Shown here one piece after another: positions 1 through 64,000 of a stretch of DNA of 64,000 nucleotides. The DNA is from a virus: the IMG/VR virus record IMGVR_UViG_3300018080_000014, positions 1-64,000 of that record; one strand, 5' to 3'. The notes below the pieces were generated by a model that made no database searches, had not been told where the DNA came from, and was given only the letters and a program-made list of their open reading frames with translations. The stretch's first letter is position 1; each line of letters opens with the position of its first letter. The translations under genes were made by a program, and so were the position numbers.

Positions 1-12
1 GGTGATGGTGTT

Positions 13-201
13 TTGGATGATCCAACATTAGCGTTGGCCATAGCAAAGATGCGTGATTTATCGGATGACACGCACCCAATAGATGAAGTTGAAGGTAGAC
101 AAATAAGACCAGAAAATCCCAACCGCGCACGGGACGGGATGAACATGGAAGACGTGCGACGAGAAAAAGAAATATTCCTACAAGGTAGAAAAATATGGTG
201 A
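13..201 (+). CDS. hypothetical protein (possibly truncated by window edge)
   Basis: 62-aa ORF overlapping the next gene; GGTGA-type RBS upstream. Confidence 0.5.
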   Translation: MDDPTLALAIAKMRDLSDDTHPIDEVEGRQIRPENPNRARDGMNMEDVRREKEIFLQGRKIW

Positions 202-449
202 CCAAAATGAACACCGTAATGACCCTGCAGGAGCCTGCCCAAGAGGGCGTAGTGAAGGAAGAAATCAAGCAAGTACAGCTCAGGGAATTGCTCTCCAAGA
301 AAGACGTGTTCGAGCAACTTGGCTTGTCAGAAGAAACATTCTTCCAGAATTGCGCCCTTCTCGTGAATGCCCAGTCGGTTCAGTCGCTGGACGTTTACGT
401 GGATCAGACTGCCCAAGTAGTGGTCTTACCACGGATAATTGGTGGTTAA
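195..449 (+). CDS. hypothetical protein
   Basis: 84-aa ORF in tightly packed + strand operon. Confidence 0.6.
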   Translation: MVTKMNTVMTLQEPAQEGVVKEEIKQVQLRELLSKKDVFEQLGLSEETFFQNCALLVNAQSVQSLDVYVDQTAQVVVLPRIIGG

Positions 450-450
450 C

Positions 451-1035
451 ATGAGCGAGGCTGCCAAAAAGCATCGTGAACTCCATGGTGAATTTAGTGG
501 AAAGTTTATCGATGATCCAAAAGCATGTGGCATGTCGTTTTATATAGTTGGAGAATATGAATATCTTGTCAATAGGTTTAGCAATGCCAGTGAACACCAG
601 AACAAGAAGGTCGCTGAGATATGCGGTCAATTTACATTCTCCATGAAAACCGAGAAGGTACTTCCCGGGGCATGCTTTGCGATGAATGGCCATTTGTACA
701 AGGCCATATGGATAGATAATATTATCGAATGCCTTGGCAGGATCGAGCGTGTTGAAGAATGGACCATGAGCGGGTACAATGACGATGGTACGAGCATGAT
801 GATCCATTCAATAGTCTTCGTAGATGCCAGTGGTGACTGCGGAATCCTTGCCGAATGGCTGGATGATGATGCGGGACCACCAGAGCAAGATGATATAAAA
901 TTTGCTGATGATGGATGGCTTGAGGAAGAATTGCAGGAAGCAATTGAAAATGGATCCGTTAAACTGGATAAAGCACCAATCATCAGTACCATAGAGGATA
1001 GAATGACCTGCACGTTCGATCCGTTTGATTTTTAG
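451..1035 (+). CDS. hypothetical protein with acidic C-terminus
   Basis: ORF 439..1035; ATG at 451 follows the previous stop. Confidence 0.65.
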   Translation: MSEAAKKHRELHGEFSGKFIDDPKACGMSFYIVGEYEYLVNRFSNASEHQNKKVAEICGQFTFSMKTEKVLPGACFAMNGHLYKAIWIDNIIECLGRIERVEEWTMSGYNDDGTSMMIHSIVFVDASGDCGILAEWLDDDAGPPEQDDIKFADDGWLEEELQEAIENGSVKLDKAPIISTIEDRMTCTFDPFDF

Positions 1036-1362
1036 GTGATGAACATGGAGAAAAGATTATGGTACATGGCACACCCGTACAGTGATAATCCAGAGAGGAA
1101 TTTTGACTTGGCAAATGAGCGAGCATCAAGGCTTGTTAAGAAAGGATTCCACTTGTATTCACCAATTTCGCACACGCACCCTATCCACATGGTGGCAGGA
1201 ATGCCATGGGAATTTTGGATGGATTTTGACGAATCCTTCATGAAGATATGCGATGGAATAATCCTGTGCCCGGGGTGGGAGAATAGCAAGGGGTGCAATA
1301 TTGAGAGAAAATTTTTCCAAGACCACGGGAAGGACGTGCTACTGTACGAGGAGATTATATAA
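1036..1362 (+). CDS. DUF1937/DUF4406-like, nucleoside 2-deoxyribosyltransferase-fold protein
   Basis: YMAHPYS, YSPISHTH, CDGIILCPGWENSKGCNIE motifs typical of this phage family. Confidence 0.75.
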   Translation: MMNMEKRLWYMAHPYSDNPERNFDLANERASRLVKKGFHLYSPISHTHPIHMVAGMPWEFWMDFDESFMKICDGIILCPGWENSKGCNIERKFFQDHGKDVLLYEEII

Positions 1363-2492
1363 TGCTGGCATACAATTCGGAAATATCCCAATACAAGTAC
1401 ATGCCGTTACCTTGGATAAGCAAGAGCAGGTATAGATCGTGGAGATATTGCCAATACAATTTCTATCTCGATGAGCTGGAGCATGTTGCTCCAAAACCAA
1501 TAGACCAAGAAATGGAACACAAGGGCACCATTGGAACCAACATGCATCTCGTGTTCCACGAATTCTTCAACCAAGTCAAGGAGCAAAGATTAATAGATAA
1601 TTTCATGCGGATAGGAGTGGAGCACAATCCAAAAGATAGCTCGTTGTTCTATGCATTTTTCGCATTATGCCAAGATATTATTCCCAAGGAAGCGAGAGGC
1701 GTGGTGGAATATTCCAAGATATTATCAAATTTCTGCGAGTTCCAAGTACAGAATTGGATATATATCACGGAAAACATGGTTCCTACCAAGAAAAACTACA
1801 TCAAGTACTGGTTTCCCGTGAGGATGGAAGCATTCTTGCGAGATCCTATTAGGGAATACTACGGGACAGCCGATGCCATATACAGGAATCCAAACTTTGC
1901 CAATGACAAGAAACCATACATAATCATGGATTACAAGACCGGGCATACACCAGCATCCGTGAGGAAATTCCAAGGCATGAACCCGTTTTCCGTAAGTCTC
2001 CCGACATCCAAGCTGGAAGAATTGCATTTCTACGCGTGGCTAGTTGCCGAAGGCAAATACATTTCCAAGGGTACATTGTGGTACTTGATGGATTGGGAAG
2101 AATGCGAAGGGTTCAGGAGAAGGATAAAGAAAAACCACATCGTACTACCACCAAAGGTTAAACCACCATTAGTAGAATCTGGAACGTGGAAGGTGGGTAG
2201 GAAAGGCGTGAAATACTGGCGAGAAGAATTTCCAGACGTGAAATCGTACAAGGATGTTATCGTTGCGATGGTATTTCTTGGTGATGATGACGTGTACGTG
2301 GCATCCAAAAAGACTGGCGCAAGGACCATGAACAATATCCATATGTATTCGGACCAGCTCAGGGAACATTACGCGGAACATGGCATGGATGAAAGCGCGT
2401 ATGAAAGGAAAACGAACACGTATGCATGCGATAGATGCTTTCAATCTGCCACGTGCTCGGAGCGAGAAGCAAGAGAAATAATGGGGTTGTGA
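1362..2492 (+). CDS. Cas4/RecB-like PD-(D/E)XK exonuclease with Fe-S cluster cysteines
   Basis: SKS..C N-terminus, GTNMH, GTADAI, IMDYKTG, ELHFYA, C-terminal CDRC..C. Confidence 0.85.
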   Translation: MLAYNSEISQYKYMPLPWISKSRYRSWRYCQYNFYLDELEHVAPKPIDQEMEHKGTIGTNMHLVFHEFFNQVKEQRLIDNFMRIGVEHNPKDSSLFYAFFALCQDIIPKEARGVVEYSKILSNFCEFQVQNWIYITENMVPTKKNYIKYWFPVRMEAFLRDPIREYYGTADAIYRNPNFANDKKPYIIMDYKTGHTPASVRKFQGMNPFSVSLPTSKLEELHFYAWLVAEGKYISKGTLWYLMDWEECEGFRRRIKKNHIVLPPKVKPPLVESGTWKVGRKGVKYWREEFPDVKSYKDVIVAMVFLGDDDVYVASKKTGARTMNNIHMYSDQLREHYAEHGMDESAYERKTNTYACDRCFQSATCSEREAREIMGL

Positions 2493-3577
2493 TGATGGAT
2501 TATGAGCATCTCTACTTCGAGACAGGCATCCCGGCAAGGCCGGGATACAGAAAATATTTCCATGGATGGAAACGTGCATACCAGAATGCTATGTGGTGGG
2601 CAAAGCCGGGAAACGACGTGTACATCAGCGTCTACGGGTTTGCGGATCTTGTTTTCAACGGCACGAGCAAGGGATACAAGCGGACAACGCTTCCAGATTA
2701 CAAGACCGCGCAGGTTGACAAGATATTTCTCGATTTTGATTACTTCGTTCCCGGCACGAAAAAATTCAGGGAAGATGCGCAGCTCGACGCGCTTACCGTG
2801 GATGAATGGCTCCACAAGAAAGATATACGAAGGAGATGGGTGTTTTCTGGTGGTGGATACCACTGCCTGATACGCGCGGAAGGATCTGCTGATAGCGTGG
2901 AAAACGCACACTTCTTTCTCTATGCGATGCTCAAGGATACGCAAGGAATAGACGAGGTAACGTTTGATTTGGAACGCATGCGGAGGTTACCGGGATCGTA
3001 CAACAAGAAACGAAAAGCATATTGTATTCCAATAACAATAGAAGAATTGGAATTGCCATACAACGAAATAAAAAAAATAGCAAACAAGCCAAGAAGAGCA
3101 AACTACAACAAGTACACGAGTGGCAATGAAACATGGTTCATAGACGATGTGCAAAGCGTTCACAGGGAATCGAGGACCATTCTCGGATCGTATTCGAGGA
3201 GCGTTATACAGGGCGACACGCAGAAAGTCCTCGATTACTATGGCATAGATTTCGACACAGATTTTTGCCATGTCATGAAGCACATAATAACAAAAGATGC
3301 ACCAAACAATTTCGAGAGACTCCAGTTAATACGATACTTGAAGGATGTGGTCGGTGTACCGTTTGTTGATGTCATGGACAAACACAAGACTGTCATGAAC
3401 CTCCTGTATAACTTGTTACATGACAAGAAAAAAGCACGTCACTCGAACAACGCGCAAGAAGCGAAAACTATATACCAAAGAAACAAGAAATTCCACCCGT
3501 ACAAGCTCAAGAAGCTTGGTATATGTCCAGAAGATTGTAAAGAATGTTTGCGGAGGAGAACCATGAATGGAAATTGA
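2492..3577 (+). CDS. archaeo-eukaryotic primase, PriS catalytic domain fused to a PriL-C-like domain
   Basis: IFLDFD, FSGGGYH, RRLPGSYN catalytic motifs; C-terminal FCHVMKHI..NFERLQLIRYL..KLKKLGICPEDC resembles the PriL C-terminal domain. Confidence 0.8.
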   Translation: MMDYEHLYFETGIPARPGYRKYFHGWKRAYQNAMWWAKPGNDVYISVYGFADLVFNGTSKGYKRTTLPDYKTAQVDKIFLDFDYFVPGTKKFREDAQLDALTVDEWLHKKDIRRRWVFSGGGYHCLIRAEGSADSVENAHFFLYAMLKDTQGIDEVTFDLERMRRLPGSYNKKRKAYCIPITIEELELPYNEIKKIANKPRRANYNKYTSGNETWFIDDVQSVHRESRTILGSYSRSVIQGDTQKVLDYYGIDFDTDFCHVMKHIITKDAPNNFERLQLIRYLKDVVGVPFVDVMDKHKTVMNLLYNLLHDKKKARHSNNAQEAKTIYQRNKKFHPYKLKKLGICPEDCKECLRRRTMNGN

Positions 3578-3722
3578 TGAAGATTTTCAAGATATGCAAT
3601 CCATCGAATTTGCCAATTGGATTGTGGAAGAATCGAAAACAGGAGTAAAAATTCCAAAAGAAATGTTTGAAAGATTGGCGGCGACACACCGTGACACAAG
3701 AAGCGAAGAAGTTGCTCGTTGA
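3567..3722 (+). CDS. small hypothetical protein (51 aa)
   Basis: Manually read ORF MEIDEDFQDMQ..RSEEVAR bridging primase and ERCC4 genes; below the ORF-track cutoff. Confidence 0.45.
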   Translation: MEIDEDFQDMQSIEFANWIVEESKTGVKIPKEMFERLAATHRDTRSEEVAR

Positions 3723-4494
3723 TAGCAACGAACCACCAGACCTGATAGAACAGCTGGTAAGGCGAGGAAGAGGTAAGGCAAATTTCAAGGTTGAACAATG
3801 CCAGATACGGTACTACAAATGCGATCACTGTGGACGCGTGTTCCTGAATACCATAGACAATTGCCCAAATTGTGACAGGGTTGCGCAGGATGCATGGGAA
3901 ACCGGACGTGTTGCCGACATGTGTGATTCCAAGGGTAGATGTGGATGGGAACGAAAAAGTGAAAGTGATTACAAGAATTCGGTGGTATCACAACGCATCT
4001 ATCCACAGATGGAAAACTTGGAGCAATGTTTCGGATCTGCAGGAGGCATTGTCGTGGAAGGATACTTGGAATCACTATGCATGGATTATCCCAAGCTCGC
4101 AAGCTGGCTCAAGAGCGTCATGGCAGAATGCCAGTACCAGCGGTACATCCATTGTAATTTTGTTGGAGATAGAGATGGACTTCTCGATCTCGTGGAATGG
4201 GGGATGCGCAAGGCAGGCGAACCTATCAAGCAACGTGCTGTCCGCGATAGGCGGGCGTTGGACCCACGGATAAGGGCACTGATGAACAACTGTGATAACG
4301 TCGGGTTCGAGGCAGCTAGAACCCTGTACTTCTTGTTCGGAGACCAACAAGGAATCATCAAGGCAATACAGGATGGAACAGTCGAATTGCTATATGGATT
4401 TGGTCCTAAAACACTGGAATCGCTCAACGAGTATTTCTTTGAAAAAGCAGATCTTGATGGATGGCAACCAACAAAACCATTGATGAAAAAATGA
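3691..4494 (+). CDS. ERCC4/XPF-family structure-specific nuclease with Zn-ribbon insert and HhH motifs
   Basis: LLVDSNE, ADM, WERKSESDY, IVVEG; CDHC..CPNC insert; NVGFEAA and GFGPKT HhH motifs. Confidence 0.8.
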   Translation: MTQEAKKLLVDSNEPPDLIEQLVRRGRGKANFKVEQCQIRYYKCDHCGRVFLNTIDNCPNCDRVAQDAWETGRVADMCDSKGRCGWERKSESDYKNSVVSQRIYPQMENLEQCFGSAGGIVVEGYLESLCMDYPKLASWLKSVMAECQYQRYIHCNFVGDRDGLLDLVEWGMRKAGEPIKQRAVRDRRALDPRIRALMNNCDNVGFEAARTLYFLFGDQQGIIKAIQDGTVELLYGFGPKTLESLNEYFFEKADLDGWQPTKPLMKK

Positions 4495-6311
4495 GCAAGC
4501 ATGATAACTGGCAAAGGATACGCACCTCCATATCTGACTACGTGGTAAGAGGTGACCCGCCTTTAGAGGTAGCATTGTTGCTCGAAGCGTTTCCAGGTGC
4601 TGGTAAAACGACCAACGTACTAGCGGAGTTGATGCGCCTAGAGCAACCTTTTATTTACCTCGCTCCAGATCATGACGTGATACTCGAAAACCTGACGTTC
4701 CACATGGACGATTATCTTGGCGGATTTATACACCTCCAAGGAAGGAGGCATCTCTGTGCTGTGCCCGAGAGAAGGGAATATGCAGAGAACTTTGGAATGC
4801 CAATCAAGCCGTTCTGCTCAACATGCGAGTACAAGAAAGATGGATCGTGCGAATATTACAGGAGGCGTAGGACAATAGAACACGACAATCCCCCATCTTG
4901 GGCAGGCGTCCATGCACACATAACGACGTATCTCAGGAGATACTTGTTTGGAAGCGAGGATGTGGAAGGACACCATGATGATTTCGATATAATCGTCATA
5001 GAGGAGAACCCGATACGTGAGCTCATGCGCACTGTGAACCTGCAGAGAAATGACATGGCATTGATGGAAGGCGAGCTTGCCAATTTCACGTTTGGAAATG
5101 CTGAGCAGCAAGACTTGCTTACCATCATGCTGGATTATTTCATCACGAGGATAAACAGGAGGTTCAATTACGATCTCGTGTGGAGGAACTTCGTGCAGGA
5201 GTGGAGGAATTTCAGCAGGGAGCAGTGGCAAGATTTCAAGGATGAATTTGACGCGCACCTCGTGCGAAGGATAATCAACGAAGGATTGCAGCGTGTTCCA
5301 GTGGACATCATACTGCTGCTCGATGATATACTTACCACGACGACGAGAGAAATGCTCCCGTATCACATAATGGCAACGAGGAAAAGTGATTATCCAGTAA
5401 TAAGCCTGAGCTATTTTTATGGAGATGCGCTGCACGATTTGCCGATGCACGTGGTAGGTCTTGACGGTACGGCAAACATGGACGTGTGGAGGATGGTACT
5501 ATCCAAGGATGTGCGAGGCGTGAGGATAACGCATTCCTTCGAGAACGTCTACCAGTTATCGCAGGGATCATATCCTGCGGAATCGTGGATATACAAGGGA
5601 CACTTGAGAGACACCGGTGAATCGTTGCTGCATCTTCTTGGACTCATAATGAAGAGCAGGGCAGGAACCGTGCTCTTGATAGGGAGCAAGAGATTAAAAC
5701 CATACGTGGAAAGCTACCTGAAGGAAAAAGGGTTGAACGATAATGCGGAATATGCATGGTATTACAACCTGAGGAGCAAGAATTTCAACTATTGTGATAC
5801 CGTGGTTCTCCTGATGAAACCAGGTCCACCACGACAGCAGATAGACGTGTACACGCATCTCAGCGGATGGCCTGATGCTGAAAGAATATGGAAGGAACAT
5901 TACGTTAAGGATGAAATGATACAGGCAATGGCAAGGATACGCCCGAATCTAAAGGAGGTATCTGACGTGTTCGGGAATCCAAGGGAAAGGGATAGGGTTG
6001 AAATATTTGTATTCTCCAAGGAGGAGATATTCGCGGATGAGCAATCGGTAAAGGAAGGATCGTATTATTTTATAAACAAGACTACCATGGAATATTTCTT
6101 GAGAATGGGAATAAGCTCGCCGGTACATCTCACGAGAAACGATATAGCCGTGGAGGAAAGGATACTCCAAATCCTTGGTGATTACGAGGAGCGAACGTAC
6201 AACGAGATACGTGATATAATAGCCATGCCAAGAGTGGTGAAGAGATGCTTGGCAAGGATGATCCATTTTAAAAAATTATACTATCATGGAGGTAAGTATG
6301 GAATTGTTTGA
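4491..6311 (+). CDS. SF2-like helicase with XPD/DinG-type Fe-S cysteines and probable C-terminal winged helix
   Basis: Walker A FPGAGKTT, YLAPDH (Ia), QGRRHLC..CSTC..C cluster, IIVIEENP (variant Walker B), LDGTA (III), QAMARIR (VI). Confidence 0.75.
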   Translation: MSKHDNWQRIRTSISDYVVRGDPPLEVALLLEAFPGAGKTTNVLAELMRLEQPFIYLAPDHDVILENLTFHMDDYLGGFIHLQGRRHLCAVPERREYAENFGMPIKPFCSTCEYKKDGSCEYYRRRRTIEHDNPPSWAGVHAHITTYLRRYLFGSEDVEGHHDDFDIIVIEENPIRELMRTVNLQRNDMALMEGELANFTFGNAEQQDLLTIMLDYFITRINRRFNYDLVWRNFVQEWRNFSREQWQDFKDEFDAHLVRRIINEGLQRVPVDIILLLDDILTTTTREMLPYHIMATRKSDYPVISLSYFYGDALHDLPMHVVGLDGTANMDVWRMVLSKDVRGVRITHSFENVYQLSQGSYPAESWIYKGHLRDTGESLLHLLGLIMKSRAGTVLLIGSKRLKPYVESYLKEKGLNDNAEYAWYYNLRSKNFNYCDTVVLLMKPGPPRQQIDVYTHLSGWPDAERIWKEHYVKDEMIQAMARIRPNLKEVSDVFGNPRERDRVEIFVFSKEEIFADEQSVKEGSYYFINKTTMEYFLRMGISSPVHLTRNDIAVEERILQILGDYEERTYNEIRDIIAMPRVVKRCLARMIHFKKLYYHGGKYGIV

Positions 6312-6630
6312 TGATCTTGTTGGAAAATGGAAAGCAAAGAAAAGTAAATCAGTTCCTGTCGTGAAAGAAGGTCGCACGTGGCAGCAGATAGCCATGTGGT
6401 TCGTACGAGAAGTGAAACCAAAATTTGATGAATTTCCAGAAGGATTCGCAATGGCAGGCAAGACATTAAGAAACGCGGTAGGCGATCCAAACAATACACG
6501 ATTTAGGAGAATGTGCAAGGATAATGGTGTAAGAATCCTGAAAACAAAAAACCAAGATATATATACAATAACGAGATACAACATAGTGGAAGAGAGGTTG
6601 AAAAAAAGTGAAAATACTGGCATGTTCTGA
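6298..6630 (+). CDS. basic hypothetical protein
   Basis: GGAGGT RBS, overlaps neighbouring genes. Confidence 0.6.
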   Translation: MELFDDLVGKWKAKKSKSVPVVKEGRTWQQIAMWFVREVKPKFDEFPEGFAMAGKTLRNAVGDPNNTRFRRMCKDNGVRILKTKNQDIYTITRYNIVEERLKKSENTGMF

Positions 6631-7804
6631 CCCGCTCATGATAAATTCCAGCTATTCTCTCCAGATGCGATTGCTAATAAACAATCTGGATGCAGGATGG
6701 CATTATGTACAAAATGGTGTGCGGGTTGGGCAGAAAGAAGAAATACGAGACGAGAATGGTGAAATACTGGCAACGTTGTACCCCGGCGAAAGCAAGAGTG
6801 CATCGTACAGCCCGGACAAGGTATTCAAGATGGCTAATGAACTTGACCCTGACGTTGTATTCCTGTACGAAGATCCACAACACCTGTACAAGTACATGAC
6901 GTTCCAGAGAAAAACACCACACGCAGCAATATGCTGGTTCCCGTGGGACAACGATGAATGGAATGGTAGCATAGGAGCGTTCTTGACTTCATGCGAGGAT
7001 TCCGATTACGTGCCGATAGGAATATCACGGGCAACGCAAAAATTATGCCACGATAATGGGCATGATATAGGACAGATATATAACATCGTGGATGACGTGT
7101 TCAGACCATTGGATCCAACACTCGTCAACGCGGAGAAAGCATCCCTTCTTAGGCAGTTCGAATTGCCACGGGATAGAAAAATACTCCTGTACGTTGGAAG
7201 GCTTGCACCACGAAAGAACATAGAATCCCTGCTTTCCATGGCACAAAGCCTGAGAAGGAAACGGGAAGATTTCGTGCTGTTCATGCATTGCGATATAAAT
7301 GATCCGGGGTCCAGCTGCGACCTGCGAACAGAAATCATCACGCGTGGAATGGTTGAGTATGTCAGGGTAAACATCATAGAATGGGATAAAGGCGTGTCCT
7401 CGCAGGAACTCAACATGCTTTACAATTGCTGCGACGTGTACGTGTCGGCCAGTGGTGGTGAGGGATTCGGATTGCCGGTATGTGAAGCGGGTGCGTGTGG
7501 AAAAACATTCGTCGTACCTGATAACACGACTGGACCTGAATTCTCGCAGAACGGGAAGCACGGGTTACTTGCGCCAAATGGTGGGTATTACAGGGTGCTC
7601 GATTACATCAACCGCCCGTTCGTTGACCATGATGCCATGGCAGAGCAGGTGGATTACTTGTTGGACCACAAGAATCTTGCATGGAGGATGGGGGAATCAT
7701 TCAGGAAATGGGTGCAGGCGAATTGTTCCGTTAAAGTAGTGATGGAACAATTCAAGCACGAAATGGAGCAATTTGTACCACTGGAATGCACGGTGAAAAC
7801 ATAA
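6608..7804 (+). CDS. GT4 family glycosyltransferase
   Basis: LYVGRLAPRKN, LYNCCDVYVSASGGEGFGLPVCEAGACG (E-x7-E motif). Confidence 0.9.
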   Translation: MKILACSDPLMINSSYSLQMRLLINNLDAGWHYVQNGVRVGQKEEIRDENGEILATLYPGESKSASYSPDKVFKMANELDPDVVFLYEDPQHLYKYMTFQRKTPHAAICWFPWDNDEWNGSIGAFLTSCEDSDYVPIGISRATQKLCHDNGHDIGQIYNIVDDVFRPLDPTLVNAEKASLLRQFELPRDRKILLYVGRLAPRKNIESLLSMAQSLRRKREDFVLFMHCDINDPGSSCDLRTEIITRGMVEYVRVNIIEWDKGVSSQELNMLYNCCDVYVSASGGEGFGLPVCEAGACGKTFVVPDNTTGPEFSQNGKHGLLAPNGGYYRVLDYINRPFVDHDAMAEQVDYLLDHKNLAWRMGESFRKWVQANCSVKVVMEQFKHEMEQFVPLECTVKT

Positions 7805-8601
7805 TGGTAAAATACGTTAAACCGAGTTTCGAGATACTGGCAATGACGCATGGCGTTGCTGGTGCGTTTATAGGTAAATTGGAAGGGTATCCGATGATCC
7901 CTTTTAAATTAATAGAAGCTGCTGGAAGGACGTGCTACAAGAGCGAGGAAAAGATAAGCGAGAAATCTGCCGAGAAGTTCGTGGAGATGATAGTAGGACG
8001 TGGACACCTGAGCGTGATAGAGCACGTTAACGTCACGGTGAAGTTCGTGTGCAACCGCGGGTTCACCCACGAGCTGGTGCGGCACAGGCTAGCAGCTTAT
8101 TCCCAAGAAAGCACGAGGTACTGTGATTATGGTAGCGGGAAACATGGTAAGGAAATTACGGTGATAGACCAGCGTGCCACGATCATCAGGGAAATGCTTC
8201 CAAAGTTCGATTTCGAGGATTGGGGAATCGAAACCATAAGGGAATATCTCAAGAGAGAGGTCGGCATGACCGACATGAGATCCCTTCCTGTATGGAAAGA
8301 TGTGGATGTTGGACACGCATTCAGGGCCGTTGGTGACTGGATAACGGCGATGGAAAAAGCGGAGAGGTTGTACCTGAGCATGCGGGAATGGGGCGCACCT
8401 CCACAAGTGGCACGTGGTGTTCTTCCCATTGACGTGAAGACGGAGATAGTTATGACCGCAAACCTTCGAGAATGGGGCCACGTCTTCAAGATGCGGGCAA
8501 GCCCGAAAGCACATCCAAACATGCAAGAATTGATGTACCCGTTACTGGAGAGATTCAGGCAGTTATTTCCCGGCGTGTACGATAACTTGGAGGTATTCTG
8601 A
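7804..8601 (+). CDS. thyX: FAD-dependent thymidylate synthase
   Basis: AGRTCY, GHLSVIEH, THELVRHRLAAYSQESTRY signature, ARGVLP, NLREW. Confidence 0.95.
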   Translation: MVKYVKPSFEILAMTHGVAGAFIGKLEGYPMIPFKLIEAAGRTCYKSEEKISEKSAEKFVEMIVGRGHLSVIEHVNVTVKFVCNRGFTHELVRHRLAAYSQESTRYCDYGSGKHGKEITVIDQRATIIREMLPKFDFEDWGIETIREYLKREVGMTDMRSLPVWKDVDVGHAFRAVGDWITAMEKAERLYLSMREWGAPPQVARGVLPIDVKTEIVMTANLREWGHVFKMRASPKAHPNMQELMYPLLERFRQLFPGVYDNLEVF

Positions 8602-9173
8602 TGAAAATATGGTGTGATGGTGGCGTGTCACCGAATCCCGGCAAGGGAAAGGTAAAGATAGTTGCCGAGGTAAACGGGCGCACGGAATACGAGAAGGAGT
8701 GGCCCTTTGAAGGGACGAACAACGAGGCAGAGATGCATGCCCTGATAAAGGCGCTCATATATGCCAAGAATTATAACGAGCATTATGATGAAGAGGTCCA
8801 GATATTAACTGACTCGCAGAACGTTATTTGCTGGATGGATGGAAGGTACAAGGTAAAGGCAACAAACATACGGGAACTATACAGGACCGCATACATGATA
8901 CTCGACAATCTCCAAAACAAGTATAGGGCAATTTCTCTGGTAAAGACGACGCATGCGGAAAACAAGGCACACCCAGAACTTTCCAACATAGTTGCCGCGC
9001 CGCTCGATGAACTGGTGAATGGTGAACCAGAATGGTCAAAGCAGATGGCACTACGACATACCACGCAGATACATATATTCAATGGCAAGAATTACGTGTT
9101 GTACGATGCGTGGGACAAGGCGATAAAGGAAATACATTCTCTATTGAAGGAAATACATGATAATGGTGCATAA
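8601..9173 (+). CDS. rnhA: ribonuclease HI-like protein
   Basis: WCDGGVSPNPG, TNNEAE, TDSQ, ENKAH. Confidence 0.85.
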   Translation: MKIWCDGGVSPNPGKGKVKIVAEVNGRTEYEKEWPFEGTNNEAEMHALIKALIYAKNYNEHYDEEVQILTDSQNVICWMDGRYKVKATNIRELYRTAYMILDNLQNKYRAISLVKTTHAENKAHPELSNIVAAPLDELVNGEPEWSKQMALRHTTQIHIFNGKNYVLYDAWDKAIKEIHSLLKEIHDNGA

Positions 9174-9175
9174 CA

Positions 9176-10237
9176 ATGGAAGTTGAATGGATAGGACATC
9201 TCGGTATACCAAGCGGGTACGGGACGGCATCGATGCATTATGTCGAGGAATTAAACAACATGGTGGATCTAAAGTGTACAACGCTCGATAGAAACATGTA
9301 CATGTACGGGTGGATGGAAAAACTGGCGGAGAAAAAGCTGGATAATCCCGTGAAGGTAACGCATGCAATACCGAACGAGATTCCAGATTCATTGGGCGAT
9401 GCATGTTACACGGTGTTCGAGTTCCACCAGGCACCTGAGGAATGGGAGCGGAAACTGGAAGACGTGCATTTCGTCTTCACCCCGAGCGAGTACTCCAAGG
9501 AGTCGCTGTCAACCGTGTGCGACAAGGACAAGATAAAGGTGATAAACCACGGCGTGTCTCCAGAATTCAACCCGTATGGTGGAAAGGTAGAATTTGCCAA
9601 ATCGAGAACAATCAAGTGGAAAAACTCGCTGGACATGCCATCGTTCAAGTTCCTCAGCGTGTTCGAGTGGGTGGAACGGAAATGCCCGGATCGCCTCATA
9701 CAAGCATTCTGCGAGGAGTTCGACGTGGAGGAGGACGTGTGCCTGATATTGAAAACCGATCACTATGCCACGCCAGTTCGCAGGATGATCAAGAAACTGG
9801 CAGGTAACAATAACGTGTACCATTTCAGGCAATTCGTCACTGATATATCCAACCTGTACAGGGGAGCGAATGCATATATTTCTGTTGGTCCTGAAGGGTG
9901 GGGCGAGACCCTCTCTGAGGCAATGGCATGCGGAATGCCGACGATTGGTCCAAACTGGAGTGGCACGACGGAATTCATGAATTCATTCAACTCGTTCCAG
10001 ATAGAGCCGGATGATGCCATACCAATAAAATACAACAAGATGGAAGCAATAGTAAAACCATGGTTCACGTACCAACCGCCCAAGATAGATAGCATACGAA
10101 GCAACATGCGAGCCGTGTACGAGGAAAATTGCGAGAATATCGATGCCATTACACGCAATGCCGTGCAGGACATGCAAGAATTTACTTGGGAGAAAGCCAC
10201 TTCCAAGATGGTAAAATACTTGGAGGAATTGAGATGA
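9176..10237 (+). CDS. GT4 family glycosyltransferase
   Basis: SGYG, FTPSEYSK, FKFLSVFEWVERK, EGWGETLSEAMACG. Confidence 0.9.
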   Translation: MEVEWIGHLGIPSGYGTASMHYVEELNNMVDLKCTTLDRNMYMYGWMEKLAEKKLDNPVKVTHAIPNEIPDSLGDACYTVFEFHQAPEEWERKLEDVHFVFTPSEYSKESLSTVCDKDKIKVINHGVSPEFNPYGGKVEFAKSRTIKWKNSLDMPSFKFLSVFEWVERKCPDRLIQAFCEEFDVEEDVCLILKTDHYATPVRRMIKKLAGNNNVYHFRQFVTDISNLYRGANAYISVGPEGWGETLSEAMACGMPTIGPNWSGTTEFMNSFNSFQIEPDDAIPIKYNKMEAIVKPWFTYQPPKIDSIRSNMRAVYEENCENIDAITRNAVQDMQEFTWEKATSKMVKYLEELR

Positions 10238-10833
10238 TACCATGGAAACTCTCGCGTCTTGAAACGCACGTGATGCAATTATTACATGCCAATGTTGAAG
10301 GGTTTCTTGGCATGGGTGAAATGGCAACACTATACAGGGTTGCGCGAGTGGCTGCCGATTTCGATATTGTTGAAATAGGTAGTTGGAAAGGATTGTCCAC
10401 AATAGCATTGGCATTAGGAATGGTGACATCTGGGAATAGGAAGAAAGTACATGCTATAGATCCTTTCAAGGGTGAAGGTGTATACGAGACGGCATCACCC
10501 ACGTTCACGGAATTCTCGCAAAATATCAATAATTTCATGGTACAACACATCGTGACGGCACACAGGACCACCTCCGAAGAAGCGGCAAAACACTTCAACA
10601 ATCCAATATCTGTACTTTTCATAGATGGAGATCACTCGTACAAGGCATGTAAACATGACATAGCGGCATGGTATGACATGGTAGAGGAAGGAGGATTCAT
10701 CCTCTTCCACGACTATGGCAACAAGAACTTCCAAGGAGTCACCGATGCCGTGAACGAGAACATAACATATGGCAGGATAGAAGTTGTACGCAGGGTATCG
10801 CACATGGTTGTCACGGTGAAGAGTGATGGGTGA
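10234..10833 (+). CDS. class I SAM-dependent methyltransferase (Methyltransf_24-like)
   Basis: VEIGSWKGLST, HAIDPF, LFIDGDHSY, GGFILFHDY. Confidence 0.9.
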   Translation: MIPWKLSRLETHVMQLLHANVEGFLGMGEMATLYRVARVAADFDIVEIGSWKGLSTIALALGMVTSGNRKKVHAIDPFKGEGVYETASPTFTEFSQNINNFMVQHIVTAHRTTSEEAAKHFNNPISVLFIDGDHSYKACKHDIAAWYDMVEEGGFILFHDYGNKNFQGVTDAVNENITYGRIEVVRRVSHMVVTVKSDG

Positions 10834-11077
10834 CACCACGGTGTATACAGCCCGTATACAAGCAAGAGTCCCGCACGAGCTGTACTTGCTAAAGAAACCA
10901 AGAGAAACGCAAACAGAATTCATCATAAGGGCCATCACAGCATTGCGAGACGGTGGCACCGACACGGCAGAACATGCGCTGCTGGTAAAGATGGTGAGAG
11001 TATTCGCCAAGCATGGTATAAAAATGGATTTATCGAAGGACGAGGTAGAAATCGTGAAGAGGTTGTACAAGGAATGA
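10826..11077 (+). CDS. small putative DNA-binding protein (RHH-like N-terminus)
   Basis: RIQARVPHELY..TQTEFIIRAI pattern. Confidence 0.45.
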   Translation: MGDTTVYTARIQARVPHELYLLKKPRETQTEFIIRAITALRDGGTDTAEHALLVKMVRVFAKHGIKMDLSKDEVEIVKRLYKE

Positions 11078-11607
11078 TACGTGAATATAAAGGGAGCTTC
11101 GTGCTCATAACCAACTCGAAAGTGACGGTGATTGCCGAGAATACGGCATTTACCAAGAGAAGAACATGGAATGATCCAATTATATGGCAGCTAGAATCTG
11201 CTTATGCTGGTATAATATTCCAGAAAGTAAAACCGGGAGAAGTGCTGCGCGGATTCTGGTCAGACCAGAACCCCGGCAAGCTTGAAATGATCGGAGAAGG
11301 ACATTCGGTGATATACGTTGCCCTTCTCATGGAAGATATGCTTGTCGTATCAGATTCGCCAAAGGAACTCGTCACGCACCTGTGCGATAACAAGATGCAA
11401 GTGGTACAAATTGGCGAGTTCGAGCCGCTACAGGGAAAATGGACGGATGCCACGATGGACACGATCATGGCAGCAGTTGAAAAACTTCGCGAGGACGCCG
11501 AGAAGAAAAAAGCAACAGAACAGGCCAAGAAGCAAAAGGATGACAAGATAAAGAAAGAAGCTCGCAAGATGGCGGAGGAGATGGTAAATGAAGGCAAAGT
11601 ATTGTAG
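11074..11607 (+). CDS. hypothetical protein with K/E-rich coiled-coil tail
   Basis: 177-aa ORF, ATGA overlap. Confidence 0.65.
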   Translation: MIREYKGSFVLITNSKVTVIAENTAFTKRRTWNDPIIWQLESAYAGIIFQKVKPGEVLRGFWSDQNPGKLEMIGEGHSVIYVALLMEDMLVVSDSPKELVTHLCDNKMQVVQIGEFEPLQGKWTDATMDTIMAAVEKLREDAEKKKATEQAKKQKDDKIKKEARKMAEEMVNEGKVL

Positions 11608-11935
11608 CGATCAATGTAATCCAGACGTACCATGCTATCGCCCCGGATGCCCATGGTACGACAACGTGGAATTCGAGGAAATGGTACTGGAAGAAGAACT
11701 GAAGCATGATCCGACAGTCACGCAAGACGTGATAGATGGACTAAACGAGATGTTCAGGATAAACTCTGCCAAGGTATATGGTGATGAAGTCATGCACGAG
11801 CAGACTGGCAAGTACTTCATATGTGGCAAGGAAATACCGGAAGCCGTGCATAGGGAATTTGAAAATGCGAAAAAGTTTGGCCTCGATTATCCCGGATCGC
11901 CATGGCGGGAAGTAAAACTATTCAAGGATGGTTAG
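11588..11935 (+). CDS. hypothetical protein with N-terminal Cys cluster
   Basis: 115-aa ORF. Confidence 0.6.
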   Translation: MKAKYCSDQCNPDVPCYRPGCPWYDNVEFEEMVLEEELKHDPTVTQDVIDGLNEMFRINSAKVYGDEVMHEQTGKYFICGKEIPEAVHREFENAKKFGLDYPGSPWREVKLFKDG

Positions 11936-12305
11936 CATGTCGTTCGATTTCGGAAGTCTTGGAAAAGGTACTGATGCTGTGCCTAAGAATGATGATGAAC
12001 CACGAGAGGACATCATGCTCAAGGTTGAGAAGTTGGTCAATGCCAAATTGAAAAGCGTGGACATTGCCATAAACAAGCTGCAGAAATCCATAAGAGTGCC
12101 AGATAACGCCAAGATAAATAGGATGATTGCTGAGCACATGGAGATGTACCAGAAGGAATTCAACAAGAGAATACAGCAGGAAGTTGATGTCTTGGAACTG
12201 TGGGATGGAATATTCCAAACAATAGTAAAAATGTGGGGAATACGTGGTGGTATTGGCAAGCGTGCAGCAAAACTCGACCACGTACTTCGACAAAATTTCG
12301 GATAG
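11928..12305 (+). CDS. hypothetical helical protein
   Basis: 125-aa ORF. Confidence 0.6.
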   Translation: MVSMSFDFGSLGKGTDAVPKNDDEPREDIMLKVEKLVNAKLKSVDIAINKLQKSIRVPDNAKINRMIAEHMEMYQKEFNKRIQQEVDVLELWDGIFQTIVKMWGIRGGIGKRAAKLDHVLRQNFG

Positions 12306-12372
12306 GTTTAAATTCTATCCCGTCTTTTACTTCTATACGATCTTTAACGAAATCAAAGGAAAGTGACATATC

Positions 12373-14460
12373 GTGGTTGTAAACGATTTTTATGCTCGCT
12401 CGGCAAACCCGTTTAACGATCATTATAAAGACTTACCCACGTTCTCAGAAGAGTATGCGAAGTTTCCAGAAAAAACGAAGGATCTCCTAGGACTTAACTT
12501 GATGGACCCCTTGGAGTTTCTCGCTAGGTATGACGTTGAAGACTTGCCGAGCGTGACTATTGACCCTAATGCGAATATTGGTAATAGAAAATCATCATCC
12601 AATAGAGTCGCAGAACTAGCCAAGCCTTTTTTAAAACTAAGAGGTTTCCAAGAATTGTACGAAGGAGGAATCAGGTTCTTTGGAGAGGAATTCTCCCTTG
12701 AACCAATAAAGAGACTCCGTGTTTATATCCACGATTCCACCAAAATGGATAGGCCATACTGCATAGGAGTATCGGCTATGGATATAATGAATGACGGGAG
12801 ACCATATGCTGATATAGAAGGAGTGCCTCCAAAGCATTTCGATGCTTTCATGGGACAAGTAGTGGAATACATCATGAATCTTTCCATGGAATTTGCAGGA
12901 GCAGTTGCCGTGTCTGATTGGGTTGTATGCATGGCATGGTATGCAGAGAAAGAGCGCATACCAATGACATGCGCAGAAAAATATGCAGAGCTGGAAGAGT
13001 ACGAGCGGCAATTATTCGTAAGGTTAATTGATATGTACCACGAAATGGATCCAGATTTGGCATCGATCAAGGAAATTGTTACTAAGCACAACCTGATAAG
13101 CATAGAGCAATCATGGCAGCATGCAGTGCATATTCTCCACAACAAGTACCGTATTGATGGAGATCCTCCATATACAAATATCTCTCTCAATTCTCCAGAA
13201 GTACTTATGGATATGTTTGAGCATTATGTATTTCCAGATGGGAAAAGCATAGAAGATATACTTCCAACAGTCATGAAAGTACAGGAGACAATTCTTGATT
13301 TCATGGCGAAAGGAGATCCGCAGCGGGGGGGACTGCAATACAAGTTTCCCGTGATGACGTGCAATTTTAAACCGTGGGACGTGGGGACCGAATGGTGGGA
13401 GAAGGTCGCCAGGGCTAATTGTACAGGTAAGTTCAACATCTGTCATGCCGAGATGTTCTCCTCGTGTTGCCGTCTCTTGTCAGACGTGAAGCGCATGCTC
13501 AAGTACAAGACGTATTCCAACGGATCAGGTGGAATAAAGGTGGGAAGCCATAGAGTAATAGCAAACAACTTGCCCGGTCTTGCGATTGATACCATTGAAG
13601 ATGTTGGACATGACCTCTCAGGCGAAGACGCCATGTACTGGTACTTGAAATACTTGGAGCCTAATATAGAACACGTGGCACGATACCTCTTTGTCCATAA
13701 GATATATACCATGATGCCGCGCATTGCTAACGGGTACTACACGTTCTTCTCGCAGTTCCGTGACATAGCAGGAAGACCCATGTATAGGAACGGGCAGCCA
13801 TTGGGACCATGGTTACACCCGAACATGCTCTTCTCGACAATCGGTGTACATGGATCACCAGAAGCAACGGACATATTGCTCGGAGGCTACCACACTGTAT
13901 TACAACCAGAAGGAGAACAGTTGCAGTACGACATGCTAAGGTTCATCGTTGACAAGGCAAACAAGCTGTCGGAAAAATACGAGCACGAGGGAATACACCT
14001 CTTTTTCAACGTCGAGCAGGTTCCCGCGGAATCAGCATCACATACCATGGCAGCATTTGATGGAAATGAATTGTATTCAAACCAGTTTGTACCGGCAGAT
14101 GCCGAGTGTGATATATGGGATCGTGTACGCATAGAAGGTAATTGTGCCAGCATATTGACTGGTGGATCGATGACGTTCCTCACGCTAGACAGGGAACTCA
14201 CGCCAGAACAATCGTTGAAGTTCCACAAGAGAGTCATGAAAGCAAGCAACATGAAGCTTAACAACTGGTGCATGAACCTCGGGTGGAAATGGTGCAGGAA
14301 ATGCAACGAGACGAAAGCGAGTTCGGAAATCATTTGCCCAAAATGTGGAGATAAGAGAGTTCCTTTCCAGAGGCCCGTGGGATACATGACCATGGAAGAC
14401 CACATAAACGAACCACGTGTAGTTAATGACTTAGAAAAGAGATACCGCAACGTGGTATAG
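12373..14460 (+). CDS. nrdD: anaerobic (class III) ribonucleoside-triphosphate reductase, no ATP cone
   Basis: YIHD, PYC, PPKHF, FAGAVA, FPVMTCN, SSCCRL, VGSHRV, NVEQVPAES, YSNQF, CxxC..CPKCG, RPVGY glycyl-radical loop. Confidence 0.92.
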   Translation: MVVNDFYARSANPFNDHYKDLPTFSEEYAKFPEKTKDLLGLNLMDPLEFLARYDVEDLPSVTIDPNANIGNRKSSSNRVAELAKPFLKLRGFQELYEGGIRFFGEEFSLEPIKRLRVYIHDSTKMDRPYCIGVSAMDIMNDGRPYADIEGVPPKHFDAFMGQVVEYIMNLSMEFAGAVAVSDWVVCMAWYAEKERIPMTCAEKYAELEEYERQLFVRLIDMYHEMDPDLASIKEIVTKHNLISIEQSWQHAVHILHNKYRIDGDPPYTNISLNSPEVLMDMFEHYVFPDGKSIEDILPTVMKVQETILDFMAKGDPQRGGLQYKFPVMTCNFKPWDVGTEWWEKVARANCTGKFNICHAEMFSSCCRLLSDVKRMLKYKTYSNGSGGIKVGSHRVIANNLPGLAIDTIEDVGHDLSGEDAMYWYLKYLEPNIEHVARYLFVHKIYTMMPRIANGYYTFFSQFRDIAGRPMYRNGQPLGPWLHPNMLFSTIGVHGSPEATDILLGGYHTVLQPEGEQLQYDMLRFIVDKANKLSEKYEHEGIHLFFNVEQVPAESASHTMAAFDGNELYSNQFVPADAECDIWDRVRIEGNCASILTGGSMTFLTLDRELTPEQSLKFHKRVMKASNMKLNNWCMNLGWKWCRKCNETKASSEIICPKCGDKRVPFQRPVGYMTMEDHINEPRVVNDLEKRYRNVV

Positions 14461-14480
14461 CGAAACATTTATATATCTTT
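14460..14480 (+). promoter_or_regulatory. archaeal BRE-TATA promoter candidate
   Basis: GCGAAACATTTATATAT directly after the nrdD stop. Confidence 0.5.
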
Positions 14481-14495
14481 GTCCCCTTCTTTTTA

Positions 14496-14783
14496 TTGAT
14501 CATTATGGGAGATAAGAAACCATGCCCCGTGTGTGGAGGCACTGGTAGTACAGGTATACCAGTAACTTCCATATATCTGGCAAAGGTAAATGATTATTTC
14601 ACGCTACGCAAGGATGACACGAAGCGCCATAGAATACGTTTGGAAATACTAGCTGCTTTTCATGAAGAGTTCTTGGACATATTTGAACATGGTGATGATG
14701 TGGCAGTCTTCGTGATACCATTAGATGATTGGAAGAATAGCGCACAGCCATTGGAAGAATACATGGAGGAGACGAACGATTGA
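14496..14783 (+). CDS. hypothetical protein with CPVCGGTG motif
   Basis: 95-aa ORF. Confidence 0.6.
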   Translation: MIIMGDKKPCPVCGGTGSTGIPVTSIYLAKVNDYFTLRKDDTKRHRIRLEILAAFHEEFLDIFEHGDDVAVFVIPLDDWKNSAQPLEEYMEETND

Positions 14784-15235
14784 GCGGGAAAACAAAATCT
14801 ATATCACCAGAATTGAACAAACCCGTGCAACCTCATGACGAGGAAAAAGTGTCGAATGATTCCAAGATACCTCCAAGCATTCCCACGCCAACGTCAAACA
14901 GCTTCATCCCGTTGACCGATAAACAATTGATGCTGTTAACGTCGAAATGCACCATAACTGAAACAAAAGAAGATGGAAAAATATTACACATTCCAGTAAA
15001 GGATTTCCCGTGGATCATATGCATACCACACACGTCAATAATAGAAGTATCACGCGAGGCTGCTGGTGCATCGAGGAAAGTGATACCGCGTGTCCTCGAT
15101 ATGTGTGGTGACGATTGGTCGAAATACGTGGAAGTGTTTCACAATGGCATGATGCTTGAGCCAGTGTCAAGGCTATGCGTGGAAATAGACAGGGGAAAGG
15201 AACTGTTCCCCAAGATAAAATGGGAGCTGATGTAA
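14780..15235 (+). CDS. hypothetical protein
   Basis: TTG start after GGAGG RBS. Confidence 0.6.
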   Translation: MSGKTKSISPELNKPVQPHDEEKVSNDSKIPPSIPTPTSNSFIPLTDKQLMLLTSKCTITETKEDGKILHIPVKDFPWIICIPHTSIIEVSREAAGASRKVIPRVLDMCGDDWSKYVEVFHNGMMLEPVSRLCVEIDRGKELFPKIKWELM

Positions 15236-15784
15236 TTGTATGGTAGAAATCCACCAACGATAGATGGAATACCTGACAAGCCGAACATGGGGCAAGTATA
15301 TGATGTTGATATTCATAACCAGCAATGCCCGGTATGTGGAGCAATAGCGTCCATACAAGGTGGGCAATGTAGCTCGTGTGGCGTGCGCTGTAGATTGGTA
15401 GAAAAAGTACAAATGGAAGATGGTAACATGGGACTCCAGAAAACGAACAACGTAAAGGCAATAAACCCAAAGTATCTCAAGACAGCAAAAGACGTATTGG
15501 AAGGAGAATCGGAAGATCCATTTGAAATTGGAACACCCGGTGCGCAAGTTGTCGCTGAAGTGGATCCACTGGAAGAATTCAGGGACGATGGTGGAGAAAT
15601 CGTCTTCAAGGAAGAAGCACCAAAGATGAATGGTAAACAATACGCTGTCTTGGTACTAAAGCAGATCAAGGAGACGATAAAGGAGAACGCGAAGCACGTC
15701 TCGCCATTCTTTTCCAAGATAGAGATAGAGCTCGAACCATTCAAGTTTGAAGTATCCATACGGCCCAAGAAGGTGGTACTATGA
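15236..15784 (+). CDS. Zn-ribbon protein
   Basis: CPVCG..CSSCG. Confidence 0.6.
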   Translation: MYGRNPPTIDGIPDKPNMGQVYDVDIHNQQCPVCGAIASIQGGQCSSCGVRCRLVEKVQMEDGNMGLQKTNNVKAINPKYLKTAKDVLEGESEDPFEIGTPGAQVVAEVDPLEEFRDDGGEIVFKEEAPKMNGKQYAVLVLKQIKETIKENAKHVSPFFSKIEIELEPFKFEVSIRPKKVVL

Positions 15785-16710
15785 AAGTTGTCATGCTAGG
15801 TAGGGAAGCAGGGCTTCTCGATTGCTTGGGTTTGGTTGCCGATACCAAGTGTGTCAATTACGATGAACCACTTGATGACTTGGAAGGTGACGTATTTTTA
15901 TGGAGACTCAACGAAGGAAATTGGAACAATCTGTACAATAGCTTGCCACGTATCAAGAAAAATTTCCACAAGCTCGTGGTAATAAACACGAGAGCACCAC
16001 AAACGATGCACATAGGAGGTCCGGCCTTTATCAGCACGTTTCTTGAGCTTCCACAACATTTTGATGCTATATGGACATATGAACTGGATGAAGGTGAGGC
16101 GTTTTGCCACTGGATGGGATTTGATATGAAAGATATAAGCAGATTGCCAAGTATGGCAAGGACAGACATGTTCAACATGGCAAAGGAGTGGAAACGACCA
16201 GAGAACGATCCGAGAATATGCGTGGGAATATACGGTGCAGCGGTGATACGCCATTTCAACTACACTGCCATATGGGCGGATTGGCTTGCCAGGGATATAA
16301 AGAAGGTCGTATTTGCCATAGGAAAGAATAAGCAGCAAACTGTCGTGTGGTGCAAGAATAATGTCGAGATGGTTGAAAAATTATCGCAGGAAAAGTACTT
16401 GGAAGAATTATCGAAGATGCGATTCTGCTGCTATGCGCTAAAAGGTAGATTCACCATAGAAGCACAATGCCTTGGAATACCAACATTTTCCGCATGGTTC
16501 ACGGCACGAGATGACTGCGATATACCATATGATTACAGGCTATCAACAAGGAACTGGAAAGCATTAAAAGATAGGGCACAACTGCTTCTCGAGGATGACG
16601 GGTTCCGCAGGGAAGAAGGAAAGAAGATTGCCATAAATGCGTTCAAGCGGTTCCATCCGGAATCAAACAAGGCGATCATTTGGAATTTTCTGGACGAGTT
16701 GATGCAGTAA
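15781..16710 (+). CDS. divergent GT-B glycosyltransferase-like protein
   Basis: EKLSQEKYLEELSK..GRFTIEAQCLGIP..LLEDDGFRREEG resembles a GT-B C-terminal domain. Confidence 0.6.
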   Translation: MKVVMLGREAGLLDCLGLVADTKCVNYDEPLDDLEGDVFLWRLNEGNWNNLYNSLPRIKKNFHKLVVINTRAPQTMHIGGPAFISTFLELPQHFDAIWTYELDEGEAFCHWMGFDMKDISRLPSMARTDMFNMAKEWKRPENDPRICVGIYGAAVIRHFNYTAIWADWLARDIKKVVFAIGKNKQQTVVWCKNNVEMVEKLSQEKYLEELSKMRFCCYALKGRFTIEAQCLGIPTFSAWFTARDDCDIPYDYRLSTRNWKALKDRAQLLLEDDGFRREEGKKIAINAFKRFHPESNKAIIWNFLDELMQ

Positions 16711-17428
16711 ACCATTCATATAATTCTTTCTGGATTTTATCAAGCCTTTTCTTTTCTTCCTCGTCACGATGCTTTTGCGTCATGTGCTCTATCGCGTGGC
16801 GCATTCTCCTGTTGCGAAGTATGTTCTGTTCGCTGGTAAGCGTGGCAACTTTCTCCTCTATTTCCGCGATTCGTGATTTTTGTCGAACGCTTTTTATCCT
16901 CGCAACCCTGTCCCTCCACCTGTACATCACGGCATTCTCCAAGGCCTTGTCTATATCTATTTCCCTTCTCAGGCGGTTCCAACGTTTCCTGTTCTTGATC
17001 TCGACCATTTGCATCTTGTCCTTCAACGTGGTGATCGCGCTGAATACTGGATTGGTCTTTACTTCCTTTTCCAGCCTGAGAAGGATGGACAGGTTATCCA
17101 TGGCTTCTGCCATGTCTACTTCGACCTGCTTCTCCTTGTAATACCCGATTATGGTAGCATGGAGTTCTTCTGCCGGGATGAGCCGCATGAGCTCGGTGAT
17201 GATGATGATAATGTCCATTATTTCGCCAGTGCCTAGCGAAGATAGCAAACGTCTTACCATCTTGTCTTTCCAGAGTTCCTCCTTGGACATCTTTGCTTCC
17301 CTGAGCACCTTGCGAATCTTGGTGCCAACAATAAACACGATTGTTATTATGGTGAGAATCGGGCTTATTGCTTGGAAGATTTCCGTGCCCACTTTTATTA
17401 CTGTCTGGATACCTTCTAAGAAGTCCAT
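16676..17428 (-). CDS. membrane-anchored coiled-coil protein
   Basis: N-terminal hydrophobic ILTIITIVFIVG, charged helical remainder; last gene of the late operon. Confidence 0.65.
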   Translation of the reverse strand: MDFLEGIQTVIKVGTEIFQAISPILTIITIVFIVGTKIRKVLREAKMSKEELWKDKMVRRLLSSLGTGEIMDIIIIITELMRLIPAEELHATIIGYYKEKQVEVDMAEAMDNLSILLRLEKEVKTNPVFSAITTLKDKMQMVEIKNRKRWNRLRREIDIDKALENAVMYRWRDRVARIKSVRQKSRIAEIEEKVATLTSEQNILRNRRMRHAIEHMTQKHRDEEEKKRLDKIQKELYEWFTASTRPENSK

Positions 17429-17451
17429 GGTAAAAAAGGAAAAAAAAGATA

Positions 17452-17970
17452 TTAAATCATTGTTCCGATCCACGTGAACACGAATGCTGTTGCTATGATC
17501 GTGCTTAGCCATCCTACGACAAACGTGCGGTAATGCATCGTTATGTGGGTCTCGCCTTTCTGGAAGTCTTTCCATCCTTTCATCAGTTTCCTGAGGAAGT
17601 CCATGGTTTCTTCCCTTGCGAGAACCTTCAGTCCCTTGATTACCAGTGGATCGGCGTTGAGCATTTCAGCCCAGTCATCCAATTTCTTAATGAAGAGATC
17701 CTCCACTGTTCCTTCCTTGTTTTGGATGGAAACAATTGCTTTCTGGAGTTCCTCTTTCACTTGCTTCACTTGGTCAGCACCAGCACTCTGGATTGCCGAC
17801 CTGAGCCCATCGACAAGCTTCTTGAGGCCCTTTGTCTCCTTCCCGAGTGTTGGTAGCATGCCTTCTACCACCGTCGTTATGGTGGTGAATAGATCGTCCT
17901 TTTGTTCCTCGATGTTGGTCGGAGGAGGAACGGGTTTTTCAATTGGTGGTTTTATACTTGGTTCGCTCAT
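17452..17970 (-). CDS. C-terminally membrane-anchored protein (holin-like candidate)
   Basis: C-terminal TM FVVGWLSTIIATAFVFTWIG. Confidence 0.6.
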   Translation of the reverse strand: MSEPSIKPPIEKPVPPPTNIEEQKDDLFTTITTVVEGMLPTLGKETKGLKKLVDGLRSAIQSAGADQVKQVKEELQKAIVSIQNKEGTVEDLFIKKLDDWAEMLNADPLVIKGLKVLAREETMDFLRKLMKGWKDFQKGETHITMHYRTFVVGWLSTIIATAFVFTWIGTMI

Positions 17971-17974
17971 CTAA

Positions 17975-18748
17975 TCACCATGATCCAGTTTCATATGTCG
18001 AATTTATCATTTCTATACTGGAACTTCCAAATGCCGCTATACATTTAATGAAAGAATTGTTGGAAACCATGCTCGCAGTGTCGCATGTAATCACGGTTCC
18101 AATAATTGTACAGTTCTCGAATAACGTGTACGAGTCTTTCCTAATGTACATGGTACTTTCCGCGATGATCGTGCAATTGATTGCTGTCAAATTGCCATAC
18201 ACGTCAACCGGCTCGGATATGGTATTGTACGGGTTGCCTCCATTCCGCACTTCAACACGGGTAAAGTTCACCGTGCCATTGGCCCACGTCACGTCTTGTC
18301 CTTCATGGATGACATGCGGCTCGGTGAAGTTGTTCCTGTCGCCAACAAATATCTCCTTCTCAGGGATGATCACCATGACACTCTTGGTGATGTTCACCTC
18401 GAATGACTTGTTCAGGATGGTGGAATTTGCTTTCCACAGGGTTGCAGTGACCGTGATGTTGTACTTGCCTGCCCGTGCTTCGATATTGTTCCACGTGTAT
18501 GGCACGTAGTTTGCTATTACCGTGCCGTTCACGTCAACAGTGATTGCCGTGACGTTACCCGTGACGTGCGCATCTATGACCACCTTGGAATGCACCTCCT
18601 GCCCATCCTTCACGGAAGTTATGGAGATACAATCGTTATCCACGAGTACATCTCCATCATGGCATCCATTTAGATCTATGAATAGTCCACATAGGAATGC
18701 GCCAGCAATGGCGCATGCTATTATTACTATCCTTCCTGTCTTGTCCAT
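17975..18748 (-). CDS. signal-anchored beta-rich surface glycoprotein
   Basis: N-terminal TM; Ig-like then beta-helix-like region; 14 N-x-S/T sequons. Confidence 0.7.
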   Translation of the reverse strand: MDKTGRIVIIACAIAGAFLCGLFIDLNGCHDGDVLVDNDCISITSVKDGQEVHSKVVIDAHVTGNVTAITVDVNGTVIANYVPYTWNNIEARAGKYNITVTATLWKANSTILNKSFEVNITKSVMVIIPEKEIFVGDRNNFTEPHVIHEGQDVTWANGTVNFTRVEVRNGGNPYNTISEPVDVYGNLTAINCTIIAESTMYIRKDSYTLFENCTIIGTVITCDTASMVSNNSFIKCIAAFGSSSIEMINSTYETGSW

Positions 18749-18759
18749 TTTTATCTCCT

Positions 18760-21276
18760 TTAATATATTGCGTTGGTAGATCCTGTTGATACAACACCTG
18801 TTGCAGATGGAGTACTACCCGTTGCGCCTACAGTTATCGTGCCATCTACAACGTTTGCTGTTACCGACGCGTAATCACCAGCTGTTATATTACCTCCTAC
18901 GTGATTGCCAGATATGGCACAGTATAATGTTGCTGTAATACTGCCACTAACATGATTACCAGATATGCCACAAATTTGGCCAGTATATATAGAATTTGTA
19001 ACATTATATACTTGATTGGCAGATATTGAGTTTTGATTCAGCGCGTATATCCCGTATGCATTTGTAGTACCAGTAACGCTATTGATAGTATTGGACGAAA
19101 TGGCACATTGTGCATCTGCATCTATACCGTACCCTGTTCCGGCGCCACCATCTACATCGTAAATAAAATTACCGGAAGCCACTCCGATACTATACATGCT
19201 TATTCCAATAGCTACAGTAGTCGCTTCTACTTGTCTTACATAATTGCCAGTTACTTGGTTGTAACTATCTCCATTAGTGTTTATACCATGCGCGGAATTG
19301 TCCGTGGATGTTATGTACAGCAATGAATTTCCGGTAATGCTGCAATCACCTTCTGTTACAACTATCCCCATCACGACACCATACCCGCTAAGGTATCTTA
19401 TCGTGTTGCCGTTTATCACGCATGGCTGGCCTTCTGTATGTATTCCCGTTACCGTATAATTAGTATTGGTTTGTCCGGTTGCTTCGATGTGTATAGCATT
19501 TCCTTCAATGATGGCACTGGCTCCAGCGGCATCATTATATATACCATAGAATGCTCCAGCATCTAAAGATGACGTGCATTCTATCTTGTTATTTGCCACG
19601 ATTGCCTTGGCACTATCAGTCATTATTCCAAACACGGATATTGTAGTCAAGGCTGGCGACAAGTTGAACGTGTTTCCAGTTATCTTTACCTGCGGTCCTT
19701 CGTTTGATGCGGTCACCTGCGAATGGAATCCGCGTTGCAGGTTGATAAACTCGCAATTATTGACGATTATCTTGGCAGATGTTGTCGTTGACGTGTTCAA
19801 AAAGATCCCGGTTTTGGCTGATGTCGCGCTGGAATGTTCTATCGTGCATGAATCAATGGTAAGACGTATACTAGCTGCTGTTGACAAGGTGCCAATAATT
19901 GCGCCACTTGTTGTATTGGAATGTGTCGATACGAATCTCAGGTCTCGCAAGGTAAGGGAATCGCATTCCGATATTATCAACCCGTCGCCAGCTGCAAATG
20001 ATAATCCGGATCCGCGCGTGCCTATTATCGTTATATCGGCAAGAGGAGCGGAGATCGTAAACGATGCCACTTCTATTAGTCCATGTACTATTATCAATCC
20101 AGTACCTGTACCGATTGCCGTGATGGCAGCTATAAGCTCCGATTGAGTGTTGCAGAAGTACACGTTTCCATTGATCTTGGTGAGGTATCCGATGGAACCT
20201 CCGGCCATGAGAATATCTCCACCACCAGTCGTGACCTCATTCATCTGGAGATCGTACCCGTTCATGTTCACCTCCGATCCCATGATGATGGCAGTACCTG
20301 CGCCAGCCTGTGATCGCAAGTTATCTGTTTGGACAGTGCTTATATTAAATATCGTGTTATCATTCATATCGATGCTATTCTTAAATGTTATATTTCCAGC
20401 TGTCCTTCCAATAGACTGTACCCACAATTCTGTCCAATCGTAACCACTCATTCCGAGCTTACCTGCAGATTCATGGAGAAAATGTCCAGTGGCCATGTCA
20501 AACCTGAATTTCTGGACGTCAGCCAAGGTTTTCAGCACGATGTCGTGTTCACTCTTCAGGATCACGTCCTTAACAGGACCGGCAATAGCGATGAAATCAT
20601 TGGCATTATCATTGCTATAATAAGTCGTGGCATAGAGTTCGGTCACGTTCGATATTGCATGCTCTCCCATGTTGATGTTATCATCAAAGACCACGCTGGT
20701 GCCAAACGCGTTGTAAATTGTTGGTGTGCGCAATTCACCACCAATGGTGATGTCTTGCGTCACGTCCATGGCATCGTATGCCTTGTAAATTTTCCTATCT
20801 CCTTTTTCCATGTTGCGGAAATTCACCAACGCATCATCGGCTGGCCTTCTTCCAGCAATTGGAATATCTGTATCCAAGCACGATGCACGATTTGCCCTCA
20901 CTACAATGGTTCCATCTTTTGTACAAACCAATACATCATCGGTGCCGCCTCCAAGCGTGTTTCCCGTTGTTGCCGCAACGTACTTGATTTCGGATAACCC
21001 GTCATCATTCACCACCATGATGTACCCGTCAGCAGTGGCAATGTTATTATACGCCCCGCTAGGTGCCAAGTCGCCGGTACCTTCATCATGTAGTATCCTG
21101 TTGTAATGCAGAGAATGTAATAGCAGTCGCACGACCGCCTGCAACCCGTACTGCGTGTACGTTTCTCCAGAATCGATGATCTTGCAGTTGTTGAATAGCT
21201 CTGGTGTTATCTTGTTCTTGTGGTACAGCAAGCCCCATTGCGAGAAGTCACGTTCCCATTGCTCGGTCATGTTCAT
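18760..21276 (-). CDS. tail fibre/spike with right-handed parallel beta-helix (receptor-binding candidate)
   Basis: 838 aa; many I-x-G-N-x-I repeats (ITGN, IEGN, INGN, VTGN, ISGN) in the C-terminal half. Confidence 0.8.
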   Translation of the reverse strand: MNMTEQWERDFSQWGLLYHKNKITPELFNNCKIIDSGETYTQYGLQAVVRLLLHSLHYNRILHDEGTGDLAPSGAYNNIATADGYIMVVNDDGLSEIKYVAATTGNTLGGGTDDVLVCTKDGTIVVRANRASCLDTDIPIAGRRPADDALVNFRNMEKGDRKIYKAYDAMDVTQDITIGGELRTPTIYNAFGTSVVFDDNINMGEHAISNVTELYATTYYSNDNANDFIAIAGPVKDVILKSEHDIVLKTLADVQKFRFDMATGHFLHESAGKLGMSGYDWTELWVQSIGRTAGNITFKNSIDMNDNTIFNISTVQTDNLRSQAGAGTAIIMGSEVNMNGYDLQMNEVTTGGGDILMAGGSIGYLTKINGNVYFCNTQSELIAAITAIGTGTGLIIVHGLIEVASFTISAPLADITIIGTRGSGLSFAAGDGLIISECDSLTLRDLRFVSTHSNTTSGAIIGTLSTAASIRLTIDSCTIEHSSATSAKTGIFLNTSTTTSAKIIVNNCEFINLQRGFHSQVTASNEGPQVKITGNTFNLSPALTTISVFGIMTDSAKAIVANNKIECTSSLDAGAFYGIYNDAAGASAIIEGNAIHIEATGQTNTNYTVTGIHTEGQPCVINGNTIRYLSGYGVVMGIVVTEGDCSITGNSLLYITSTDNSAHGINTNGDSYNQVTGNYVRQVEATTVAIGISMYSIGVASGNFIYDVDGGAGTGYGIDADAQCAISSNTINSVTGTTNAYGIYALNQNSISANQVYNVTNSIYTGQICGISGNHVSGSITATLYCAISGNHVGGNITAGDYASVTANVVDGTITVGATGSTPSATGVVSTGSTNAIY

Positions 21277-21470
21277 TCACCTCGTGCCTTGATTCCTTCC
21301 AGTCTTATCTCTATTAGTTCCACTTGGTATTCCAATATCTCATATTCAACCTTCGCTCGCTCCAAGTACCTTTTCTTGGCATACAGGTCTATCTCCATGT
21401 CTATCTTGTACACCTTGTTCCATAACTTGTCCATGTTCTCGTATATCTTCCTGATTCTATCCTCGCTCAT
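21273..21470 (-). CDS. small coiled-coil protein
   Basis: ATGA overlap with the upstream gene. Confidence 0.55.
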   Translation of the reverse strand: MSEDRIRKIYENMDKLWNKVYKIDMEIDLYAKKRYLERAKVEYEILEYQVELIEIRLEGIKARGE

Positions 21471-22027
21471 TTTCCTCTCATCGTTCCTCCACATTTTGGA
21501 CATTTCATCGACGTGCATGGTTTACCCTTCTCATGCTTCACAGTTGCACCACATTCAGTACACACGCATTCCGAAGATCCACCATCTCCTTGTCTCGGGC
21601 CATCTTGTCCTTGCCCTTGCCCGCGTTCCTTCTTTTCCTTGTCCTTCTTACATGCCGGGAGATCTGGATATTTCTTGCACACAGCAGCACGCACCTGTTT
21701 CTTTTCCGCGGGTGTCCCGTGCTGCGCGACTCTTGCGAGTGCATTGGCAGCATGCGACCTGTCATGTATAGGGTATTTTCTCTTGCTAGGTATGGCAAAC
21801 GAAGAATCTGGCAACTTCTTCCTGGTCTTTGACTTCAGCTTGCCGAGTTGTATCAATATCGATGTTTCCACCAGTTCCAACCTAGCGATCCTTAATTCCA
21901 ATTCCTTCTTTTGTTTTGTCTTCTTCTCAATGGCACCACAGATTTTCTGTGCCGATTCCTTGGATTTTCCCTTTTTCATCTGTGCTGCCACGCATTCGGC
22001 AAAATTCTTGTATGGTCCTATTGGCAT
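21467..22027 (-). CDS. basic modular protein: N-terminal helical Cys motif, DUF6582-like domain, C-terminal Zn finger
   Basis: RKKLPDSSFAIPSKRKYPIHDRSHAANALAR; CVCTECG..HEKGKPC..CPKCG. Confidence 0.65.
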   Translation of the reverse strand: MPIGPYKNFAECVAAQMKKGKSKESAQKICGAIEKKTKQKKELELRIARLELVETSILIQLGKLKSKTRKKLPDSSFAIPSKRKYPIHDRSHAANALARVAQHGTPAEKKQVRAAVCKKYPDLPACKKDKEKKERGQGQGQDGPRQGDGGSSECVCTECGATVKHEKGKPCTSMKCPKCGGTMRGK

Positions 22028-22029
22028 GT

Positions 22030-22659
22030 CTACAACAACTCCAACCTGTATTCAAACAATAACGGGTTTCCATCCTCGACCTTGTAGAACGGTGCATCCA
22101 CGAAATACGTCTCGGTTTCTCCATAATACACCCTGCGGGCAACCATCGCATATTCCTTGTATGCGGGATTGTCCTGCGGATTTTGTGCCGGAGGGGTGGT
22201 GGGATGCAAGAAGATTCCTGCTTCCCTTATCTTGTATACGCCACCAACATGTGGAAGTTCTGCATCCAGGAACTGCGCAGTAACCGTGATGGCCTGATCC
22301 ACGCGCGTCTTGGATAATATTGATGCTCGTACATCTTCATCGGTTAATCTCCAGTCATCCTCCGAAACGTCATTCCAAGCACCACCCTTGGCAATATCCA
22401 CGCCCTCGCTCGGCCCTGCCACACCACTGTTTGTACCTGTGGAAGAGCCTAGCGCAACGGCACGTATTCCCAGCCCGGAATTCCACTTGCTATTGTCGAA
22501 TATTTCATCAAGCATGAATTCCTTTCCAGTTTCCACGACAAGGTTCTTGAGAAATCCCGTGTCTTGGATAATGGTTCCCGTGAACCTGTCTAGGACGTAC
22601 ATGCGCATGGATCCAACTATCTCGAATGGAATCTTGTTCTTCTTATTCATCGTCATCAT
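22030..22659 (-). CDS. tail fibre-attachment/collar-like protein
   Basis: NLVVETGK..AVALGS..IREAGIF..MVARR pattern; position after baseplate genes. Confidence 0.6.
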   Translation of the reverse strand: MMTMNKKNKIPFEIVGSMRMYVLDRFTGTIIQDTGFLKNLVVETGKEFMLDEIFDNSKWNSGLGIRAVALGSSTGTNSGVAGPSEGVDIAKGGAWNDVSEDDWRLTDEDVRASILSKTRVDQAITVTAQFLDAELPHVGGVYKIREAGIFLHPTTPPAQNPQDNPAYKEYAMVARRVYYGETETYFVDAPFYKVEDGNPLLFEYRLELL

Positions 22660-22677
22660 CCATGTTAATCATCGTAT

Positions 22678-24858
22678 TTAAGTTGCTACTATCTTGAAAC
22701 AAACGTCATCTATTGACATCGCATTTGCTGAATATGATGTGGAAAAAAGAACCAAAACGTATGGTGTTACCAGGCGATCAGTTGCTATCCATCCAGCAAG
22801 CTCGACATCATCCACGAATACACGAACTGCACTTTTTCCTATATCCAGCTGTATGAGGATTAGTGCCTCGACGTCATCTGGATACGGTCCAATACTAACA
22901 CCATCAGCGTATATTAATCCCGTGCTTTCATCAAAGATTATCATGCAGTCAAATCCAGACGCATAAAGCTGGCAATTTGAGCTGGAAATTCCACCATGTG
23001 GCTTCTTCATTAGAAATTCCACCTCAAGAATGCTGAGACCACAAACGATTGATTTTCCTATCGTACTCGGTGAGGTGAGTATCGCCTTACCTCCAGCAAC
23101 GTATGGACTTCCAGCATAGATTTGGAACTTGGAAAAATCTCCACTGCTGAAATCATCGAAGAAGATGGTTGATTCCAACCTCGATGATTCAGTGAACCCG
23201 CCAAAGAGTGATTCCCTGAACACTGCGCCTTCAAACACGGGATTGTACACGTCGCGCAGGTATCCCCAGTATTGCTGCGATGATGCATCCACAAGTTCCG
23301 ACGCTTCTATCGTGTCTCGCATGACCATGATCCATCCGCCAAAATACCCGTTCACGCCAGCAGGCGTAACCATGTCAACGAGCCCATCCCAGTTCTCGTT
23401 TGGATCTCCCGGTTGCCACAAGGCCTTCGATCCCATTTTTTCCAGGTTGAGTGCCATGAAAAACGTCGGCTCGTCCATGTCTTCTATGACACGTATCCTC
23501 ACGCATTCATCATCCTGCGCATGCGCGAAGTGATCGAAAAACCGCTTTATCTCGTCAAGCGTTGGTATGATTTTCCATTTCCTTGCCCATATCCGCTTGC
23601 CAAATTGCTCGTCGGATTCACCATCATTCCTCGTCATGCCGACATCGGCACCTTTCCTATCAAGCATGAATCCGGTGGCATGTGGTCCAGAGAATCCAAA
23701 CCCGTCACATTCAGGGCACGTTTGCCCGAGATGGGTGTCTATTATCGAATTTACTGGTGGATAAACACCAGTGCCAGTACACGTGGCACAAAAATATGGT
23801 GATGCCCACACGGCATCTTGAATCTTGACGCCATTCTCGTACAATTCCCAGAACTTGGCACCATACAAGTATCTCGTGGTAGGTGATGCGAGGCAAAATA
23901 TGGTAATTGTTTCATTATACCGCACGTCTTCATATGCTTCATATTCCTTTCCATATAATATATCCACGTTATCAATATAGCATGTACCTGTCACGCATGT
24001 AAATTTATATCCATCAACCGGCGCATCTGGAGAAATGAGCACGTACTTGCCACCAATTTGTTGTCCATCTTTCAGCACGGTGAATATCCCATCACCAAAG
24101 AGAACAGAAATTGTACATGTAATATCGTCCACGTATGCTCCCGCAACATCCCACGCAGCAGAACCAACATCCCAGACACGTATCTCGTTGGAAACAAGGT
24201 ATATCAATGGTCCAGATACATACGCATTCCTCATTACAAATTCAGATCCAGATGGCATGCGCACGTCAAAATCAAGCCTGTTTGGCATCACCGTGTATTC
24301 CAGACTACCATCTTCTATTTCTATATATCCATCTTCCTCGATTTCACATTCCTGATCAGTGGTTATCGACGCATCTTCTACCACATCCCATGCCGACAAG
24401 TCACCAGAAAAATTATCCTCGAAAACGTGGTACGGCAGCTTGGTCATGCACGTCACGTCGTACACGAGCTGCTCGTCCTCGGCAATCCTGAAAATGGTAT
24501 TTATGGACGTGAATGGTTCTATGGTAATATTAATAAACTTTTGCTCATCATGCTCATATACTGGATAATCGTATTTCCTACCACCATATACACGATTCCT
24601 CCATCCAACGAGTTTCGCAGTCTTGTACCCGATACGAAGTGCCAGCCCGGCATCCCTCATCTTGTCCCTTATAATACCAACCAATGGGCCGGGGCTCCAA
24701 GGAGTATCACCAATATATAGCTTGTCATCCCCCTGTACGAATCCAAGACCATCACGAGCAGTCCAACCTGCAATGGCAGCCATCCATACTCCTTTCTTGG
24801 CATCATTATAATATCTACCCCATGCTGAGGTAAACATCCGGGCATCTATTACTTCCAT
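22678..24858 (-). CDS. baseplate wedge protein with inserted lectin-like domains and CxxCxGxG finger
   Basis: LDRKGADVGMTRNDGESDEQFGKRI wedge motif; FEDNFSG and FDDFSSG beta-sandwich starts. Confidence 0.65.
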   Translation of the reverse strand: MEVIDARMFTSAWGRYYNDAKKGVWMAAIAGWTARDGLGFVQGDDKLYIGDTPWSPGPLVGIIRDKMRDAGLALRIGYKTAKLVGWRNRVYGGRKYDYPVYEHDEQKFINITIEPFTSINTIFRIAEDEQLVYDVTCMTKLPYHVFEDNFSGDLSAWDVVEDASITTDQECEIEEDGYIEIEDGSLEYTVMPNRLDFDVRMPSGSEFVMRNAYVSGPLIYLVSNEIRVWDVGSAAWDVAGAYVDDITCTISVLFGDGIFTVLKDGQQIGGKYVLISPDAPVDGYKFTCVTGTCYIDNVDILYGKEYEAYEDVRYNETITIFCLASPTTRYLYGAKFWELYENGVKIQDAVWASPYFCATCTGTGVYPPVNSIIDTHLGQTCPECDGFGFSGPHATGFMLDRKGADVGMTRNDGESDEQFGKRIWARKWKIIPTLDEIKRFFDHFAHAQDDECVRIRVIEDMDEPTFFMALNLEKMGSKALWQPGDPNENWDGLVDMVTPAGVNGYFGGWIMVMRDTIEASELVDASSQQYWGYLRDVYNPVFEGAVFRESLFGGFTESSRLESTIFFDDFSSGDFSKFQIYAGSPYVAGGKAILTSPSTIGKSIVCGLSILEVEFLMKKPHGGISSSNCQLYASGFDCMIIFDESTGLIYADGVSIGPYPDDVEALILIQLDIGKSAVRVFVDDVELAGWIATDRLVTPYVLVLFSTSYSANAMSIDDVCFKIVAT

Positions 24859-24859
24859 T

Positions 24860-26731
24860 TCATTTACCTTCCGTAAATGTCGTGGTTCCTATTTCTGCTA
24901 TGTTCAATTCACCAATCAATATATCCTTCTCTTGGGCATTGGTGATCGGCGTTTCCGATTCTTTCTGTATGGTAACGCTTCGTACCTTGATGATTCCTTC
25001 AACGTTGAGCATTGCCTTCTCGATCTGCGAGAATACCACGTTTTCCCCGGGTATCAGGTTGTTTATGTAATTGGCAAGCGCTTCCCTGCACTCCGATGAT
25101 ACCGCGGCATAATCGGATTGCGATGTGACGAACAGCGTGGCAGTCACGTTGATGTTCTTCACCTCTGCCTCCATGATGTTCGCCTGTATGCATATCGGCA
25201 CGAATGCCCGCCTCTTGAAATCAAATATCCTGCTCCATACTATATCCACGTAGTTGTTAAAATCATATCCTTGGACCATGGCAACAATGACGTTGAACGC
25301 GGCACCTCCCCACCGCGTCTTGAACGCGATGTCGGCAAGTCCACTGTTTCTCTCCACGCCATCCGCATACATTTTTCCATCCGCGTACTCGTTGCCACTA
25401 TTCTGGTATTTCAAGTTCCAGTGACTATCAGATGTTGATCCAGATTCAGCGGTCTTCACGAGAAGCAAGTACGTCTTCGTGTAATCGAGGCCACCAAACT
25501 TCTGGGATATTTTTATTTCCTGCCATCCGGTTGGATCATCAGCATCAACATCTTCGGGCGAAAACAATCCAAATGATAGGAGTAGCTTGGATACCGTCGT
25601 GGCATAATCATCTACCCACAAGTACAGTTCCATGCGTAGTGGTGGTGGTTCGCCACCAGTGTTCACTTTCTGCACGTACAATGATATTTCCTTGATGCCA
25701 ATCCTATCGCCGGTGGGCTTCCATGTCTGGGCAACATCAACATCACCTGTACTATAAAAGTTCCACGTCTCGAACGTTGTCCACGTGGCAGATTCTTGCC
25801 AATCTGCATTTGGATATGCCACGTCAACGCCAGTAACTTGATATGCCCTGGCAGATCTGACACCTTCCACTTCCTCTACCAAGCTTTGTATGCGCGAATA
25901 CCCAAACTGTACCCTGCTCGTGCTGAGTTGTCTCCTGCGATATGATGGATCGGATTCTTGTTCAGTCGCACCTATTGACGCTTCGTTATTGATCACCGAA
26001 ACGACATTTGTTATTCCATCAGTATTCAGCGTTATTTGCCCAGTATCAACGACATCCTGTTCACCGTATCTTTCTGCTATGCACGGTATTGTCACTGAAA
26101 CATTTTCCGTCGGATCCAATCCAACATAATATACTGAATCTTCTGCTGGTTCTGCACCGCCCGGATTCCAATTAACTTGATCACCATCGAATTCCCAATC
26201 CACGTCTTCCGCGTATGCCGTGCCACTTTGTGTTGGTGTCTCGTTTATCCATTGTATGGACGTGACGCCCGAGAAGGGGGGTGGGATATTATCGACGCCG
26301 TTTGCTGCACCCTTGGTAATTTGTATTATGTTTGGAAGTATCCCTGCCTGTATCGTGAGATAGTTGATGCCTTTTTCGGTGGAAAATGTTGATGAGATTG
26401 GAATGAGCACGTCATTTGCCTTGCCAGTCACCGTCACGTTTACCGTGCCTTTTGAAGGAACACCCCTGAACACTCCAGATTCTATCCCGTGGTAATCGAG
26501 GTAATAATTGCTTGCCGTGGACACGTTCAATTCCTTGAGAACAGATGCCATGATGTTATCAAGTTCCACGTACTTGGCAGCAAATACTTTCATCATTTGC
26601 CATACCCACGTGCCCTTTCCCGTGTTTACACGTGGATCCAATGAATGTAATAAATCAAATTGCTCACGAAGCACCTGATCCAGTGGTTTTAATATGTATC
26701 CAGATGCGGTTAGACCGTAATTGATTGAAAT
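24860..26731 (-). CDS. baseplate J-like protein (probable ATT start at 26731; first canonical start 26674)
   Basis: YGLTASGY N-terminus, YLDYHGIESGVFR, GATEQESDPSYRRR, VEGVRSAR, YINNLIPGENV..VEGI. Confidence 0.85.
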   Translation of the reverse strand: MSINYGLTASGYILKPLDQVLREQFDLLHSLDPRVNTGKGTWVWQMMKVFAAKYVELDNIMASVLKELNVSTASNYYLDYHGIESGVFRGVPSKGTVNVTVTGKANDVLIPISSTFSTEKGINYLTIQAGILPNIIQITKGAANGVDNIPPPFSGVTSIQWINETPTQSGTAYAEDVDWEFDGDQVNWNPGGAEPAEDSVYYVGLDPTENVSVTIPCIAERYGEQDVVDTGQITLNTDGITNVVSVINNEASIGATEQESDPSYRRRQLSTSRVQFGYSRIQSLVEEVEGVRSARAYQVTGVDVAYPNADWQESATWTTFETWNFYSTGDVDVAQTWKPTGDRIGIKEISLYVQKVNTGGEPPPLRMELYLWVDDYATTVSKLLLSFGLFSPEDVDADDPTGWQEIKISQKFGGLDYTKTYLLLVKTAESGSTSDSHWNLKYQNSGNEYADGKMYADGVERNSGLADIAFKTRWGGAAFNVIVAMVQGYDFNNYVDIVWSRIFDFKRRAFVPICIQANIMEAEVKNINVTATLFVTSQSDYAAVSSECREALANYINNLIPGENVVFSQIEKAMLNVEGIIKVRSVTIQKESETPITNAQEKDILIGELNIAEIGTTTFTEGK

Positions 26732-27129
26732 ACTCTTTCCACCTCCAGTGGTATGTCGAATGTATTGTTATTGACCGATGTTGCTATTATGCCAACTTTC
26801 CAGTTACCATCCTCTTCAGGTCTTATATACACCACGCTTGACTCGGAGATCATTGGTATCCTTTCGTTATTCAGGCAATCCATGATTGCCATGCGTATTA
26901 CCGTTTCTGGCGGGATATTTTTTACCCTTTTCATCATGTCTGGTAATGGCAACCCGTATGATCTATCTATTGCTTCTTCTCCGCGAATCGTGGAAAGGGC
27001 AACGATACACTCTTGCCTGAATACCTCTTCCTGCTCGATGGTGACCATGTTACCATCCTTGTCCACGTAGATGTCTCCACCTTCAGGGTCCCTGAGAGGC
27101 GTCGTCCCTAGGTCTATGTTTGTCGGCAT
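26710..27129 (-). CDS. gp25/gpW-like baseplate wedge subunit
   Basis: LSTIRGEEAIDRSYGLP motif; position upstream of baseplate J. Confidence 0.75.
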   Translation of the reverse strand: MPTNIDLGTTPLRDPEGGDIYVDKDGNMVTIEQEEVFRQECIVALSTIRGEEAIDRSYGLPLPDMMKRVKNIPPETVIRMAIMDCLNNERIPMISESSVVYIRPEEDGNWKVGIIATSVNNNTFDIPLEVERVFQSITV

Positions 27130-27475
27130 TTTTCTCCATTTCTTTCAATATATCCTTGCTTTCGTCAAGTTCCCTGATGAGCTTTTTCCTGTACTCGATG
27201 GTTCGCATTTTTGCCCTGATGATTCCTATGGATATTTTGGCAGACGCCATATCGAATATCGTCTTTATCCTGAGAAGAAACAACGTGTACAGGTAGAAAG
27301 CACCACTCAATATAACTATCCACAGAACTTTCAACGTACTGCTCAATTCCACGAACATGCTAACACCGTCTTTTTCCATGGTTAAGAACCAATAGACGGC
27401 AACAATGCATCCAACATATACCTGCAGCCAAAATAGCCATGCTATGAATCCTATGATTTTTTCCGTCCTGTTCAT
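27083..27475 (-). CDS. two-TM membrane protein
   Basis: Two hydrophobic segments, basic C-terminus. Confidence 0.6.
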   Translation of the reverse strand: MNRTEKIIGFIAWLFWLQVYVGCIVAVYWFLTMEKDGVSMFVELSSTLKVLWIVILSGAFYLYTLFLLRIKTIFDMASAKISIGIIRAKMRTIEYRKKLIRELDESKDILKEMEKNADKHRPRDDASQGP

Positions 27476-29211
27476 TCGCTTTTCACCTTCGAGGTGTTTG
27501 ATTTTATTACTCCAACATTTGATGGCATTCCGGTTGCCACAATATATGCATAGAATGCAGCCCATCCAGCCAAAGTTGGTCCGCCACCAGCGGTAGTGGC
27601 TGCTACTACGGCTGTCCACCATGGAGATAAGACTGTTGTATCCACTATATCGGTAACACGGGCGTTTTTTAATGATGCTGCTGCACCGAGATTTATGGCG
27701 GGGCCTTCCACGGTAACTTCACTGCTGGCATTTATTCTTATTTTACCATCACTTGCTACTTCTATGTAATTACTATCATCGACATGGATCGTGATGTGCG
27801 AATCCTTATCCAGTTCCAACCACATTCCTGTTGCCGTCGTTGGATCAGGCTTGGATTCGGCGTCATCCGGGTCATCTGCTTCCAGTTTTACACTATTGGA
27901 TTTCACCAACCATGTCTCTTCTTGCTCATCGAAATACAGTGATCCTTTCTCCATCCTTAAATAAAAGTCTTTCGGCTCGCATTCCGGTACAACGTCATCT
28001 TTCTTCCATATGGAGTTCCCAATCATGGAAAATCCCTGTAACCTATCGGTGGAAAATACCATATTGCGTTGCTTGTCGTACACGGGAAACCGCATCCCTA
28101 TCCCGTTCCCGGCGAACGGGCTAGACCATATGACGTTTTCTATTTGCTGTCCTTCATAAAATTCTATTTCCTGTGGATCCAGTGTCTTTGTTTTCTTATC
28201 CACGTTGAAAAGGACTCTTGTTTTTTCTCTCCATGCATCTCCAATTTCCTCGTCACTAATACTGGCATCTCCCAGCATTATTTTTGGAGTTTCTATCCAG
28301 TCACCGTGTTTTATGTCAATCGCTTCCATCAATGCGCGGGTTGCCGTGTGATTGTTCTTGATGCATATGCCTATGGATTCTTTCAGTCCCCTTCCATTCT
28401 CCCCGTATATTCCTTTTATTATTTTCCACGTCACGCCCTTGTACACGAGAGACGATCCGACGATGAATGATGGCGATCCTTCGAGGATAAACGACATGAA
28501 TAGCCTGCCGCCATACGAGAAATATTTCACCTTGTTATTGAGTATTTCCATCATGTCATCAATAAAATATGGTCTCGCTGGACACTTGTACCCGAGAGTG
28601 ATGCTCCCGCTAAATGGATCACAATACCATTCCATGTCGTTCTGTGCCACGAGATCATCTATGATTTCACCGATACATCTGGAACCATCGTTTACCACGG
28701 AATCGTAGTTATATATTCCAGATTCGGAGGCAAGATTCTCAACTGTTGGTGCCAAGTCAGGATTAATGGAAAATGCCGCTTTCACCATTTCCCTGACGAG
28801 CTCGAATATACCAATCGGCTTGCCAAACTTTTTGGAGAATATGATCTTGTTGCGCATGGTCCATACAGATTCAGGTATAGCATTTATCCTAAAGTGTGCC
28901 ATTTCACCATTCACTCTTTGTGGTGAAAAAACAGTATTAAGCACGCGCGCCTTTATTGGAATTTCACCATATGATCTTATCCATATCGGATCGCCTGCTG
29001 ATAGGCTCTTGATGGCATCCTCGTCGTAATCAAATACCATTATTGATATTTTACCACCATCAAACCCATACCTCGTCTGCACGATGTACTCGTTCCTATT
29101 GCCGACCACGTTCGTCATCCCAATGATCTCGCCACTATCGAGATCCTTGGCAGGTATCTTTACCTCGAAATCTGCTATTTTCCTTTCCTTGCTTTCATCT
29201 TCCACGCTCAT
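27472..29211 (-). CDS. baseplate hub/spike fusion (gpD/gp27 + gpV/gp5-like)
   Basis: SPFAGNGIGMRFP OB-fold motif, C-terminal beta repeats and INLGAAAS..ARVTD tip; position. Confidence 0.65.
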   Translation of the reverse strand: MSVEDESKERKIADFEVKIPAKDLDSGEIIGMTNVVGNRNEYIVQTRYGFDGGKISIMVFDYDEDAIKSLSAGDPIWIRSYGEIPIKARVLNTVFSPQRVNGEMAHFRINAIPESVWTMRNKIIFSKKFGKPIGIFELVREMVKAAFSINPDLAPTVENLASESGIYNYDSVVNDGSRCIGEIIDDLVAQNDMEWYCDPFSGSITLGYKCPARPYFIDDMMEILNNKVKYFSYGGRLFMSFILEGSPSFIVGSSLVYKGVTWKIIKGIYGENGRGLKESIGICIKNNHTATRALMEAIDIKHGDWIETPKIMLGDASISDEEIGDAWREKTRVLFNVDKKTKTLDPQEIEFYEGQQIENVIWSSPFAGNGIGMRFPVYDKQRNMVFSTDRLQGFSMIGNSIWKKDDVVPECEPKDFYLRMEKGSLYFDEQEETWLVKSNSVKLEADDPDDAESKPDPTTATGMWLELDKDSHITIHVDDSNYIEVASDGKIRINASSEVTVEGPAINLGAAASLKNARVTDIVDTTVLSPWWTAVVAATTAGGGPTLAGWAAFYAYIVATGMPSNVGVIKSNTSKVKSE

Positions 29212-31250
29212 ATGCCATACCTTGGATGTATGAAAAATACCTTTATACCAGCATAATCGTCAGTGAGTTTTATGCTATGCACGTACATGTACGTTTCTTC
29301 AAGCACGGGCTTGTCTATCGAGTAAAAATCACCGTCATTGTAGGATGTCCATATTGGAACGGAATCGTTGTTTCCAATAAAATACACGATACCTTCCTCT
29401 ATATCAAGTTCCCTGTTACCACGCACGAACATCACGTGGAAAGGACTCTGGTAACTGCTGCTAAACATCTCGAACTTGAACTCGCAACTATATGGCAGAG
29501 ACACCTTCAACGATCCATCTTGCATCACGTCCCCGTACACTGAACATATCGTGATGCCCTTGTACAGCATTTGCTCGAATATCTCCTGCCTGTTTTGTGG
29601 AGATACAACAAACACGTCCTGCAACGATTCGTCATATTCAAGGGATATTCCAAACTTTAAAAGCACGAGCATTTCCCTGCCCCTATCTGTCAAATGTTTG
29701 GATGCCTCACCAACCTTGGAAGAGAAGTCGTACTTCGATTCCGTGGAATACCTTGTCGCGGTCGTGCTTGACGTGTACTTCATTTCCTGTGTGAGTAAGT
29801 ATCCAGCTGGTTTTGAATTATCTGGCAAGTATGAAGGAGGCACTATCGTGTCAACATCCTTGCACTCGCTTATTGCGGTGGTATTCGTGGGTCCGAAAAT
29901 GCTTTGGTTTACCATGTTTGAAATGCCAAATAACCTCGATGCTATTGGATCAGATGAAATCAACTTTCCAAGTCCAAACTGCCACATGTAATACGATGTC
30001 CACCCGAGCCTCCAATAGAAATTGATCCTTGATAGCATTTTCTCCCCGCTTGCCCTGTCATCGGGTACCGTACCGGTGTAAAAATGCGCGACCTGCGTGG
30101 AACCGTACACGTCTATCGATTGCTTGACGATGGATTCCTTTATCGCTTCTTCCTCCTTTTCCAGCATATCGGCAACTTCATCCTCGGTAAATCCCGTTGC
30201 CACTCCTTCACTAAGCAATTCCTTGATTGCCCTACCAGTCTCACCACCTGACGTGTAAGGCTTCCCCTGATCATCGAACTTTATGGACGTGTCTGCCGTG
30301 TTGATTCCCCTGACGTTGTATCTCTTGATCAGCGTGGTTTTTGATTCCGATGTTTCGAGCAAGAATCTTTTTGGCGGCTCTATGAACCGCCTGAGAAGGA
30401 GATGCACCGTGATGCCATCCTTTCCATTCTCTGCCACGTTTTTCCTCCATATGAGTGTCTGGATGAACATCTCCCTGAATATTTCTTCCTCGCATATCAC
30501 GTCGAAGGTCTTGTGCATCAATATGCGCTCGTTCCTGACCATCTTGCCCGTTTCCTTGAAGTACGTGCCAGATCTAAACTTGTCGGCCGTGAGCGTCACA
30601 TCAGATGCTCCAGTAACCTTTTGGCTGGTCTTCAACTGGTATAGTGGGTTTCCACCATAACTACCAAGTTGAACAGGACCGCCAATATTTTGCAGGATTG
30701 CCCCGGAAGGACCGGTAGTATACGTGACTGCTGATTGGACCACTTGTGGAATGATGATACCATTGCTTCCTATCGCATTGTCTACCGTTCCTTGTAACAA
30801 TGTCCTGCCTGTTTCAGATTTAGGTGTCCGGTCTTCCACGGGCCTGCGCTTGAATGTCGCGGTACCACGCAGGTACAGCTGTTCGAGCGCGTGTAACCAC
30901 AAGAATCTTGTTGGGCCATCTATGCGTATATCAATCCTGATGGACATGTTGTCGCCTTCTTGGAAGGCCATGAAATGTCCACCAATAGATCTGAAATTAA
31001 GCAACTTATCAGACTTGGCAACTTCAATATTCTGCACGGCATATAAAGGAAACACGTGCAGCATAATGTCTGGAGTAAGCTGCAATCTTCCACCAGCAGC
31101 AGCATCCGCCAAGGCAAGTGCAGACCATGTTGCTATTTTACCAAGCAATCCTCCTACTTCATTGAGACTAAAACTCGCTGGCATTATGTTTCCAAATTTC
31201 CATACTGGCGTACTAAGTATTGTACCAGATACCGCTGCGCTTATTGCCAT
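29208..31250 (-). CDS. tail-associated protein (tube initiator-like candidate)
   Basis: 680-aa ORF between tape-measure candidate and hub. Confidence 0.55.
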   Translation of the reverse strand: MAISAAVSGTILSTPVWKFGNIMPASFSLNEVGGLLGKIATWSALALADAAAGGRLQLTPDIMLHVFPLYAVQNIEVAKSDKLLNFRSIGGHFMAFQEGDNMSIRIDIRIDGPTRFLWLHALEQLYLRGTATFKRRPVEDRTPKSETGRTLLQGTVDNAIGSNGIIIPQVVQSAVTYTTGPSGAILQNIGGPVQLGSYGGNPLYQLKTSQKVTGASDVTLTADKFRSGTYFKETGKMVRNERILMHKTFDVICEEEIFREMFIQTLIWRKNVAENGKDGITVHLLLRRFIEPPKRFLLETSESKTTLIKRYNVRGINTADTSIKFDDQGKPYTSGGETGRAIKELLSEGVATGFTEDEVADMLEKEEEAIKESIVKQSIDVYGSTQVAHFYTGTVPDDRASGEKMLSRINFYWRLGWTSYYMWQFGLGKLISSDPIASRLFGISNMVNQSIFGPTNTTAISECKDVDTIVPPSYLPDNSKPAGYLLTQEMKYTSSTTATRYSTESKYDFSSKVGEASKHLTDRGREMLVLLKFGISLEYDESLQDVFVVSPQNRQEIFEQMLYKGITICSVYGDVMQDGSLKVSLPYSCEFKFEMFSSSYQSPFHVMFVRGNRELDIEEGIVYFIGNNDSVPIWTSYNDGDFYSIDKPVLEETYMYVHSIKLTDDYAGIKVFFIHPRYGI

Positions 31251-32797
31251 TAAAATTCATCATCTCCTCTTTTCAACACGGACTTGTACTTTATGCTCTC
31301 TTCATCTGATGATTCCAATATACTTTTTATTGCTTGCTTTACCATGTCAATTATTCCAGAGCGTATCTTGGTATTGTTATCTTCAAGCATTTCCTTGAAG
31401 TTTATCCTCGATTCTTCCAGCTTCTCTTCCACGATTGTCGTGTTATGTTCCGTGATGCGCTCCACGATGCTCTCCCTGTCTATCTCGGATATTTCCCTTA
31501 TCTCAGGCGTGGCCTCTTCCACGAACCGCTCCACGACTTCAGTTGTCCTACCAAACTGGAATGGTGTAGTTCTTGTTTCTATTGGCACTTTCTTGCCAAA
31601 TAGTTCCACGGCTTCTGGTTTTGCCGTCACGGCGTCAATTATCATCTCCACTCTCTGGCCGAGCTGTGATATTAATTCCATGGATGCGACGACATCCCTT
31701 GAAAGATCTGAAAACGAGTAGGAACTCGAATCCTTGAGATCGTAAATGGAATCCTGCACGCTGGTAAAGTATTCATCAATGTGTTCCATGGGGAATGGAT
31801 CAGGTGCGTTGTCGATGATGATATTCCCGATACCACCAATGGCCAGCTTTAGTTCCGTGAACCGTGGGACAAGTAATTCTATTTCTCGCGATATTGCTGC
31901 TAATTCCTGCTGATATTGTGGCAAGTTTTCTATGCTCGTGGAAATCTCACCAAGTTCCTCGTCATATTCTGGCAATCCTTCTATGCTATCAATTATTTCT
32001 TGGAATTTATCAGCATAATCTGGAATATCTATGTCCTTTATGTTCCTCTTTATGGTTTCCAACCTGCCAGTGTAATCCTTTATTTTTATGTTGCTTATTT
32101 TCCTGCGTATAGTATCTAGCCTATCCGTGTAATCCGGTATATCTATATCATCTACCTTGTTGCCAAGCTCGTCAAACTCACCATCGTATACCGGAATGTC
32201 TATCGCACCTATCTGCCTTGATATTTCCTCAAGTTCTGCGTGGTATCTTGGAATCTTACCGAACTTTCCGGCTATTTCTTCGAGTTGTTCCGTGTAATCC
32301 TTTGGTTGTGGCACGTTTGCTATGTCTTCCGATAATATCTCGAACTCGTCGGAATAATCCGGTATTTCTATCCCTTCTATCTTGCTACCAAGATTGCTTA
32401 TCCTCGTTGCCACGCCACGTATCTTGTTCTTTATGTCCTGCGCACTTTCCAGTATCTTGAGCCTCACGGATGCCACGCTTGATTCAAGTGCTACCAGTAT
32501 ATCATCCTTTATTTCCGTGAAATCAGTTTCCTCTCCCACTACCTCGTTGATCGTGCCAAGTGTTTCCATCATTCCCTTGACATCACCAAGAACGGTTTCC
32601 ATCCTCTCGTTTATCTGCGTGACGCCCGCCTCCTCCAGCCCAACCCGTATCTCGATTTCCTTCTTCCTATCGAGATCCTTGAATTGCTTTGACTTGGTAA
32701 TCTTGTCTATCTGTTGTAGCGATTTTACCAGCGCATTGAGATTACCCGGATCAGGGCTATCAACTTTCAGGGACACGCTTGTTTCGTCTATGGACAT
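31250..32797 (-). CDS. tape-measure-like helical repeat protein
   Basis: Position after tube/chaperone; about nine 17-19-aa I-P-D-Y-type repeats. Confidence 0.55.
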   Translation of the reverse strand: MSIDETSVSLKVDSPDPGNLNALVKSLQQIDKITKSKQFKDLDRKKEIEIRVGLEEAGVTQINERMETVLGDVKGMMETLGTINEVVGEETDFTEIKDDILVALESSVASVRLKILESAQDIKNKIRGVATRISNLGSKIEGIEIPDYSDEFEILSEDIANVPQPKDYTEQLEEIAGKFGKIPRYHAELEEISRQIGAIDIPVYDGEFDELGNKVDDIDIPDYTDRLDTIRRKISNIKIKDYTGRLETIKRNIKDIDIPDYADKFQEIIDSIEGLPEYDEELGEISTSIENLPQYQQELAAISREIELLVPRFTELKLAIGGIGNIIIDNAPDPFPMEHIDEYFTSVQDSIYDLKDSSSYSFSDLSRDVVASMELISQLGQRVEMIIDAVTAKPEAVELFGKKVPIETRTTPFQFGRTTEVVERFVEEATPEIREISEIDRESIVERITEHNTTIVEEKLEESRINFKEMLEDNNTKIRSGIIDMVKQAIKSILESSDEESIKYKSVLKRGDDEF

Positions 32798-33476
32798 TTT
32801 GCCTTATCTCCTCCCATTTTTGCACCATGTCTACTTCCTCCTCTGACATGGGTTTTAATGGCGTCATTCCAATACCTTTCATCAATTCTTCCATACTACT
32901 ATACTCATTCTTGGTATCTTTCAAGTACTTGTGTGATTCATGGATAAACGTCAATTGTAGCTTGGTATGTTTACCAAGCTCTGCAAGTGGAACATTCAAA
33001 TTCCAGTATGCCTTTGCCAGTATTTTCCCGTTCTCGGTTTCTATCTGCGATGCCATGCGTTCCTTCCCGTACACGCTCAATTTCAACACCGCGCTGGCAA
33101 GTTTTTCTATCTCGAAGTACGAGTCCGGGTGTTCCAGTATCTTTACGCCCAAGGGGATTCCTGACCCATCCACGTGTTGCCATTCCTCTCTTTGGAAATC
33201 CTTTAATGCGTGGTAGCATATCCATAAAGATATGTCATAATACACGCTACTCGCCTCCTCCAAGGCATCCTTGGTTACACTAATTTCTGGAATGATCCTG
33301 AACCGCATGTGCTTTACTATCGATTTTGCTTCTGGAGAAAGGCGTTTACACGTGCGATTGAGCACGTCCCTTGTTTCAAGATTGGTCAGGGGACGGTACT
33401 TTACCGGGCCATATTTGGAATAAAAAAAAGAATGAAGGTCTATTCCCTTCAATATGGCATCTACTAAATCCACCAT
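32760..33476 (-). CDS. tail assembly chaperone candidate
   Basis: Position between tube and tape measure; TAATG overlap. Confidence 0.5.
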   Translation of the reverse strand: MVDLVDAILKGIDLHSFFYSKYGPVKYRPLTNLETRDVLNRTCKRLSPEAKSIVKHMRFRIIPEISVTKDALEEASSVYYDISLWICYHALKDFQREEWQHVDGSGIPLGVKILEHPDSYFEIEKLASAVLKLSVYGKERMASQIETENGKILAKAYWNLNVPLAELGKHTKLQLTFIHESHKYLKDTKNEYSSMEELMKGIGMTPLKPMSEEEVDMVQKWEEIRQNVHRRNKRVPES

Positions 33477-34036
33477 TACGTGTACGTACCTATGTTTGTC
33501 GGTTTTCCTGTCGTGGAGAAGAACCCGTTTCCTATATAGTGGAAGACGCCACCCTGCGCATACGCGAATTTTGTCCACACGTATGGCACAGCTGCATAGA
33601 CTCTTCCATCCATTCCGTATGATTTGCCATATGGTTCAACCTTGCATCCGACAAGTATCTCGTTTCCCGGAATCCATTGCCCGCGGGAAGGGTTCTCCGT
33701 GGAATTAAGTTCCGCTACCTTGAGATCGAAGTACTCATCGGATTTGGCAAGCCATCGCAAGAATCTATAGACATCATCCAATTCGGATACAAGTATTCTC
33801 CCGTTTTTGTTTGTTGGTGCTTTTGTTCTTAACCCCAAGCTCCATTTGCTAAGACCGTGTATGTGCTCATGTGGATAGCCGATGCCATCGACGGATATTT
33901 CCTCGACAACTGCTGCGACGATTTCTGGATCTGGTGCAGCACCTGCTACCAGATCCATTGCAGATGGATATGCTATCGTCCATTTAAGCTTGGTGTTATT
34001 CGTGTAGTTTATTGGAAAATTGTTTGCTTCTGACAT
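33476..34036 (-). CDS. tail tube protein candidate
   Basis: 186 aa immediately downstream of the sheath. Confidence 0.6.
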   Translation of the reverse strand: MSEANNFPINYTNNTKLKWTIAYPSAMDLVAGAAPDPEIVAAVVEEISVDGIGYPHEHIHGLSKWSLGLRTKAPTNKNGRILVSELDDVYRFLRWLAKSDEYFDLKVAELNSTENPSRGQWIPGNEILVGCKVEPYGKSYGMDGRVYAAVPYVWTKFAYAQGGVFHYIGNGFFSTTGKPTNIGTYT

Positions 34037-35565
34037 TAGAAGTTCACCTCACCAAGGTTTGATAGCTCTATTCGTTCGGTATTGGTTCCCCACCTGTATA
34101 CCACCGCGATGTTTTCCCAGATACCGGATTCAGCAGCAGTCTGTATCACGATTTCATCCGACGCGCTCTTGTTTCTCTTCGTCATGTACGGCATGATTGG
34201 TATCTCGATGCTTACCAGCCCGTCATGCCACCCATTCAACTGCGCTTGTTCCATGTATGCAGTTATGGCAGCTTGCAGCTTGTATCCACCATTCACGTCG
34301 TACCGTATGACTCCAGAAAGTATAAGCGCGAGGAGATTCGCTTCGAGAAGATGCTTTATCTGGTATCGACACCGAACGTTGTTTATCCATTTCTGGACAC
34401 CAATACCAAACGTGTACCCGTAATTTAGCCACGAGTTTTCCACGAGATGCGATGCCTTGACAATTGTCAAGATCCTCGCTTGCTTGAACGCGAGCTGCAG
34501 TGCCTCGCTCTCGTATGCCTCGATTGCGGTTGTTGGTATTGTACCCAGAACATCGTCCCTGACGCCATTCTTTCGTATCATGGCTGCTAACACGGCAGCC
34601 CCGTCGAAATCCCCCCTGTACCCATCTCCAGTTGTGGGAGTTTGCCTGAATGATGGTACCATGACGTTTCTCGTTTGTCCAAAATCACTTTGGCGGAGAT
34701 CTTGCCATTTATTTGTTGCACCATAACTTGTCCCACTATCACCAGGTTTGGCATTCGCAGGCAAGCTGCAAATAGCCTGCCTATAGAACCCGCTACCAGA
34801 TGACTGGTTACAGAAAGCAACTAATTCCTTGTAATCATCGACGAGACTCGCACCACCATATATCCCTTCTGCTGGTGCAGATCCTGTCATCCTACCATGA
34901 TCATACGCGAGGCTTGCGAATTGCGCATCCACTTGTCGCAGTACCTTGAACGCATCTGCAATTCCACTCGTCGTGTACGTCATGGTAACGATGTCAATTT
35001 CATCATTAACCTGCTGGTAATTACCAGCAGCATTGCGTGGATATGTCGCCTTGAAGGTGATCTTTCCAGTTTTTAACCCGGTGTCATCCTCTTCCTCGTC
35101 ATATCCGCCAGCATCTTGTGTTACTGGTGCTCCGCCGTCGTATGATACCTTTACATTTGTTATGGTGGAAACCGGACCTATCTCCGACCTCCATTCAGAC
35201 AAGCTTCCTGCTCTTATTGCTGGCTCATCCGTGTATGTTCCTCCAGAATCAGTGGTCTTGAACCTGTAAACGTATATAAATGCGGCATCCGCTCCCAGTC
35301 CAGCTTCCTCATTATAATAATCCTTTATCCACTTTGCCAGTGGTGTATTGGAAATTGTACCGTTGTATGCGCTTTCAAATTCAGCATACGAGCTTATTCG
35401 CATTACACGCTTGCTATCAAGACCAGAACCAGACACGGGGCCAGATAGGGAGAGAAACTTGGCGTCATTGTCATCGTCATATCCAACAACGATGGCATTT
35501 GCTCTGCCGGCACGAACCGGTCCCGGTGATGGTGGGGTTTCATTTACTCTAACATATAGACTCAT
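34036..35565 (-). CDS. tail sheath protein
   Basis: 509 aa; YVRVNET N-terminus, RISSYAEFESAY, WINNVRCRYQIK C-terminal sheath motif. Confidence 0.75.
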   Translation of the reverse strand: MSLYVRVNETPPSPGPVRAGRANAIVVGYDDDNDAKFLSLSGPVSGSGLDSKRVMRISSYAEFESAYNGTISNTPLAKWIKDYYNEEAGLGADAAFIYVYRFKTTDSGGTYTDEPAIRAGSLSEWRSEIGPVSTITNVKVSYDGGAPVTQDAGGYDEEEDDTGLKTGKITFKATYPRNAAGNYQQVNDEIDIVTMTYTTSGIADAFKVLRQVDAQFASLAYDHGRMTGSAPAEGIYGGASLVDDYKELVAFCNQSSGSGFYRQAICSLPANAKPGDSGTSYGATNKWQDLRQSDFGQTRNVMVPSFRQTPTTGDGYRGDFDGAAVLAAMIRKNGVRDDVLGTIPTTAIEAYESEALQLAFKQARILTIVKASHLVENSWLNYGYTFGIGVQKWINNVRCRYQIKHLLEANLLALILSGVIRYDVNGGYKLQAAITAYMEQAQLNGWHDGLVSIEIPIMPYMTKRNKSASDEIVIQTAAESGIWENIAVVYRWGTNTERIELSNLGEVNF

Positions 35566-35568
35566 GGT

Positions 35569-36216
35569 TTATACCTCCGCCAGTACCAGGGCGTATTCCC
35601 AGTCCTGTTCATTGTAATCGCTTTTCGCATCTATCGTCACGCCTCTTGTTGGTAACCCGAATGTTTCTTCATCATCCTCTACTTGTGACCAAATATCCAC
35701 GTACCTGATCCAAAATCTGAGGAATCTGTGGGACACCATTTCACTACGCAGGTGAGGTGTTATCTCCTTGTTAACCCATCCACGGCTGTAATCAATCGAG
35801 CCGCGATAATTGATGAGTATCCTGTCCCAATACTTGCGAACACGGGAAATCACCAATCTCATTATGGATTCCGAGAAGAATCGTGGATTCACCCGCCTCG
35901 ATTCTATATTTTGTTCCTTTGATCGTATGGTTATCTGAACCTCGACAGTCATCTCCTGTGAGAACAGGTGATACTGCCCACGTTCAGGGTCATTCACCAC
36001 CTTTAGTAAATCTGACACGTGCCTTCTACTGATCATTTCGCCCCTGAACTCCACGGCAATGGTGCCATCACTACCAGTGCGCCGCTTGTCTTCAAAGGCT
36101 CTCATGGAAACCGAGTTGAAGGTCTCGTTGTTGACTACATATGGTTGATCATGGAGAGCGTCCACCAGTTCTATCTTGCATGCCTCGCTAAGCAATTGAG
36201 TTCGCCTCCACGTCAT
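35569..36216 (-). CDS. tail terminator/completion protein candidate
   Basis: Position upstream of the sheath. Confidence 0.5.
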   Translation of the reverse strand: MTWRRTQLLSEACKIELVDALHDQPYVVNNETFNSVSMRAFEDKRRTGSDGTIAVEFRGEMISRRHVSDLLKVVNDPERGQYHLFSQEMTVEVQITIRSKEQNIESRRVNPRFFSESIMRLVISRVRKYWDRILINYRGSIDYSRGWVNKEITPHLRSEMVSHRFLRFWIRYVDIWSQVEDDEETFGLPTRGVTIDAKSDYNEQDWEYALVLAEV

Positions 36217-37855
36217 CGAGCAACCGTTCCGATTCCAATACCAGTCCTTCTTTTAAACCAAATGTTGAAAATGAAAACGCGGCAAGAGCCTCGTTAACAT
36301 CCATTTTGTTTTTATAATCAATTTGATTATTCCACATGGTTGATATTCTACCAAAATAAAAACTGGCTCCACTTGGCACGTCATATCTTAGCGTGCTCGA
36401 TATCTTCGCAGCTGGTAGCACCCAGTTCCCACTACCACCTCCTTTATACACCCCGCATTGGTCACTGACATGCCACGTACCATCCTCGTTTTGCATCACT
36501 TCCCAATGAAATCCATCCGCGGAATCGAGGTACGCGCGCACCCTGAGGATATACCCGGGTAGTGGTGAAAACCCATCACCAAAGACAATGCTCCTGAACT
36601 GCGTGTCATAATACCTGAACCCGTAAACAGTGTCCCAGATTGTAATGATGCGAACATTGTCATCGGAATCTATGATATTGCCAACATAGTAATAGTATGT
36701 ACCTCCGGCATGTGGACCATTCTGTGTCGTGAATTCGATGTAATGTGTTCCATCAAATGTCTGCGGACTTGGTGATTGTGGAAACGTGTAAATAGCGCCA
36801 ACATTATTCGCGAGCGTATTTCTACGGAAATATAACCAATTTCCATTTGGATTTGACACGACATCAAGCACATTATCACCAATAGCATATGGTATTTCCC
36901 ACTGTTCACTTGCCTGTGGCTCGAATGGTCCAAGCTCGTATGACGAGAAATCCTCCTGCATCCCATCCTCGCACATGAAGCCAGTTTCTTCCACCTCCGT
37001 CACGGTGGTCGATTCCATGGTATCCATGTTAGTTATCGTGAGTGAAGCCTGCCCAAGAAGAGGTGTGATTACCAAATCTATCTTGTACGTCGTATCTTGC
37101 TCTATTTCAAATGGTCCATAGTACATCTTCCCAAGATATGCTTGCCATAGCATGACAAACGTTGCATTATCAATGCCGATTTCCCGTCCTCCATAATCAA
37201 TCCCGTACAACCCGTTGCTAAGAGCAGTACTTCCAGTAGAGAACTTGTACGAGATCTTCAGGGCACATGATGATAAAATATTAAGAATGGGAATGGTCGC
37301 GATGCCGCTTTCATCATAATCACCGGTCACCATCTCCAACTGTCCACCAGATTGCACGATGCTCCTTACGCCCGAATCATCGTACTGCGGATCTTGTATC
37401 ACCCACTTCTCGGGCACAGGGACGTCATCTGAAAAATCGTATGCCTTTGAGAGTACCGGGGCAGGATCGGTCGTTCTTTCCAAGAAAATGATGCACGTTC
37501 GTTCCTCGTCCATGTGTATATGATCGACGTGTCTAAATATCACGTCGCCGATAAATGCTCGTGTAAATGGTAGTCTGGTTCCTATTGGTAAATTGTATTT
37601 TATAAGTTGACTGTAAGGCACGTGAATCCGTTCTGTACCATGATATGACAAGCCCTCCTCCATAGGCATTTCGCGCCTGTGTGGTGATATTACTGGATTC
37701 ACGGCAAGTACACTAAAAACAATGGTGGGAATCTTCCGTGTATAAAGCCCACCTTCATCTCTCTCGCGTGGAGGAGACGCTTCTATCTCCAAGTAAATGG
37801 GGGTTTTCTTGTTGCGTCTCGCTGCTATGTGTCGAAGTAGCAAGTCTTGAAGCAT
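36188..37855 (-). CDS. head closure-like protein with C-terminal lectin-like domains
   Basis: Short N-terminal closure-like domain followed by YDFSDD and EDFSSY beta-sandwich repeats. Confidence 0.5.
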   Translation of the reverse strand: MLQDLLLRHIAARRNKKTPIYLEIEASPPRERDEGGLYTRKIPTIVFSVLAVNPVISPHRREMPMEEGLSYHGTERIHVPYSQLIKYNLPIGTRLPFTRAFIGDVIFRHVDHIHMDEERTCIIFLERTTDPAPVLSKAYDFSDDVPVPEKWVIQDPQYDDSGVRSIVQSGGQLEMVTGDYDESGIATIPILNILSSCALKISYKFSTGSTALSNGLYGIDYGGREIGIDNATFVMLWQAYLGKMYYGPFEIEQDTTYKIDLVITPLLGQASLTITNMDTMESTTVTEVEETGFMCEDGMQEDFSSYELGPFEPQASEQWEIPYAIGDNVLDVVSNPNGNWLYFRRNTLANNVGAIYTFPQSPSPQTFDGTHYIEFTTQNGPHAGGTYYYYVGNIIDSDDNVRIITIWDTVYGFRYYDTQFRSIVFGDGFSPLPGYILRVRAYLDSADGFHWEVMQNEDGTWHVSDQCGVYKGGGSGNWVLPAAKISSTLRYDVPSGASFYFGRISTMWNNQIDYKNKMDVNEALAAFSFSTFGLKEGLVLESERLLDDVEANSIA

Positions 37856-38376
37856 TATAATTCAGGTAATTTTGTGGTAGTTCCTTCCTGATCGGCAATT
37901 GCATACGCGGTTCCTCGCGGTACTTCCTTTACTTGTTTCTTGAAGCGCCACTTCTTCCATCGCTTCATTAATTGGAAAAATTTCGTGCGATAGGTGTCAT
38001 GCGGCAATAGCTCGTAGAATCCGCGAGCCATCCCTTTAGCAAAAAAGAACATGGGTTGCCAGCGCTGGAACATTGTTTCCACACGCCCGGAGACTATCCT
38101 TTGCACATCCCCGGAAGCGAACTGGACCTGTCCACGCATGGCTAGCCATTCGAGAGAAAGGGAAAGAGATGCGGCCCATATATATCCATATTGCCGCTTA
38201 TCTGGCAAGTCCTCGATTTCATCAAAGAGTATTGGTTCGTCTTCCAGCCATGATTCCAGATCATCCCTTATCATCCACATGAGGACATCGGGAATATCAT
38301 CTTCTGTTATATCAAAGCCGGAATATTGTAGATACTCCAGTATTTCACTCTTTTCTGCTAATCGAGCATTTACCAT
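37855..38376 (-). CDS. head-tail adaptor candidate
   Basis: 173 aa directly after MCP; AGGTG RBS before ATG 38376. Confidence 0.55.
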   Translation of the reverse strand: MVNARLAEKSEILEYLQYSGFDITEDDIPDVLMWMIRDDLESWLEDEPILFDEIEDLPDKRQYGYIWAASLSLSLEWLAMRGQVQFASGDVQRIVSGRVETMFQRWQPMFFFAKGMARGFYELLPHDTYRTKFFQLMKRWKKWRFKKQVKEVPRGTAYAIADQEGTTTKLPEL

Positions 38377-38386
38377 GATTGCCACC

Positions 38387-39517
38387 TTACGCCGTTTCTG
38401 GTACGGTTTTTCTAAGCACGACAAGGCTCGAAAAGTCTTCCACGCCCGGTGCGAACTTGAGTTCAAATCGCATCCTGTAGATGTGCGGCTCGTGAGCAAG
38501 ATAGCTGTACGTGTACAGCCCATCACCATTGTGGAACTGGCACGTCTTGCTGGTAAACGTGAATCCAACACGTGGTGCCGTAAGGAACGCGAACTCGTGC
38601 CCACTTTCACGCATGAACCAATACTTGTTCCAGTTCGTCCAACTTGTTGCCGCTTGGTCACCAAGACCCGGCGATCCACGAGCACCAACGTTTGCAGCGT
38701 TTTCCTTGTACGTCTGGGAGCGCACGACGTTGACCTGCATGTTGTAGTTGCTTGCCAATCCACCAAAGAATGCCTGCAGTGTTCCACCAGAAACATCCCT
38801 GACGTACTTGATCCGTTCAAGGATCACGTCATGGTTCTTGAGGATCTTCGCAGTCTTCGTACCAATGAAAAGCTGGTTCAAATCCTCGTCGCCAAGCTGT
38901 TGCTGGTATTCCACGGCATTGTCCATGTCTTTGAATGGATCCGAGTTGGACATATCATCCCACGTCTTGCCCTGCATCCCTTTCAATGATTTGGAAAGGT
39001 CAAACGTGAGCAAGCGATCCGTGATCTGGTTGGAGAAATTCCTGATAGCATGTAAATTACCATACAGGTAGTTCACCAGCTCCAGTTCAACACGCCGCTC
39101 GATGCCACGCACGCAGATTTGCGTGAGTTTCTGCATCTTCGCGGATGTTCCGAAGTTCGCCTCTGGTGCAAATTCCTCGAGGAATTCCTCCGGTTCCATC
39201 GCGAAACCCATCTTGGTCAAGCGGGTTGCCCATTGCTCGGCATTCATGCCGGTCGTGATGTATCGTGTCCTGCCATATGGGGAGTGCATCTCCGAGATCA
39301 TCTGTGGATCCACGATAAGGGGCCACTCAAAATGACTGCCGCCATCTGGTCGTCCTTTCATCTTAGGCATGACTCGCCCGAGAACGGCCTCCCATTTGGA
39401 ATCCCACATGCGCACCATGGGGATAAATGCCTTCTTGAGAAGGGAAATGGGAATTAGGTTGGCATAAGCCATGTTAGGTAATCCCATACCACTTGGATCA
39501 TTAAAGTCCCATGACAT
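38387..39517 (-). CDS. major capsid protein (HK97 fold)
   Basis: 376 aa after scaffold and decoration genes; IERRVELE, TWDDMSNSDPFKDM..LFIG..LKNH pattern of lambda-E-like MCPs. Confidence 0.8.
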   Translation of the reverse strand: MSWDFNDPSGMGLPNMAYANLIPISLLKKAFIPMVRMWDSKWEAVLGRVMPKMKGRPDGGSHFEWPLIVDPQMISEMHSPYGRTRYITTGMNAEQWATRLTKMGFAMEPEEFLEEFAPEANFGTSAKMQKLTQICVRGIERRVELELVNYLYGNLHAIRNFSNQITDRLLTFDLSKSLKGMQGKTWDDMSNSDPFKDMDNAVEYQQQLGDEDLNQLFIGTKTAKILKNHDVILERIKYVRDVSGGTLQAFFGGLASNYNMQVNVVRSQTYKENAANVGARGSPGLGDQAATSWTNWNKYWFMRESGHEFAFLTAPRVGFTFTSKTCQFHNGDGLYTYSYLAHEPHIYRMRFELKFAPGVEDFSSLVVLRKTVPETA

Positions 39518-39519
39518 TT

Positions 39520-40017
39520 TTACGACACCACCTTGTTTATCAAGTTAATACCCATCAAGTTCTTTTCACCCGGCTTGATTGGACCACGTTTCACCCATCC
39601 AAGATATTGCTTTCCAGATGCCCACTTCACGGCGCCTCCGGGATATGGTGCAATAGGATCGCCAGTCTGCAATACAGTGGATTCTTCCTTGTTCACCATC
39701 ATTCTCGTGCCGAATTGGCAGAATGAAACGTCTCTCCTGAGATGCCTGAACTCGATATTCTTCAAGGCTTCTGCCACAGTTCCAGTCCCCTTGGGGATCT
39801 GGTCCTCCGACACGCCTATGCAGCGAGCAGCAGAAGTAACATCGGTGTATTCCGCGACATACGTGTAATCGGTATATACTGGTCCGCTACCACTTCCACT
39901 TGTGCCGTCCTCTTTGAGAGGAAACCCGATGCGTACCTGCTTGCCTTCTCGTACCTTGTATGAGCCAGATTCAATTACATCTGCCTCGTCCTGCCTGTTG
40001 AAGAATGGTGCCCCCAT
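39520..40017 (-). CDS. capsid decoration/cement protein candidate
   Basis: 165 aa between scaffold and MCP. Confidence 0.6.
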   Translation of the reverse strand: MGAPFFNRQDEADVIESGSYKVREGKQVRIGFPLKEDGTSGSGSGPVYTDYTYVAEYTDVTSAARCIGVSEDQIPKGTGTVAEALKNIEFRHLRRDVSFCQFGTRMMVNKEESTVLQTGDPIAPYPGGAVKWASGKQYLGWVKRGPIKPGEKNLMGINLINKVVS

Positions 40018-41129
40018 TACTTAAGCACCCCCTTCTTCCTGTAGAAGTCCGCCATCGCTCCCTTGAGACTTGGATCCACTGCTTCGAGCACCTCTTCAGG
40101 GGATACGTCACCGCTTATGCCTTGTGTAAACTCGTTGGCCATTTTCTTGGTCTGTTGTTGCCAAGTGGAAATTCGGTTATTTGGATCAAGCGTTTGTGTC
40201 TGGAGACCACGTAACTTGCCTTCAAGCTCCTTCTTGCGAGCTTCAAGCTTTTCTTTGGTCCAGCTCTTGTAGACGCTCCCGAATTCCGGTACGCCTTCCA
40301 GTTCGACAATAGCATCGATAAGCTTCTTCTCGTCACTCCTTTCAAACACGAGCTCGGCTGCTTGTTCCTCGAACTTTCTCTTGAGGACGGTGAAATCCTT
40401 GCTGAGCTTTTCCAGCAACACCCGAGTGCTTTGTTCAGAGGAGATGGAGGCTTCCAGATTTTTCTTTTCCTCATGAGCCCCTTCGAGATCATTCTCAAGC
40501 GCGACGATTTTCTCTTCCAGCTCGCCTTTTTCAAGCGTGAGCTTTTCGAGCATCGTTTCCAGCTCTTGTGAAGTTTTCCCTTCCAAGGAATCAAGAGTGA
40601 TTTTTTCTTGGTCTTCCAATGCTACCACTTCCGATTTTGGAACGCTTAAACAGTCTTTGCAGGCTGGATAATGCGTCCCGGTGTGTTCCACAATATCTGC
40701 CCAATAAGCTACCCCGTTTTCATATTTCACGGTATATTGAAGTGATATTCCAACTGGATCGCTTTCGTTTGCGGATTTTTCAACCCACTTGGCAAATATA
40801 ATATTTTCTTCGAGATCCTTGCCGTTTGGAGCCTTTAATGGAACCCTGTACTCGCTACGCATGAATCTCTTGTTTTCTTCCAATGCTATCCATGACTTGT
40901 TGACACGCCCAAATATTGGTATAACTTTGGAATCATTGCCAGCTGGATGCCTGTGTCTAAAAATAAGTGGATTACCCGGTGATTGCTCCGCCAGAATCTT
41001 CATTACATACTCACAGGCAAAATCCTCGCTAATACTTCTGGCCTCGAAAAAGAATTTGTCATCCTCGTACCGGTACGTGCCGGTAGATTCAAACTGGATT
41101 TTGATCGATTCAGCTGGCATAGCCGTCAC
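40017..41129 (-). CDS. prohead protease/scaffold protein
   Basis: N-terminal globular domain (HRHP, GISLQY, PACKDC) plus long E/K coiled coil. Confidence 0.65.
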   Translation of the reverse strand: MTAMPAESIKIQFESTGTYRYEDDKFFFEARSISEDFACEYVMKILAEQSPGNPLIFRHRHPAGNDSKVIPIFGRVNKSWIALEENKRFMRSEYRVPLKAPNGKDLEENIIFAKWVEKSANESDPVGISLQYTVKYENGVAYWADIVEHTGTHYPACKDCLSVPKSEVVALEDQEKITLDSLEGKTSQELETMLEKLTLEKGELEEKIVALENDLEGAHEEKKNLEASISSEQSTRVLLEKLSKDFTVLKRKFEEQAAELVFERSDEKKLIDAIVELEGVPEFGSVYKSWTKEKLEARKKELEGKLRGLQTQTLDPNNRISTWQQQTKKMANEFTQGISGDVSPEEVLEAVDPSLKGAMADFYRKKGVLK

Positions 41130-41151
41130 TATGAGATAGAATTGTCCCTAC

Positions 41152-41170
41152 GCATATATAAACCTTGCTA
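41152..41170 (-). promoter_or_regulatory. TATA promoter candidate for capsid genes
   Basis: Minus strand GCAAGGTTTATATATGC about 25 nt upstream of the scaffold start. Confidence 0.5.
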
Positions 41171-41611
41171 CAATAACATGCTGATGAAGGCCAGCAAGAT
41201 GCAAACTACCCCGTTGAGTAGCAGGTATGCATCGGTCCTCCTGACCGACATCCTGTCCCCCTTCTTGATGTATATCAAGTACGTTCCCGTTTTCGTCCCG
41301 TTTGGTGGTTTCAAGTCGGCAAGCAGGTGAACGCCATACATTACACAAAACGCGGCTGCACCGTTGAAACTTCCTTCCCAGAACCCGAGCATGAACACGC
41401 CCAAGGGGATGATAGCAGAATGCCAGAACCAATGCCTGTGCTTCGTGGCACCGTTCTTATCTACCTTTCTGGTATCCATGTCTGGTAGTGAGAAGGAAAC
41501 AAGTGCCACCAGATCTAGCTTGCCAAAGCGCGGATTATCAAACAATGCCACGAGCACGAATACCACGATAACACATGGTATCCCCGTGAGAGCATGTTGC
41601 CACCATTTCAT
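41168..41611 (-). CDS. membrane-bound metal-dependent hydrolase (YdjM-like)
   Basis: H..LPDMD..HRHWFWHS..HLLAD motifs with TM helices. Confidence 0.7.
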   Translation of the reverse strand: MKWWQHALTGIPCVIVVFVLVALFDNPRFGKLDLVALVSFSLPDMDTRKVDKNGATKHRHWFWHSAIIPLGVFMLGFWEGSFNGAAAFCVMYGVHLLADLKPPNGTKTGTYLIYIKKGDRMSVRRTDAYLLLNGVVCILLAFISMLL

Positions 41612-41883
41612 TCACTGTCACCAAAATCAACAACATTGATACCTTTCACGTTTTTCACGTGCTCGTTTAAATCCGTACCACAATCGTGCATTTTTGGATT
41701 CCACTTGGTCGGATCCCACATTTCTGGCTTCTTCTCGCTTTCTTCAACCTGCTTCTGGTAACACTTCTCGCATAGGCGCGTTTCTTCTTCCCAGTAGTAT
41801 TCATCAACGCTATCCATGCCTGTTGGCTTCTTTGCCTCGAATTCCTCGTTGCACTTCTCGCATACCTTAATAACCTTGTTCAA
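41608..41883 (-). CDS. small Zn-finger protein
   Basis: CEKC..CEKC. Confidence 0.6.
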   Translation of the reverse strand: MNKVIKVCEKCNEEFEAKKPTGMDSVDEYYWEEETRLCEKCYQKQVEESEKKPEMWDPTKWNPKMHDCGTDLNEHVKNVKGINVVDFGDSE

Positions 41884-42253
41884 ACTGATCCTCCTCTATT
41901 GTTCCAATTGGTCTTTTTCGTGATTGGTTGGCGATGAGAAACTCGTGCGATTTTGAATCCTGATTATTTGGACATCCTTCTGTATCGCAGCCCATGACTA
42001 TCGCATTATTGGATTCATCCACCACATCCATGGGTTTTCCACAGAATCTACATGGAACGGGTATTGGAAACGATTTTTTCGTCACGCCAAACCTATGGTA
42101 ATCTTCTCGCTTGTTGTGCGTTATTTCTCGCAATCCAGCATCTATGTGCCTGCCTATATTGTCAACTCCACGTGGCATCCATTGCTTCGGTTGATCATAT
42201 GGAATGTCAATGTGGAATTTCCGTAGCTTGCTTTCAAGTTTCGATGTCATCAC
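41867..42253 (-). CDS. Zn-finger protein
   Basis: CRFCG..CDTEGC. Confidence 0.6.
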   Translation of the reverse strand: MMTSKLESKLRKFHIDIPYDQPKQWMPRGVDNIGRHIDAGLREITHNKREDYHRFGVTKKSFPIPVPCRFCGKPMDVVDESNNAIVMGCDTEGCPNNQDSKSHEFLIANQSRKRPIGTIEEDQFEQGY

Positions 42254-42873
42254 GGGACACCAGATATGTTTGATGCCAGCGCATTCGTGGCACCTTGTAA
42301 TATTCTTGCCATCGCAGAGACGTATTCTGCCATTGCACCAGCAGTATTCAAGTATGGTCTTGGTGGCACGTTCTTCTTACCATTGAACCACCCTATATGT
42401 ATTATCAACGAGAGAGCAGGGGCGTCTATCCCTGCCAGCGGATGTATGTTGCCCGTCGTTTGGTATCCTACCCTTATCTCGGGCGGATTGGATAAGTTAA
42501 GGCCGCCAGCAATCCATGCGGTGAGCTCACGCTCAAGGAATCCCGTGAGGACTGCCCTGTGACCCGGCCCAAGGGCGAATGGTGGTGCAGGTACTTGGAA
42601 TGTCGTGCCTTGGCTATCGACAAACCATCGTTTGCCGCTCCATATTTTATCCTTTTCTTCCACCCATGACTGCGATAGTGGTGGACCATCTGACAGGTCG
42701 GCTCGCAGCCTGTCACGTGCAATGCGTTCCACCTCGTCGCGAATATCGTTCAAGGCTTGCTGGATGATGGCGGTATTCGCTCTCGATAACCTGCCTCTCC
42801 TGTTGCCACTAAGGCGGCGTATCGCCCTGATGAACTGTATCATCTGGTTCGGATTCATGCTAACGCTTACCAT
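42250..42873 (-). CDS. HK97 gp10-like/neck morphogenesis protein
   Basis: LTGFLER..IHIG..VPPRPYL motif. Confidence 0.65.
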   Translation of the reverse strand: MVSVSMNPNQMIQFIRAIRRLSGNRRGRLSRANTAIIQQALNDIRDEVERIARDRLRADLSDGPPLSQSWVEEKDKIWSGKRWFVDSQGTTFQVPAPPFALGPGHRAVLTGFLERELTAWIAGGLNLSNPPEIRVGYQTTGNIHPLAGIDAPALSLIIHIGWFNGKKNVPPRPYLNTAGAMAEYVSAMARILQGATNALASNISGVP

Positions 42874-44364
42874 TCATTCCGCCTTTGTACTTGCTCGTTC
42901 CTGTCCACCATTGATTCCGCCATTCATGCTCATCTTGGTGGAATTCATTTCCTCGAATTTTGATTGGAGTTTCTTCGCGACTGCTGGATCCAGCTCATCC
43001 ATCACTGATCCCCATATGCCTTGAAGGATCTGGCGTGGTTCGTTCCAATCCTCGTAGAACATCTTATCAGCAGCGATGCCGACCGCTTCCACGAGATCTT
43101 TCACCTTCTCGATTATTGTTGGTGGAAATCTTATGGAAAATTCACTTCTCCGTGGTGTCCTCCCGTTTCTTGGCAGGAGGATGTTACGGAAGAAGGGTTC
43201 AAGCCTGTTCTTGTACTTGCCGATGAGGCCCTGTATGTACCTGACTTGTTGCTGATCGAGCGATTTGGATGTTGCCAGTTCTGTACCAGATGTAGAACGA
43301 AGTCCCATGGAACCCATGAGACCAAGCATTATTTGTTCGTCATACAGGTGGATAGCATCTATAAATATCTGTGAACTCTTTGCCGTGCTCTTGGAGAGTA
43401 TTTCCACCTTGTTGTAACCGGGAGTTGCCATGGCACCAAAGTTGCGCATGTTTATCAGGGATTCGAGCAGCATGTCACGTTCACGCTTGAACTCCTCGTC
43501 ATCTTCTGGCATGTACGAGTTGGGGTCGCCCGTGTACCCGACCTTTATTGGTGACCACTCGCGCTCCGCGAAATTTCTCATGTACCACCGCACCCACCGC
43601 TTGTCGGCCATGATGTCGAGCAATGCTGATACCGGGGGCCGCCGGAAGAACTCGAATTCCATCATGGTGTCAGGTTTATTTGGAACGACGATGTATTCCA
43701 TCTGTGTCTCGCCAGCATATAGCTGGAGAACGCTGCTGTTGATGTCGGTGATTGATTTTATCATCGGAGCACGTGATTTCACCCAGTTAAAGAATCCAGA
43801 TGACGTGTAAAACGTCTTGTTGAGCTTCCTTGCTGCTTGGACATAACATTCATATCCAGCTACTGGATCCTTTACTTTTGCTACGGTAAGTGGATCCAAT
43901 CTTGCTAAGTCGATGCCATACTCGTTATCATCGCTGTAGAGTATTCTCCATACGCTCTTGTTGTGTACATGGTTATCAACGAGGGTGTCAGATGCGAGAT
44001 CGTATATGTCTTGGTTGCTCTCGTTTATGCGCTCGCACCACCCTTCCACGATTTCCTTGTCCTCGGGATTGTCGCTGTTCACCTTTATCCCGGTTGAAAA
44101 TATCGTATATGCCAGTATATACGTCCACGATATTGCTATGGGTGACCTCCAGAAGCAAATCTCCCTGTTCGTGGCGGTATCGGGTATATCATTAATGTAC
44201 AGCTTGCGGAGCGTGTCGTTTATTGGTGACATCTTCAGTATTAAATCCAAGTATGTCACCAAAGATGGCGCTCCTGCCAGTACTGTTGGTTTTCTGTATA
44301 TCTTCGTGTTTAAGGAGAGACTCCTTCCAGGATTACTTCCACGCATCACTATCATGTTGTTCAC
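42874..44364 (-). CDS. portal protein
   Basis: 496 aa directly downstream of TerL; LARLDPLTV pattern. Confidence 0.75.
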   Translation of the reverse strand: MNNMIVMRGSNPGRSLSLNTKIYRKPTVLAGAPSLVTYLDLILKMSPINDTLRKLYINDIPDTATNREICFWRSPIAISWTYILAYTIFSTGIKVNSDNPEDKEIVEGWCERINESNQDIYDLASDTLVDNHVHNKSVWRILYSDDNEYGIDLARLDPLTVAKVKDPVAGYECYVQAARKLNKTFYTSSGFFNWVKSRAPMIKSITDINSSVLQLYAGETQMEYIVVPNKPDTMMEFEFFRRPPVSALLDIMADKRWVRWYMRNFAEREWSPIKVGYTGDPNSYMPEDDEEFKRERDMLLESLINMRNFGAMATPGYNKVEILSKSTAKSSQIFIDAIHLYDEQIMLGLMGSMGLRSTSGTELATSKSLDQQQVRYIQGLIGKYKNRLEPFFRNILLPRNGRTPRRSEFSIRFPPTIIEKVKDLVEAVGIAADKMFYEDWNEPRQILQGIWGSVMDELDPAVAKKLQSKFEEMNSTKMSMNGGINGGQERASTKAE

Positions 44365-46190
44365 GCAAGTCTTGTTGCCAGAGATACAAATGGCTTCTTT
44401 CTACACGCCCAGTACGCCAGCGCATGGGCGATTACCCTGTCATCGTGTGCCGATTGGGTCCCGTACTTTGGTTTCTTGCTTTCCGTTATGTCGTAACCGA
44501 ACTTGAGCATTTCATCCCAAAAGTCCCTTACCTCTGGAAGATCATACTGTGGTATGGCGATGTCGCCTCTTTTGGTATATCCTTCCACGAGATTGTCCAC
44601 GAGATCAATCTTGGATTGCGTGTCGAAGATGAATCCCTTGTGTCTCTTCTTGGAATACAACCCGGTGCTCTTGTCCGGCTTGTTATCGAATATTTTCGTT
44701 CGCAGGCGCTCCCCGGGTGGCATCCTTACCTCGATCTCGTCTATCCTGCCGTTCGGTTTCGCTACCTGTATTACTATGCGACCAAGCCTTTTAAGTATTT
44801 GCAGATCATTCCACATATCATCCATGACAGGATCTCCTACTCCCGTGGCATCAGGGACAATCCATACTGGATTAAACAATGCGACTACTTGTAAAAACTT
44901 TGGTCGTATGTCAACGTAATCGAGATTGCTATATTGTCCACCAATGGTGAACATGTAATCCCACAACGCTTTTTCTTGTTTCCAGTCATAATGCATCACG
45001 TTAAGGGCGCTAGCATCATGCGTCTTGCCAAAATCCATGCCTATGACGTAGTTCTTGATATTCTTTCTCGGGCTTGGCACGTTGTTGAGACCCATCATCA
45101 CCGCGCGCTCCAGTAGTTCCATGCTGAACACGGCGGAACCTTCCTTGATGATTTCGCCAAGAATCTCCTGCCTTGCTTTTGGAGTATTGCCGGCAAGCCA
45201 CAACTCGTACTCGATTTCTTCACGCGTCTTCCACGAGCAGGTCCACGGATCGACTGGAACTACAGTGATAGCCCCGACACCATACATCCACCTGTTCCCG
45301 CCGCAGACGGGACAGTTTGGTAACTTCATTGGTAGAGCATGTGTGCCAAACTTGGTGATGAACTGGCGCATGAGTTGTGATTCCTGCTTGAATGTTGCTT
45401 GGCATACTTTGCCGTTCACGACGTTTGCGCATACTATCGGGCGAGTTTCCATGCCCATGGTATAGTGCCTGATGAATTCCCCACGATAACCAGCAGGGGT
45501 AGAAAGTAGAATCCAGCGTTTTCCGACACGCCTGAATGTTTTCAGCACGACATCAGTCATGATCTCCTCATCTATCCACGCGGCTTCGTCCACCAGCCCG
45601 AGGTGCAGTGAACGGCCACGGACGCCTCTCGACGCAGGGTAAGCAGTGGCGGTGACCCGGCCGCCAGATTTTATTATTTTTGTAACATTGCTGGACTCTA
45701 CCATGTAGCCAAATGGTGAGTTTTCGACAAAGATTTTTATCTTGTCCATTATTTCCTTGGCACCATCCTCGTTGATGGAGAACGTGCCAATGCGGTATCG
45801 CTTGTTCATGAAGATGAACGCGCATGCTGCTGCTATTGCCACGGCAGTGGTCTTGCCAAACTGGCGAGGCCATATCATCACGATCTCTTTCGGGCGGTCA
45901 CCTTCTGGTATTACCCACGGGTACTGGTAAATATTGTACCCGAATTGTATGGAACGGATTGCCGCTTTCTGTGATTCTTCAAGGACGAGGGGCATGTCCT
46001 CGTCTTCCGGGTTTGGCAGCCAGTATTCTGCAAAAGATGCCCAGTCGAACAACGATTGTTGGAACTTTATGAATTCTGTTTCATCCTTTTCCGGGTCTAT
46101 GCCCATCGTCTCGAATTGTTCCCATAAGAACTTGGTGTCACATCCAGATGATATGTCTCCTCCACCCATTCCAGCAGGCACTGCGCTCAT
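44361..46190 (-). CDS. terL: terminase large subunit
   Basis: WPRQFGKT, RGRS, LVDEA, LSTP; nuclease motifs GMDFGKTHD, DATGVG, HDDRVIA. Confidence 0.95.
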   Translation of the reverse strand: MSAVPAGMGGGDISSGCDTKFLWEQFETMGIDPEKDETEFIKFQQSLFDWASFAEYWLPNPEDEDMPLVLEESQKAAIRSIQFGYNIYQYPWVIPEGDRPKEIVMIWPRQFGKTTAVAIAAACAFIFMNKRYRIGTFSINEDGAKEIMDKIKIFVENSPFGYMVESSNVTKIIKSGGRVTATAYPASRGVRGRSLHLGLVDEAAWIDEEIMTDVVLKTFRRVGKRWILLSTPAGYRGEFIRHYTMGMETRPIVCANVVNGKVCQATFKQESQLMRQFITKFGTHALPMKLPNCPVCGGNRWMYGVGAITVVPVDPWTCSWKTREEIEYELWLAGNTPKARQEILGEIIKEGSAVFSMELLERAVMMGLNNVPSPRKNIKNYVIGMDFGKTHDASALNVMHYDWKQEKALWDYMFTIGGQYSNLDYVDIRPKFLQVVALFNPVWIVPDATGVGDPVMDDMWNDLQILKRLGRIVIQVAKPNGRIDEIEVRMPPGERLRTKIFDNKPDKSTGLYSKKRHKGFIFDTQSKIDLVDNLVEGYTKRGDIAIPQYDLPEVRDFWDEMLKFGYDITESKKPKYGTQSAHDDRVIAHALAYWACRKKPFVSLATRLA

Positions 46191-46738
46191 TCAACCACCT
46201 CTACTTCCTCGAGCGCAAGCCGCTTTGCCTGCATCTCCTTGAGGAACTGTATCTTGAAATCCTCCGACACGTCCTGCCTGCTTTCCATGATCATTTGCAC
46301 GACCTGCAATTTCGTGATGTGTACCTTGTCCTGCTCGGGTTCCGTCATCTTGTGGAGGTCATTCAGCTGTTCTGACATCTGCTTGAGGTAGCCCAAGAGT
46401 TGTGGGTGGGGTTTTCCAGGCGCGCCGTGATCGTACAACTCCACTGCGACACTCTTGGTCACCATGTACAGGAGATTTTTTTCACGTATGGTGTCTATCG
46501 GTGCATGGAATGCGATGTCGAGGTCAACAGGCACGAAATTGACCATTTTTGACGATTTTTCGTCATTTTCGGACAATTCCGCGCTGGTTGCCTCTTCCAT
46601 TGCTTCTTCCCCGGAAATTTCGAGTATTTTCGACTCTTCCGCGTGTAACTGGTCGAGAATCCTTTCGGTTTCCTTTGGATGGAGTTCGACTTCATCCAAG
46701 TGTGGTATCTTGACCTTTACCCTATGCTTTGTATACAC
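46187..46738 (-). CDS. terminase small subunit candidate
   Basis: 183-aa helical ORF overlapping the terL start. Confidence 0.5.
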   Translation of the reverse strand: MYTKHRVKVKIPHLDEVELHPKETERILDQLHAEESKILEISGEEAMEEATSAELSENDEKSSKMVNFVPVDLDIAFHAPIDTIREKNLLYMVTKSVAVELYDHGAPGKPHPQLLGYLKQMSEQLNDLHKMTEPEQDKVHITKLQVVQMIMESRQDVSEDFKIQFLKEMQAKRLALEEVEVVE

Positions 46739-46743
46739 CGTGT

Positions 46744-47715
46744 CTACACCATGGTAATGTTTGCCGTGTCATCGTATACCCATTCGTAAATATCCGATCG
46801 TATGCGGAACTTCGTCTGCCCTGCCTGAGAAGGGAGATTGCCACTATAAGAGCCCGTGTTTGGAACTGATGTGTGGTGGGGAATCCACTCTCCTTCTCTC
46901 AGGTACAGGATGCTGACGGTGGAATTGTCGAGCCAGCTTGCAGCTATGGAGTTGATGTGGAGATTTTGGACACCACCACCCGATGCGAGGAAGGAGATGT
47001 ACTTGAGGTTGACTGCCGATTGTGTATATATGCCGGAATACACTTGCTCGTCGTTGATCTTGATGGTGACGTTTCCTGCTGGTTCGTCAAAGATGACCTT
47101 GTACGTGACGCCGTGTGGCATGCCACCAACATCTTTTTGCCAGACGGGGTTAGACCCGGCTCCGAAGACACTGTACCGGATGTAATTGCCCGAGAAGGAG
47201 AACCACCCGTAGTGGGCAATGCCTGGTGTTGGTAGCACGTAATCGGTGAATATGACGGTGAACAGGCCCGTGTGGTCCGATTGGAAATCGATGTCCATCG
47301 TGACAGTGGAGTCTTCCTCGAAATCCGATTGTGATGGAAATGCGAATACTTTTTCCACGTCCAGGGCACTGTATCGCGCGAACCACCCGTAGCCGTTGTA
47401 GAAGACCGCACCTGCGGTGGTATTGTCGGATTGATCGTTTGGTCCTGCTGCCCAACTTGGCGAGTTCTCCAGCGGGGTGTTGTTATCGTATCCTTCAAAG
47501 TCTTCCGTGACGCCCGATCCTATTCCAACCGATTGCCATGCCCAAGAGAAGGGTATACCAGTAGAGTACTGCTTGGGCTCGTTGGTAGGTGGGTTGGTGA
47601 ATTCGACCCAGCGCACGGTTTGTTCGGGGATACCATTTTCACGATCCACGGCGAACTTGCGAAGGAAAGCTGCTGAATGTTTGAATGGTTGCGCGAATAT
47701 TTTCGGAATGGTCAC
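46744..47715 (-). CDS. lectin-like beta-sandwich protein (virion-associated candidate)
   Basis: EDFEGY..W start, aromatic/G/S/N-rich. Confidence 0.55.
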   Translation of the reverse strand: MTIPKIFAQPFKHSAAFLRKFAVDRENGIPEQTVRWVEFTNPPTNEPKQYSTGIPFSWAWQSVGIGSGVTEDFEGYDNNTPLENSPSWAAGPNDQSDNTTAGAVFYNGYGWFARYSALDVEKVFAFPSQSDFEEDSTVTMDIDFQSDHTGLFTVIFTDYVLPTPGIAHYGWFSFSGNYIRYSVFGAGSNPVWQKDVGGMPHGVTYKVIFDEPAGNVTIKINDEQVYSGIYTQSAVNLKYISFLASGGGVQNLHINSIAASWLDNSTVSILYLREGEWIPHHTSVPNTGSYSGNLPSQAGQTKFRIRSDIYEWVYDDTANITMV

Positions 47716-48053
47716 TCACCAACGTAGCATTCGACTTCGACACTTGCCGGATCGGTATCGGCAGTGTGGACACCAACCAGCGAGTCAACCTTGCAGCGCG
47801 CTCCCCATGGCAGTTGCGACGTTATTGTTCTGCCGAGCGATGGGTTGTTTGGCATGTTGTTCAGGGACACGCGAATCGAGGAATCCGTTACCACCTCCAC
47901 TTCCACAGTCACGATCTGCTTGTCGCCAAAATACGCGGAGGCTTCCGCGAGGAGATCAACGGGCGTCGAGGATACCGAGTAGCGGGCGAAATGATATGAT
48001 TTGCCGTCAAGGGGGATTGAGGCGTTCTTGACGGGATGGACGAGATTTGCCAT
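47712..48053 (-). CDS. small beta-rich protein, first gene of the late operon
   Basis: 113 aa, probably leaderless, about 25 nt below a TATA box. Confidence 0.6.
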   Translation of the reverse strand: MANLVHPVKNASIPLDGKSYHFARYSVSSTPVDLLAEASAYFGDKQIVTVEVEVVTDSSIRVSLNNMPNNPSLGRTITSQLPWGARCKVDSLVGVHTADTDPASVEVECYVGE

Positions 48054-48073
48054 GGGTGGATACACGCCGGCCG

Positions 48074-48092
48074 CCTATTTAAACTTTTCGAC
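48074..48092 (-). promoter_or_regulatory. late operon BRE-TATA promoter
   Basis: Minus strand GTCGAAAAGTTTAAATAGG. Confidence 0.7.
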
Positions 48093-48193
48093 ACTTATCC
48101 ACGGCACGCGCGGGTTGGGGGGGGACTAACATGCCCTGGCGTCAAAAAGTAATTCTTTTGTCTAAATTTCGCGGAAAAAGAAAAAGAGTGAGT

Positions 48194-48493
48194 TTAGTGA
48201 AAGATCGGGAGACGCTTGTTAACACAAGTCTCAAGATCACAAAAAGAATCGTTAGAATTGTCGTCAGTGAGGAGTATGTAGTAGTACGAGTAGATCTCAT
48301 CAAATCTGAAGCTCTGACAGTGATTCTTGTAGAGATCTAGGATAGATTCGACAGAAGCTGTAGCTCCTCGGGCGTTGTTAATACGTTCGTTATCAACGCG
48401 GATTACAATGACGTCGTACTCGCTATCGTAGTGCGTTTTCACGACTTGACTATGAAAGTGCAAATTGTAGAAGTTTTTGTGTTCGGGATGCAT
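48194..48493 (-). CDS. hypothetical protein, Trp-free (pre-early candidate)
   Basis: AGGTGA RBS, 99 aa, followed by an oligo-T tract. Confidence 0.65.
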   Translation of the reverse strand: MHPEHKNFYNLHFHSQVVKTHYDSEYDVIVIRVDNERINNARGATASVESILDLYKNHCQSFRFDEIYSYYYILLTDDNSNDSFCDLETCVNKRLPIFH

Positions 48494-48504
48494 ATTTTTC
48501 ACCT

Positions 48505-48540
48505 TTTTTGAAAAAAAATAAAAAATGTGAGCGAAAGCTC
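48505..48540 (-). terminator. hairpin plus oligo-T terminator
   Basis: Minus strand GAGC-TTTC-GCTC hairpin followed by TTTTTATTTTTTTT. Confidence 0.5.
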
Positions 48541-49465
48541 ACTGATACTCAGCTAGCTGAGCGAGGTACTTCTCGTGATACTCAGCTTTGTGAGAAATAA
48601 TGTCCTTGACGAGGTTCTCGTAGTACGAGAAGCCTCCGCGCTTCAGAGCCTTTTGATCAAGCTTCTTGATTTTCTCCTCGATCTTCTTTGAACCTAGCTC
48701 GCTCAAAATAGCGACACGAGCGGGTTTCTGAGCCTCGTCGAAGAGAAATCGTGTCGATTTCATAACGTTCAATAACGCGGCGATCCCGTTCATTTTTTTC
48801 TCTTTGAGGTAGAAATCTGCAAAGAGATAGAAGAGCTCGTTAAAATCATCACCTCCCGCTAGGAACGGGTTGATCGAGGCTAACCCGTCGCTTGAAGCGA
48901 GCTTCTTTTTCTGTTCCTCTAATTTCGCTATGTTATCTTTGATTTTCTCGCTCGGCTTTTTCTCCGCGAGCTTCTCCTGCATCTTCTTGAGAAGATCTGT
49001 ATCTTTTTTCTCAGCTACCTCAATTGTGAGCTGCATTAGCTCACTGAGGTGTTTCTCATCTAATTTCTCAGCTTTCTTTAAAGAATCTTGAAGCTTCTTG
49101 ATTTTCTCGTCGATCTTGTCGATCTTCTTCGCGGTTTCCTCGTCATGTGCAACTAGGACGAGCTTCACAGCTCTAAAGAGGAGCCTTTCGTAGTCAGTCA
49201 CTATTGTGACGTACCCCTTCTTTAAAGCGGGTTCTACGTGAGCTAGCGCTAGTATTTCAAGCGTTGAAGCTACAGAATCCGCGATTTCTTTCTTGTCCTC
49301 GCTCGTGAAAAGCTTGACAAGATTCTCGTTGAACACGTTGATGTTCGATATGTCAACGTGATTCTTCTTTGAATCAAGAGCGCTCTTGAAGTCCTCAGAG
49401 CTGATCTTGTATAGATCTTCAACGTGATTGAAGATCTTTTTCGTCTTTTTGTTTTTTTTCGACAT
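48539..49465 (-). CDS. K/E-rich coiled-coil protein, Trp- and Cys-free (pre-early candidate)
   Basis: GAGGT RBS before ATG 49465; 308 aa. Confidence 0.75.
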   Translation of the reverse strand: MSKKNKKTKKIFNHVEDLYKISSEDFKSALDSKKNHVDISNINVFNENLVKLFTSEDKKEIADSVASTLEILALAHVEPALKKGYVTIVTDYERLLFRAVKLVLVAHDEETAKKIDKIDEKIKKLQDSLKKAEKLDEKHLSELMQLTIEVAEKKDTDLLKKMQEKLAEKKPSEKIKDNIAKLEEQKKKLASSDGLASINPFLAGGDDFNELFYLFADFYLKEKKMNGIAALLNVMKSTRFLFDEAQKPARVAILSELGSKKIEEKIKKLDQKALKRGGFSYYENLVKDIISHKAEYHEKYLAQLAEYQ

Positions 49466-49591
49466 TTCAGTTGTAACCTCTTGTTTTTGTGAGGTATGAG
49501 CGAGATCTCTTGTTTCCTCTAAGTACAGACGTTCCCGAATGACTCCGAGGCGATTTCTAGCGTTCCCGCTCATACGTACAAGTAGTAGAGA

Positions 49592-49610
49592 CGACTTATA
49601 AACCTTGGCT
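49592..49610 (-). promoter_or_regulatory. TATA promoter for the island operon
   Basis: Minus strand GCCAAGGTTTATAAGTC, followed about 20 nt later by a paired leader (49494-49575). Confidence 0.6.
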
Positions 49611-49721
49611 AGCGTTTCCGCGGTTCTAGCGAACGTACACGAGTGTTTTAGACATAGGCGTACAAGAGATTAAAGAGGAGCCTCTAAAACGTGCACCAGA
49701 TGCATTTAGAGGCGCCCTGGC

Positions 49722-49796
49722 GAGGAGAATGAAGCCAGCTATGAGATCTTCAAATACGAGATCTCAGAGGAGAATGACGCCCGTGATGAGATCTTC
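49722..49796. repeat. two 30-bp imperfect direct repeats
   Basis: GAGGAGAATGAnGCCnnnnATGAGATCTTC at 49722 and 49767. Confidence 0.75.
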
Positions 49797-49843
49797 GTTC
49801 TAGCTCGCCCGTTTAACGAGGTCTCAGAATGACTGATCTCGGA

Positions 49844-50000
49844 CTTATTTTTCATAAGCTGGTGACTTATGAGATATAAGCCTATATTTCATAAGTGGAT
49901 CGCTTATGTCAAATAAGCTTATACTGGATAAGTAAAAATCGATTCCGGCTTTTGAGATATAAGCTTATATCGGATAAGCGATCAGCTTATACTGGATAAG
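49844..50000. repeat. array of eight CTTAT-N5-ATAAG palindromes
   Basis: Starts 49844, 49866, 49881, 49903, 49918, 49949, 49964, 49986 (two with one mismatch). Confidence 0.9.
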
Positions 50001-50036
50001 CGTAACATATCGACCGGTATCGATATGAAAATCCAT

Positions 50037-50410
50037 GCCGGAGCGCCATGGCCGGAATGTTGAGCGCCAGCATATCCTATGCCGGATCGCTTGGATCCAT
50101 TCCTGTATCCAGTGCCCACGCCGGAGAGTGGGATATGCACATGCCGGAACCCACGTGCCGGTATCATTTTCCAGCATCCTCCTTCCCGTGCCGGCCCATG
50201 GCATCTCCCGTGCCAATGCACGATCCGGCAGGGTGTTACTACACCGGCATACCCCACCACCATATCCCACGCACGCCAATTCTTTTGCCGGCCAGTCAAT
50301 GTGTGCGCGCCGGATCGAAAAAAATGAGTTTGGACATAAACAGCCGGCTGGCTTTCAGGAGTTTCATGCCAAACAGGCTACTCCGTTAAAACCATTGGCG
50401 GCCCCGGCCA
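50037..50410. repeat. GCCGG/CCGGC-dense non-coding block
   Basis: 13 CCGG sites counted, all reading GCCGG on at least one strand. Confidence 0.8.
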
Positions 50411-50731
50411 TGGCTTTAATAAAACAACACATCCAGCAAGCGCTCCAGTAAACAGCCTAAACAGCGCCAGAAACAAATGAAACGCATGTTCGGACGCTTG
50501 CTCCGGGGTCCCCACCTAACAACTTAGGTAAACAGCCGGCACGAAACTTAGGGGATTTCCGAAGCCGTTTCCCGGGATCTCGGTATAACCCTGCCGGGTG
50601 GGGACGCGGATCTGGCCCAGCTACTAGGATCATGTTCGGAGGTCAGCACGAAATGCCATTAATAAATAATTAAATAAAGGATATTTTAAACCTTCTCCGA
50701 AGTAGTTATACTGGATAAGTCAGATCACATG

Positions 50732-50752
50732 CACCAGCGTAAAGTTTAAATG
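50732..50752 (+). promoter_or_regulatory. early BRE-TATA promoter
   Basis: CACCAGCGTAAAGTTTAAATG; motif repeated four more times downstream. Confidence 0.75.
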
Positions 50753-50837
50753 TAATGCTTCATTCCAGTATATCATGAGAAAAGGCTACGCTTGTAGGAT
50801 CGCCGTTTTCTCTAAACCAGTTTAAAGATGATGATTC

Positions 50838-51581
50838 ATGCCAACGCTAGATGAAATAGTCAATGCGATGTTGGAAATCAACAATTCCGACGACAAGGAG
50901 AAAATCCTCCGCCAGTACACTCAACAACTGATGGCGGAGGCTCAATCCAAAGCGAAATCAAAAACCTCCCGGAAACGGCCGCGAAGATCCAAGACCGTTC
51001 CCTACAATCCAGTCACGGACGACCCGTTCCCGAAAGTACTCGAGGACGAGGAAGTCCGGCCGTACATCGTCCGCACCACCGTCACGATAAACGGCAAGAA
51101 GAAGCTCGTCGAAACGGCGGACGAATGGGGTGAATCCAGATTACCCTGTCCGTTCTGCGAGGAGTTGCACACGGAGTACGATCGGGTGCAAATACATGGC
51201 TTGAAATACCGCTGTCGGCGCTGCGGGTATACAGCCGCGCTCCTCACCGCCCCCTGTGGTTGTGTCGGGTTGGAGAAATTCGACATGACCAGAAAAATAA
51301 TCCATAACGAGGAGAAAGTTGTCCTCGTCGGCCAGAGAACGGGATACTGCATTATCCAGCACCATGTTCCACCCGGCCTCGGGCTCGACCGGTATCACAA
51401 CGAGGATAACCCACCAGACATCACTGGCAAGCCGTACCGCGAGAAGTCCAACTTTCTCGTGCCGAACGAGCTGCCGAAAATCATGTTCTTCGCACCGTTC
51501 AATTCCTCCCGCAGGAATCTCCGCGTGCAACCAGTCTTGTTATTCAACAATCCAAAACAACATTCCAACGTGATCCTATAA
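50838..51581 (+). CDS. Zn-ribbon protein
   Basis: CPFC..CRRCG..CGC. Confidence 0.7.
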   Translation: MPTLDEIVNAMLEINNSDDKEKILRQYTQQLMAEAQSKAKSKTSRKRPRRSKTVPYNPVTDDPFPKVLEDEEVRPYIVRTTVTINGKKKLVETADEWGESRLPCPFCEELHTEYDRVQIHGLKYRCRRCGYTAALLTAPCGCVGLEKFDMTRKIIHNEEKVVLVGQRTGYCIIQHHVPPGLGLDRYHNEDNPPDITGKPYREKSNFLVPNELPKIMFFAPFNSSRRNLRVQPVLLFNNPKQHSNVIL

Positions 51582-52147
51582 TGTGTCTAACAAACCGGTT
51601 AAATCCCGACCGCACGTGCGCCATGTGCGGTAAAATCGGAAACATGCGCCCGTTCTCTGACTGGTGCATGGAATGTGAACTCGCCGTTCTACACGACGAT
51701 TGTTCACTGGTAGAATGCATCCACCACTCCAATCCAAGAGAATGCATGCACTACCAACTCGTCCCCGACGAGCACACCAGAATCACCGAGCCTCACCAGT
51801 GCCCCAAGTACCGGGCCTGCAAGCTCGACTGGTGTCTCTATCACGGTGATCCAGACTGCAAGTGCCGACATCTTGCAATCGGCACCAACCCGTTCAGGTG
51901 CAACGTGCACGTGAACGGCAAGCTAGTCTACATGCCAACACTGTCATGCCTGTGTCCATCATGTAGCCTCTCCTACCCGTCCCTTCTCGGGCACCGCGCC
52001 GGCTGCGGGTACGTGTTTCGATGCCACAACTGTGGCCGCGAAATAACTCTCCACCTCGGCCGCCCGTGCTACGCCGACGGGTGCAACAACCCTCCGCTGC
52101 ATGACAGCGATTACTGTCCAGACCACGACGAGAGGTTCTGGACATGA
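51581..52147 (+). CDS. extremely Cys/His-rich multi-Zn-finger protein
   Basis: More than 20 Cys in 188 aa, mostly in CxxC/CxxH motifs. Confidence 0.7.
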   Translation: MCLTNRLNPDRTCAMCGKIGNMRPFSDWCMECELAVLHDDCSLVECIHHSNPRECMHYQLVPDEHTRITEPHQCPKYRACKLDWCLYHGDPDCKCRHLAIGTNPFRCNVHVNGKLVYMPTLSCLCPSCSLSYPSLLGHRAGCGYVFRCHNCGREITLHLGRPCYADGCNNPPLHDSDYCPDHDERFWT

Positions 52148-52287
52148 GAAAATGGTGCAAGGGGTGCAAGAAATTCCAGCACCACGTCAAGCCCAAGTTG
52201 GTTGCCGACGACTGGGATACATCCGGCAACCCGCTTCACTTTGTTTCCATCCCACTGTGCCGCCGTTGTAGGAGGAGAATCCGATGA
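52144..52287 (+). CDS. Zn-finger microprotein (47 aa)
   Basis: Manually read MRKWCKGC..LCRRC; ATGA overlaps at both ends. Confidence 0.6.
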   Translation: MRKWCKGCKKFQHHVKPKLVADDWDTSGNPLHFVSIPLCRRCRRRIR

Positions 52288-52436
52288 TAAGTGGTTCCGT
52301 GAACCAGATCCAGTGTTACACGTGCGGCCGCGTGCCAGACACGACGTACCGTGACACCGACGGTACGCTCTGGTGGTGGTGTCGGCGCTGCAATATCCTC
52401 ACCGAACCGGTCCACGTCGAACACTTCCAATTCTGA
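52284..52436 (+). CDS. Zn-finger microprotein (50 aa)
   Basis: GGAGG RBS; CYTC..CRRC. Confidence 0.6.
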   Translation: MISGSVNQIQCYTCGRVPDTTYRDTDGTLWWWCRRCNILTEPVHVEHFQF

Positions 52437-52493
52437 TCGCGCCTAAGAGGTGGAGCCATACTCCATCTCAGGCATAGCCCACCAGCATTATAG

Positions 52494-53096
52494 GTGGCAC
52501 ACACAGAGTTGACTACCATGTATGTTAAAATGCAAATTAGCCAGCAGCTGTACAACGCACTCTACGCCAGTGCGTTCAGGTACATCCGGGGAGAATTCCC
52601 GGAGCAGTTCCCCGTGTACGCCGGGGAAAACAACCATTTCGGGGCCTATTTTACCTCAGGCCCCGGCGTGGACAACAACGGCCTGTGGGCCGAGTACTCG
52701 TGCACCAATTTCGTAGAAATTGTTGCCTGCACGGGTAACAGTTGGACGCTCACGTGGTTCGATCACGAGGAGCCAACACTTGAATACCGGGGAAGTAGGG
52801 CCGGTTTCCACTCGTTCAATCCGTGGCGATACTCGGGCTACAACCTCGAGTGGCTCCAGAACGGGCTCCGCGTGAGCCCGTGGCGTGAAATCGAAGAGGA
52901 CCATCCCGACACGTTCCGGTTCCCCATCACCGTGGTGGAGTACGAGACCTCCACACCTCCGGAATGGGGCATCGAGTGGTTCCAAGACGTCGTTTACGAC
53001 GTGGTGGCATTCCCAACCCCGGAGAAAATGTTCCGGTGGAAGGGGGCCTACCCTTCCATCCGGAAGTATCCGGATGGTAAGATGGTGGTATGGTGA
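52494..53096 (+). CDS. aromatic-rich hypothetical protein
   Basis: 200-aa ORF; start uncertain. Confidence 0.6.
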   Translation: MAHTELTTMYVKMQISQQLYNALYASAFRYIRGEFPEQFPVYAGENNHFGAYFTSGPGVDNNGLWAEYSCTNFVEIVACTGNSWTLTWFDHEEPTLEYRGSRAGFHSFNPWRYSGYNLEWLQNGLRVSPWREIEEDHPDTFRFPITVVEYETSTPPEWGIEWFQDVVYDVVAFPTPEKMFRWKGAYPSIRKYPDGKMVVW

Positions 53097-53266
53097 TGCC
53101 ATTCACCTGCACCAAGTGCGGCAGCGAGGTCTCCTGCATTTACCCCGGAGATCTCTGCTGGACCTGTCACTGCAAAGAGGAAACCGCTCCACCAGCAAAC
53201 AGGGTGGTATCGAAGCGCCGGGCACGGGCTCGGCACGCCCGTCTTCAACACATCCGGAGAATGTAA
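53096..53266 (+). CDS. Zn-finger microprotein with Arg-rich tail (56 aa)
   Basis: CTKC..CWTC; TGATG overlap. Confidence 0.6.
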   Translation: MPFTCTKCGSEVSCIYPGDLCWTCHCKEETAPPANRVVSKRRARARHARLQHIRRM

Positions 53267-53273
53267 ACACGCA

Positions 53274-53295
53274 CACCAGCGTAAACTTTAAATAC
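53274..53295 (+). promoter_or_regulatory. early BRE-TATA promoter
   Basis: CACCAGCGTAAACTTTAAATAC. Confidence 0.75.
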
Positions 53296-53365
53296 TTTCT
53301 TTCTTTCCATTTACGTGGAGCGAAGAGTACGTCTCGCTCCTCGATCCAGATTACGGTGAAATATC

Positions 53366-53518
53366 ATGAACTTTTGGAAACTAATTCGGAAAAAGGAATT
53401 CTGCCGCCATTGTGAAATAGTTGACGGGAAAACGGTCGAGCTCGTACCAGACCGGTGGGGTTACTCCTGTCCCGAGTGCGGCATCGATTACCTAAAAAAC
53501 GGTGACCTAGCATGCTGA
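53366..53518 (+). CDS. Zn-finger microprotein (50 aa)
   Basis: GGTGA RBS; CRHC..CPECG. Confidence 0.6.
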   Translation: MNFWKLIRKKEFCRHCEIVDGKTVELVPDRWGYSCPECGIDYLKNGDLAC

Positions 53519-53976
53519 ACCGGTACACGAAAGATCTCCTCCGCCGCGTGCGGGCGGAGATCAAGACCAAAGACCTCGCGATGGAGATAGACGATCTCTT
53601 GTCTCCATTGCAGGGGAATGTCGAAGCGGCCTTGTACAACCTACGCAAGGCCTTAAAGATGGCAAAAGATTGCTTGGTAATGTACTCAATCAAGGAGGCC
53701 ATCTCATACTTGGAAAACACGGGCTCACGCAGCCGGTTATTCTTCGAGGCGCTGCGCCATGATCCCGTGTTGAAATCCGATTTCGCGGACCCGAAGCTCC
53801 ATACAAGCGAAGTGGAAGGCGAGTACAAGTTTTCACTTGAAGTGGATCAAGTATTCACCTACCAATGTCCGCAAGCGAACTTGGACGAACTCCGCCAGCT
53901 TGTCACGATTTGTGACCAGCACGGCGTGACATGCCTGCTGGATTTTGATAGCGACGAGCTCCATTTTATCATCTAG
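53512..53976 (+). CDS. hypothetical protein
   Basis: GGTGA RBS, 154 aa. Confidence 0.7.
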   Translation: MLNRYTKDLLRRVRAEIKTKDLAMEIDDLLSPLQGNVEAALYNLRKALKMAKDCLVMYSIKEAISYLENTGSRSRLFFEALRHDPVLKSDFADPKLHTSEVEGEYKFSLEVDQVFTYQCPQANLDELRQLVTICDQHGVTCLLDFDSDELHFII

Positions 53977-53985
53977 GTGATTCCA

Positions 53986-54270
53986 ATGCATGAAGACTGG
54001 TTCCTAGATCGCCACGAGTACGAGGCCGAATGTTGCGACGACCTCTTCCGCGAGGAAGGTGTGGAAGAAGTCCTCCGCCTCATGATACCATGCAAAAACT
54101 GTGGCGAGCTCCGCCCGAGAGATGATCCCGAGATCCTGCGTACCGGCTGCTGCTACCTGTGCAACAAGTCCGATTTCCACCGCGAGAAACGGGCCACGTC
54201 CGACGGGTGCAGTGCCAATACACGCACGTTGGCAAAATTAGTCGAAAAACTGGAGGATTCAAGATGGTGA
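53986..54270 (+). CDS. Zn-finger protein
   Basis: AGGTGA RBS; CKNC..CYLC. Confidence 0.65.
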   Translation: MHEDWFLDRHEYEAECCDDLFREEGVEEVLRLMIPCKNCGELRPRDDPEILRTGCCYLCNKSDFHREKRATSDGCSANTRTLAKLVEKLEDSRW

Positions 54271-54500
54271 AAAAATGTCACGGGTGCGGGCGTATCCCCA
54301 CCAAAATATTCACCACCTTGGACAATATCCTCCATACGTATTGTGAAAAGTGTGGTCTTCTCGTCCAACCCTATGACGAGATAGCGGACACCCACGCATT
54401 CTGCCTACACTGTGACGCATTCTTCCATATTCGCGAACTGTGGGATGGTGCAAGTCGCGGCGATGCCGTCGTGTGTCCGCGCTGCGGAGAGGAACTATGA
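54264..54500 (+). CDS. double Zn-ribbon protein
   Basis: GGAGG RBS; four CxxC motifs. Confidence 0.65.
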   Translation: MVKKCHGCGRIPTKIFTTLDNILHTYCEKCGLLVQPYDEIADTHAFCLHCDAFFHIRELWDGASRGDAVVCPRCGEEL

Positions 54501-54667
54501 TGGAACACGCAACCGATTCCCCCGAGTACCTCGAAATGGAGAAGAAGGCCTATTACCTCTCCGCCATGGCCTGTGCAGATCCTCTCCACCATTACAAGAA
54601 ATACATCCAGCACCTCGATAAAATGCTGGATTTTATTGAAAAACACCACCAAAAGAAGGATGCCTGA
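54497..54667 (+). CDS. small hypothetical protein
   Basis: GAGG RBS, ATGA overlap. Confidence 0.5.
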   Translation: MMEHATDSPEYLEMEKKAYYLSAMACADPLHHYKKYIQHLDKMLDFIEKHHQKKDA

Positions 54668-54926
54668 AATGATGAAATTAAGACTGGACATAATCGTTCT
54701 CCCGTTCCATTACCGCGGGTGGAACGATCTTCCACTCCGCAAGAAGCTCGAGCTCCTTGCCGACGTGGGTATCGAAGATTGCCACTACATCAGTGGCGAA
54801 GACGACGCCATCAGCATTCATGGTGCCGAGCTCTCGGAATCCATCAAACAGCTCACCATCGGCGAGCTCCTTGTTCAGAATGGAGACGTTGCCGCCGCAC
54901 TGAAAGCTGCCAACTCTGAAAATTAA
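54660..54926 (+). CDS. hypothetical protein
   Basis: C-terminal part of ORF 54573..54926, followed by an oligo-T terminator. Confidence 0.55.
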   Translation: MPEMMKLRLDIIVLPFHYRGWNDLPLRKKLELLADVGIEDCHYISGEDDAISIHGAELSESIKQLTIGELLVQNGDVAAALKAANSEN

Positions 54927-54946
54927 TCCATTTTTCTCTTTTTTTA

Positions 54947-54967
54947 ACCAACGCAATATTTAAATAC
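54947..54967 (+). promoter_or_regulatory. early BRE-TATA promoter
   Basis: ACCAACGCAATATTTAAATAC. Confidence 0.65.
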
Positions 54968-55017
54968 TTTCTCTTCTTCCACCTCATGGAGCGATAGCTC
55001 CTCACAAGGTGAAAACC

Positions 55018-55182
55018 ATGTTAAATGAGAATGGAACGGAAATCACGATCTCCGCCCCGCATGTCGGCGACGGCATGCTGCGTGGATTAGTGGAGATGAA
55101 AGATCACGTGACCAACACGACGAACAAGACGCTCGCCATACGGATACATGGCCCCTTGAAAATCACGTTGGACCTATTTTAA
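55018..55182 (+). CDS. small hypothetical protein (54 aa)
   Basis: AGGTGA RBS; manually read. Confidence 0.5.
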   Translation: MLNENGTEITISAPHVGDGMLRGLVEMKDHVTNTTNKTLAIRIHGPLKITLDLF

Positions 55183-55199
55183 TTTTTTGGTGATCACGC

Positions 55200-55604
55200 A
55201 TGGAAAAACTAAACAACCGGAAACCAACACTGGAAGAGGAGATGGAACACAGGCCACTATCCCGGTTCCTCCTCCATCTCTCCCGATGCCTCTTGGGCAG
55301 CAACGATGAATTTGGTGAAGAAAAGTCGGACCACATCCGCGATTCTTGTCGGAAATCCTTCGAGTTCATTTCCAACTCGCCGGTGGCATATGAGGAATTC
55401 ACGCAGTGGTGCCACCAGTGTGCCATGGATTTTACGGACAAGGATGACATCAGTCCAGAACACTGGAAAAATGTCTACCAGAATGGACATTTCGCAACCC
55501 ATTTTTCCGCGTTCTGGTGTATCACGAAGTGGCGGTTCTCCGACTGGGAGCGAGACGATCCACCGTTTCGCATCCTGCCATTTCCACCATTCATCAGGTT
55601 CTAA
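55200..55604 (+). CDS. hypothetical protein
   Basis: GGTGA RBS, 134 aa. Confidence 0.65.
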   Translation: MEKLNNRKPTLEEEMEHRPLSRFLLHLSRCLLGSNDEFGEEKSDHIRDSCRKSFEFISNSPVAYEEFTQWCHQCAMDFTDKDDISPEHWKNVYQNGHFATHFSAFWCITKWRFSDWERDDPPFRILPFPPFIRF

Positions 55605-55624
55605 CCAACGTAAAGTTTAAATAT
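55604..55624 (+). promoter_or_regulatory. early BRE-TATA promoter
   Basis: ACCAACGTAAAGTTTAAATAT. Confidence 0.75.
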
Positions 55625-55766
55625 GTCGAATCATATTGGATATTTGAAAATGTCACTTTCTATACATGCCCTTGTGGTAGCGGGTTCCGACAAGAGTCAA
55701 CCAAGTGGCGGTAACCGCGTAATTTGCGGGCAAACAGCTACCAAGCAGATCAAAGTGGACAGAACA

Positions 55767-56012
55767 ATGGTAAGACACAGAGTGTATGCCCGTGTCACCA
55801 CCTATGACGTGGATGATCGCATCCAGCGTGATAGTGTTGGTGTTGGCGGCCGTCGCACGATTGGTTCCTCGAAAGTGGAATTCAACTGTGATACAGCCAA
55901 CGGGCAGAACGTGCAAGTAGTGGTGCGGGTCACCATCGATGATGATGGCAAGGGTGCCGTCGAGATGCAATGCCCCACCGAGTTCAAGTTCCACTTGAAC
56001 AAACCAAAGTGA
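55767..56012 (+). CDS. small beta-strand protein
   Basis: Probable start MVRHRV within ORF 55623..56012. Confidence 0.5.
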   Translation: MVRHRVYARVTTYDVDDRIQRDSVGVGGRRTIGSSKVEFNCDTANGQNVQVVVRVTIDDDGKGAVEMQCPTEFKFHLNKPK

Positions 56013-56018
56013 GCAAAC

Positions 56019-56585
56019 ATGGCGAAAAAAGTAAGCACCAAGTTCGACAAGAAATTCACGGAAGAAGCCATCCGCGTAGCCTTAGAGGCTGGAGACGCGG
56101 AACAGTTAGCCGAAATTCTGGCCAAGGGGTACAACGACCGCACCGTGTCGATCAATCCCCAAATCCAGAAGAAACTCGCAAAGACCATCATGGATATTTG
56201 CGGGTATGAACCTCCAGAGAAAGTCCGCACGTCCAGCAACAGCGTCGTGGGAAAGCTGGAAGAACTCCAGAAGAAAATCGCTGCATCTGGGAACCTCACG
56301 CCAGAAATCGCCGAGCTAATCGGCAAGCAGATGGAGGAGTCAACCACGTCATTCGTCGCATCAGATGGCGTCCAAAAAGGCTGGCAAGCCTTCGTGATCG
56401 AGTGCGTCTCCGAAAGGATGGACCGTGAGAAGCACAAGAAACCAGCAGCCGCGCTAATTGGTGCGGTGGACAAGATCGTGGATTATGGCGCAAAGCGTGC
56501 GATGACTGCCGAGGAACAACGGGAGTACGACGCCAAGAAAGCGGCCGGGCAATCCAACGACGAGGAAGAAGAACTGGAAGAGTAA
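56019..56585 (+). CDS. helical protein with acidic tail
   Basis: 188 aa, followed by an oligo-T terminator. Confidence 0.7.
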   Translation: MAKKVSTKFDKKFTEEAIRVALEAGDAEQLAEILAKGYNDRTVSINPQIQKKLAKTIMDICGYEPPEKVRTSSNSVVGKLEELQKKIAASGNLTPEIAELIGKQMEESTTSFVASDGVQKGWQAFVIECVSERMDREKHKKPAAALIGAVDKIVDYGAKRAMTAEEQREYDAKKAAGQSNDEEEELEE

Positions 56586-56631
56586 ACGGGCAGCACGATC
56601 CAATTTTTATTTTCCCCTTTTTTCCAATCCA

Positions 56632-56671
56632 TGGGTATGCTCGGTGGTTCAAATCCACCCTTACCCAACCA
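56632..56671 (+). ncRNA. tRNA minihelix-like element (acceptor stem + T arm + ACCA)
   Basis: TGGGTATG-CTC-GGTGG-TTCAAAT-CCACC-CTTACCCA-ACCA. Confidence 0.55.
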
Positions 56672-56892
56672 AACCATGGGGCACGCCCGTGCCAATTCCC
56701 TTTCCCAAAATTCGACATTTCTTTAATCTGGTAGTCAACTCATGTTATTTTGCACGGGCCGCCCCTTTACCTTGGTGATACCATGTGACCACGGCAAGCC
56801 ATCCAAACCAGCTGTAGCGGCACCACATCCTTTTCCTTTTTATTATCTTTTTCTCCATATTTTTGCCGCACGACGTGGCGGGCTGGTGTGGG

Positions 56893-57081
56893 ATGAGCAC
56901 CACAATCAAAAAGAGAGACCAGAAAATGTACTTCGATGAAGAAGCAATGGACATGCTGCGCCAAGCAGTCTTTGACGACGTGGTGGAATGTCCCAAGTGC
57001 GGCTCCAAGATGGAGCCAGATGCGGAAAAATGCGGCGAGTGCGGATTCTCCGGCACGCTCCGCGGGATGGGGTTGATTTAA
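56893..57081 (+). CDS. Zn-ribbon microprotein
   Basis: CPKCG..EPD..CGECG. Confidence 0.65.
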   Translation: MSTTIKKRDQKMYFDEEAMDMLRQAVFDDVVECPKCGSKMEPDAEKCGECGFSGTLRGMGLI

Positions 57082-58197
57082 ATGGAAACAACGCTCGTAG
57101 TTGTATCCAAATCCCGTGCCATGAACCGCACCTCCCGACGCACCGGCAGGCAATACAGTGTCAGGTATCTTACCTGCCAAAAACCAGACGACCCATGGAC
57201 GGCATACAGGCTCGCCATATATCCAAATGGAGACGTATGGCCACCCATATACACATACAGCCAGATAATCGTTCCCGTGCGGGAAACACGATCCGACCGG
57301 GTAAACGAGAAGTACGACATCAACTTGGATGGTGTGCCATTCAGGCATGCCTGCTGGGTGAATGGATTCAAGCAACACGAAATCCAGATAAAGGGATTCT
57401 ATACCACCACAAAAGCACTTGTGGTGCCACTTGAACGGTGCGAGATCCTCGCCGATCACCTCGAGGCGCTCGACGGGACGGTGAGAATTCCTGCAGGGGA
57501 CTTTGGCCTCACGCACTTTCCTGCGATTACACGCCAAGTTGAATGGCATGGAGACATCATCATTTTTGCCGAGTTCGAGTGGCACCTACGCAACGTCTTC
57601 AACCAGGCAACACGCAGGAAGGAATTCCGAAAGGTTGAGCAATACAAGGAAGGAACGCTCATCATCTCCAAATCCCAGCTTGGCCTACTCCACCAAGTCA
57701 TCCAGACAGCACAGGACCAGAAAAAGCTGCAGGAAGTCATTGCCAAGATCCGATCCGAGCTCTCCAAGGGCACGTACATTAGCATCGAGCAAGTAGAAGA
57801 ATGGCTTACTCTTGCCGAGCTCTACGGCGAGGATCCAGAACGAATTCTCCGCTCCCAGTGCCTAAGGGGAGAATACGAGCCAATCTTTTTCGAGATGCTG
57901 CGGGATGAGCATGACCAGAACCACGACATCTATTTTGGATCACACGGATTCATATTCCATATTAACGGCAAGTGGGTGTGGGAAGAGCCAAAGTACGGGG
58001 CCGCTACTTACCTGTTTAGAGGAGATCATCTGGATGGTCGAACACTTTCAGTAGCACTGTCCAATCTCAGCAGGACCGATTTGCTCGGGAGCGACGAGCT
58101 GCAAACGGTCACCGGGTTCCTGAACCGCGTTATCCATCCAAAAGATGCAAGCGTAGAACGGTATCTCGACCGTTGGATGAGCGAGGTGTGTGGCTAG
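57082..58197 (+). CDS. hypothetical protein
   Basis: 371 aa; conserved-looking C-terminus WEEPKYGAATYLF..RVIH..W. Confidence 0.75.
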   Translation: METTLVVVSKSRAMNRTSRRTGRQYSVRYLTCQKPDDPWTAYRLAIYPNGDVWPPIYTYSQIIVPVRETRSDRVNEKYDINLDGVPFRHACWVNGFKQHEIQIKGFYTTTKALVVPLERCEILADHLEALDGTVRIPAGDFGLTHFPAITRQVEWHGDIIIFAEFEWHLRNVFNQATRRKEFRKVEQYKEGTLIISKSQLGLLHQVIQTAQDQKKLQEVIAKIRSELSKGTYISIEQVEEWLTLAELYGEDPERILRSQCLRGEYEPIFFEMLRDEHDQNHDIYFGSHGFIFHINGKWVWEEPKYGAATYLFRGDHLDGRTLSVALSNLSRTDLLGSDELQTVTGFLNRVIHPKDASVERYLDRWMSEVCG

Positions 58198-58281
58198 GAA
58201 ATACCTACATTTAAATAGGTGTTTTACCTAGTCAAGCTTAGTGCAAAGCGGCACTCGTTATACCAAAGCAACCGAGGCAAA

Positions 58282-58689
58282 ATGAAAATGGCAGTAAACG
58301 TAGGAGAGTTGGTAACCGAATTAAAGGTTGCCAAAGATGTTAAATCAAAAAACAAGTACCTCCAGTTCCCGGACGTGGAGACGTACAACCAGTTCGTGGA
58401 CATCGTGAAGGAAGCTGAAGAGACCTCCAAACTCGCGGAGGAATTCGCATCCGGCGGAGAAGATGCCGAGACCTTCAACGCAAACTTGGACAAGTTGATT
58501 ACCGTGTCCAAGAAAACGATGGAAGCAGCCAAGGACGACAGCACCAAGGAGTTCATGGCATCAGAAATCGAACGGTTGGAGAAAAAGCGGAAAGGCCAAC
58601 GCAAGTTGACCCTGTCCTTTCTGCTCAAATGGCTGTTTATCACCAATCAATACAAGGAAATCCAAGAGTTAGGAGAACGGATTTCCTAA
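58282..58689 (+). CDS. coiled-coil hypothetical protein
   Basis: TTTAAATA upstream (58210), GAGG RBS, oligo-T after the stop. Confidence 0.65.
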   Translation: MKMAVNVGELVTELKVAKDVKSKNKYLQFPDVETYNQFVDIVKEAEETSKLAEEFASGGEDAETFNANLDKLITVSKKTMEAAKDDSTKEFMASEIERLEKKRKGQRKLTLSFLLKWLFITNQYKEIQELGERIS

Positions 58690-58730
58690 TCCTTTCTTTT
58701 TTTTCCCTTTTCCAGTTGGCCACGGGAGGA

Positions 58731-58750
58731 CCAACGTAAAGTTTAAATAC
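58731..58750 (+). promoter_or_regulatory. early BRE-TATA promoter
   Basis: CCAACGTAAAGTTTAAATAC. Confidence 0.75.
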
Positions 58751-58800
58751 GTTGATTCATTTTGGATCCATGTAGCCTAGCTACGGGAGATTTTTCAAAG

Positions 58801-60768
58801 ATGGAACTTAAAACGCAAATGGCCATGAACCTCGAAGGGTACATGGCACATCTCAAAAAGGAGTTGGCCAATCTACCAGCAGAGCTGGTCAAGAATGGCC
58901 TTGAAGTACCCGACTCTACCACCATAAAAGTGTGGCTCGATGAAACCATGCTCACGGTGGAAAATGACGGGTCTCCGATTGGAAGTGTTGATGACTTCCA
59001 GAAGTATATCCTGACTTGTTTTGAAACCTCCAAATCCGAGCAGAACTACGGCAAGGGTTTCACCGCCATTCTCATGGAAGAGGAAACAGACGTGTATACA
59101 GGCTGTATACATGCCACAATCCGAGCGTGGAATGACATTACTATTCGCACGGACTCCGAATTCCAGCAAGGAATGCGTGTCGTTGTCCACCTGAAACCAG
59201 ACAGCCAAGTGCTCATGGAAGGGAGCGCAAAACTCTTTCTCCATCTCTCCGATTATATCACCAGAAAGACCATCATCTTCAACGATAGGCCAGTAGAACT
59301 GGAAGAACTAAGCGGTTCATTCGAGCCATTTCTTCGTGACTGGTCCAAGAGCATCCTTTATTATGATACCTCCATCTTGGGCAGTATTGACTCGTTTGGC
59401 CACTATTTCATGCTATCAACTGGCGATCTGGCACCAATACAGCTCGACAACGTGCCGAGGTTCGTCGGGGTCATCATCTCCGACGTGAAGCACGTTGACA
59501 CCGAGCGCACCAAGCTGGTCCACGCAAGCAGGCATTACCTCGAAAGGTGGGCCGACACGAAGCTCCAAGACAAGTACAAGGAGCAGAACGTGACAGCCGA
59601 GGTGGTTGCGTGGCTCCGCGAGTGGGCTGACTGGTGCGAGGAATTCGTGTACAAGATTTCTGGAGAGCGGTTCTCGTTTTTCCGCAACGATGATGGTGTG
59701 AAAATGGGAGATTTGCGGGTGCTTGAAAAATGGATAGAATACCTGAACAAGGTGTCCAACCAAGCGAAGATGAAGCCATTCACCACGCCACGGCCCGAGA
59801 TGGATGAGAATCATGAAGAGATGGTGAAAATCTCGAAGAGTGGAATGGTAACCGATTATCTCATGCGTGAGATTGGTGAATGGTTTTTCAATCCAATACT
59901 GCACCACCCTTTTGGGCGGATAAAGATAGGCGTGTGTGTTATTGGTGGAGAAGTGGATAGAAATGGATTCATCGATGACGTGGTATTGTACAAGATGATC
60001 CACACGATTGATTCTGGAGTATTCTGGGAAAACGTGAACGAACGGTTTCCACCAGTGGTCGCCTATTACGTGGATCCTGGTCCAATCATATACGCGGATA
60101 CACTTGACGTGAGAACCGTCATGAAGGAAACGGAGAGCAAGGTATCGATAGAAAGGCCTCCAGAAGACAAGAAGATCGAGGCGCCGAAAGAGAAAAAAGT
60201 GGAATTAATCGCGGAGAAAGCATCACCAGAACAGATGAAAACCGCCATAAAAACCATGTGTAGGAATCGGAAAAGTAAGATGGACGAGGAAGATGAATAT
60301 GAAAACCCGATTGGCAAGCCTGTGGAAGGTAGACCAGATTACACGTTTGTCGAGCACAAGGGCATATGGTGCATCGTGCATCATTCCGTGACTGACTTGG
60401 AGAAGGTGAAGTTCACGCGGAGCGTACAGATGGAGAAGTGGAAGGCGTGGACAAATACCATCTCGCTCATCCTGCAATATACTGGAGATTTCTTCTGCGA
60501 GGCGTGTGTTCCAGTGCTGTTCATCAGCAAGAAAAATACCGCATTGGCTCGCCATGTTGGTCCATATGTTGCGCTTAACCGCGTGAAAACATCTCTGCCA
60601 GATACGAAATACCGCAGGGCAATATATTTGCTCTCGCTTGCCATCCATGAGCTGACGCATTTCCGTGTCAAGAATCACGGAACGGCATTCACGCAAATAT
60701 CGGAAGATATGTTTCTCGAACTGGTAAAGCACCCGACGTTCCTATCGGAACTCGTGAAGGTGATATAA
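58801..60768 (+). CDS. GHKL (Hsp90/MutL-type) ATPase fused to a C-terminal HExxH zincin domain
   Basis: ELVKNGLE, VENDGSPI, SK..NYGKGF, GMRV; C-terminal AIHELTH..HG..F. Confidence 0.75.
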   Translation: MELKTQMAMNLEGYMAHLKKELANLPAELVKNGLEVPDSTTIKVWLDETMLTVENDGSPIGSVDDFQKYILTCFETSKSEQNYGKGFTAILMEEETDVYTGCIHATIRAWNDITIRTDSEFQQGMRVVVHLKPDSQVLMEGSAKLFLHLSDYITRKTIIFNDRPVELEELSGSFEPFLRDWSKSILYYDTSILGSIDSFGHYFMLSTGDLAPIQLDNVPRFVGVIISDVKHVDTERTKLVHASRHYLERWADTKLQDKYKEQNVTAEVVAWLREWADWCEEFVYKISGERFSFFRNDDGVKMGDLRVLEKWIEYLNKVSNQAKMKPFTTPRPEMDENHEEMVKISKSGMVTDYLMREIGEWFFNPILHHPFGRIKIGVCVIGGEVDRNGFIDDVVLYKMIHTIDSGVFWENVNERFPPVVAYYVDPGPIIYADTLDVRTVMKETESKVSIERPPEDKKIEAPKEKKVELIAEKASPEQMKTAIKTMCRNRKSKMDEEDEYENPIGKPVEGRPDYTFVEHKGIWCIVHHSVTDLEKVKFTRSVQMEKWKAWTNTISLILQYTGDFFCEACVPVLFISKKNTALARHVGPYVALNRVKTSLPDTKYRRAIYLLSLAIHELTHFRVKNHGTAFTQISEDMFLELVKHPTFLSELVKVI

Positions 60769-60789
60769 ATGCAAAAGGAGGTGAAATGA

Positions 60790-60951
60790 ATGGTAATGGT
60801 AAACAAGGATTTATCCATATGCATTGATTGTGTCAAGTGGAACGTGTGCTCGCTTGTTGTGGCACTTGAAAGGATGGAACCAAACATTCCAGAAATAGAA
60901 TGCTCGATCAGAGTGGAAGAATGTGTTGAACATCACCCTGAGGACAAGTAG
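60790..60951 (+). CDS. Cys-rich microprotein
   Basis: GGAGGTGA RBS; CIDC..C..C..C. Confidence 0.5.
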   Translation: MVMVNKDLSICIDCVKWNVCSLVVALERMEPNIPEIECSIRVEECVEHHPEDK

Positions 60952-61083
60952 TCCTCTTTTTTGCCCGAAACCATCATGGCGCCAATACACCCTTTCCAAA
61001 TTTAAATCTCCCCTTTATTTTGCGACCATGGTGGCGGGAAGCAGGCATTCCACCAAGAGTGGAACCGATTCGACGGTAACATT

Positions 61084-61172
61084 CCTAACTACTTAGGAGA
61101 TTAATTGCAGGAAGCTCCATTATATATATTATTTATTATTGGAGTTTCCTCCGCTTCTCCTAACCGATTAGG
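61084..61172. other. symmetric AT-core element, replication origin candidate
   Basis: CCTAA-N4-TTAGG boxes at 61084 and 61159 flank an inverted repeat enclosing a 20-bp pure A/T core. Confidence 0.5.
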
Positions 61173-61207
61173 AGTTTTACTGTCAGACCAACCAAGTGAT
61201 ACCAAAC

Positions 61208-61570
61208 ATGAACCTGAAAAAACACATCCAGACCCTCACCGCCTTGGCTCTGGATAAATGGAATGAACTGGATAGCGAGATAAACGATACATGCGCCTTC
61301 TGCGACGATGCCGTTGACAGGAAAGGATGCATGCGCCAGAAATGTCAAGTGTGCCTGTGCCCACCATGTTTATGTGACATGGGTGCCAGGAAATGGCCAT
61401 CCGCTGTGAATTTTTTCCTCGATAATGGTTGCATCTACGTGGATGATGCGATGGATAAATTCCCGCTGGTGATGCAGGCATTCCGAGACATTCTCCAGAG
61501 TCTCGTGGAACATGGCGACGTGGGTGACATTCTCGTTGAAAAGATGGAGGACCTCCTGAATGAAACTTAA
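61208..61570 (+). CDS. Cys-rich hypothetical protein
   Basis: CAFC..CQVCLCPPCLC. Confidence 0.6.
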   Translation: MNLKKHIQTLTALALDKWNELDSEINDTCAFCDDAVDRKGCMRQKCQVCLCPPCLCDMGARKWPSAVNFFLDNGCIYVDDAMDKFPLVMQAFRDILQSLVEHGDVGDILVEKMEDLLNET

Positions 61571-61766
61571 CTGGAAGCAAGAAATCTGCTCCGAGTGCGA
61601 AATGTTAGAAGGTTGCGACGAGTTCGGTGGCAATGATTATTATTGCTGCGCCATGGACGTGCTGGAGCGCATCAAGAAACGCCTCGGCGAGAGCCTGCCA
61701 CCGACAATGGACATGGACACGTACACCAAGATCCGCCGCGATATATTGAACATGATTGGTGATTAA
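61560..61766 (+). CDS. Cys-rich microprotein
   Basis: ICSECE..CD..CC. Confidence 0.6.
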   Translation: MKLNWKQEICSECEMLEGCDEFGGNDYYCCAMDVLERIKKRLGESLPPTMDMDTYTKIRRDILNMIGD

Positions 61767-61769
61767 ACG

Positions 61770-61940
61770 ATGGACAAAAACAACATATGCTCCAGATGCG
61801 AGCTGGAATTGGAATGCGATCGCCTGAACGTTGAATGCATCGCAATCCATCTTCTCGATGACATGTGCGAACCAAGCATCGAGGATGCCATCAGTTCCCT
61901 TTCCCGCATCAAGGAAGCCATGGAAAAAGGTAGATGGTAA
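61770..61940 (+). CDS. Cys-rich microprotein, possible paralog of 61560..61766
   Basis: Manually read MDKNNICSRCE..CD..C; GGTGA RBS. Confidence 0.55.
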   Translation: MDKNNICSRCELELECDRLNVECIAIHLLDDMCEPSIEDAISSLSRIKEAMEKGRW

Positions 61941-62812
61941 TGACACTGGCAGTAATAGGATTGGATGGATTTGACATGACATTCGACCACAGGTTTCTCA
62001 CGGTCATGCCATTTGTCAAATCCTACATAGACAAGTGGTGGACGGAAATCCGATGTGATACAGCACCACATTCCGCTCCATCATGGTTCACCATTTTCAC
62101 CGGCGTCCCGCAATATTTGTGGCCACTTGATGGTAAAGTGTCGGCGGTTGTAGACGTGGATAATGAGTACCATAATGTCCACGGGTTCTACCAATTCTCG
62201 GAAGGTGAGAACTGGGCCACCGAAAAACGCGAAGGCGATAAGCCGTGGAACCCGAAGACCATACAGGAGGAAGCCGACCGTGTTGGTGGTTTCGTGTGGC
62301 AAAAACACGATGGCATCGCCCAAGGGGTGATGTGTATACAGCCGCACTATAGCTACCGGTGCGTGAGAGACAAGCGGGCATATTACGATGGCAAGTATGA
62401 TTCTGCTGAAAAGGCCAAGGAGTACCTGGATAATTTCATGGCCACCTTCGATAGAACCATTTCCCTCTCAGGCGTACCGGAATTATGGTGTGGCGTGTTC
62501 CAGATTGTCGATCAGGTGCATCATCACTACAACAGCATGCCGTTCTACGAGCACTCGGTAACCATGCGAGAGGTGGATAGATGCGTGCGACAGATTGCCG
62601 AACATTTTGATGACGTGATCCTGCTTTCCGACCACGGTGTACCGGATGAACCAATAGAATATACATGGGCGAGGATACGGCTCCACTCGCACCGACCACG
62701 AGCTTTCATCACGCATAATGGAGCGCGTGATCAAATAAATGGCACGTTGGACATAGTACCACTCATAGATGGATTGCTTGATTCTGGAAGCGAAGCTAGC
62801 GATCCAAGCTAG
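61940..62812 (+). CDS. alkaline phosphatase superfamily (nucleotide pyrophosphatase/phosphodiesterase-like) protein
   Basis: VIGLDG, PHSAPSWFTIFTG, DQVHH, ILLSDHG, late His. Confidence 0.85.
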   Translation: MTLAVIGLDGFDMTFDHRFLTVMPFVKSYIDKWWTEIRCDTAPHSAPSWFTIFTGVPQYLWPLDGKVSAVVDVDNEYHNVHGFYQFSEGENWATEKREGDKPWNPKTIQEEADRVGGFVWQKHDGIAQGVMCIQPHYSYRCVRDKRAYYDGKYDSAEKAKEYLDNFMATFDRTISLSGVPELWCGVFQIVDQVHHHYNSMPFYEHSVTMREVDRCVRQIAEHFDDVILLSDHGVPDEPIEYTWARIRLHSHRPRAFITHNGARDQINGTLDIVPLIDGLLDSGSEASDPS

Positions 62813-63644
62813 AACCTCCGTCACGAGCAACCTCGCGGAGGCCTTGGCATTATTGGTTGCCAGCTCACGCTACGATTTCTCCATATGTGGCGTGAAATCC
62901 AACCTATATGTTCTTATTGTTGGAGACAGTTCCATAACACACAAGAGCACTGCCACGAGATACGCATTGAGCATGTGCTCGAACGTCAATCCAATTGGAA
63001 CTGCCGCCGACTTCAGGAAACAAATGACCGAAAGGAGATTGGAATACTACGTGTCGAAGAAAATAATGCTCCATGATGACGAGTTTGCGATGACCATGAA
63101 GAACATGCGATCTGGATCGCAGGGATACAAGATCATGAAGGACCTGCTCAATTCCGCATACGATGGAGTGGTAAAGTTTCCCGGCAATAACAGGCTGCGT
63201 CCAAAGACCGTGATGGACGTGAAAGTTGGATTTGTCGGGTCCACGACAATTGAGCATTTCAAGCGGCAGGCAGATCCTGTATTCCTCGAAGGTGGCCTGA
63301 TGAAGCGAATGTTGGTAGTGATACCAGGCAAGGCCAGATACAGGTCAAGACGCCATTGTGTCCAAGATTCTACACCACAATTTCGCATGGAGCGGCGTGG
63401 TAAAATGGACATGGACAACGAAGCATGGGAAGAGCACGACGCATTCATGGAAAATGTATACAACACAATGGATAGTTCCATGGCAGGTATATGGGCACGT
63501 GCCGAATCACAAATCTTCAAGATTGGAGCATTGCATGCTATCGATACGGGAAAGCAGGAAGTAGATCTCAGAAGCTGGACATATGCCAAGAACGTGGTAA
63601 ATGAATCCGTGACGGCACATGCCGTCTTGAAGCAATTAGTCTGA
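62769..63644 (+). CDS. DUF3987-like AAA+ ATPase/helicase domain protein
   Basis: NLYVLIVGDSSITHKSTA, DDEF, LNSAYDG, GSTT, GGLMKRML. Confidence 0.7.
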   Translation: MDCLILEAKLAIQARTSVTSNLAEALALLVASSRYDFSICGVKSNLYVLIVGDSSITHKSTATRYALSMCSNVNPIGTAADFRKQMTERRLEYYVSKKIMLHDDEFAMTMKNMRSGSQGYKIMKDLLNSAYDGVVKFPGNNRLRPKTVMDVKVGFVGSTTIEHFKRQADPVFLEGGLMKRMLVVIPGKARYRSRRHCVQDSTPQFRMERRGKMDMDNEAWEEHDAFMENVYNTMDSSMAGIWARAESQIFKIGALHAIDTGKQEVDLRSWTYAKNVVNESVTAHAVLKQLV

Positions 63645-63707
63645 CATGCCATTTATTTTTTTATTTCCAACGAAAGATTTATAAATGATTGCACGATCCA
63701 CTAACCA

Positions 63708-63899
63708 GTGAAAAAAGTGAAATTTTACAGTCTTGGCAGGTGCGACGTGGACCAGCTCTGCGATGATTGCGGATGCAGGATCAACTCGCCAATGATAGTA
63801 AACCCGATTGCCGCTATTTGGAAAGATGATGATGGTGAACGGGTCTACTTGTGCGACTTCTGCCACAACATGCGCCAGGAGGAAAAATGGAATGCTTGA
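63708..63899 (+). CDS. Zn-finger microprotein
   Basis: CDDC..CDFC; CGAAAGATTTATAAAT promoter upstream. Confidence 0.6.
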   Translation: MKKVKFYSLGRCDVDQLCDDCGCRINSPMIVNPIAAIWKDDDGERVYLCDFCHNMRQEEKWNA

Positions 63900-64000
63900 C
63901 GTGATAGCATGGTGCCCGGAATGCAATTCTGATTCGTGGCACGACAAGATAAAAGAAGGAATAAAATGCCACTTCTGTGGCAGGTTAAACTACAACAAGA

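Follow-up and report, generated by a model that had tools for sequence, protein, structure and literature searches.

The locus lies in the genome of a tailed virus of marine sediment origin, recovered as a circular assembly of 88,646 bp with a 124-nt overlap, or ~88.5 kb. The window analyzed is a 64,000-nt stretch of this genome (positions 1 to 64,000 of the record). As first proposed, this is probably an archaeal virus. Among solved chains, its clamp loader most resembles those of RFC small subunits, which we take to be archaeal (4e-39 to 2.5e-38); the values are 7e-30 for the RFC subunits of eukaryotes, 1.7e-10 for T4 gp44 and 3e-4 for bacterial gamma. A TTTAAATA-type box also recurs before operons (6 copies vs 1.1 expected). 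The closest large-terminase relatives are partial matches of 26–33% identity over ~130–200 residues, and the PolB matches reach 23–24% identity. When genomes were scanned with ThyX, the one match had 45% identity and lay on a 4-kb contig of a Coxiellaceae MAG; we do not regard it as pointing to the host.

A two-gene cassette, ORF344 and ORF102, is placed in a 2.8-kb divergent gap separating the late and early operons. Both genes are on the minus strand and directed toward a G8 run, as the original prediction described; the run, confirmed at 48117–48124, is the longest G/C homopolymer in the genome. The terminase genes and the cassette are on opposite sides of the G-rich tract that contains it, and a 1.26-kb repeat-rich non-coding block adjoins the cassette on its other flank. 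The features are as follows.

48076..48084, minus strand: GTTTAAATA box preceding the late (structural and terminase) operon, outside the void
48100..48125, no strand: G+C-rich tract (81% G+C) separating the end of the cassette from the late promoter
48140..49605, no strand: void, with 0 CCA/TGG on either strand and 1 VGCA/TGCB (TGCG at 48432)
48144..48185, minus strand: three runs of five T (48185–48181, 48179–48175, 48148–48144) past the ORF102 stop
48194..48502, minus strand: ORF102, an orphan; 99 aa from ATG 48493, with a GGTGA Shine-Dalgarno before it
48527..48542, minus strand: terminator-like hairpin (6-bp stem, 4-nt loop), then a T-run, directly past the ORF344 stop
48539..49573, minus strand: ORF344, an orphan
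49595..49602, minus strand: TATA-like box TTTATAAG, centre ~26 nt upstream of ATG 49573; a putative element called from its sequence
49844..50000, no strand: several palindromes of the CTTAT-N5-ATAAG type in an array, putatively an origin or operator; listed for context
50037..50600, no strand: non-coding block built on (A)TGCCGGA repeats, with many copies of the words missing from the cassette; listed for context

With transcription from the TATA-like box, the ORF344 mRNA could be leaderless; public data list a 308-aa form, which corresponds to another possible start, at 49465, that has a GAGGT Shine-Dalgarno. The ORF344 protein is Lys-, Glu- and Leu-rich, predicted to be all-helical, and contains no Trp or Cys, while the ORF102 protein is Asn-, Asp-, Tyr- and His-rich and uses TAC at 8/8 Tyr codons. 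The T runs past ORF102 likely mark the end of the transcript. Neither protein resembles a defence or anti-defence family: both were without a match in Pfam, PHROGs and PADLOC, and a word-indexed search (5.8 billion proteins) and an exhaustive phmmer search (1.84 billion representatives) each returned the query itself as the sole match. ORF344 had no match in IMG/VR or JGI contigs, nor did the island DNA among phage records. In the Atlas, ORF344 had no usable feature match (own model pLDDT 0.49, best structural TM 0.41). AlphaFold2 models made without an alignment have pLDDT values of 40.5 (ORF102) and 43.7 (ORF344), so low that fold-search matches to them are meaningless. Rfam gave nothing near gathering scores across 47500–51000, and a search for flanking inverted or direct repeats around the cassette, such as would form mobile-element ends, found none. 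GC skew tracks gene direction through the genome, with a maximum at 16.7 kb and a broad minimum at 52–58 kb, and gives no mark at the island.

The cassette coincides with a void in the trinucleotide CCA/TGG. The window contains 2935 CCA and TGG sites (45.9 per kb); the longest gap between them is 1469 bp, from TGG 48137 to TGG 49606, and the second longest is 139 bp. In the whole genome, with 4040 sites, the gaps rank 1469, 247 and 139 bp, and the first of these is 66.9 times the mean spacing. The runner-up among the 32 trinucleotide pairs is GCA/TGC, at 20.0 times its mean spacing, with its gap at the same place. In a baseline of 661 kb from 53 further loci, some of them duplicated, the maximum ratio for any trinucleotide was 18.3. 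The void itself is 1466 bp long (42.4% G+C, 1.7% of the genome), and its zero count stands against 14.2 sites expected from the island's own first-order Markov model and 67.9 at the backbone rate. The original prediction had reported such an island by inspection and put the expectation at a few dozen sites; the absence proved stronger than first stated, and the computed expectation is 31.9 from base composition and 32.7 +/- 4.5 when the cassette proteins are written in the virus's codon usage. The suggested comparison with codon-preserving shuffles, for which ~16 sites are expected in the two genes, gave the same answer: synonymous-codon shuffles of ORF344 contain a mean of 11.9 CCA/TGG and reached zero in 0/5000, and those of ORF102 contain a mean of 4.5 and reached zero in 0.24%. 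Depletion z-scores for the two cassette genes are -9.4 and -3.8, and the next lowest ORF scored -1.8. The tetranucleotides CCGG, GGCC, TGCC/GGCA and GACC/GGTC, also said to be missing, all have counts of 0 in the island, and CCT, CCG, CCC, GATC (15 copies) and GTTC (10 copies) occur there as described.

An independent assembly of the source run yields a single 88,553-bp contig spanning both edges of the void, so that a chimeric misassembly, raised at the outset as a possible cause, is not borne out at contig level. A contig of another run (48540–49854) spans the right edge; the left edge is spanned only by contigs of the probable source run. Runs X2, X3 and X4 have contigs over parts of the stretch only, none of them spanning position 48128, a gap to which we attach no weight.

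The void begins 3 nt upstream of the TATA-like box, at the first minus-strand CCA (49606–49608), and stops 5 nt beyond the last run of five T. Its limits thus coincide with what appears to be one transcription unit, comprising the box, ORF344, the hairpin, ORF102 and the T-runs. Within this unit the void is the product of nucleotide-level selection on duplex DNA and is strand-symmetric, because both strands are hit equally, with depletion extending to codon junctions, and because Trp and TGC-Cys are missing from the proteins. The purge went beyond synonymous sites and altered protein composition. Trp, correctly noted before as absent from both proteins, stands at 0 vs 1.9% in the backbone, Pro at 1.35 vs 4.35%, Gly at 2.5 vs 6.5% and Cys at 0.7 vs 1.6%; no Cys in the cassette is encoded by TGC, and Met is also rare.

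This symmetry bears on the possibility that the selection acted on RNA. ACA-less and GCU-less mRNAs escape MazF and MqsR, and the cassette transcript might similarly lack the cleavage words of a sequence-specific endoribonuclease, consistent with words 3 nt long and a void the extent of a transcribed unit. However, the words and their reverse complements are both missing from the sense strand, contrary to a reader of single-stranded RNA, which predicts loss in one orientation, and no toxin-like family occurs among the Pfam, PHROGs and PADLOC results. We regard RNA-level immunity as highly improbable. Still harder to credit is mutational erasure, in which a context-specific cytosine deaminase or similar activity turned SCA into STA. 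The candidate products are in excess of an unconstrained expectation (CTA/TAG 45 vs 28.2, TCA/TGA 77 vs 52.3), but by <2 SD once a synonymous purge is modelled. Moreover, loss of TGG by G-to-A change gives stop codons, yet a frame of 344 codons is open, and the void has sharp edges, total loss of its words and an untouched TGCA.

The last of these points belongs to a second purged word family. VGCA/TGCB occurs once in the void against ~23 expected, while TGCA is seen 6 times with 6.0 expected from backbone codon usage; the remaining GCA/TGC of the island are these 6 copies of the palindrome. On the sense strand, backbone codon usage predicts 16.6 CCA, 15.8 TGG, 16.2 VGCA and 7.2 TGCB, of which 0, 0, 1 and 0 are observed, so that ~56 expected sites of the two families together are missing. 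We know of no system that reads VGCA yet spares TGCA. Neither SspABCD nor a CCW PAM, both put forward originally, can be the full cause, since VGCA/TGCB is lost equally strongly and TGCA is not.

The backbone shows the reverse pattern. It contains 3074 CCA/TGG against 2629 +/- 27 in synonymous shuffles and 2014 VGCA/TGCB against 1553 +/- 25; the earlier remark had been that the rest of the window is rich in CCA/TGG. In 64 backbone genes the purged trinucleotide pairs are the two most over-represented of the 32 (z +16.2 and +15.7), and TGCA is under-represented (z -2.9). CA/TG is 1.11-fold over-represented in the backbone overall, as are ATG, CAC and CAA.

Based on this contrast, the genome may be written in two dialects, in which the purged words (TGCA not among them) build up over 87 kb, are barred from a single 1.47-kb unit and serve as the handle of a motif-directed process acting genome-wide; we consider this a possibility well short of even odds. 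The process could be modification, priming, silencing, or a host defence neutralised by the backbone, in which case the cassette would have been left unmarked on purpose and would act first or on its own. In a related reading, which we judge unlikely, CCA/TGG and VGCA/TGCB are read genome-wide by machinery of the virus itself, and the cassette is exempt and stays readable. This machinery might be methyltransferases, ThyX together with glycosyltransferases, a primase specific for the words, or a silencer that coats DNA; words would have built up in the backbone, and the cassette would be unmodified, unprimed or unsilenced when the rest is unreadable. Such a scheme accounts for the two most over-represented backbone trinucleotides being exactly the purged ones, as in a photographic negative, for the exception of TGCA, scarce in the backbone and at its normal frequency in the cassette, and for void limits that match one transcription unit. 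Candidate enzymes are also present: among the matches listed, the virus encodes three methyltransferases (one Dam-like, two N6/N4), ThyX with two flanking GT1 glycosyltransferases, and two ORFs with weak primase matches (PHROG E 2e-7 and 3e-6). Primases of the T7 and pRN1 types initiate at fixed trinucleotides. On the other hand, the backbone excess may be merely the general CA/TG junction bias, and the methyltransferases, whose closest solved relatives are of the DpnA and CcrM types, yielded no word specificity. Furthermore, the early operon adjoining the cassette is rich in the purged words, so the cassette would be the sole unit requiring exemption.

Alternatively, the void may not have been selected here at all, if the cassette is an imported moron from a donor genome, plasmid or virus that avoids the words genome-wide. 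The cassette is apparently a self-contained unit, with a promoter-like box and terminator-like ends, lying between resident operons, and both of its genes are orphans. Its dinucleotide delta* of 0.315 is the most deviant in the genome, the highest value outside the cassette being 0.167, and it exceeds that of simulated purged versions (0.24 +/- 0.02, maximum 0.295), although protein composition and the purge together account for most of it. The residual signature includes AGCT (22 vs 10.6 in the purged simulation) and GATC (15 vs 6.7), as well as over-use of GCT, GAG and AGC codons, and the cassette keeps 8 CTAG although the backbone avoids this word. Against these observations, a foreign origin judged by G+C was rejected, because amino-acid composition fully accounts for the low G+C: the cassette proteins written in backbone codons have 42.3% G+C vs 43.4% in the real genes, effectively equal. 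Once the purge is allowed for, ORF344 deviates in codon usage by 0.245, a value inside the spread of backbone genes (median 0.147, maximum 0.72). The cassette also has the virus's strongest 4-mer avoidance, that of CTTA/TAAG, the operator half-site, with 1 copy seen vs 9.8 expected and 0/300 simulations as low. The cassette thus looks co-adapted with this virus, and a recent foreign origin is not favoured, given the origin of its low G+C in amino-acid composition and the CTTA/TAAG avoidance common to the virus. No donor or relative was found in 1.84 billion representative proteins, IMG/VR or JGI contigs, and import merely shifts the question of word avoidance to the donor. We therefore consider import improbable.

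The explanation that we tentatively prefer, at a probability of roughly 0.4, is that the cassette must work while unprotected from a factor that reads 3–4-nt words in double-stranded DNA. The reader could be a nuclease of the host or of a rival element, a nickase, a modification-sensing defence, or a PAM-dependent CRISPR system. The cassette would act early, probably in counter-defence or takeover, as the counterpart of the site-free leading regions in T5-like and T7-like phages, and it may be the first-entering end of the genome, with the G-rich tract at 48100–48125 as a cos-like element. That the reader is a defence factor, that expression is early and that the cassette enters first are steps we infer, and the tract is likewise a candidate cos or terminus site by inference only. 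The layout, with its divergent gap, G-rich tract, terminase genes across that tract and repeat block, appears compatible with a leading region. The defence-evading leader of the original prediction therefore stands in part: a local depletion of duplex words made by selection is present, but avoidance of CCA alone fails to explain the loss of VGCA/TGCB.

Several observations sit uneasily with a leader read by a defence factor. The backbone is enriched, not neutral, for the purged words, which is unexpected if the reader is a host nuclease, unless the backbone is otherwise protected. The retention of 8 CTAG indicates that the cassette is not the genome's best-shielded part in every respect. Because its genes are directed at the proposed end, transcription would be unable to pull the genome in. 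Finally, the large terminase has a T4-type N-domain, which often accompanies headful packaging and hence no fixed end.

Published cases agree with the claim that only sites in the first-entering DNA determine restriction (PMC10644984, PMC12455610). T5 and BF23 are restricted only when sites fall in the first-step-transfer region, and restriction, CRISPR and Ssp systems act only via sites in this first-entering segment (PMC10644984). In the T5 segment, most genes lack an assigned role and the genes are served by promoters of the segment itself; a long non-coding stretch packed with direct and inverted repeats marks its border (PMC10644984). In a similar arrangement, the site-free two-gene unit here is followed by the 1.26-kb repeat-rich non-coding block. 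However, the T5 segment makes up ~8% of its genome within a ~10-kb terminal repeat, whereas the unit here is 1.47 kb; the sites missing from T5 are 4–13-bp words of which few would be expected, whereas here ~56 sites of 3–4-nt words are missing and protein composition is bent. The host here is probably an archaeon, and any terminus, terminal repeat or two-step entry is hypothetical. Murciaviruses (Autographiviridae) evade type I R-M once the first-injected region alone has lost the motif (PMC12455610). The likeness is that words are lost from one region and present elsewhere in the genome; the difference is between one bipartite type I motif with experimental proof and two 3–4-nt word families seen in a genome.

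Known readers of very short words match the purge in part. SspABCD-SspE reads a 3-nt DNA word, its modification word being 5'-CpsCA-3'; only 14% of the CCA sites in the host carry the modification, and a requirement for CCA in target nicking by SspE is left undecided (PMC9646914). This system covers CCA but leaves the loss of VGCA/TGCB unexplained. The archaeal Dnd-Pbe phosphorothioate system marks GATC (PMC6459918), which is abundant in the cassette (15 copies) and not avoided. Virus-borne readers of 2–3-nt degenerate duplex words are documented in chloroviruses, as Nt.CviPII (^CCD) and Nt.CviQII (R^AG) (PMC3017599). These nickase/methyltransferase pairs belong to viruses of eukaryotic algae, unlike the virus here, and no frequent-cutting nickase was recognised among the 25 families listed of the 27 that Pfam matched in 106 ORFs. 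Short words required by CRISPR systems are under-represented in phages according to two studies (PMC4246573, PMC12174588). That depletion, as reported there, is genome-wide and partial, whereas the depletion here is complete, covers 1.7% of the genome and is reversed elsewhere. PAM depletion would also not be expected to spare TGCA, as happens in this cassette.

In a few bacterial phages, first-acting DNA is known to have lost defence sites, which there are long and few. The purge here took a 3-nt word and a 4-nt family out of one transcription unit in a virus that otherwise favours both. A purge that reshaped two proteins would imply that such short DNA words have a strong reader in the host, probably an archaeon of anaerobic sediment. 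A trinucleotide void far above 20 times the mean spacing could serve as a simple signature for early or counter-defence cassettes in uncultured viruses and could also expose the words read by defence or modification systems. If the two-dialect reading is correct, the cassette would be the first leader-like device in an archaeal virus and the first to operate on 3-nt words; if instead the virus's own machinery reads these words, the void would reveal its own motif-directed genome-marking system.

The 88,646-bp genome holds one interval in which CCA and its complement TGG are wholly missing. The window contains 2935 of these words (45.9 per kb), and its longest gap, 1469 bp between the TGG copies at 48137 and 49606, is exactly the void described by the original prediction; the runner-up is 139 bp. 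Across the whole genome, the ranked gaps are 1469, 247, and 139 bp, and the void is 66.9 times the mean CCA/TGG spacing. Among the other 31 trinucleotide pairs the best gap/mean ratio is 20.0 (GCA/TGC), from a gap inside the same island (48140–49605). A comparison set of 53 further viral or metagenomic loci, totaling 661 kb with some duplication, has 18.3 as its highest ratio for any trinucleotide, the median being 11.9.

In 1466 bp, 14.2 CCA/TGG are expected under the island's own first-order Markov model, 31.9 from base composition, and 67.9 at the rate of the backbone (the viral genome outside the island), versus none observed. Recoding the two encoded proteins, ORF344 and ORF102, in the codon usage of the virus yields 32.7 ± 4.5. 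Synonymous-codon shuffles within each gene give expectations of 11.9 (ORF344) and 4.5 (ORF102), with zero reached in none of 5000 shuffles for ORF344 and in 0.24% for ORF102, so the depletion survives a codon-preserving control. These gap and expected-count figures exclude a chance origin. Our counts also bear out the finer points of the original prediction: CCGG, GGCC, TGCC, and GACC are absent, CCT, CCG, CCC, GATC, and GTTC occur, a G8 run marks the island edge, and neither protein contains Trp.

At the contig level, the chimeric misassembly considered as a possible source of the pattern is contradicted by one 88,553-bp contig, obtained when the probable source run was assembled independently, that crosses both island edges; the right edge is also crossed by a contig of another run (48540–49854). 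No variant letters are reported in the island among the contigs of the runs. Two runs besides the source run, which share contig limits and are of doubtful independence from one another, have contigs of 1315 and 919 bp over ORF344 and its upstream spacer (48540–49854) at depths of 7.0 and 7.9, and shorter flank contigs at 2.2–4.2. As depth is a single figure per contig and the two runs may be the same data, this is only a prompt to check read depth for a terminal repeat or extra copy.

The island forms a cassette in the 2.8-kb gap separating the late and early operons.

Features of the cassette and its neighbors, as predicted from sequence only
49602–49595, minus strand: TATA-like box TTTATAAG, with its center about 26 nt upstream of the ORF344 ATG (49573)
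49573 (ATG), minus strand: start of ORF344, following the TATA-like box
Directly after the ORF344 stop, minus strand: 6-bp hairpin with a T-run
48493 (ATG), minus strand: start of ORF102, preceded by a GGTGA Shine-Dalgarno sequence
After the ORF102 stop, minus strand: three T5 runs, the last ending at 48144
48076–48084: late operon box GTTTAAATA, followed by two unknown genes and a 183-aa ORF
44361–46190: large terminase, late operon
42874–44364: portal, late operon
50838: start of the early operon

CCA reappears 3 nt upstream of the TATA-like box, and at its other end the void stops at 48140, beside the last T5 run. Because box, T-runs, and void edges coincide within a few bases, the limits of the void match a single predicted promoter-to-terminator unit. 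Public gene calls also begin ORF344 at 49465, an inner position with a GAGGT Shine-Dalgarno sequence, which would give a 308-aa protein. Between the end of the unit and the late promoter is an 81% G+C tract holding the longest G/C run of the genome. Upstream of the unit are three AGATCT sites (49744, 49759, and 49789, in the promoter-proximal spacer), eight CTTAT-N5-ATAAG-type palindromes, and a repeated (A)TGCCGGA block; the non-coding repeats at 50037–50600 carry the peak local density of the words missing from the cassette, 8–11 CCA/TGG per 150 bp. The 1.5 kb at 48292–49789 contains 9 of the 32 AGATCT sites in the genome, 8 of the 21 GAGATCT/AGATCTC sites, and 10.2 GATC per kb versus 4.45 elsewhere. 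A Dam-like methyltransferase is among the viral gene products, so the cassette could be under methylation-dependent control.

A second word family is purged from the same DNA. GCA/TGC occurs 13 times in the island, where its own Markov model predicts 30.9 and the backbone rate 54.7; six TGCA palindromes supply 12 of the 13, and the remaining one is TGCG. On the sense strand of the two genes, backbone codon usage predicts 16.6 CCA, 15.8 TGG, 16.2 VGCA (V, not T), 7.2 TGCB (B, not A), and 6.0 TGCA, and we observe 0, 0, 1, 0, and 6, respectively. Both families are thus purged in both orientations, and TGCA is present exactly as expected, three of its six copies being forced by Met-Gln or Met-His pairs. 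The purge extends into protein composition: relative to the backbone, Trp is 0 versus 1.9%, Cys 0.7 versus 1.6% (every codon TGT), Pro 1.35 versus 4.35%, Gly 2.5 versus 6.5%, and Met 1.35 versus 2.9%. The symmetry between strands, the loss of words across codon junctions, and the price paid in amino acids together point to selection on duplex DNA, not on mRNA or translation. RNA-level immunity of the transcript is very improbable, contradicted as it is by the strand symmetry, and mutational erasure of the words is scarcely credible, given the open 344-codon frame and the contrary outcome of a separate test on the island's word counts.

The cassette at first looks foreign. It is 42% G+C versus 53% in the flanks, CTAG and AGCT are in excess, and its dinucleotide signature is the most deviant in the genome (delta* 0.315; next region 0.167). 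Recoded with backbone codons, its proteins still give 42.3% G+C, so the low G+C stems from amino acids. Simulations give a delta* of 0.18 when only protein composition is imposed and 0.24 ± 0.02 after a synonymous purge (maximum 0.295, 300 runs), and the ORF344 codon deviation beyond the purge is 0.245 per codon (backbone genes: median 0.147, maximum 0.72). The cassette contains one CTTA/TAAG versus 9.8 expected, a count reached in none of 300 simulations. In the backbone, too, no 4-mer is rarer relative to synonymous shuffles (0.46 of expectation, 64 genes), and the word is the half-site of the neighboring palindromes (49844–50000), which suggests that stray binding sites for a putative palindrome-reading protein are shunned genome-wide. 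The shared avoidance and the controls weaken the foreign look, so the cassette has probably lived with the regulatory system of this virus. An imported moron is thus distinctly unlikely, G+C, codon deviation, and CTTA/TAAG avoidance all being compatible with a resident, but the controls leave unexplained AGCT (22 versus 10.6), GATC (15 versus 6.7), the retained CTAG, and over-used GCT, GAG, and AGC codons, and the cassette could be an older import.

The backbone is biased the opposite way. Against synonymous shuffles, its 64 genes contain 3074 CCA/TGG (2629 ± 27 expected) and 2014 VGCA/TGCB (1553 ± 25), TGCA falls slightly short of expectation (z −2.9), and CTAG is under-represented (z −6.3); of the 32 trinucleotide pairs, CCA and GCA show the two largest excesses. 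Depletion is confined to the two cassette genes (z −9.4 and −3.8); the first two early genes come next, at −1.8 and −1.2. The backbone is, strikingly, a negative image of the cassette in detail, including the odd status of TGCA. This match leaves room for a role of these words elsewhere in the viral genome, with the cassette an unmarked window for the virus's own motif-directed machinery, a reading that we consider unlikely. A general 1.11-fold CA/TG junction bias accounts for part of the backbone excess. In one backbone gene (65077–65622), CCA/TGG is sparsest (16.5 per kb) and codon usage deviates furthest (0.72 per codon), and the 247-bp gap (65194–65441) lies there as well; allowing for its own amino-acid content, this gene is outside the 12 most depleted ORFs.

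The window covers the first 64 kb of the 88,646-bp contig, which ends with a copy of its own first 124 nt and is therefore a circular assembly. Among the Pfam matches listed for 106 ORFs are a large terminase, portal, baseplate J, family B DNA polymerase, two AAA+ clamp-loader-like proteins, RNase H, an anaerobic ribonucleotide reductase (12373–14460) with its activase, a Dam-like and two N6/N4 DNA methyltransferases, and, near the reductase, ThyX (7786–8601) flanked by GT1 glycosyltransferases (6608–7804 and 9176–10237), an arrangement that could serve DNA base hypermodification or virion glycosylation. Two ORFs with weak PHROG primase matches (2435–3577, E 2.9e-6; 62769–63644, E 2.3e-7) match no Pfam family and lack structurally solved relatives. 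The closest solved chains to the clamp loader are the RFC small subunits 2chq and 1iqp (4e-39 to 2.5e-38), presumably from Archaeoglobus and Pyrococcus, ahead of eukaryotic RFC (7e-30), T4 gp44 (1.7e-10), and bacterial gamma (3e-4). RTTTAAATA occurs six times versus 1.1 expected, mostly preceding genes. Together these make an archaeal host likely, in line with the original prediction. The runs bearing the sequence are sediment and seawater metagenomes. No close relatives were found in phage records, IMG/VR, or JGI contigs; a 2431-bp JGI contig carries exactly ORF344 and ORF102.

In kind, the void belongs to local recognition-site avoidance. It is unusual in that the words are 3–4 nt, about 56 sites are removed, protein composition is reshaped, the limits are those of one transcriptional unit, and the remaining genome is biased the opposite way; a non-exhaustive survey of literature on Ssp, T5 leaders, frequent-cutting nickases, and PAM depletion describes no such void. 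The complete, local, strand-symmetric loss of short words implies a duplex-DNA reader whose action matters only at this unit. Published reports describe readers of 3-nt words, SspABCD at CCA (PMC9646914) and Nt.CviPII at CCD (PMC3017599).

The reading we favor, with a probability of roughly 40%, is that the cassette, kept free of defence words, is DNA that must act before the rest of the genome is protected. T5 and BF23 are reported to be restricted only via sites inside the first-step-transfer region (PMC10644984), and Murciaviruses escape if a motif is absent from the first-injected region alone (PMC12455610). GATC, which is the word of archaeal Dnd-Pbe (PMC6459918), abounds in the cassette, and this counts against the reading. 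Also counting against it, the backbone is enriched in the purged words, the cassette genes are orphans, and their transcription is directed towards the supposed end. We know of no reader of VGCA that spares TGCA. The layout fits early action: in lambda, packaging begins with terminase-adjacent DNA, and entry into the cell begins on the other side of cos. By analogy, the cassette, on the far side of the G-rich tract from the terminase genes, would be on the first-entering side, where, purged of words read in duplex DNA, it may act before the remaining genome gains protection.

What the first reader, a model, noticed from the sequence alone, without database searches (positions are those of the whole stretch)
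48539..49465. Trp/Cys-free 308-aa coiled-coil protein as candidate anti-defence or host-takeover factor
Seen: a K/E/L-rich helical protein with its own TATA promoter, RBS and terminator, and the main cargo of the CCA-free island. I recognise no family motif. Inference: by analogy with T7 Ocr and T5 A1/A2, a gene kept free of a host-recognised motif probably acts before the rest of the genome is exposed. It could be an undescribed inhibitor of PT-, BREX- or CRISPR-type defence.
Basis: inference. Interest (0 to 1): 0.7.

Follow-up and report, generated by a model that had tools for sequence, protein, structure and literature searches.

The report
Orphan gene in CCA-free viral cassette
A real but completely unrelated-to-anything helical protein is the main product of a small self-contained gene cassette, in an uncultured archaeal-type tailed virus, that has been written without a single CCA or TGG; it is probably a first-expressed accessory factor, but what it does is not shown.

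Summary
The ORF is real (minus strand 48539-49465, 308 aa; an in-frame ATG at 49573 gives 344 aa). It has no Trp or Cys, is K/L/E-rich and is modelled as all-helical. It has a TATA-like box, a Shine-Dalgarno site and a hairpin/T-run terminator. It fills most of a 1.47-kb stretch with no CCA or TGG on either strand. That gap is 67 times the genome's mean spacing; 54 control viral loci reach at most 13 times. Synonymous-codon permutation shows the ban acts on the DNA, so the lack of Trp is a consequence, not a protein feature. The protein is an orphan: no hit in Pfam, PHROGs, NCBIfam, PADLOC, PDB sequences, 5.8 billion proteins or 1.84 billion representatives. It is basic (pI 8.9), so it is not an Ocr-type acidic DNA mimic. 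Only about 40-80 central residues show heptads. The virus (88.6 kb) has archaeal-type RFC, PolB and promoters. Best reading (about 0.38): an immediate-early, host-directed factor in a word-free leader cassette, as in the T5/T7 leading regions. Timing, genome end and target are untested. Anti-defence activity is possible but has no direct support. This scan has noted similar word-free islands in at least five other phage genomes.

The parts
48539..49465 (-). CDS of the orphan protein, 308-aa form (P0001); stop TGA at 48541-48539
   Evidence: The frame has 2 stops in 488 codons against 24-36 in the other five frames. There is no CCA/TGG, against 10.4 expected under synonymous permutation.
49466..49573 (-). 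Optional 36-codon N-terminal extension (344-aa form), or a 5' leader if translation starts at 49465
   Evidence: The ATG at 49573 lies 29 nt from the first T of the TATA-like box. The late-operon ATG at 48053 has the same geometry (30 nt). This suggests a leaderless start.
49476..49482 (-). Shine-Dalgarno-like AAGAGGT, 10 nt before the ATG at 49465
   Evidence: Read from the sequence.
49596..49602 (-). TATA-like box TTTATAA of the cassette promoter (context CCAAGG-TTTATAAG)
   Evidence: The first CCA upstream (49608-49606 on the minus strand) is 3 nt from the box, so the word-free stretch begins at the promoter.
48510..48542 (-). Terminator-like hairpin (48542-48527) plus T-run, between the two ORFs
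   Evidence: consensus scan.: -9.5 kcal/mol, z -3.7, 0 of 200 shuffles fold as well.
48194..48502 (-). Second orphan ORF of the cassette (102 aa; 99 aa from the ATG), acidic (pI 5.7), W-free, with GGTGA 5 nt before its ATG
   Evidence: It has 0 CCA/TGG against 4.5 expected (P(0)=0.001 over 3000 permutations). It has no homologue other than itself.
48144..48186 (-). Three T5 runs after the 102-aa ORF, a likely archaeal-type termination zone. The first CCA (48139-48137 on the minus strand) is 4 nt beyond the last run.
   Evidence: Read from the sequence.
48140..49605 (.). CCA/TGG-free island, which is the whole two-gene cassette

Best explanation
P0001 is a genuine, lineage-specific, basic, all-alpha protein with a short central heptad segment. 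It is the first and main product of a two-gene cassette that runs from its own promoter to its own terminator. The cassette sits between the late (virion) operon and a repeat-rich non-coding block in an archaeal-type tailed virus. It has been purged of the DNA word CCA/TGG, and also of AGCA/TGCT.

The most likely reason is that this small unit must work as word-free DNA at the very start of infection. It would then be a leader or pre-early unit of the kind known from the T5 first-step-transfer DNA and the T7-like leading region. [quoted passage not shown]

Shown: the gene is real; the cassette is self-contained; the ban is at DNA level and absolute; the protein has no relatives; it is basic and helical.

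Inferred: early timing; that the island enters or acts first; that the protein acts on the host. Which agent reads the word is open. It could be a host nuclease or PAM-reading system, or the virus's own DNA-marking enzymes.
For: The ban is real and at DNA level:
- 0 CCA/TGG against 10.4 expected under synonymous permutation (min 3 in 5000) and 21.4 under the virus's codon usage (min 8).
- The 344-aa form and the 102-aa ORF behave alike.
- z is -5.7 (permutation) and -7.4 (genome codon usage), the most depleted 3-mer. AGCA/TGCT is 0 against 10.2.
- In a greedy set of 114 ORFs (mean 47, sd 11 CCA+TGG per kb) the two island ORFs have 0; among the other 112 the lowest values are 16.5 and 20.8.

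The ban matches one unit. It starts 3 nt before the TATA-like box and ends 4 nt after the last T-run.

The island is the most atypical tetranucleotide window in the genome: 0.63 against a median of 0.25.

Placement: it sits next to a non-coding region of about 1.2 kb with 30-nt direct repeats, a palindrome array and a GCCGG-rich block. T5/BF23 have a similar repeat-rich border between first- and second-step DNA (PMC10644984).

Precedent that only sites in the leading DNA matter: PMC10644984 and PMC12455610.

No structural or late-protein match was found in Pfam, PHROGs, NCBIfam or PDB sequences.
Against: - No evidence places a genome end at the island. All three assembly lengths I saw (88,646, 88,664 and 88,553) look like circular closures of one sequence, and the 123-nt terminal repeat may be an assembler overlap.
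- No RNA run holds the stretch, so timing is unknown.
- The cassette promoter lacks the 20-nt consensus shared by six early promoters on the plus strand. It looks more like the one at 41162 inside the virion module.
- The cassette lies directly upstream of the late operon and in the same orientation.
- The protein has no recognisable enzymatic or binding motif.
- A ban set only by host defence does not predict that the same word is the most enriched (z 16.8) and most evenly spaced (CV z -4.2) outside the island. Part of that enrichment is a general CA/TG excess at codon junctions: ATG 15.8, CAC 13.1, GCA 12.7, CAA 11.4.
- The island is rich in CTAG, AGCT and GATC, which the rest of the genome has at lower density. 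It is therefore not generally site-poor.
Confidence: 0.38

Rival explanations
1. Mark-free zone. The virus's own enzymes mark CCA/TGG all over the genome, for instance its two N6/N4-type DNA methyltransferases. The cassette is kept unmarkable. P0001 would then be the product that must be made from, or act on, ordinary DNA, for example an adaptor that lets host transcription use the marked early promoters. This overlaps with the best explanation on timing but differs on who reads the word.
For: - Outside the island CCA/TGG is the most over-represented trinucleotide: O/E 1.58 by base composition, top of 32.
- In 58 genes it occurs 2949 times against 2508 under synonymous permutation (z 16.8, top of 32). 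It is also the most evenly spaced (CV 0.821 against 0.892, z -4.2, lowest of 32), and its largest gap is 139 against 191.
- The virus has two PF01555 methylases.
- All 6 early-class promoters carry CCA at a fixed place in their upstream element.
- Other agents of this scan reached the same kind of reading for word-free islands in other phages. These are leads, not evidence.
Against: - The specificity of the methylases is unknown.
- Four other CA/TG-containing words are almost as enriched (z 11-16). The excess sits in only one of the two variable codon phases for each word: NCC|ANN (494 against 350) and NNT|GGN (609 against 341). It may therefore be codon-pair bias rather than selection for a DNA word.
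- No modification data exist.
Confidence: 0.2
2. Ordinary moron. The cassette is a laterally acquired accessory unit. Its odd word usage was inherited from a donor, and its product has some unrelated accessory role, such as superinfection exclusion or host physiology. The ban has no function in this virus.
For: - It has its own promoter and terminator.
- Its GC is about 0.43 against 0.52 in the flanks.
- Its codon usage is foreign: Ala GCT 15 of 26 against 16% genome-wide, and GCA 2 of 26 against 40%.
- It is the most atypical tetranucleotide window.
- Both ORFs are orphans.
Against: - No donor was found in phages, plasmids or viral contigs.
- An absolute ban over 1.47 kb, non-coding parts included, still needs a selective cause somewhere.
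- The ban ends within 3-4 nt of the promoter box and the last T-run.
Confidence: 0.17
3. DNA-binding or architectural protein. It would act on the neighbouring repeat block as an origin, packaging or promoter-switch factor.
For: - The protein is basic (pI 8.9) with a lysine-rich N-terminus (MSKKNKKTKK).
- Its gene lies about 250-450 nt from arrays of 15-bp palindromes and direct repeats.
- The half-site word CTTA/TAAG is depleted inside the cassette: 1 against 9.1.
Against: No HTH, RHH, zinc-ribbon or other DNA-binding family was detected. This reading also does not explain the CCA/TGG ban.
Confidence: 0.12
4. Late assembly or virion-internal protein: a scaffold-like or ejected internal protein, co-regulated with the virion operon.
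For: - It has the same orientation as the late operon and lies directly upstream of it.
- Its promoter core (AAGGTTTATA) resembles the one at 41162 in the virion module.
- A helical, charged, W/C-free make-up is common in scaffolds (recalled).
Against: - It is separated from the late operon by its own terminators, and the late operon has a separate promoter at 48083.
- It is not between the portal and capsid genes.
- It has no PHROG head or scaffold hit.
- Another W/C-free 515-aa virion-module ORF has a normal word density, 62 sites. A scaffold-like make-up therefore does not explain the ban.
Confidence: 0.08

Closest known systems
Pre-early (first-step-transfer) region of phage T5/BF23 and its products A1/A2
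   Same: A short block of genes is free of defence recognition sites and borders a long non-coding region rich in direct and inverted repeats. The products act before the rest of the genome is exposed (PMC10644984, passages).
   Different: There is no sequence similarity to any T5 protein or PHROG. The block has 1.5 kb and two genes, not about 10 kb. A location in a terminal repeat or at a genome end is not shown. The host is probably archaeal. The ban concerns one 3-nt word and is absolute.
T7 Ocr (gene 0.3) and the leading region of Autographiviridae
   Same: It would be the first gene behind a promoter in a region whose motif content decides restriction sensitivity (PMC12455610, abstract).
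   Different: Ocr is a small, very acidic DNA mimic (recalled). P0001 has 308-344 aa and is basic (pI 8.9, net +6). It has no homology to Ocr, and a leading-end position is not shown.
Phage morons (self-contained accessory transcription units)
   Same: It has its own promoter and terminator, an atypical composition, and a position between functional modules.
   Different: Morons are not known to carry an absolute ban on a trinucleotide. No donor was found.
Word-free islands noted by this scan in other phage genomes (e1-3409407, e1-6055517, e1-6124227, e1-228575, e1-6116496)
   Same: A self-contained early-looking unit lacks one short DNA word on both strands, and the rest of the genome carries the word normally or in excess (AI notes, unchecked by me).
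   Different: The word differs (CCA/TGG) and so does the virus type (archaeal-type replication genes). Here no hypermodification genes were seen beyond two methylases.

Membership tests
Ocr-type DNA-mimic anti-restriction proteins | Strongly acidic surface that mimics DNA (low pI) | tested here: not met
   pI is 8.9 and net charge +6 at pH 7.
Ocr-type DNA-mimic anti-restriction proteins | Sequence or profile similarity to Ocr/ArdA-like families | tested here: not met
   There is no Pfam, PHROG or NCBIfam hit at E<=0.1 other than coiled-coil noise.
T5-like pre-early (FST) genes | Encoded on DNA free of the relevant recognition sites | tested here: met
   There are 0 CCA/TGG in 1469 nt, 67 times the mean spacing. 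The agent that reads the word is unknown.
T5-like pre-early (FST) genes | Bordered by a long non-coding region rich in direct and inverted repeats | tested here: met
   The region 49.6-50.8 kb has a 30-nt direct repeat, a palindrome array and a GCCGG-rich block.
T5-like pre-early (FST) genes | Located in the terminal repeat, at the first-entering end of the virion DNA | not testable with these tools
   Only contigs were available, not raw reads. The assemblies close as circles.
T5-like pre-early (FST) genes | Homology to A1, A2 or other FST products | tested here: not met
   There is no PHROG or Pfam hit and no tblastn hit in 50,697 phage records.
Coiled-coil proteins | Extended heptad periodicity with hydrophobic a/d positions | tested here: inconclusive
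   My own heptad score is clean in one register for about residues 106-147 and weaker for 169-190. The rest scores as short helices. No calibrated coiled-coil predictor was available.
Phage moron | Own promoter and terminator, with composition unlike the flanks | tested here: met
Capsid scaffolding protein | Gene lies within the head module (between the portal/protease and the major capsid gene), with profile similarity | tested here: not met
   The gene lies upstream of the terminase genes behind its own terminators. It has no PHROG head or packaging hit.
Known defence-system components (PADLOC) | Profile match | tested here: not met
   0 families matched for either cassette protein.

The most novel reading that the evidence does not exclude
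The virus uses CCA/TGG as a genome-wide self-mark, written by its own methyltransferases as the DNA is copied. It keeps one cassette unmarkable. P0001, made from this only ordinary piece of DNA, would be the immediate-early switch that lets the host's TBP/TFB/RNA polymerase use the marked early promoters, each of which carries CCA in its conserved upstream element. This would be a new class of archaeal-virus transcription adaptor. It would also be the first archaeal example of a word-coded temporal programme.
Probability: 0.1. Interest if true: 0.85.

Novelty: new variant of a known kind. Interest (0 to 1): 0.55.

Why it matters
If the cassette is a leader unit, this would carry the rule that only the first-entering DNA has to be site-free from T5- and T7-like coliphages to an archaeal-type tailed virus. 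It would also single out one orphan protein as the product the virus most needs at the start of infection, which makes it a concrete candidate for a new takeover or anti-defence activity in archaea, where few are known. The absolute ban further shows how a DNA-level rule can shape a protein. With no Trp, few Pro, Gly and Met, and certain dipeptides forbidden, the composition is pushed towards a K/E/L-rich helical one. That is a caution against reading 'Trp-free' as a protein adaptation.

Tried and rejected
Homology:
- The search for homologous proteins found only the query itself.
- phmmer against 1.84 billion representatives found only itself.
- tblastn against phages and plasmids found nothing.
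- blastn of the island against phages found nothing.
- A back-translated scan of viral contigs found no relative: 475 pattern matches, 0 confirmed.
- phmmer of both cassette proteins against all ORFs of at least 50 aa of the virus found no paralogue at E<=10.
- The ESM Atlas gave no usable feature hit. Its structure rows have TM 0.22-0.41 on a pLDDT 0.49 model and are not meaningful.

Structure:
- The AlphaFold2 single-sequence model of P0001 has pLDDT 43.7 and that of the 102-aa ORF 39.9.
- Both are too poor for fold search, so I did not run it.
- Complex prediction with two copies of P0001 returned 'no answer' (score 0.00). This is no evidence either way.

Expression and ends:
- The look-up of sequencing runs listed no RNA holder.
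- Read laying gave contigs only. X2, X3 and X4 are identical to the window across the island, so no polymorphism was available to test selection.
- The contig over 48540-49854 has depth 7.0 in X2. The contig over 48936-49854 has 7.9 in X3. Neighbouring virus contigs have 2.8-4.2.
- This could hint at a terminal repeat or a second genomic context. However, the runs were chosen by words of this very stretch, X2 and X3 share contig boundaries, and depths are low. I do not count it.

Relatives for synteny:
- TerL finds only 27-31% identical ATPase-domain relatives (38 viral and 21 metagenome loci).
- The capsid protein finds none.
- No syntenic comparison was therefore possible.

Host:
- NrdD found no relative in genome contigs.
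- ThyX found one 45% match, on a 4-kb contig of a MAG labelled Coxiellaceae. This is not informative.

Other:
- Rfam found no family in the window.
- I considered an RNA-level reading, in which the mRNA is immune to a UGG- or CCA-cutting RNase. I set it low because both the word and its complement are absent, and the ban extends a few nt beyond the transcript on both sides.
- I considered a mutational origin by deaminase-like hypermutation. TCA/TGA and CTA/TAG are in excess, but an intact 344-codon frame argues for selection.
- I did not find a trinucleotide-free cassette in an archaeal virus in print. This rests only on the searches. Supplementary files were not seen.

Full report
**What the window is.** The window is bases 1-64000 of an 88,646-nt virus record with an exact 123-nt terminal repeat. 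The repeat length, and the other assembly lengths I saw (88,664; 88,553 with a 30-nt overlap), fit circular closure of one sequence of about 88.5 kb. The real ends of the virion DNA are therefore unknown.

The virus is tailed. A large terminase (44361-46190, minus strand; PF03237 and phrog_2) and a portal (42874-44364) lie just downstream of the finding. It also encodes:
- a family B DNA polymerase, two RFC-like AAA+ proteins, and NrdD with a radical-SAM activase;
- ThyX, RNase H and a PD-(D/E)XK nuclease;
- two glycosyltransferases and two PF01555 DNA methylases.

The RFC-like small subunit matches chains named 'replication factor C small subunit' over its full length at E 4.6e-39 (2chq, 1iqp; that they are archaeal is recalled). 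The T4 clamp loader scores 1.9e-10 and bacterial gamma 3.7e-4. The best polymerase matches include Pyrococcus abyssi and Deep Vent B-family enzymes. Promoter-like boxes are of the TTTA[AT]A[AT] type. Several have an ATG 27-31 nt downstream: 16 such ATGs over 59 boxes, about twice the background per offset. I therefore read the host as archaeal. This is likely but not proven: the one cellular ThyX match is uninformative.

**The observation.**
- The ORF lies on the minus strand at 48539-49465 (308 aa, P0001).
- It has no Trp and no Cys. K is 17.5%, L 12.3% and E 10.1%. Pro (1.3%), Gly (2.6%), Met (1.6%) and Arg (1.6%) are low compared with 58 other genes of the virus.
- It is a real gene by sequence statistics. 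The frame it shares with the next ORF has 2 stops in 488 codons, against 24-36 in the other five frames.
- A TATA-like box (49602-49596), an AAGAGGT site 10 nt before the ATG, and a hairpin plus T-run terminator (48542-48510; -9.5 kcal/mol, z -3.7) are all present.
- An in-frame ATG at 49573 lies 29 nt from the first T of the box. The late-operon start (ATG 48053, box at 48083) has the same geometry. A leaderless 344-aa form is therefore equally possible. Gene callers chose 308 aa on three contigs and 344 aa on one.
- 'Coiled coil' is only partly right. A simple heptad score is clean for about residues 106-147 and weaker for 169-190. The low-confidence model (pLDDT 43.7) shows some 15 helices, not one long rod.

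**The island.**
- No CCA occurs between 48099 and 49696, and no TGG between 48137 and 49606.
- The genome has 2048 CCA and 1992 TGG, one word every 22 nt. The 1469-nt gap is 66.9 times the mean and the largest normalised gap of any 3- or 4-mer.
- In 54 unrelated viral loci (665 kb) the largest CCA/TGG-free gap is 13 times the mean, and the largest for any trinucleotide is 18.3 times.
- In a greedy set of 114 ORFs the mean is 47 words per kb (sd 11). The two island ORFs have none, and the lowest values among the other 112 are 16.5 and 20.8.
- The ban is not a side effect of the protein's make-up. Permuting synonymous codons within P0001 gives 10.4 words on average and never fewer than 3 in 5000 trials. 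The virus's own codon usage gives 21.4. The 102-aa ORF gives 4.5, with P(0)=0.001.
- Another W/C-free ORF of 515 aa in the virion module has 62 words.
- The causal arrow therefore runs from DNA to protein. TGG is forbidden, so Trp is impossible, and dipeptides such as Met followed by Gly, Ala, Val, Asp or Glu cannot be encoded. The shortage of Pro and Gly may be a further effect (inference). This helps to explain the K/E/L-rich helical make-up.
- A second word, AGCA/TGCT, is also absent (0 against 10.2, z -4.1).
- The word-free stretch begins 3 nt upstream of the TATA-like box and ends 4 nt after the last T-run behind the 102-aa ORF. It is thus exactly one promoter-to-terminator cassette.
- The cassette has lower GC (about 0.43 against 0.52), foreign codon usage, and the most atypical tetranucleotide signature in the genome.

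**What the protein is.** It is an orphan.
- No Pfam, PHROG, NCBIfam or PADLOC family matched, and no PDB sequence.
- No relative turned up among 5.8 billion clustered proteins or 1.84 billion representatives read by phmmer.
- Nothing matched in phage or plasmid records or in viral contigs.
- It has no paralogue in the virus.
- The 102-aa neighbour is an orphan too.
- P0001 is basic (pI 8.9, net +6) with a lysine-rich N-terminus. This rules out an Ocr-like acidic DNA mimic.
- Structure prediction failed for both proteins, and the homodimer job gave no verdict.

**What the rest of the genome says about the word.** Outside the island CCA/TGG is the most over-represented trinucleotide (O/E 1.58) and the most evenly spaced (CV 0.838, lowest of 32).

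Against synonymous permutation of 58 genes it occurs 2949 times against 2508 (z 16.8, top of 32). Its CV is 0.821 against 0.892 (z -4.2, lowest of 32), and its largest gap is 139 against 191. Something therefore seems to favour the word everywhere except in the cassette.

Two cautions apply:
- Four other CA/TG-containing words are nearly as enriched (z 11-16).
- The excess sits at particular codon junctions: NCC|ANN (494 against 350) and NNT|GGN (609 against 341). The other two variable phases are flat. Codon-pair bias could therefore explain much of it.

**Mechanism.** An absolute, strand-symmetric ban confined to one small unit calls for an agent that reads CCA/TGG in double-stranded DNA, and for a reason why only this unit must escape it.

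The documented case is leading DNA. T5-like phages resist R-M, CRISPR and Ssp defences provided the sites are absent from the first-step-transfer DNA. That DNA is bordered by a repeat-rich non-coding region thought to stop injection (PMC10644984, passages). In Autographiviridae the first-injected region decides type I R-M sensitivity and often carries anti-defence genes (PMC12455610, abstract).

Here the cassette adjoins a gene-poor block of about 1.2 kb. This block holds a 30-nt direct repeat, an array of CTTAT-N5-ATAAG palindromes, a GCCGG-rich stretch and an AT-rich tract, and the early operon follows it. The layout fits a leader unit, and that is my best reading (0.38).

The main variant (0.20) is that the word is read by the virus's own marking enzymes and the cassette is the one unmarkable piece. 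Both readings put P0001 at the very start of infection. Neither says what it binds.

The remaining rivals are an ordinary moron, a DNA-binding factor for the repeat block, and a late or virion protein.

The Ssp idea in particular is weak. The passages I read describe SspE as a sensor of PT on host DNA, and none shows that its nicking needs CCA in the target (PMC9646914, passages).

**Comparison and novelty.** The cassette works like a T5/T7-type leading region, but it is not a member of any known protein family. The defining feature, a position at the first-entering end, could not be tested. This scan has noted comparable word-free islands in at least five other phage genomes; I have not checked those notes. 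The archaeal-type setting, the word itself and the orphan product are new. My literature searches found no such case in an archaeal virus. I rate it a new variant of a known kind, with interest 0.55. The DNA phenomenon is striking and solid. The function of the protein remains inference.

Noticed in passing
window 49844-50000: A dense array of CTTAT-N5-ATAAG-type palindromes and nested inverted repeats lies next to the cassette. A near-copy lies at 50705-50719, just upstream of the first early promoter. The half-site word CTTA/TAAG is depleted inside the cassette (1 against 9.1 expected).
   Followed up: partly
window 50037-50600: This non-coding block is packed with GCCGG/CCGGC words and CCA, with AAACAG repeats. 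An AT-rich tract follows at 50640-50700. A TATA-like box at 50690 on the minus strand points into the block. It could be an origin, a packaging site or a non-coding RNA. Rfam found nothing.
   Followed up: partly
window 50745, 53287, 54959, 55616, 58742, 63678 (+ strand): Six promoters share a 20-nt consensus, ACCAACGTAAAGTTTAAATA, and all carry CCA at a fixed place. Two of them (53287, 54959) are followed by a conserved pyrimidine-rich leader that ends in TGGAGCGA. The cassette promoter and the late promoter lack the ACCAA element.
   Followed up: partly
window 48194-49573 (- strand): P0001 and the 102-aa ORF are in the same frame, separated only by the TGA stop and 12 sense codons. Read-through of TGA would fuse them. 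This may be chance: there is a 1 in 3 chance of a shared frame, and the spacer is short.
   Followed up: partly
window 48540-49854: In two coded runs the contigs over the P0001 gene and its upstream region have about twice the depth of neighbouring contigs of the same virus (7.0 and 7.9 against 2.8-4.2). This may hint at a terminal repeat or a second genomic context. It is biased by how the runs were chosen, and the two runs are probably not independent.
   Followed up: no
whole genome, 58 genes outside the island: There is a strong codon-junction bias: NNT|GGN occurs 609 times against 341 and NCC|ANN 494 against 350 under synonymous permutation. CTA, TAA, CCC and ACT are strongly depleted.
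   Followed up: partly
window 31250-32797 (- strand): A 515-aa ORF in the tail module also lacks Trp and Cys (K+E 20%) but has a normal CCA/TGG density (62 sites). It may be a tape-measure-like protein.
   Followed up: no
window 49681-49712 and 49722-49796: A perfect 8-bp dyad, CCTCTAAA-N16-TTTAGAGG, lies just upstream of the cassette promoter. A 30-nt direct repeat (GAGGAGAATGA...ATGAGATCTTC; two copies 45 nt apart, 87% identical) lies beside it.
   Followed up: no
L063 (genome contig) against window 7786-8598: The only cellular match to the viral ThyX is 45% identical and lies on a 4-kb contig of a MAG labelled Coxiellaceae. It may be a mis-binned viral fragment.
   Followed up: no
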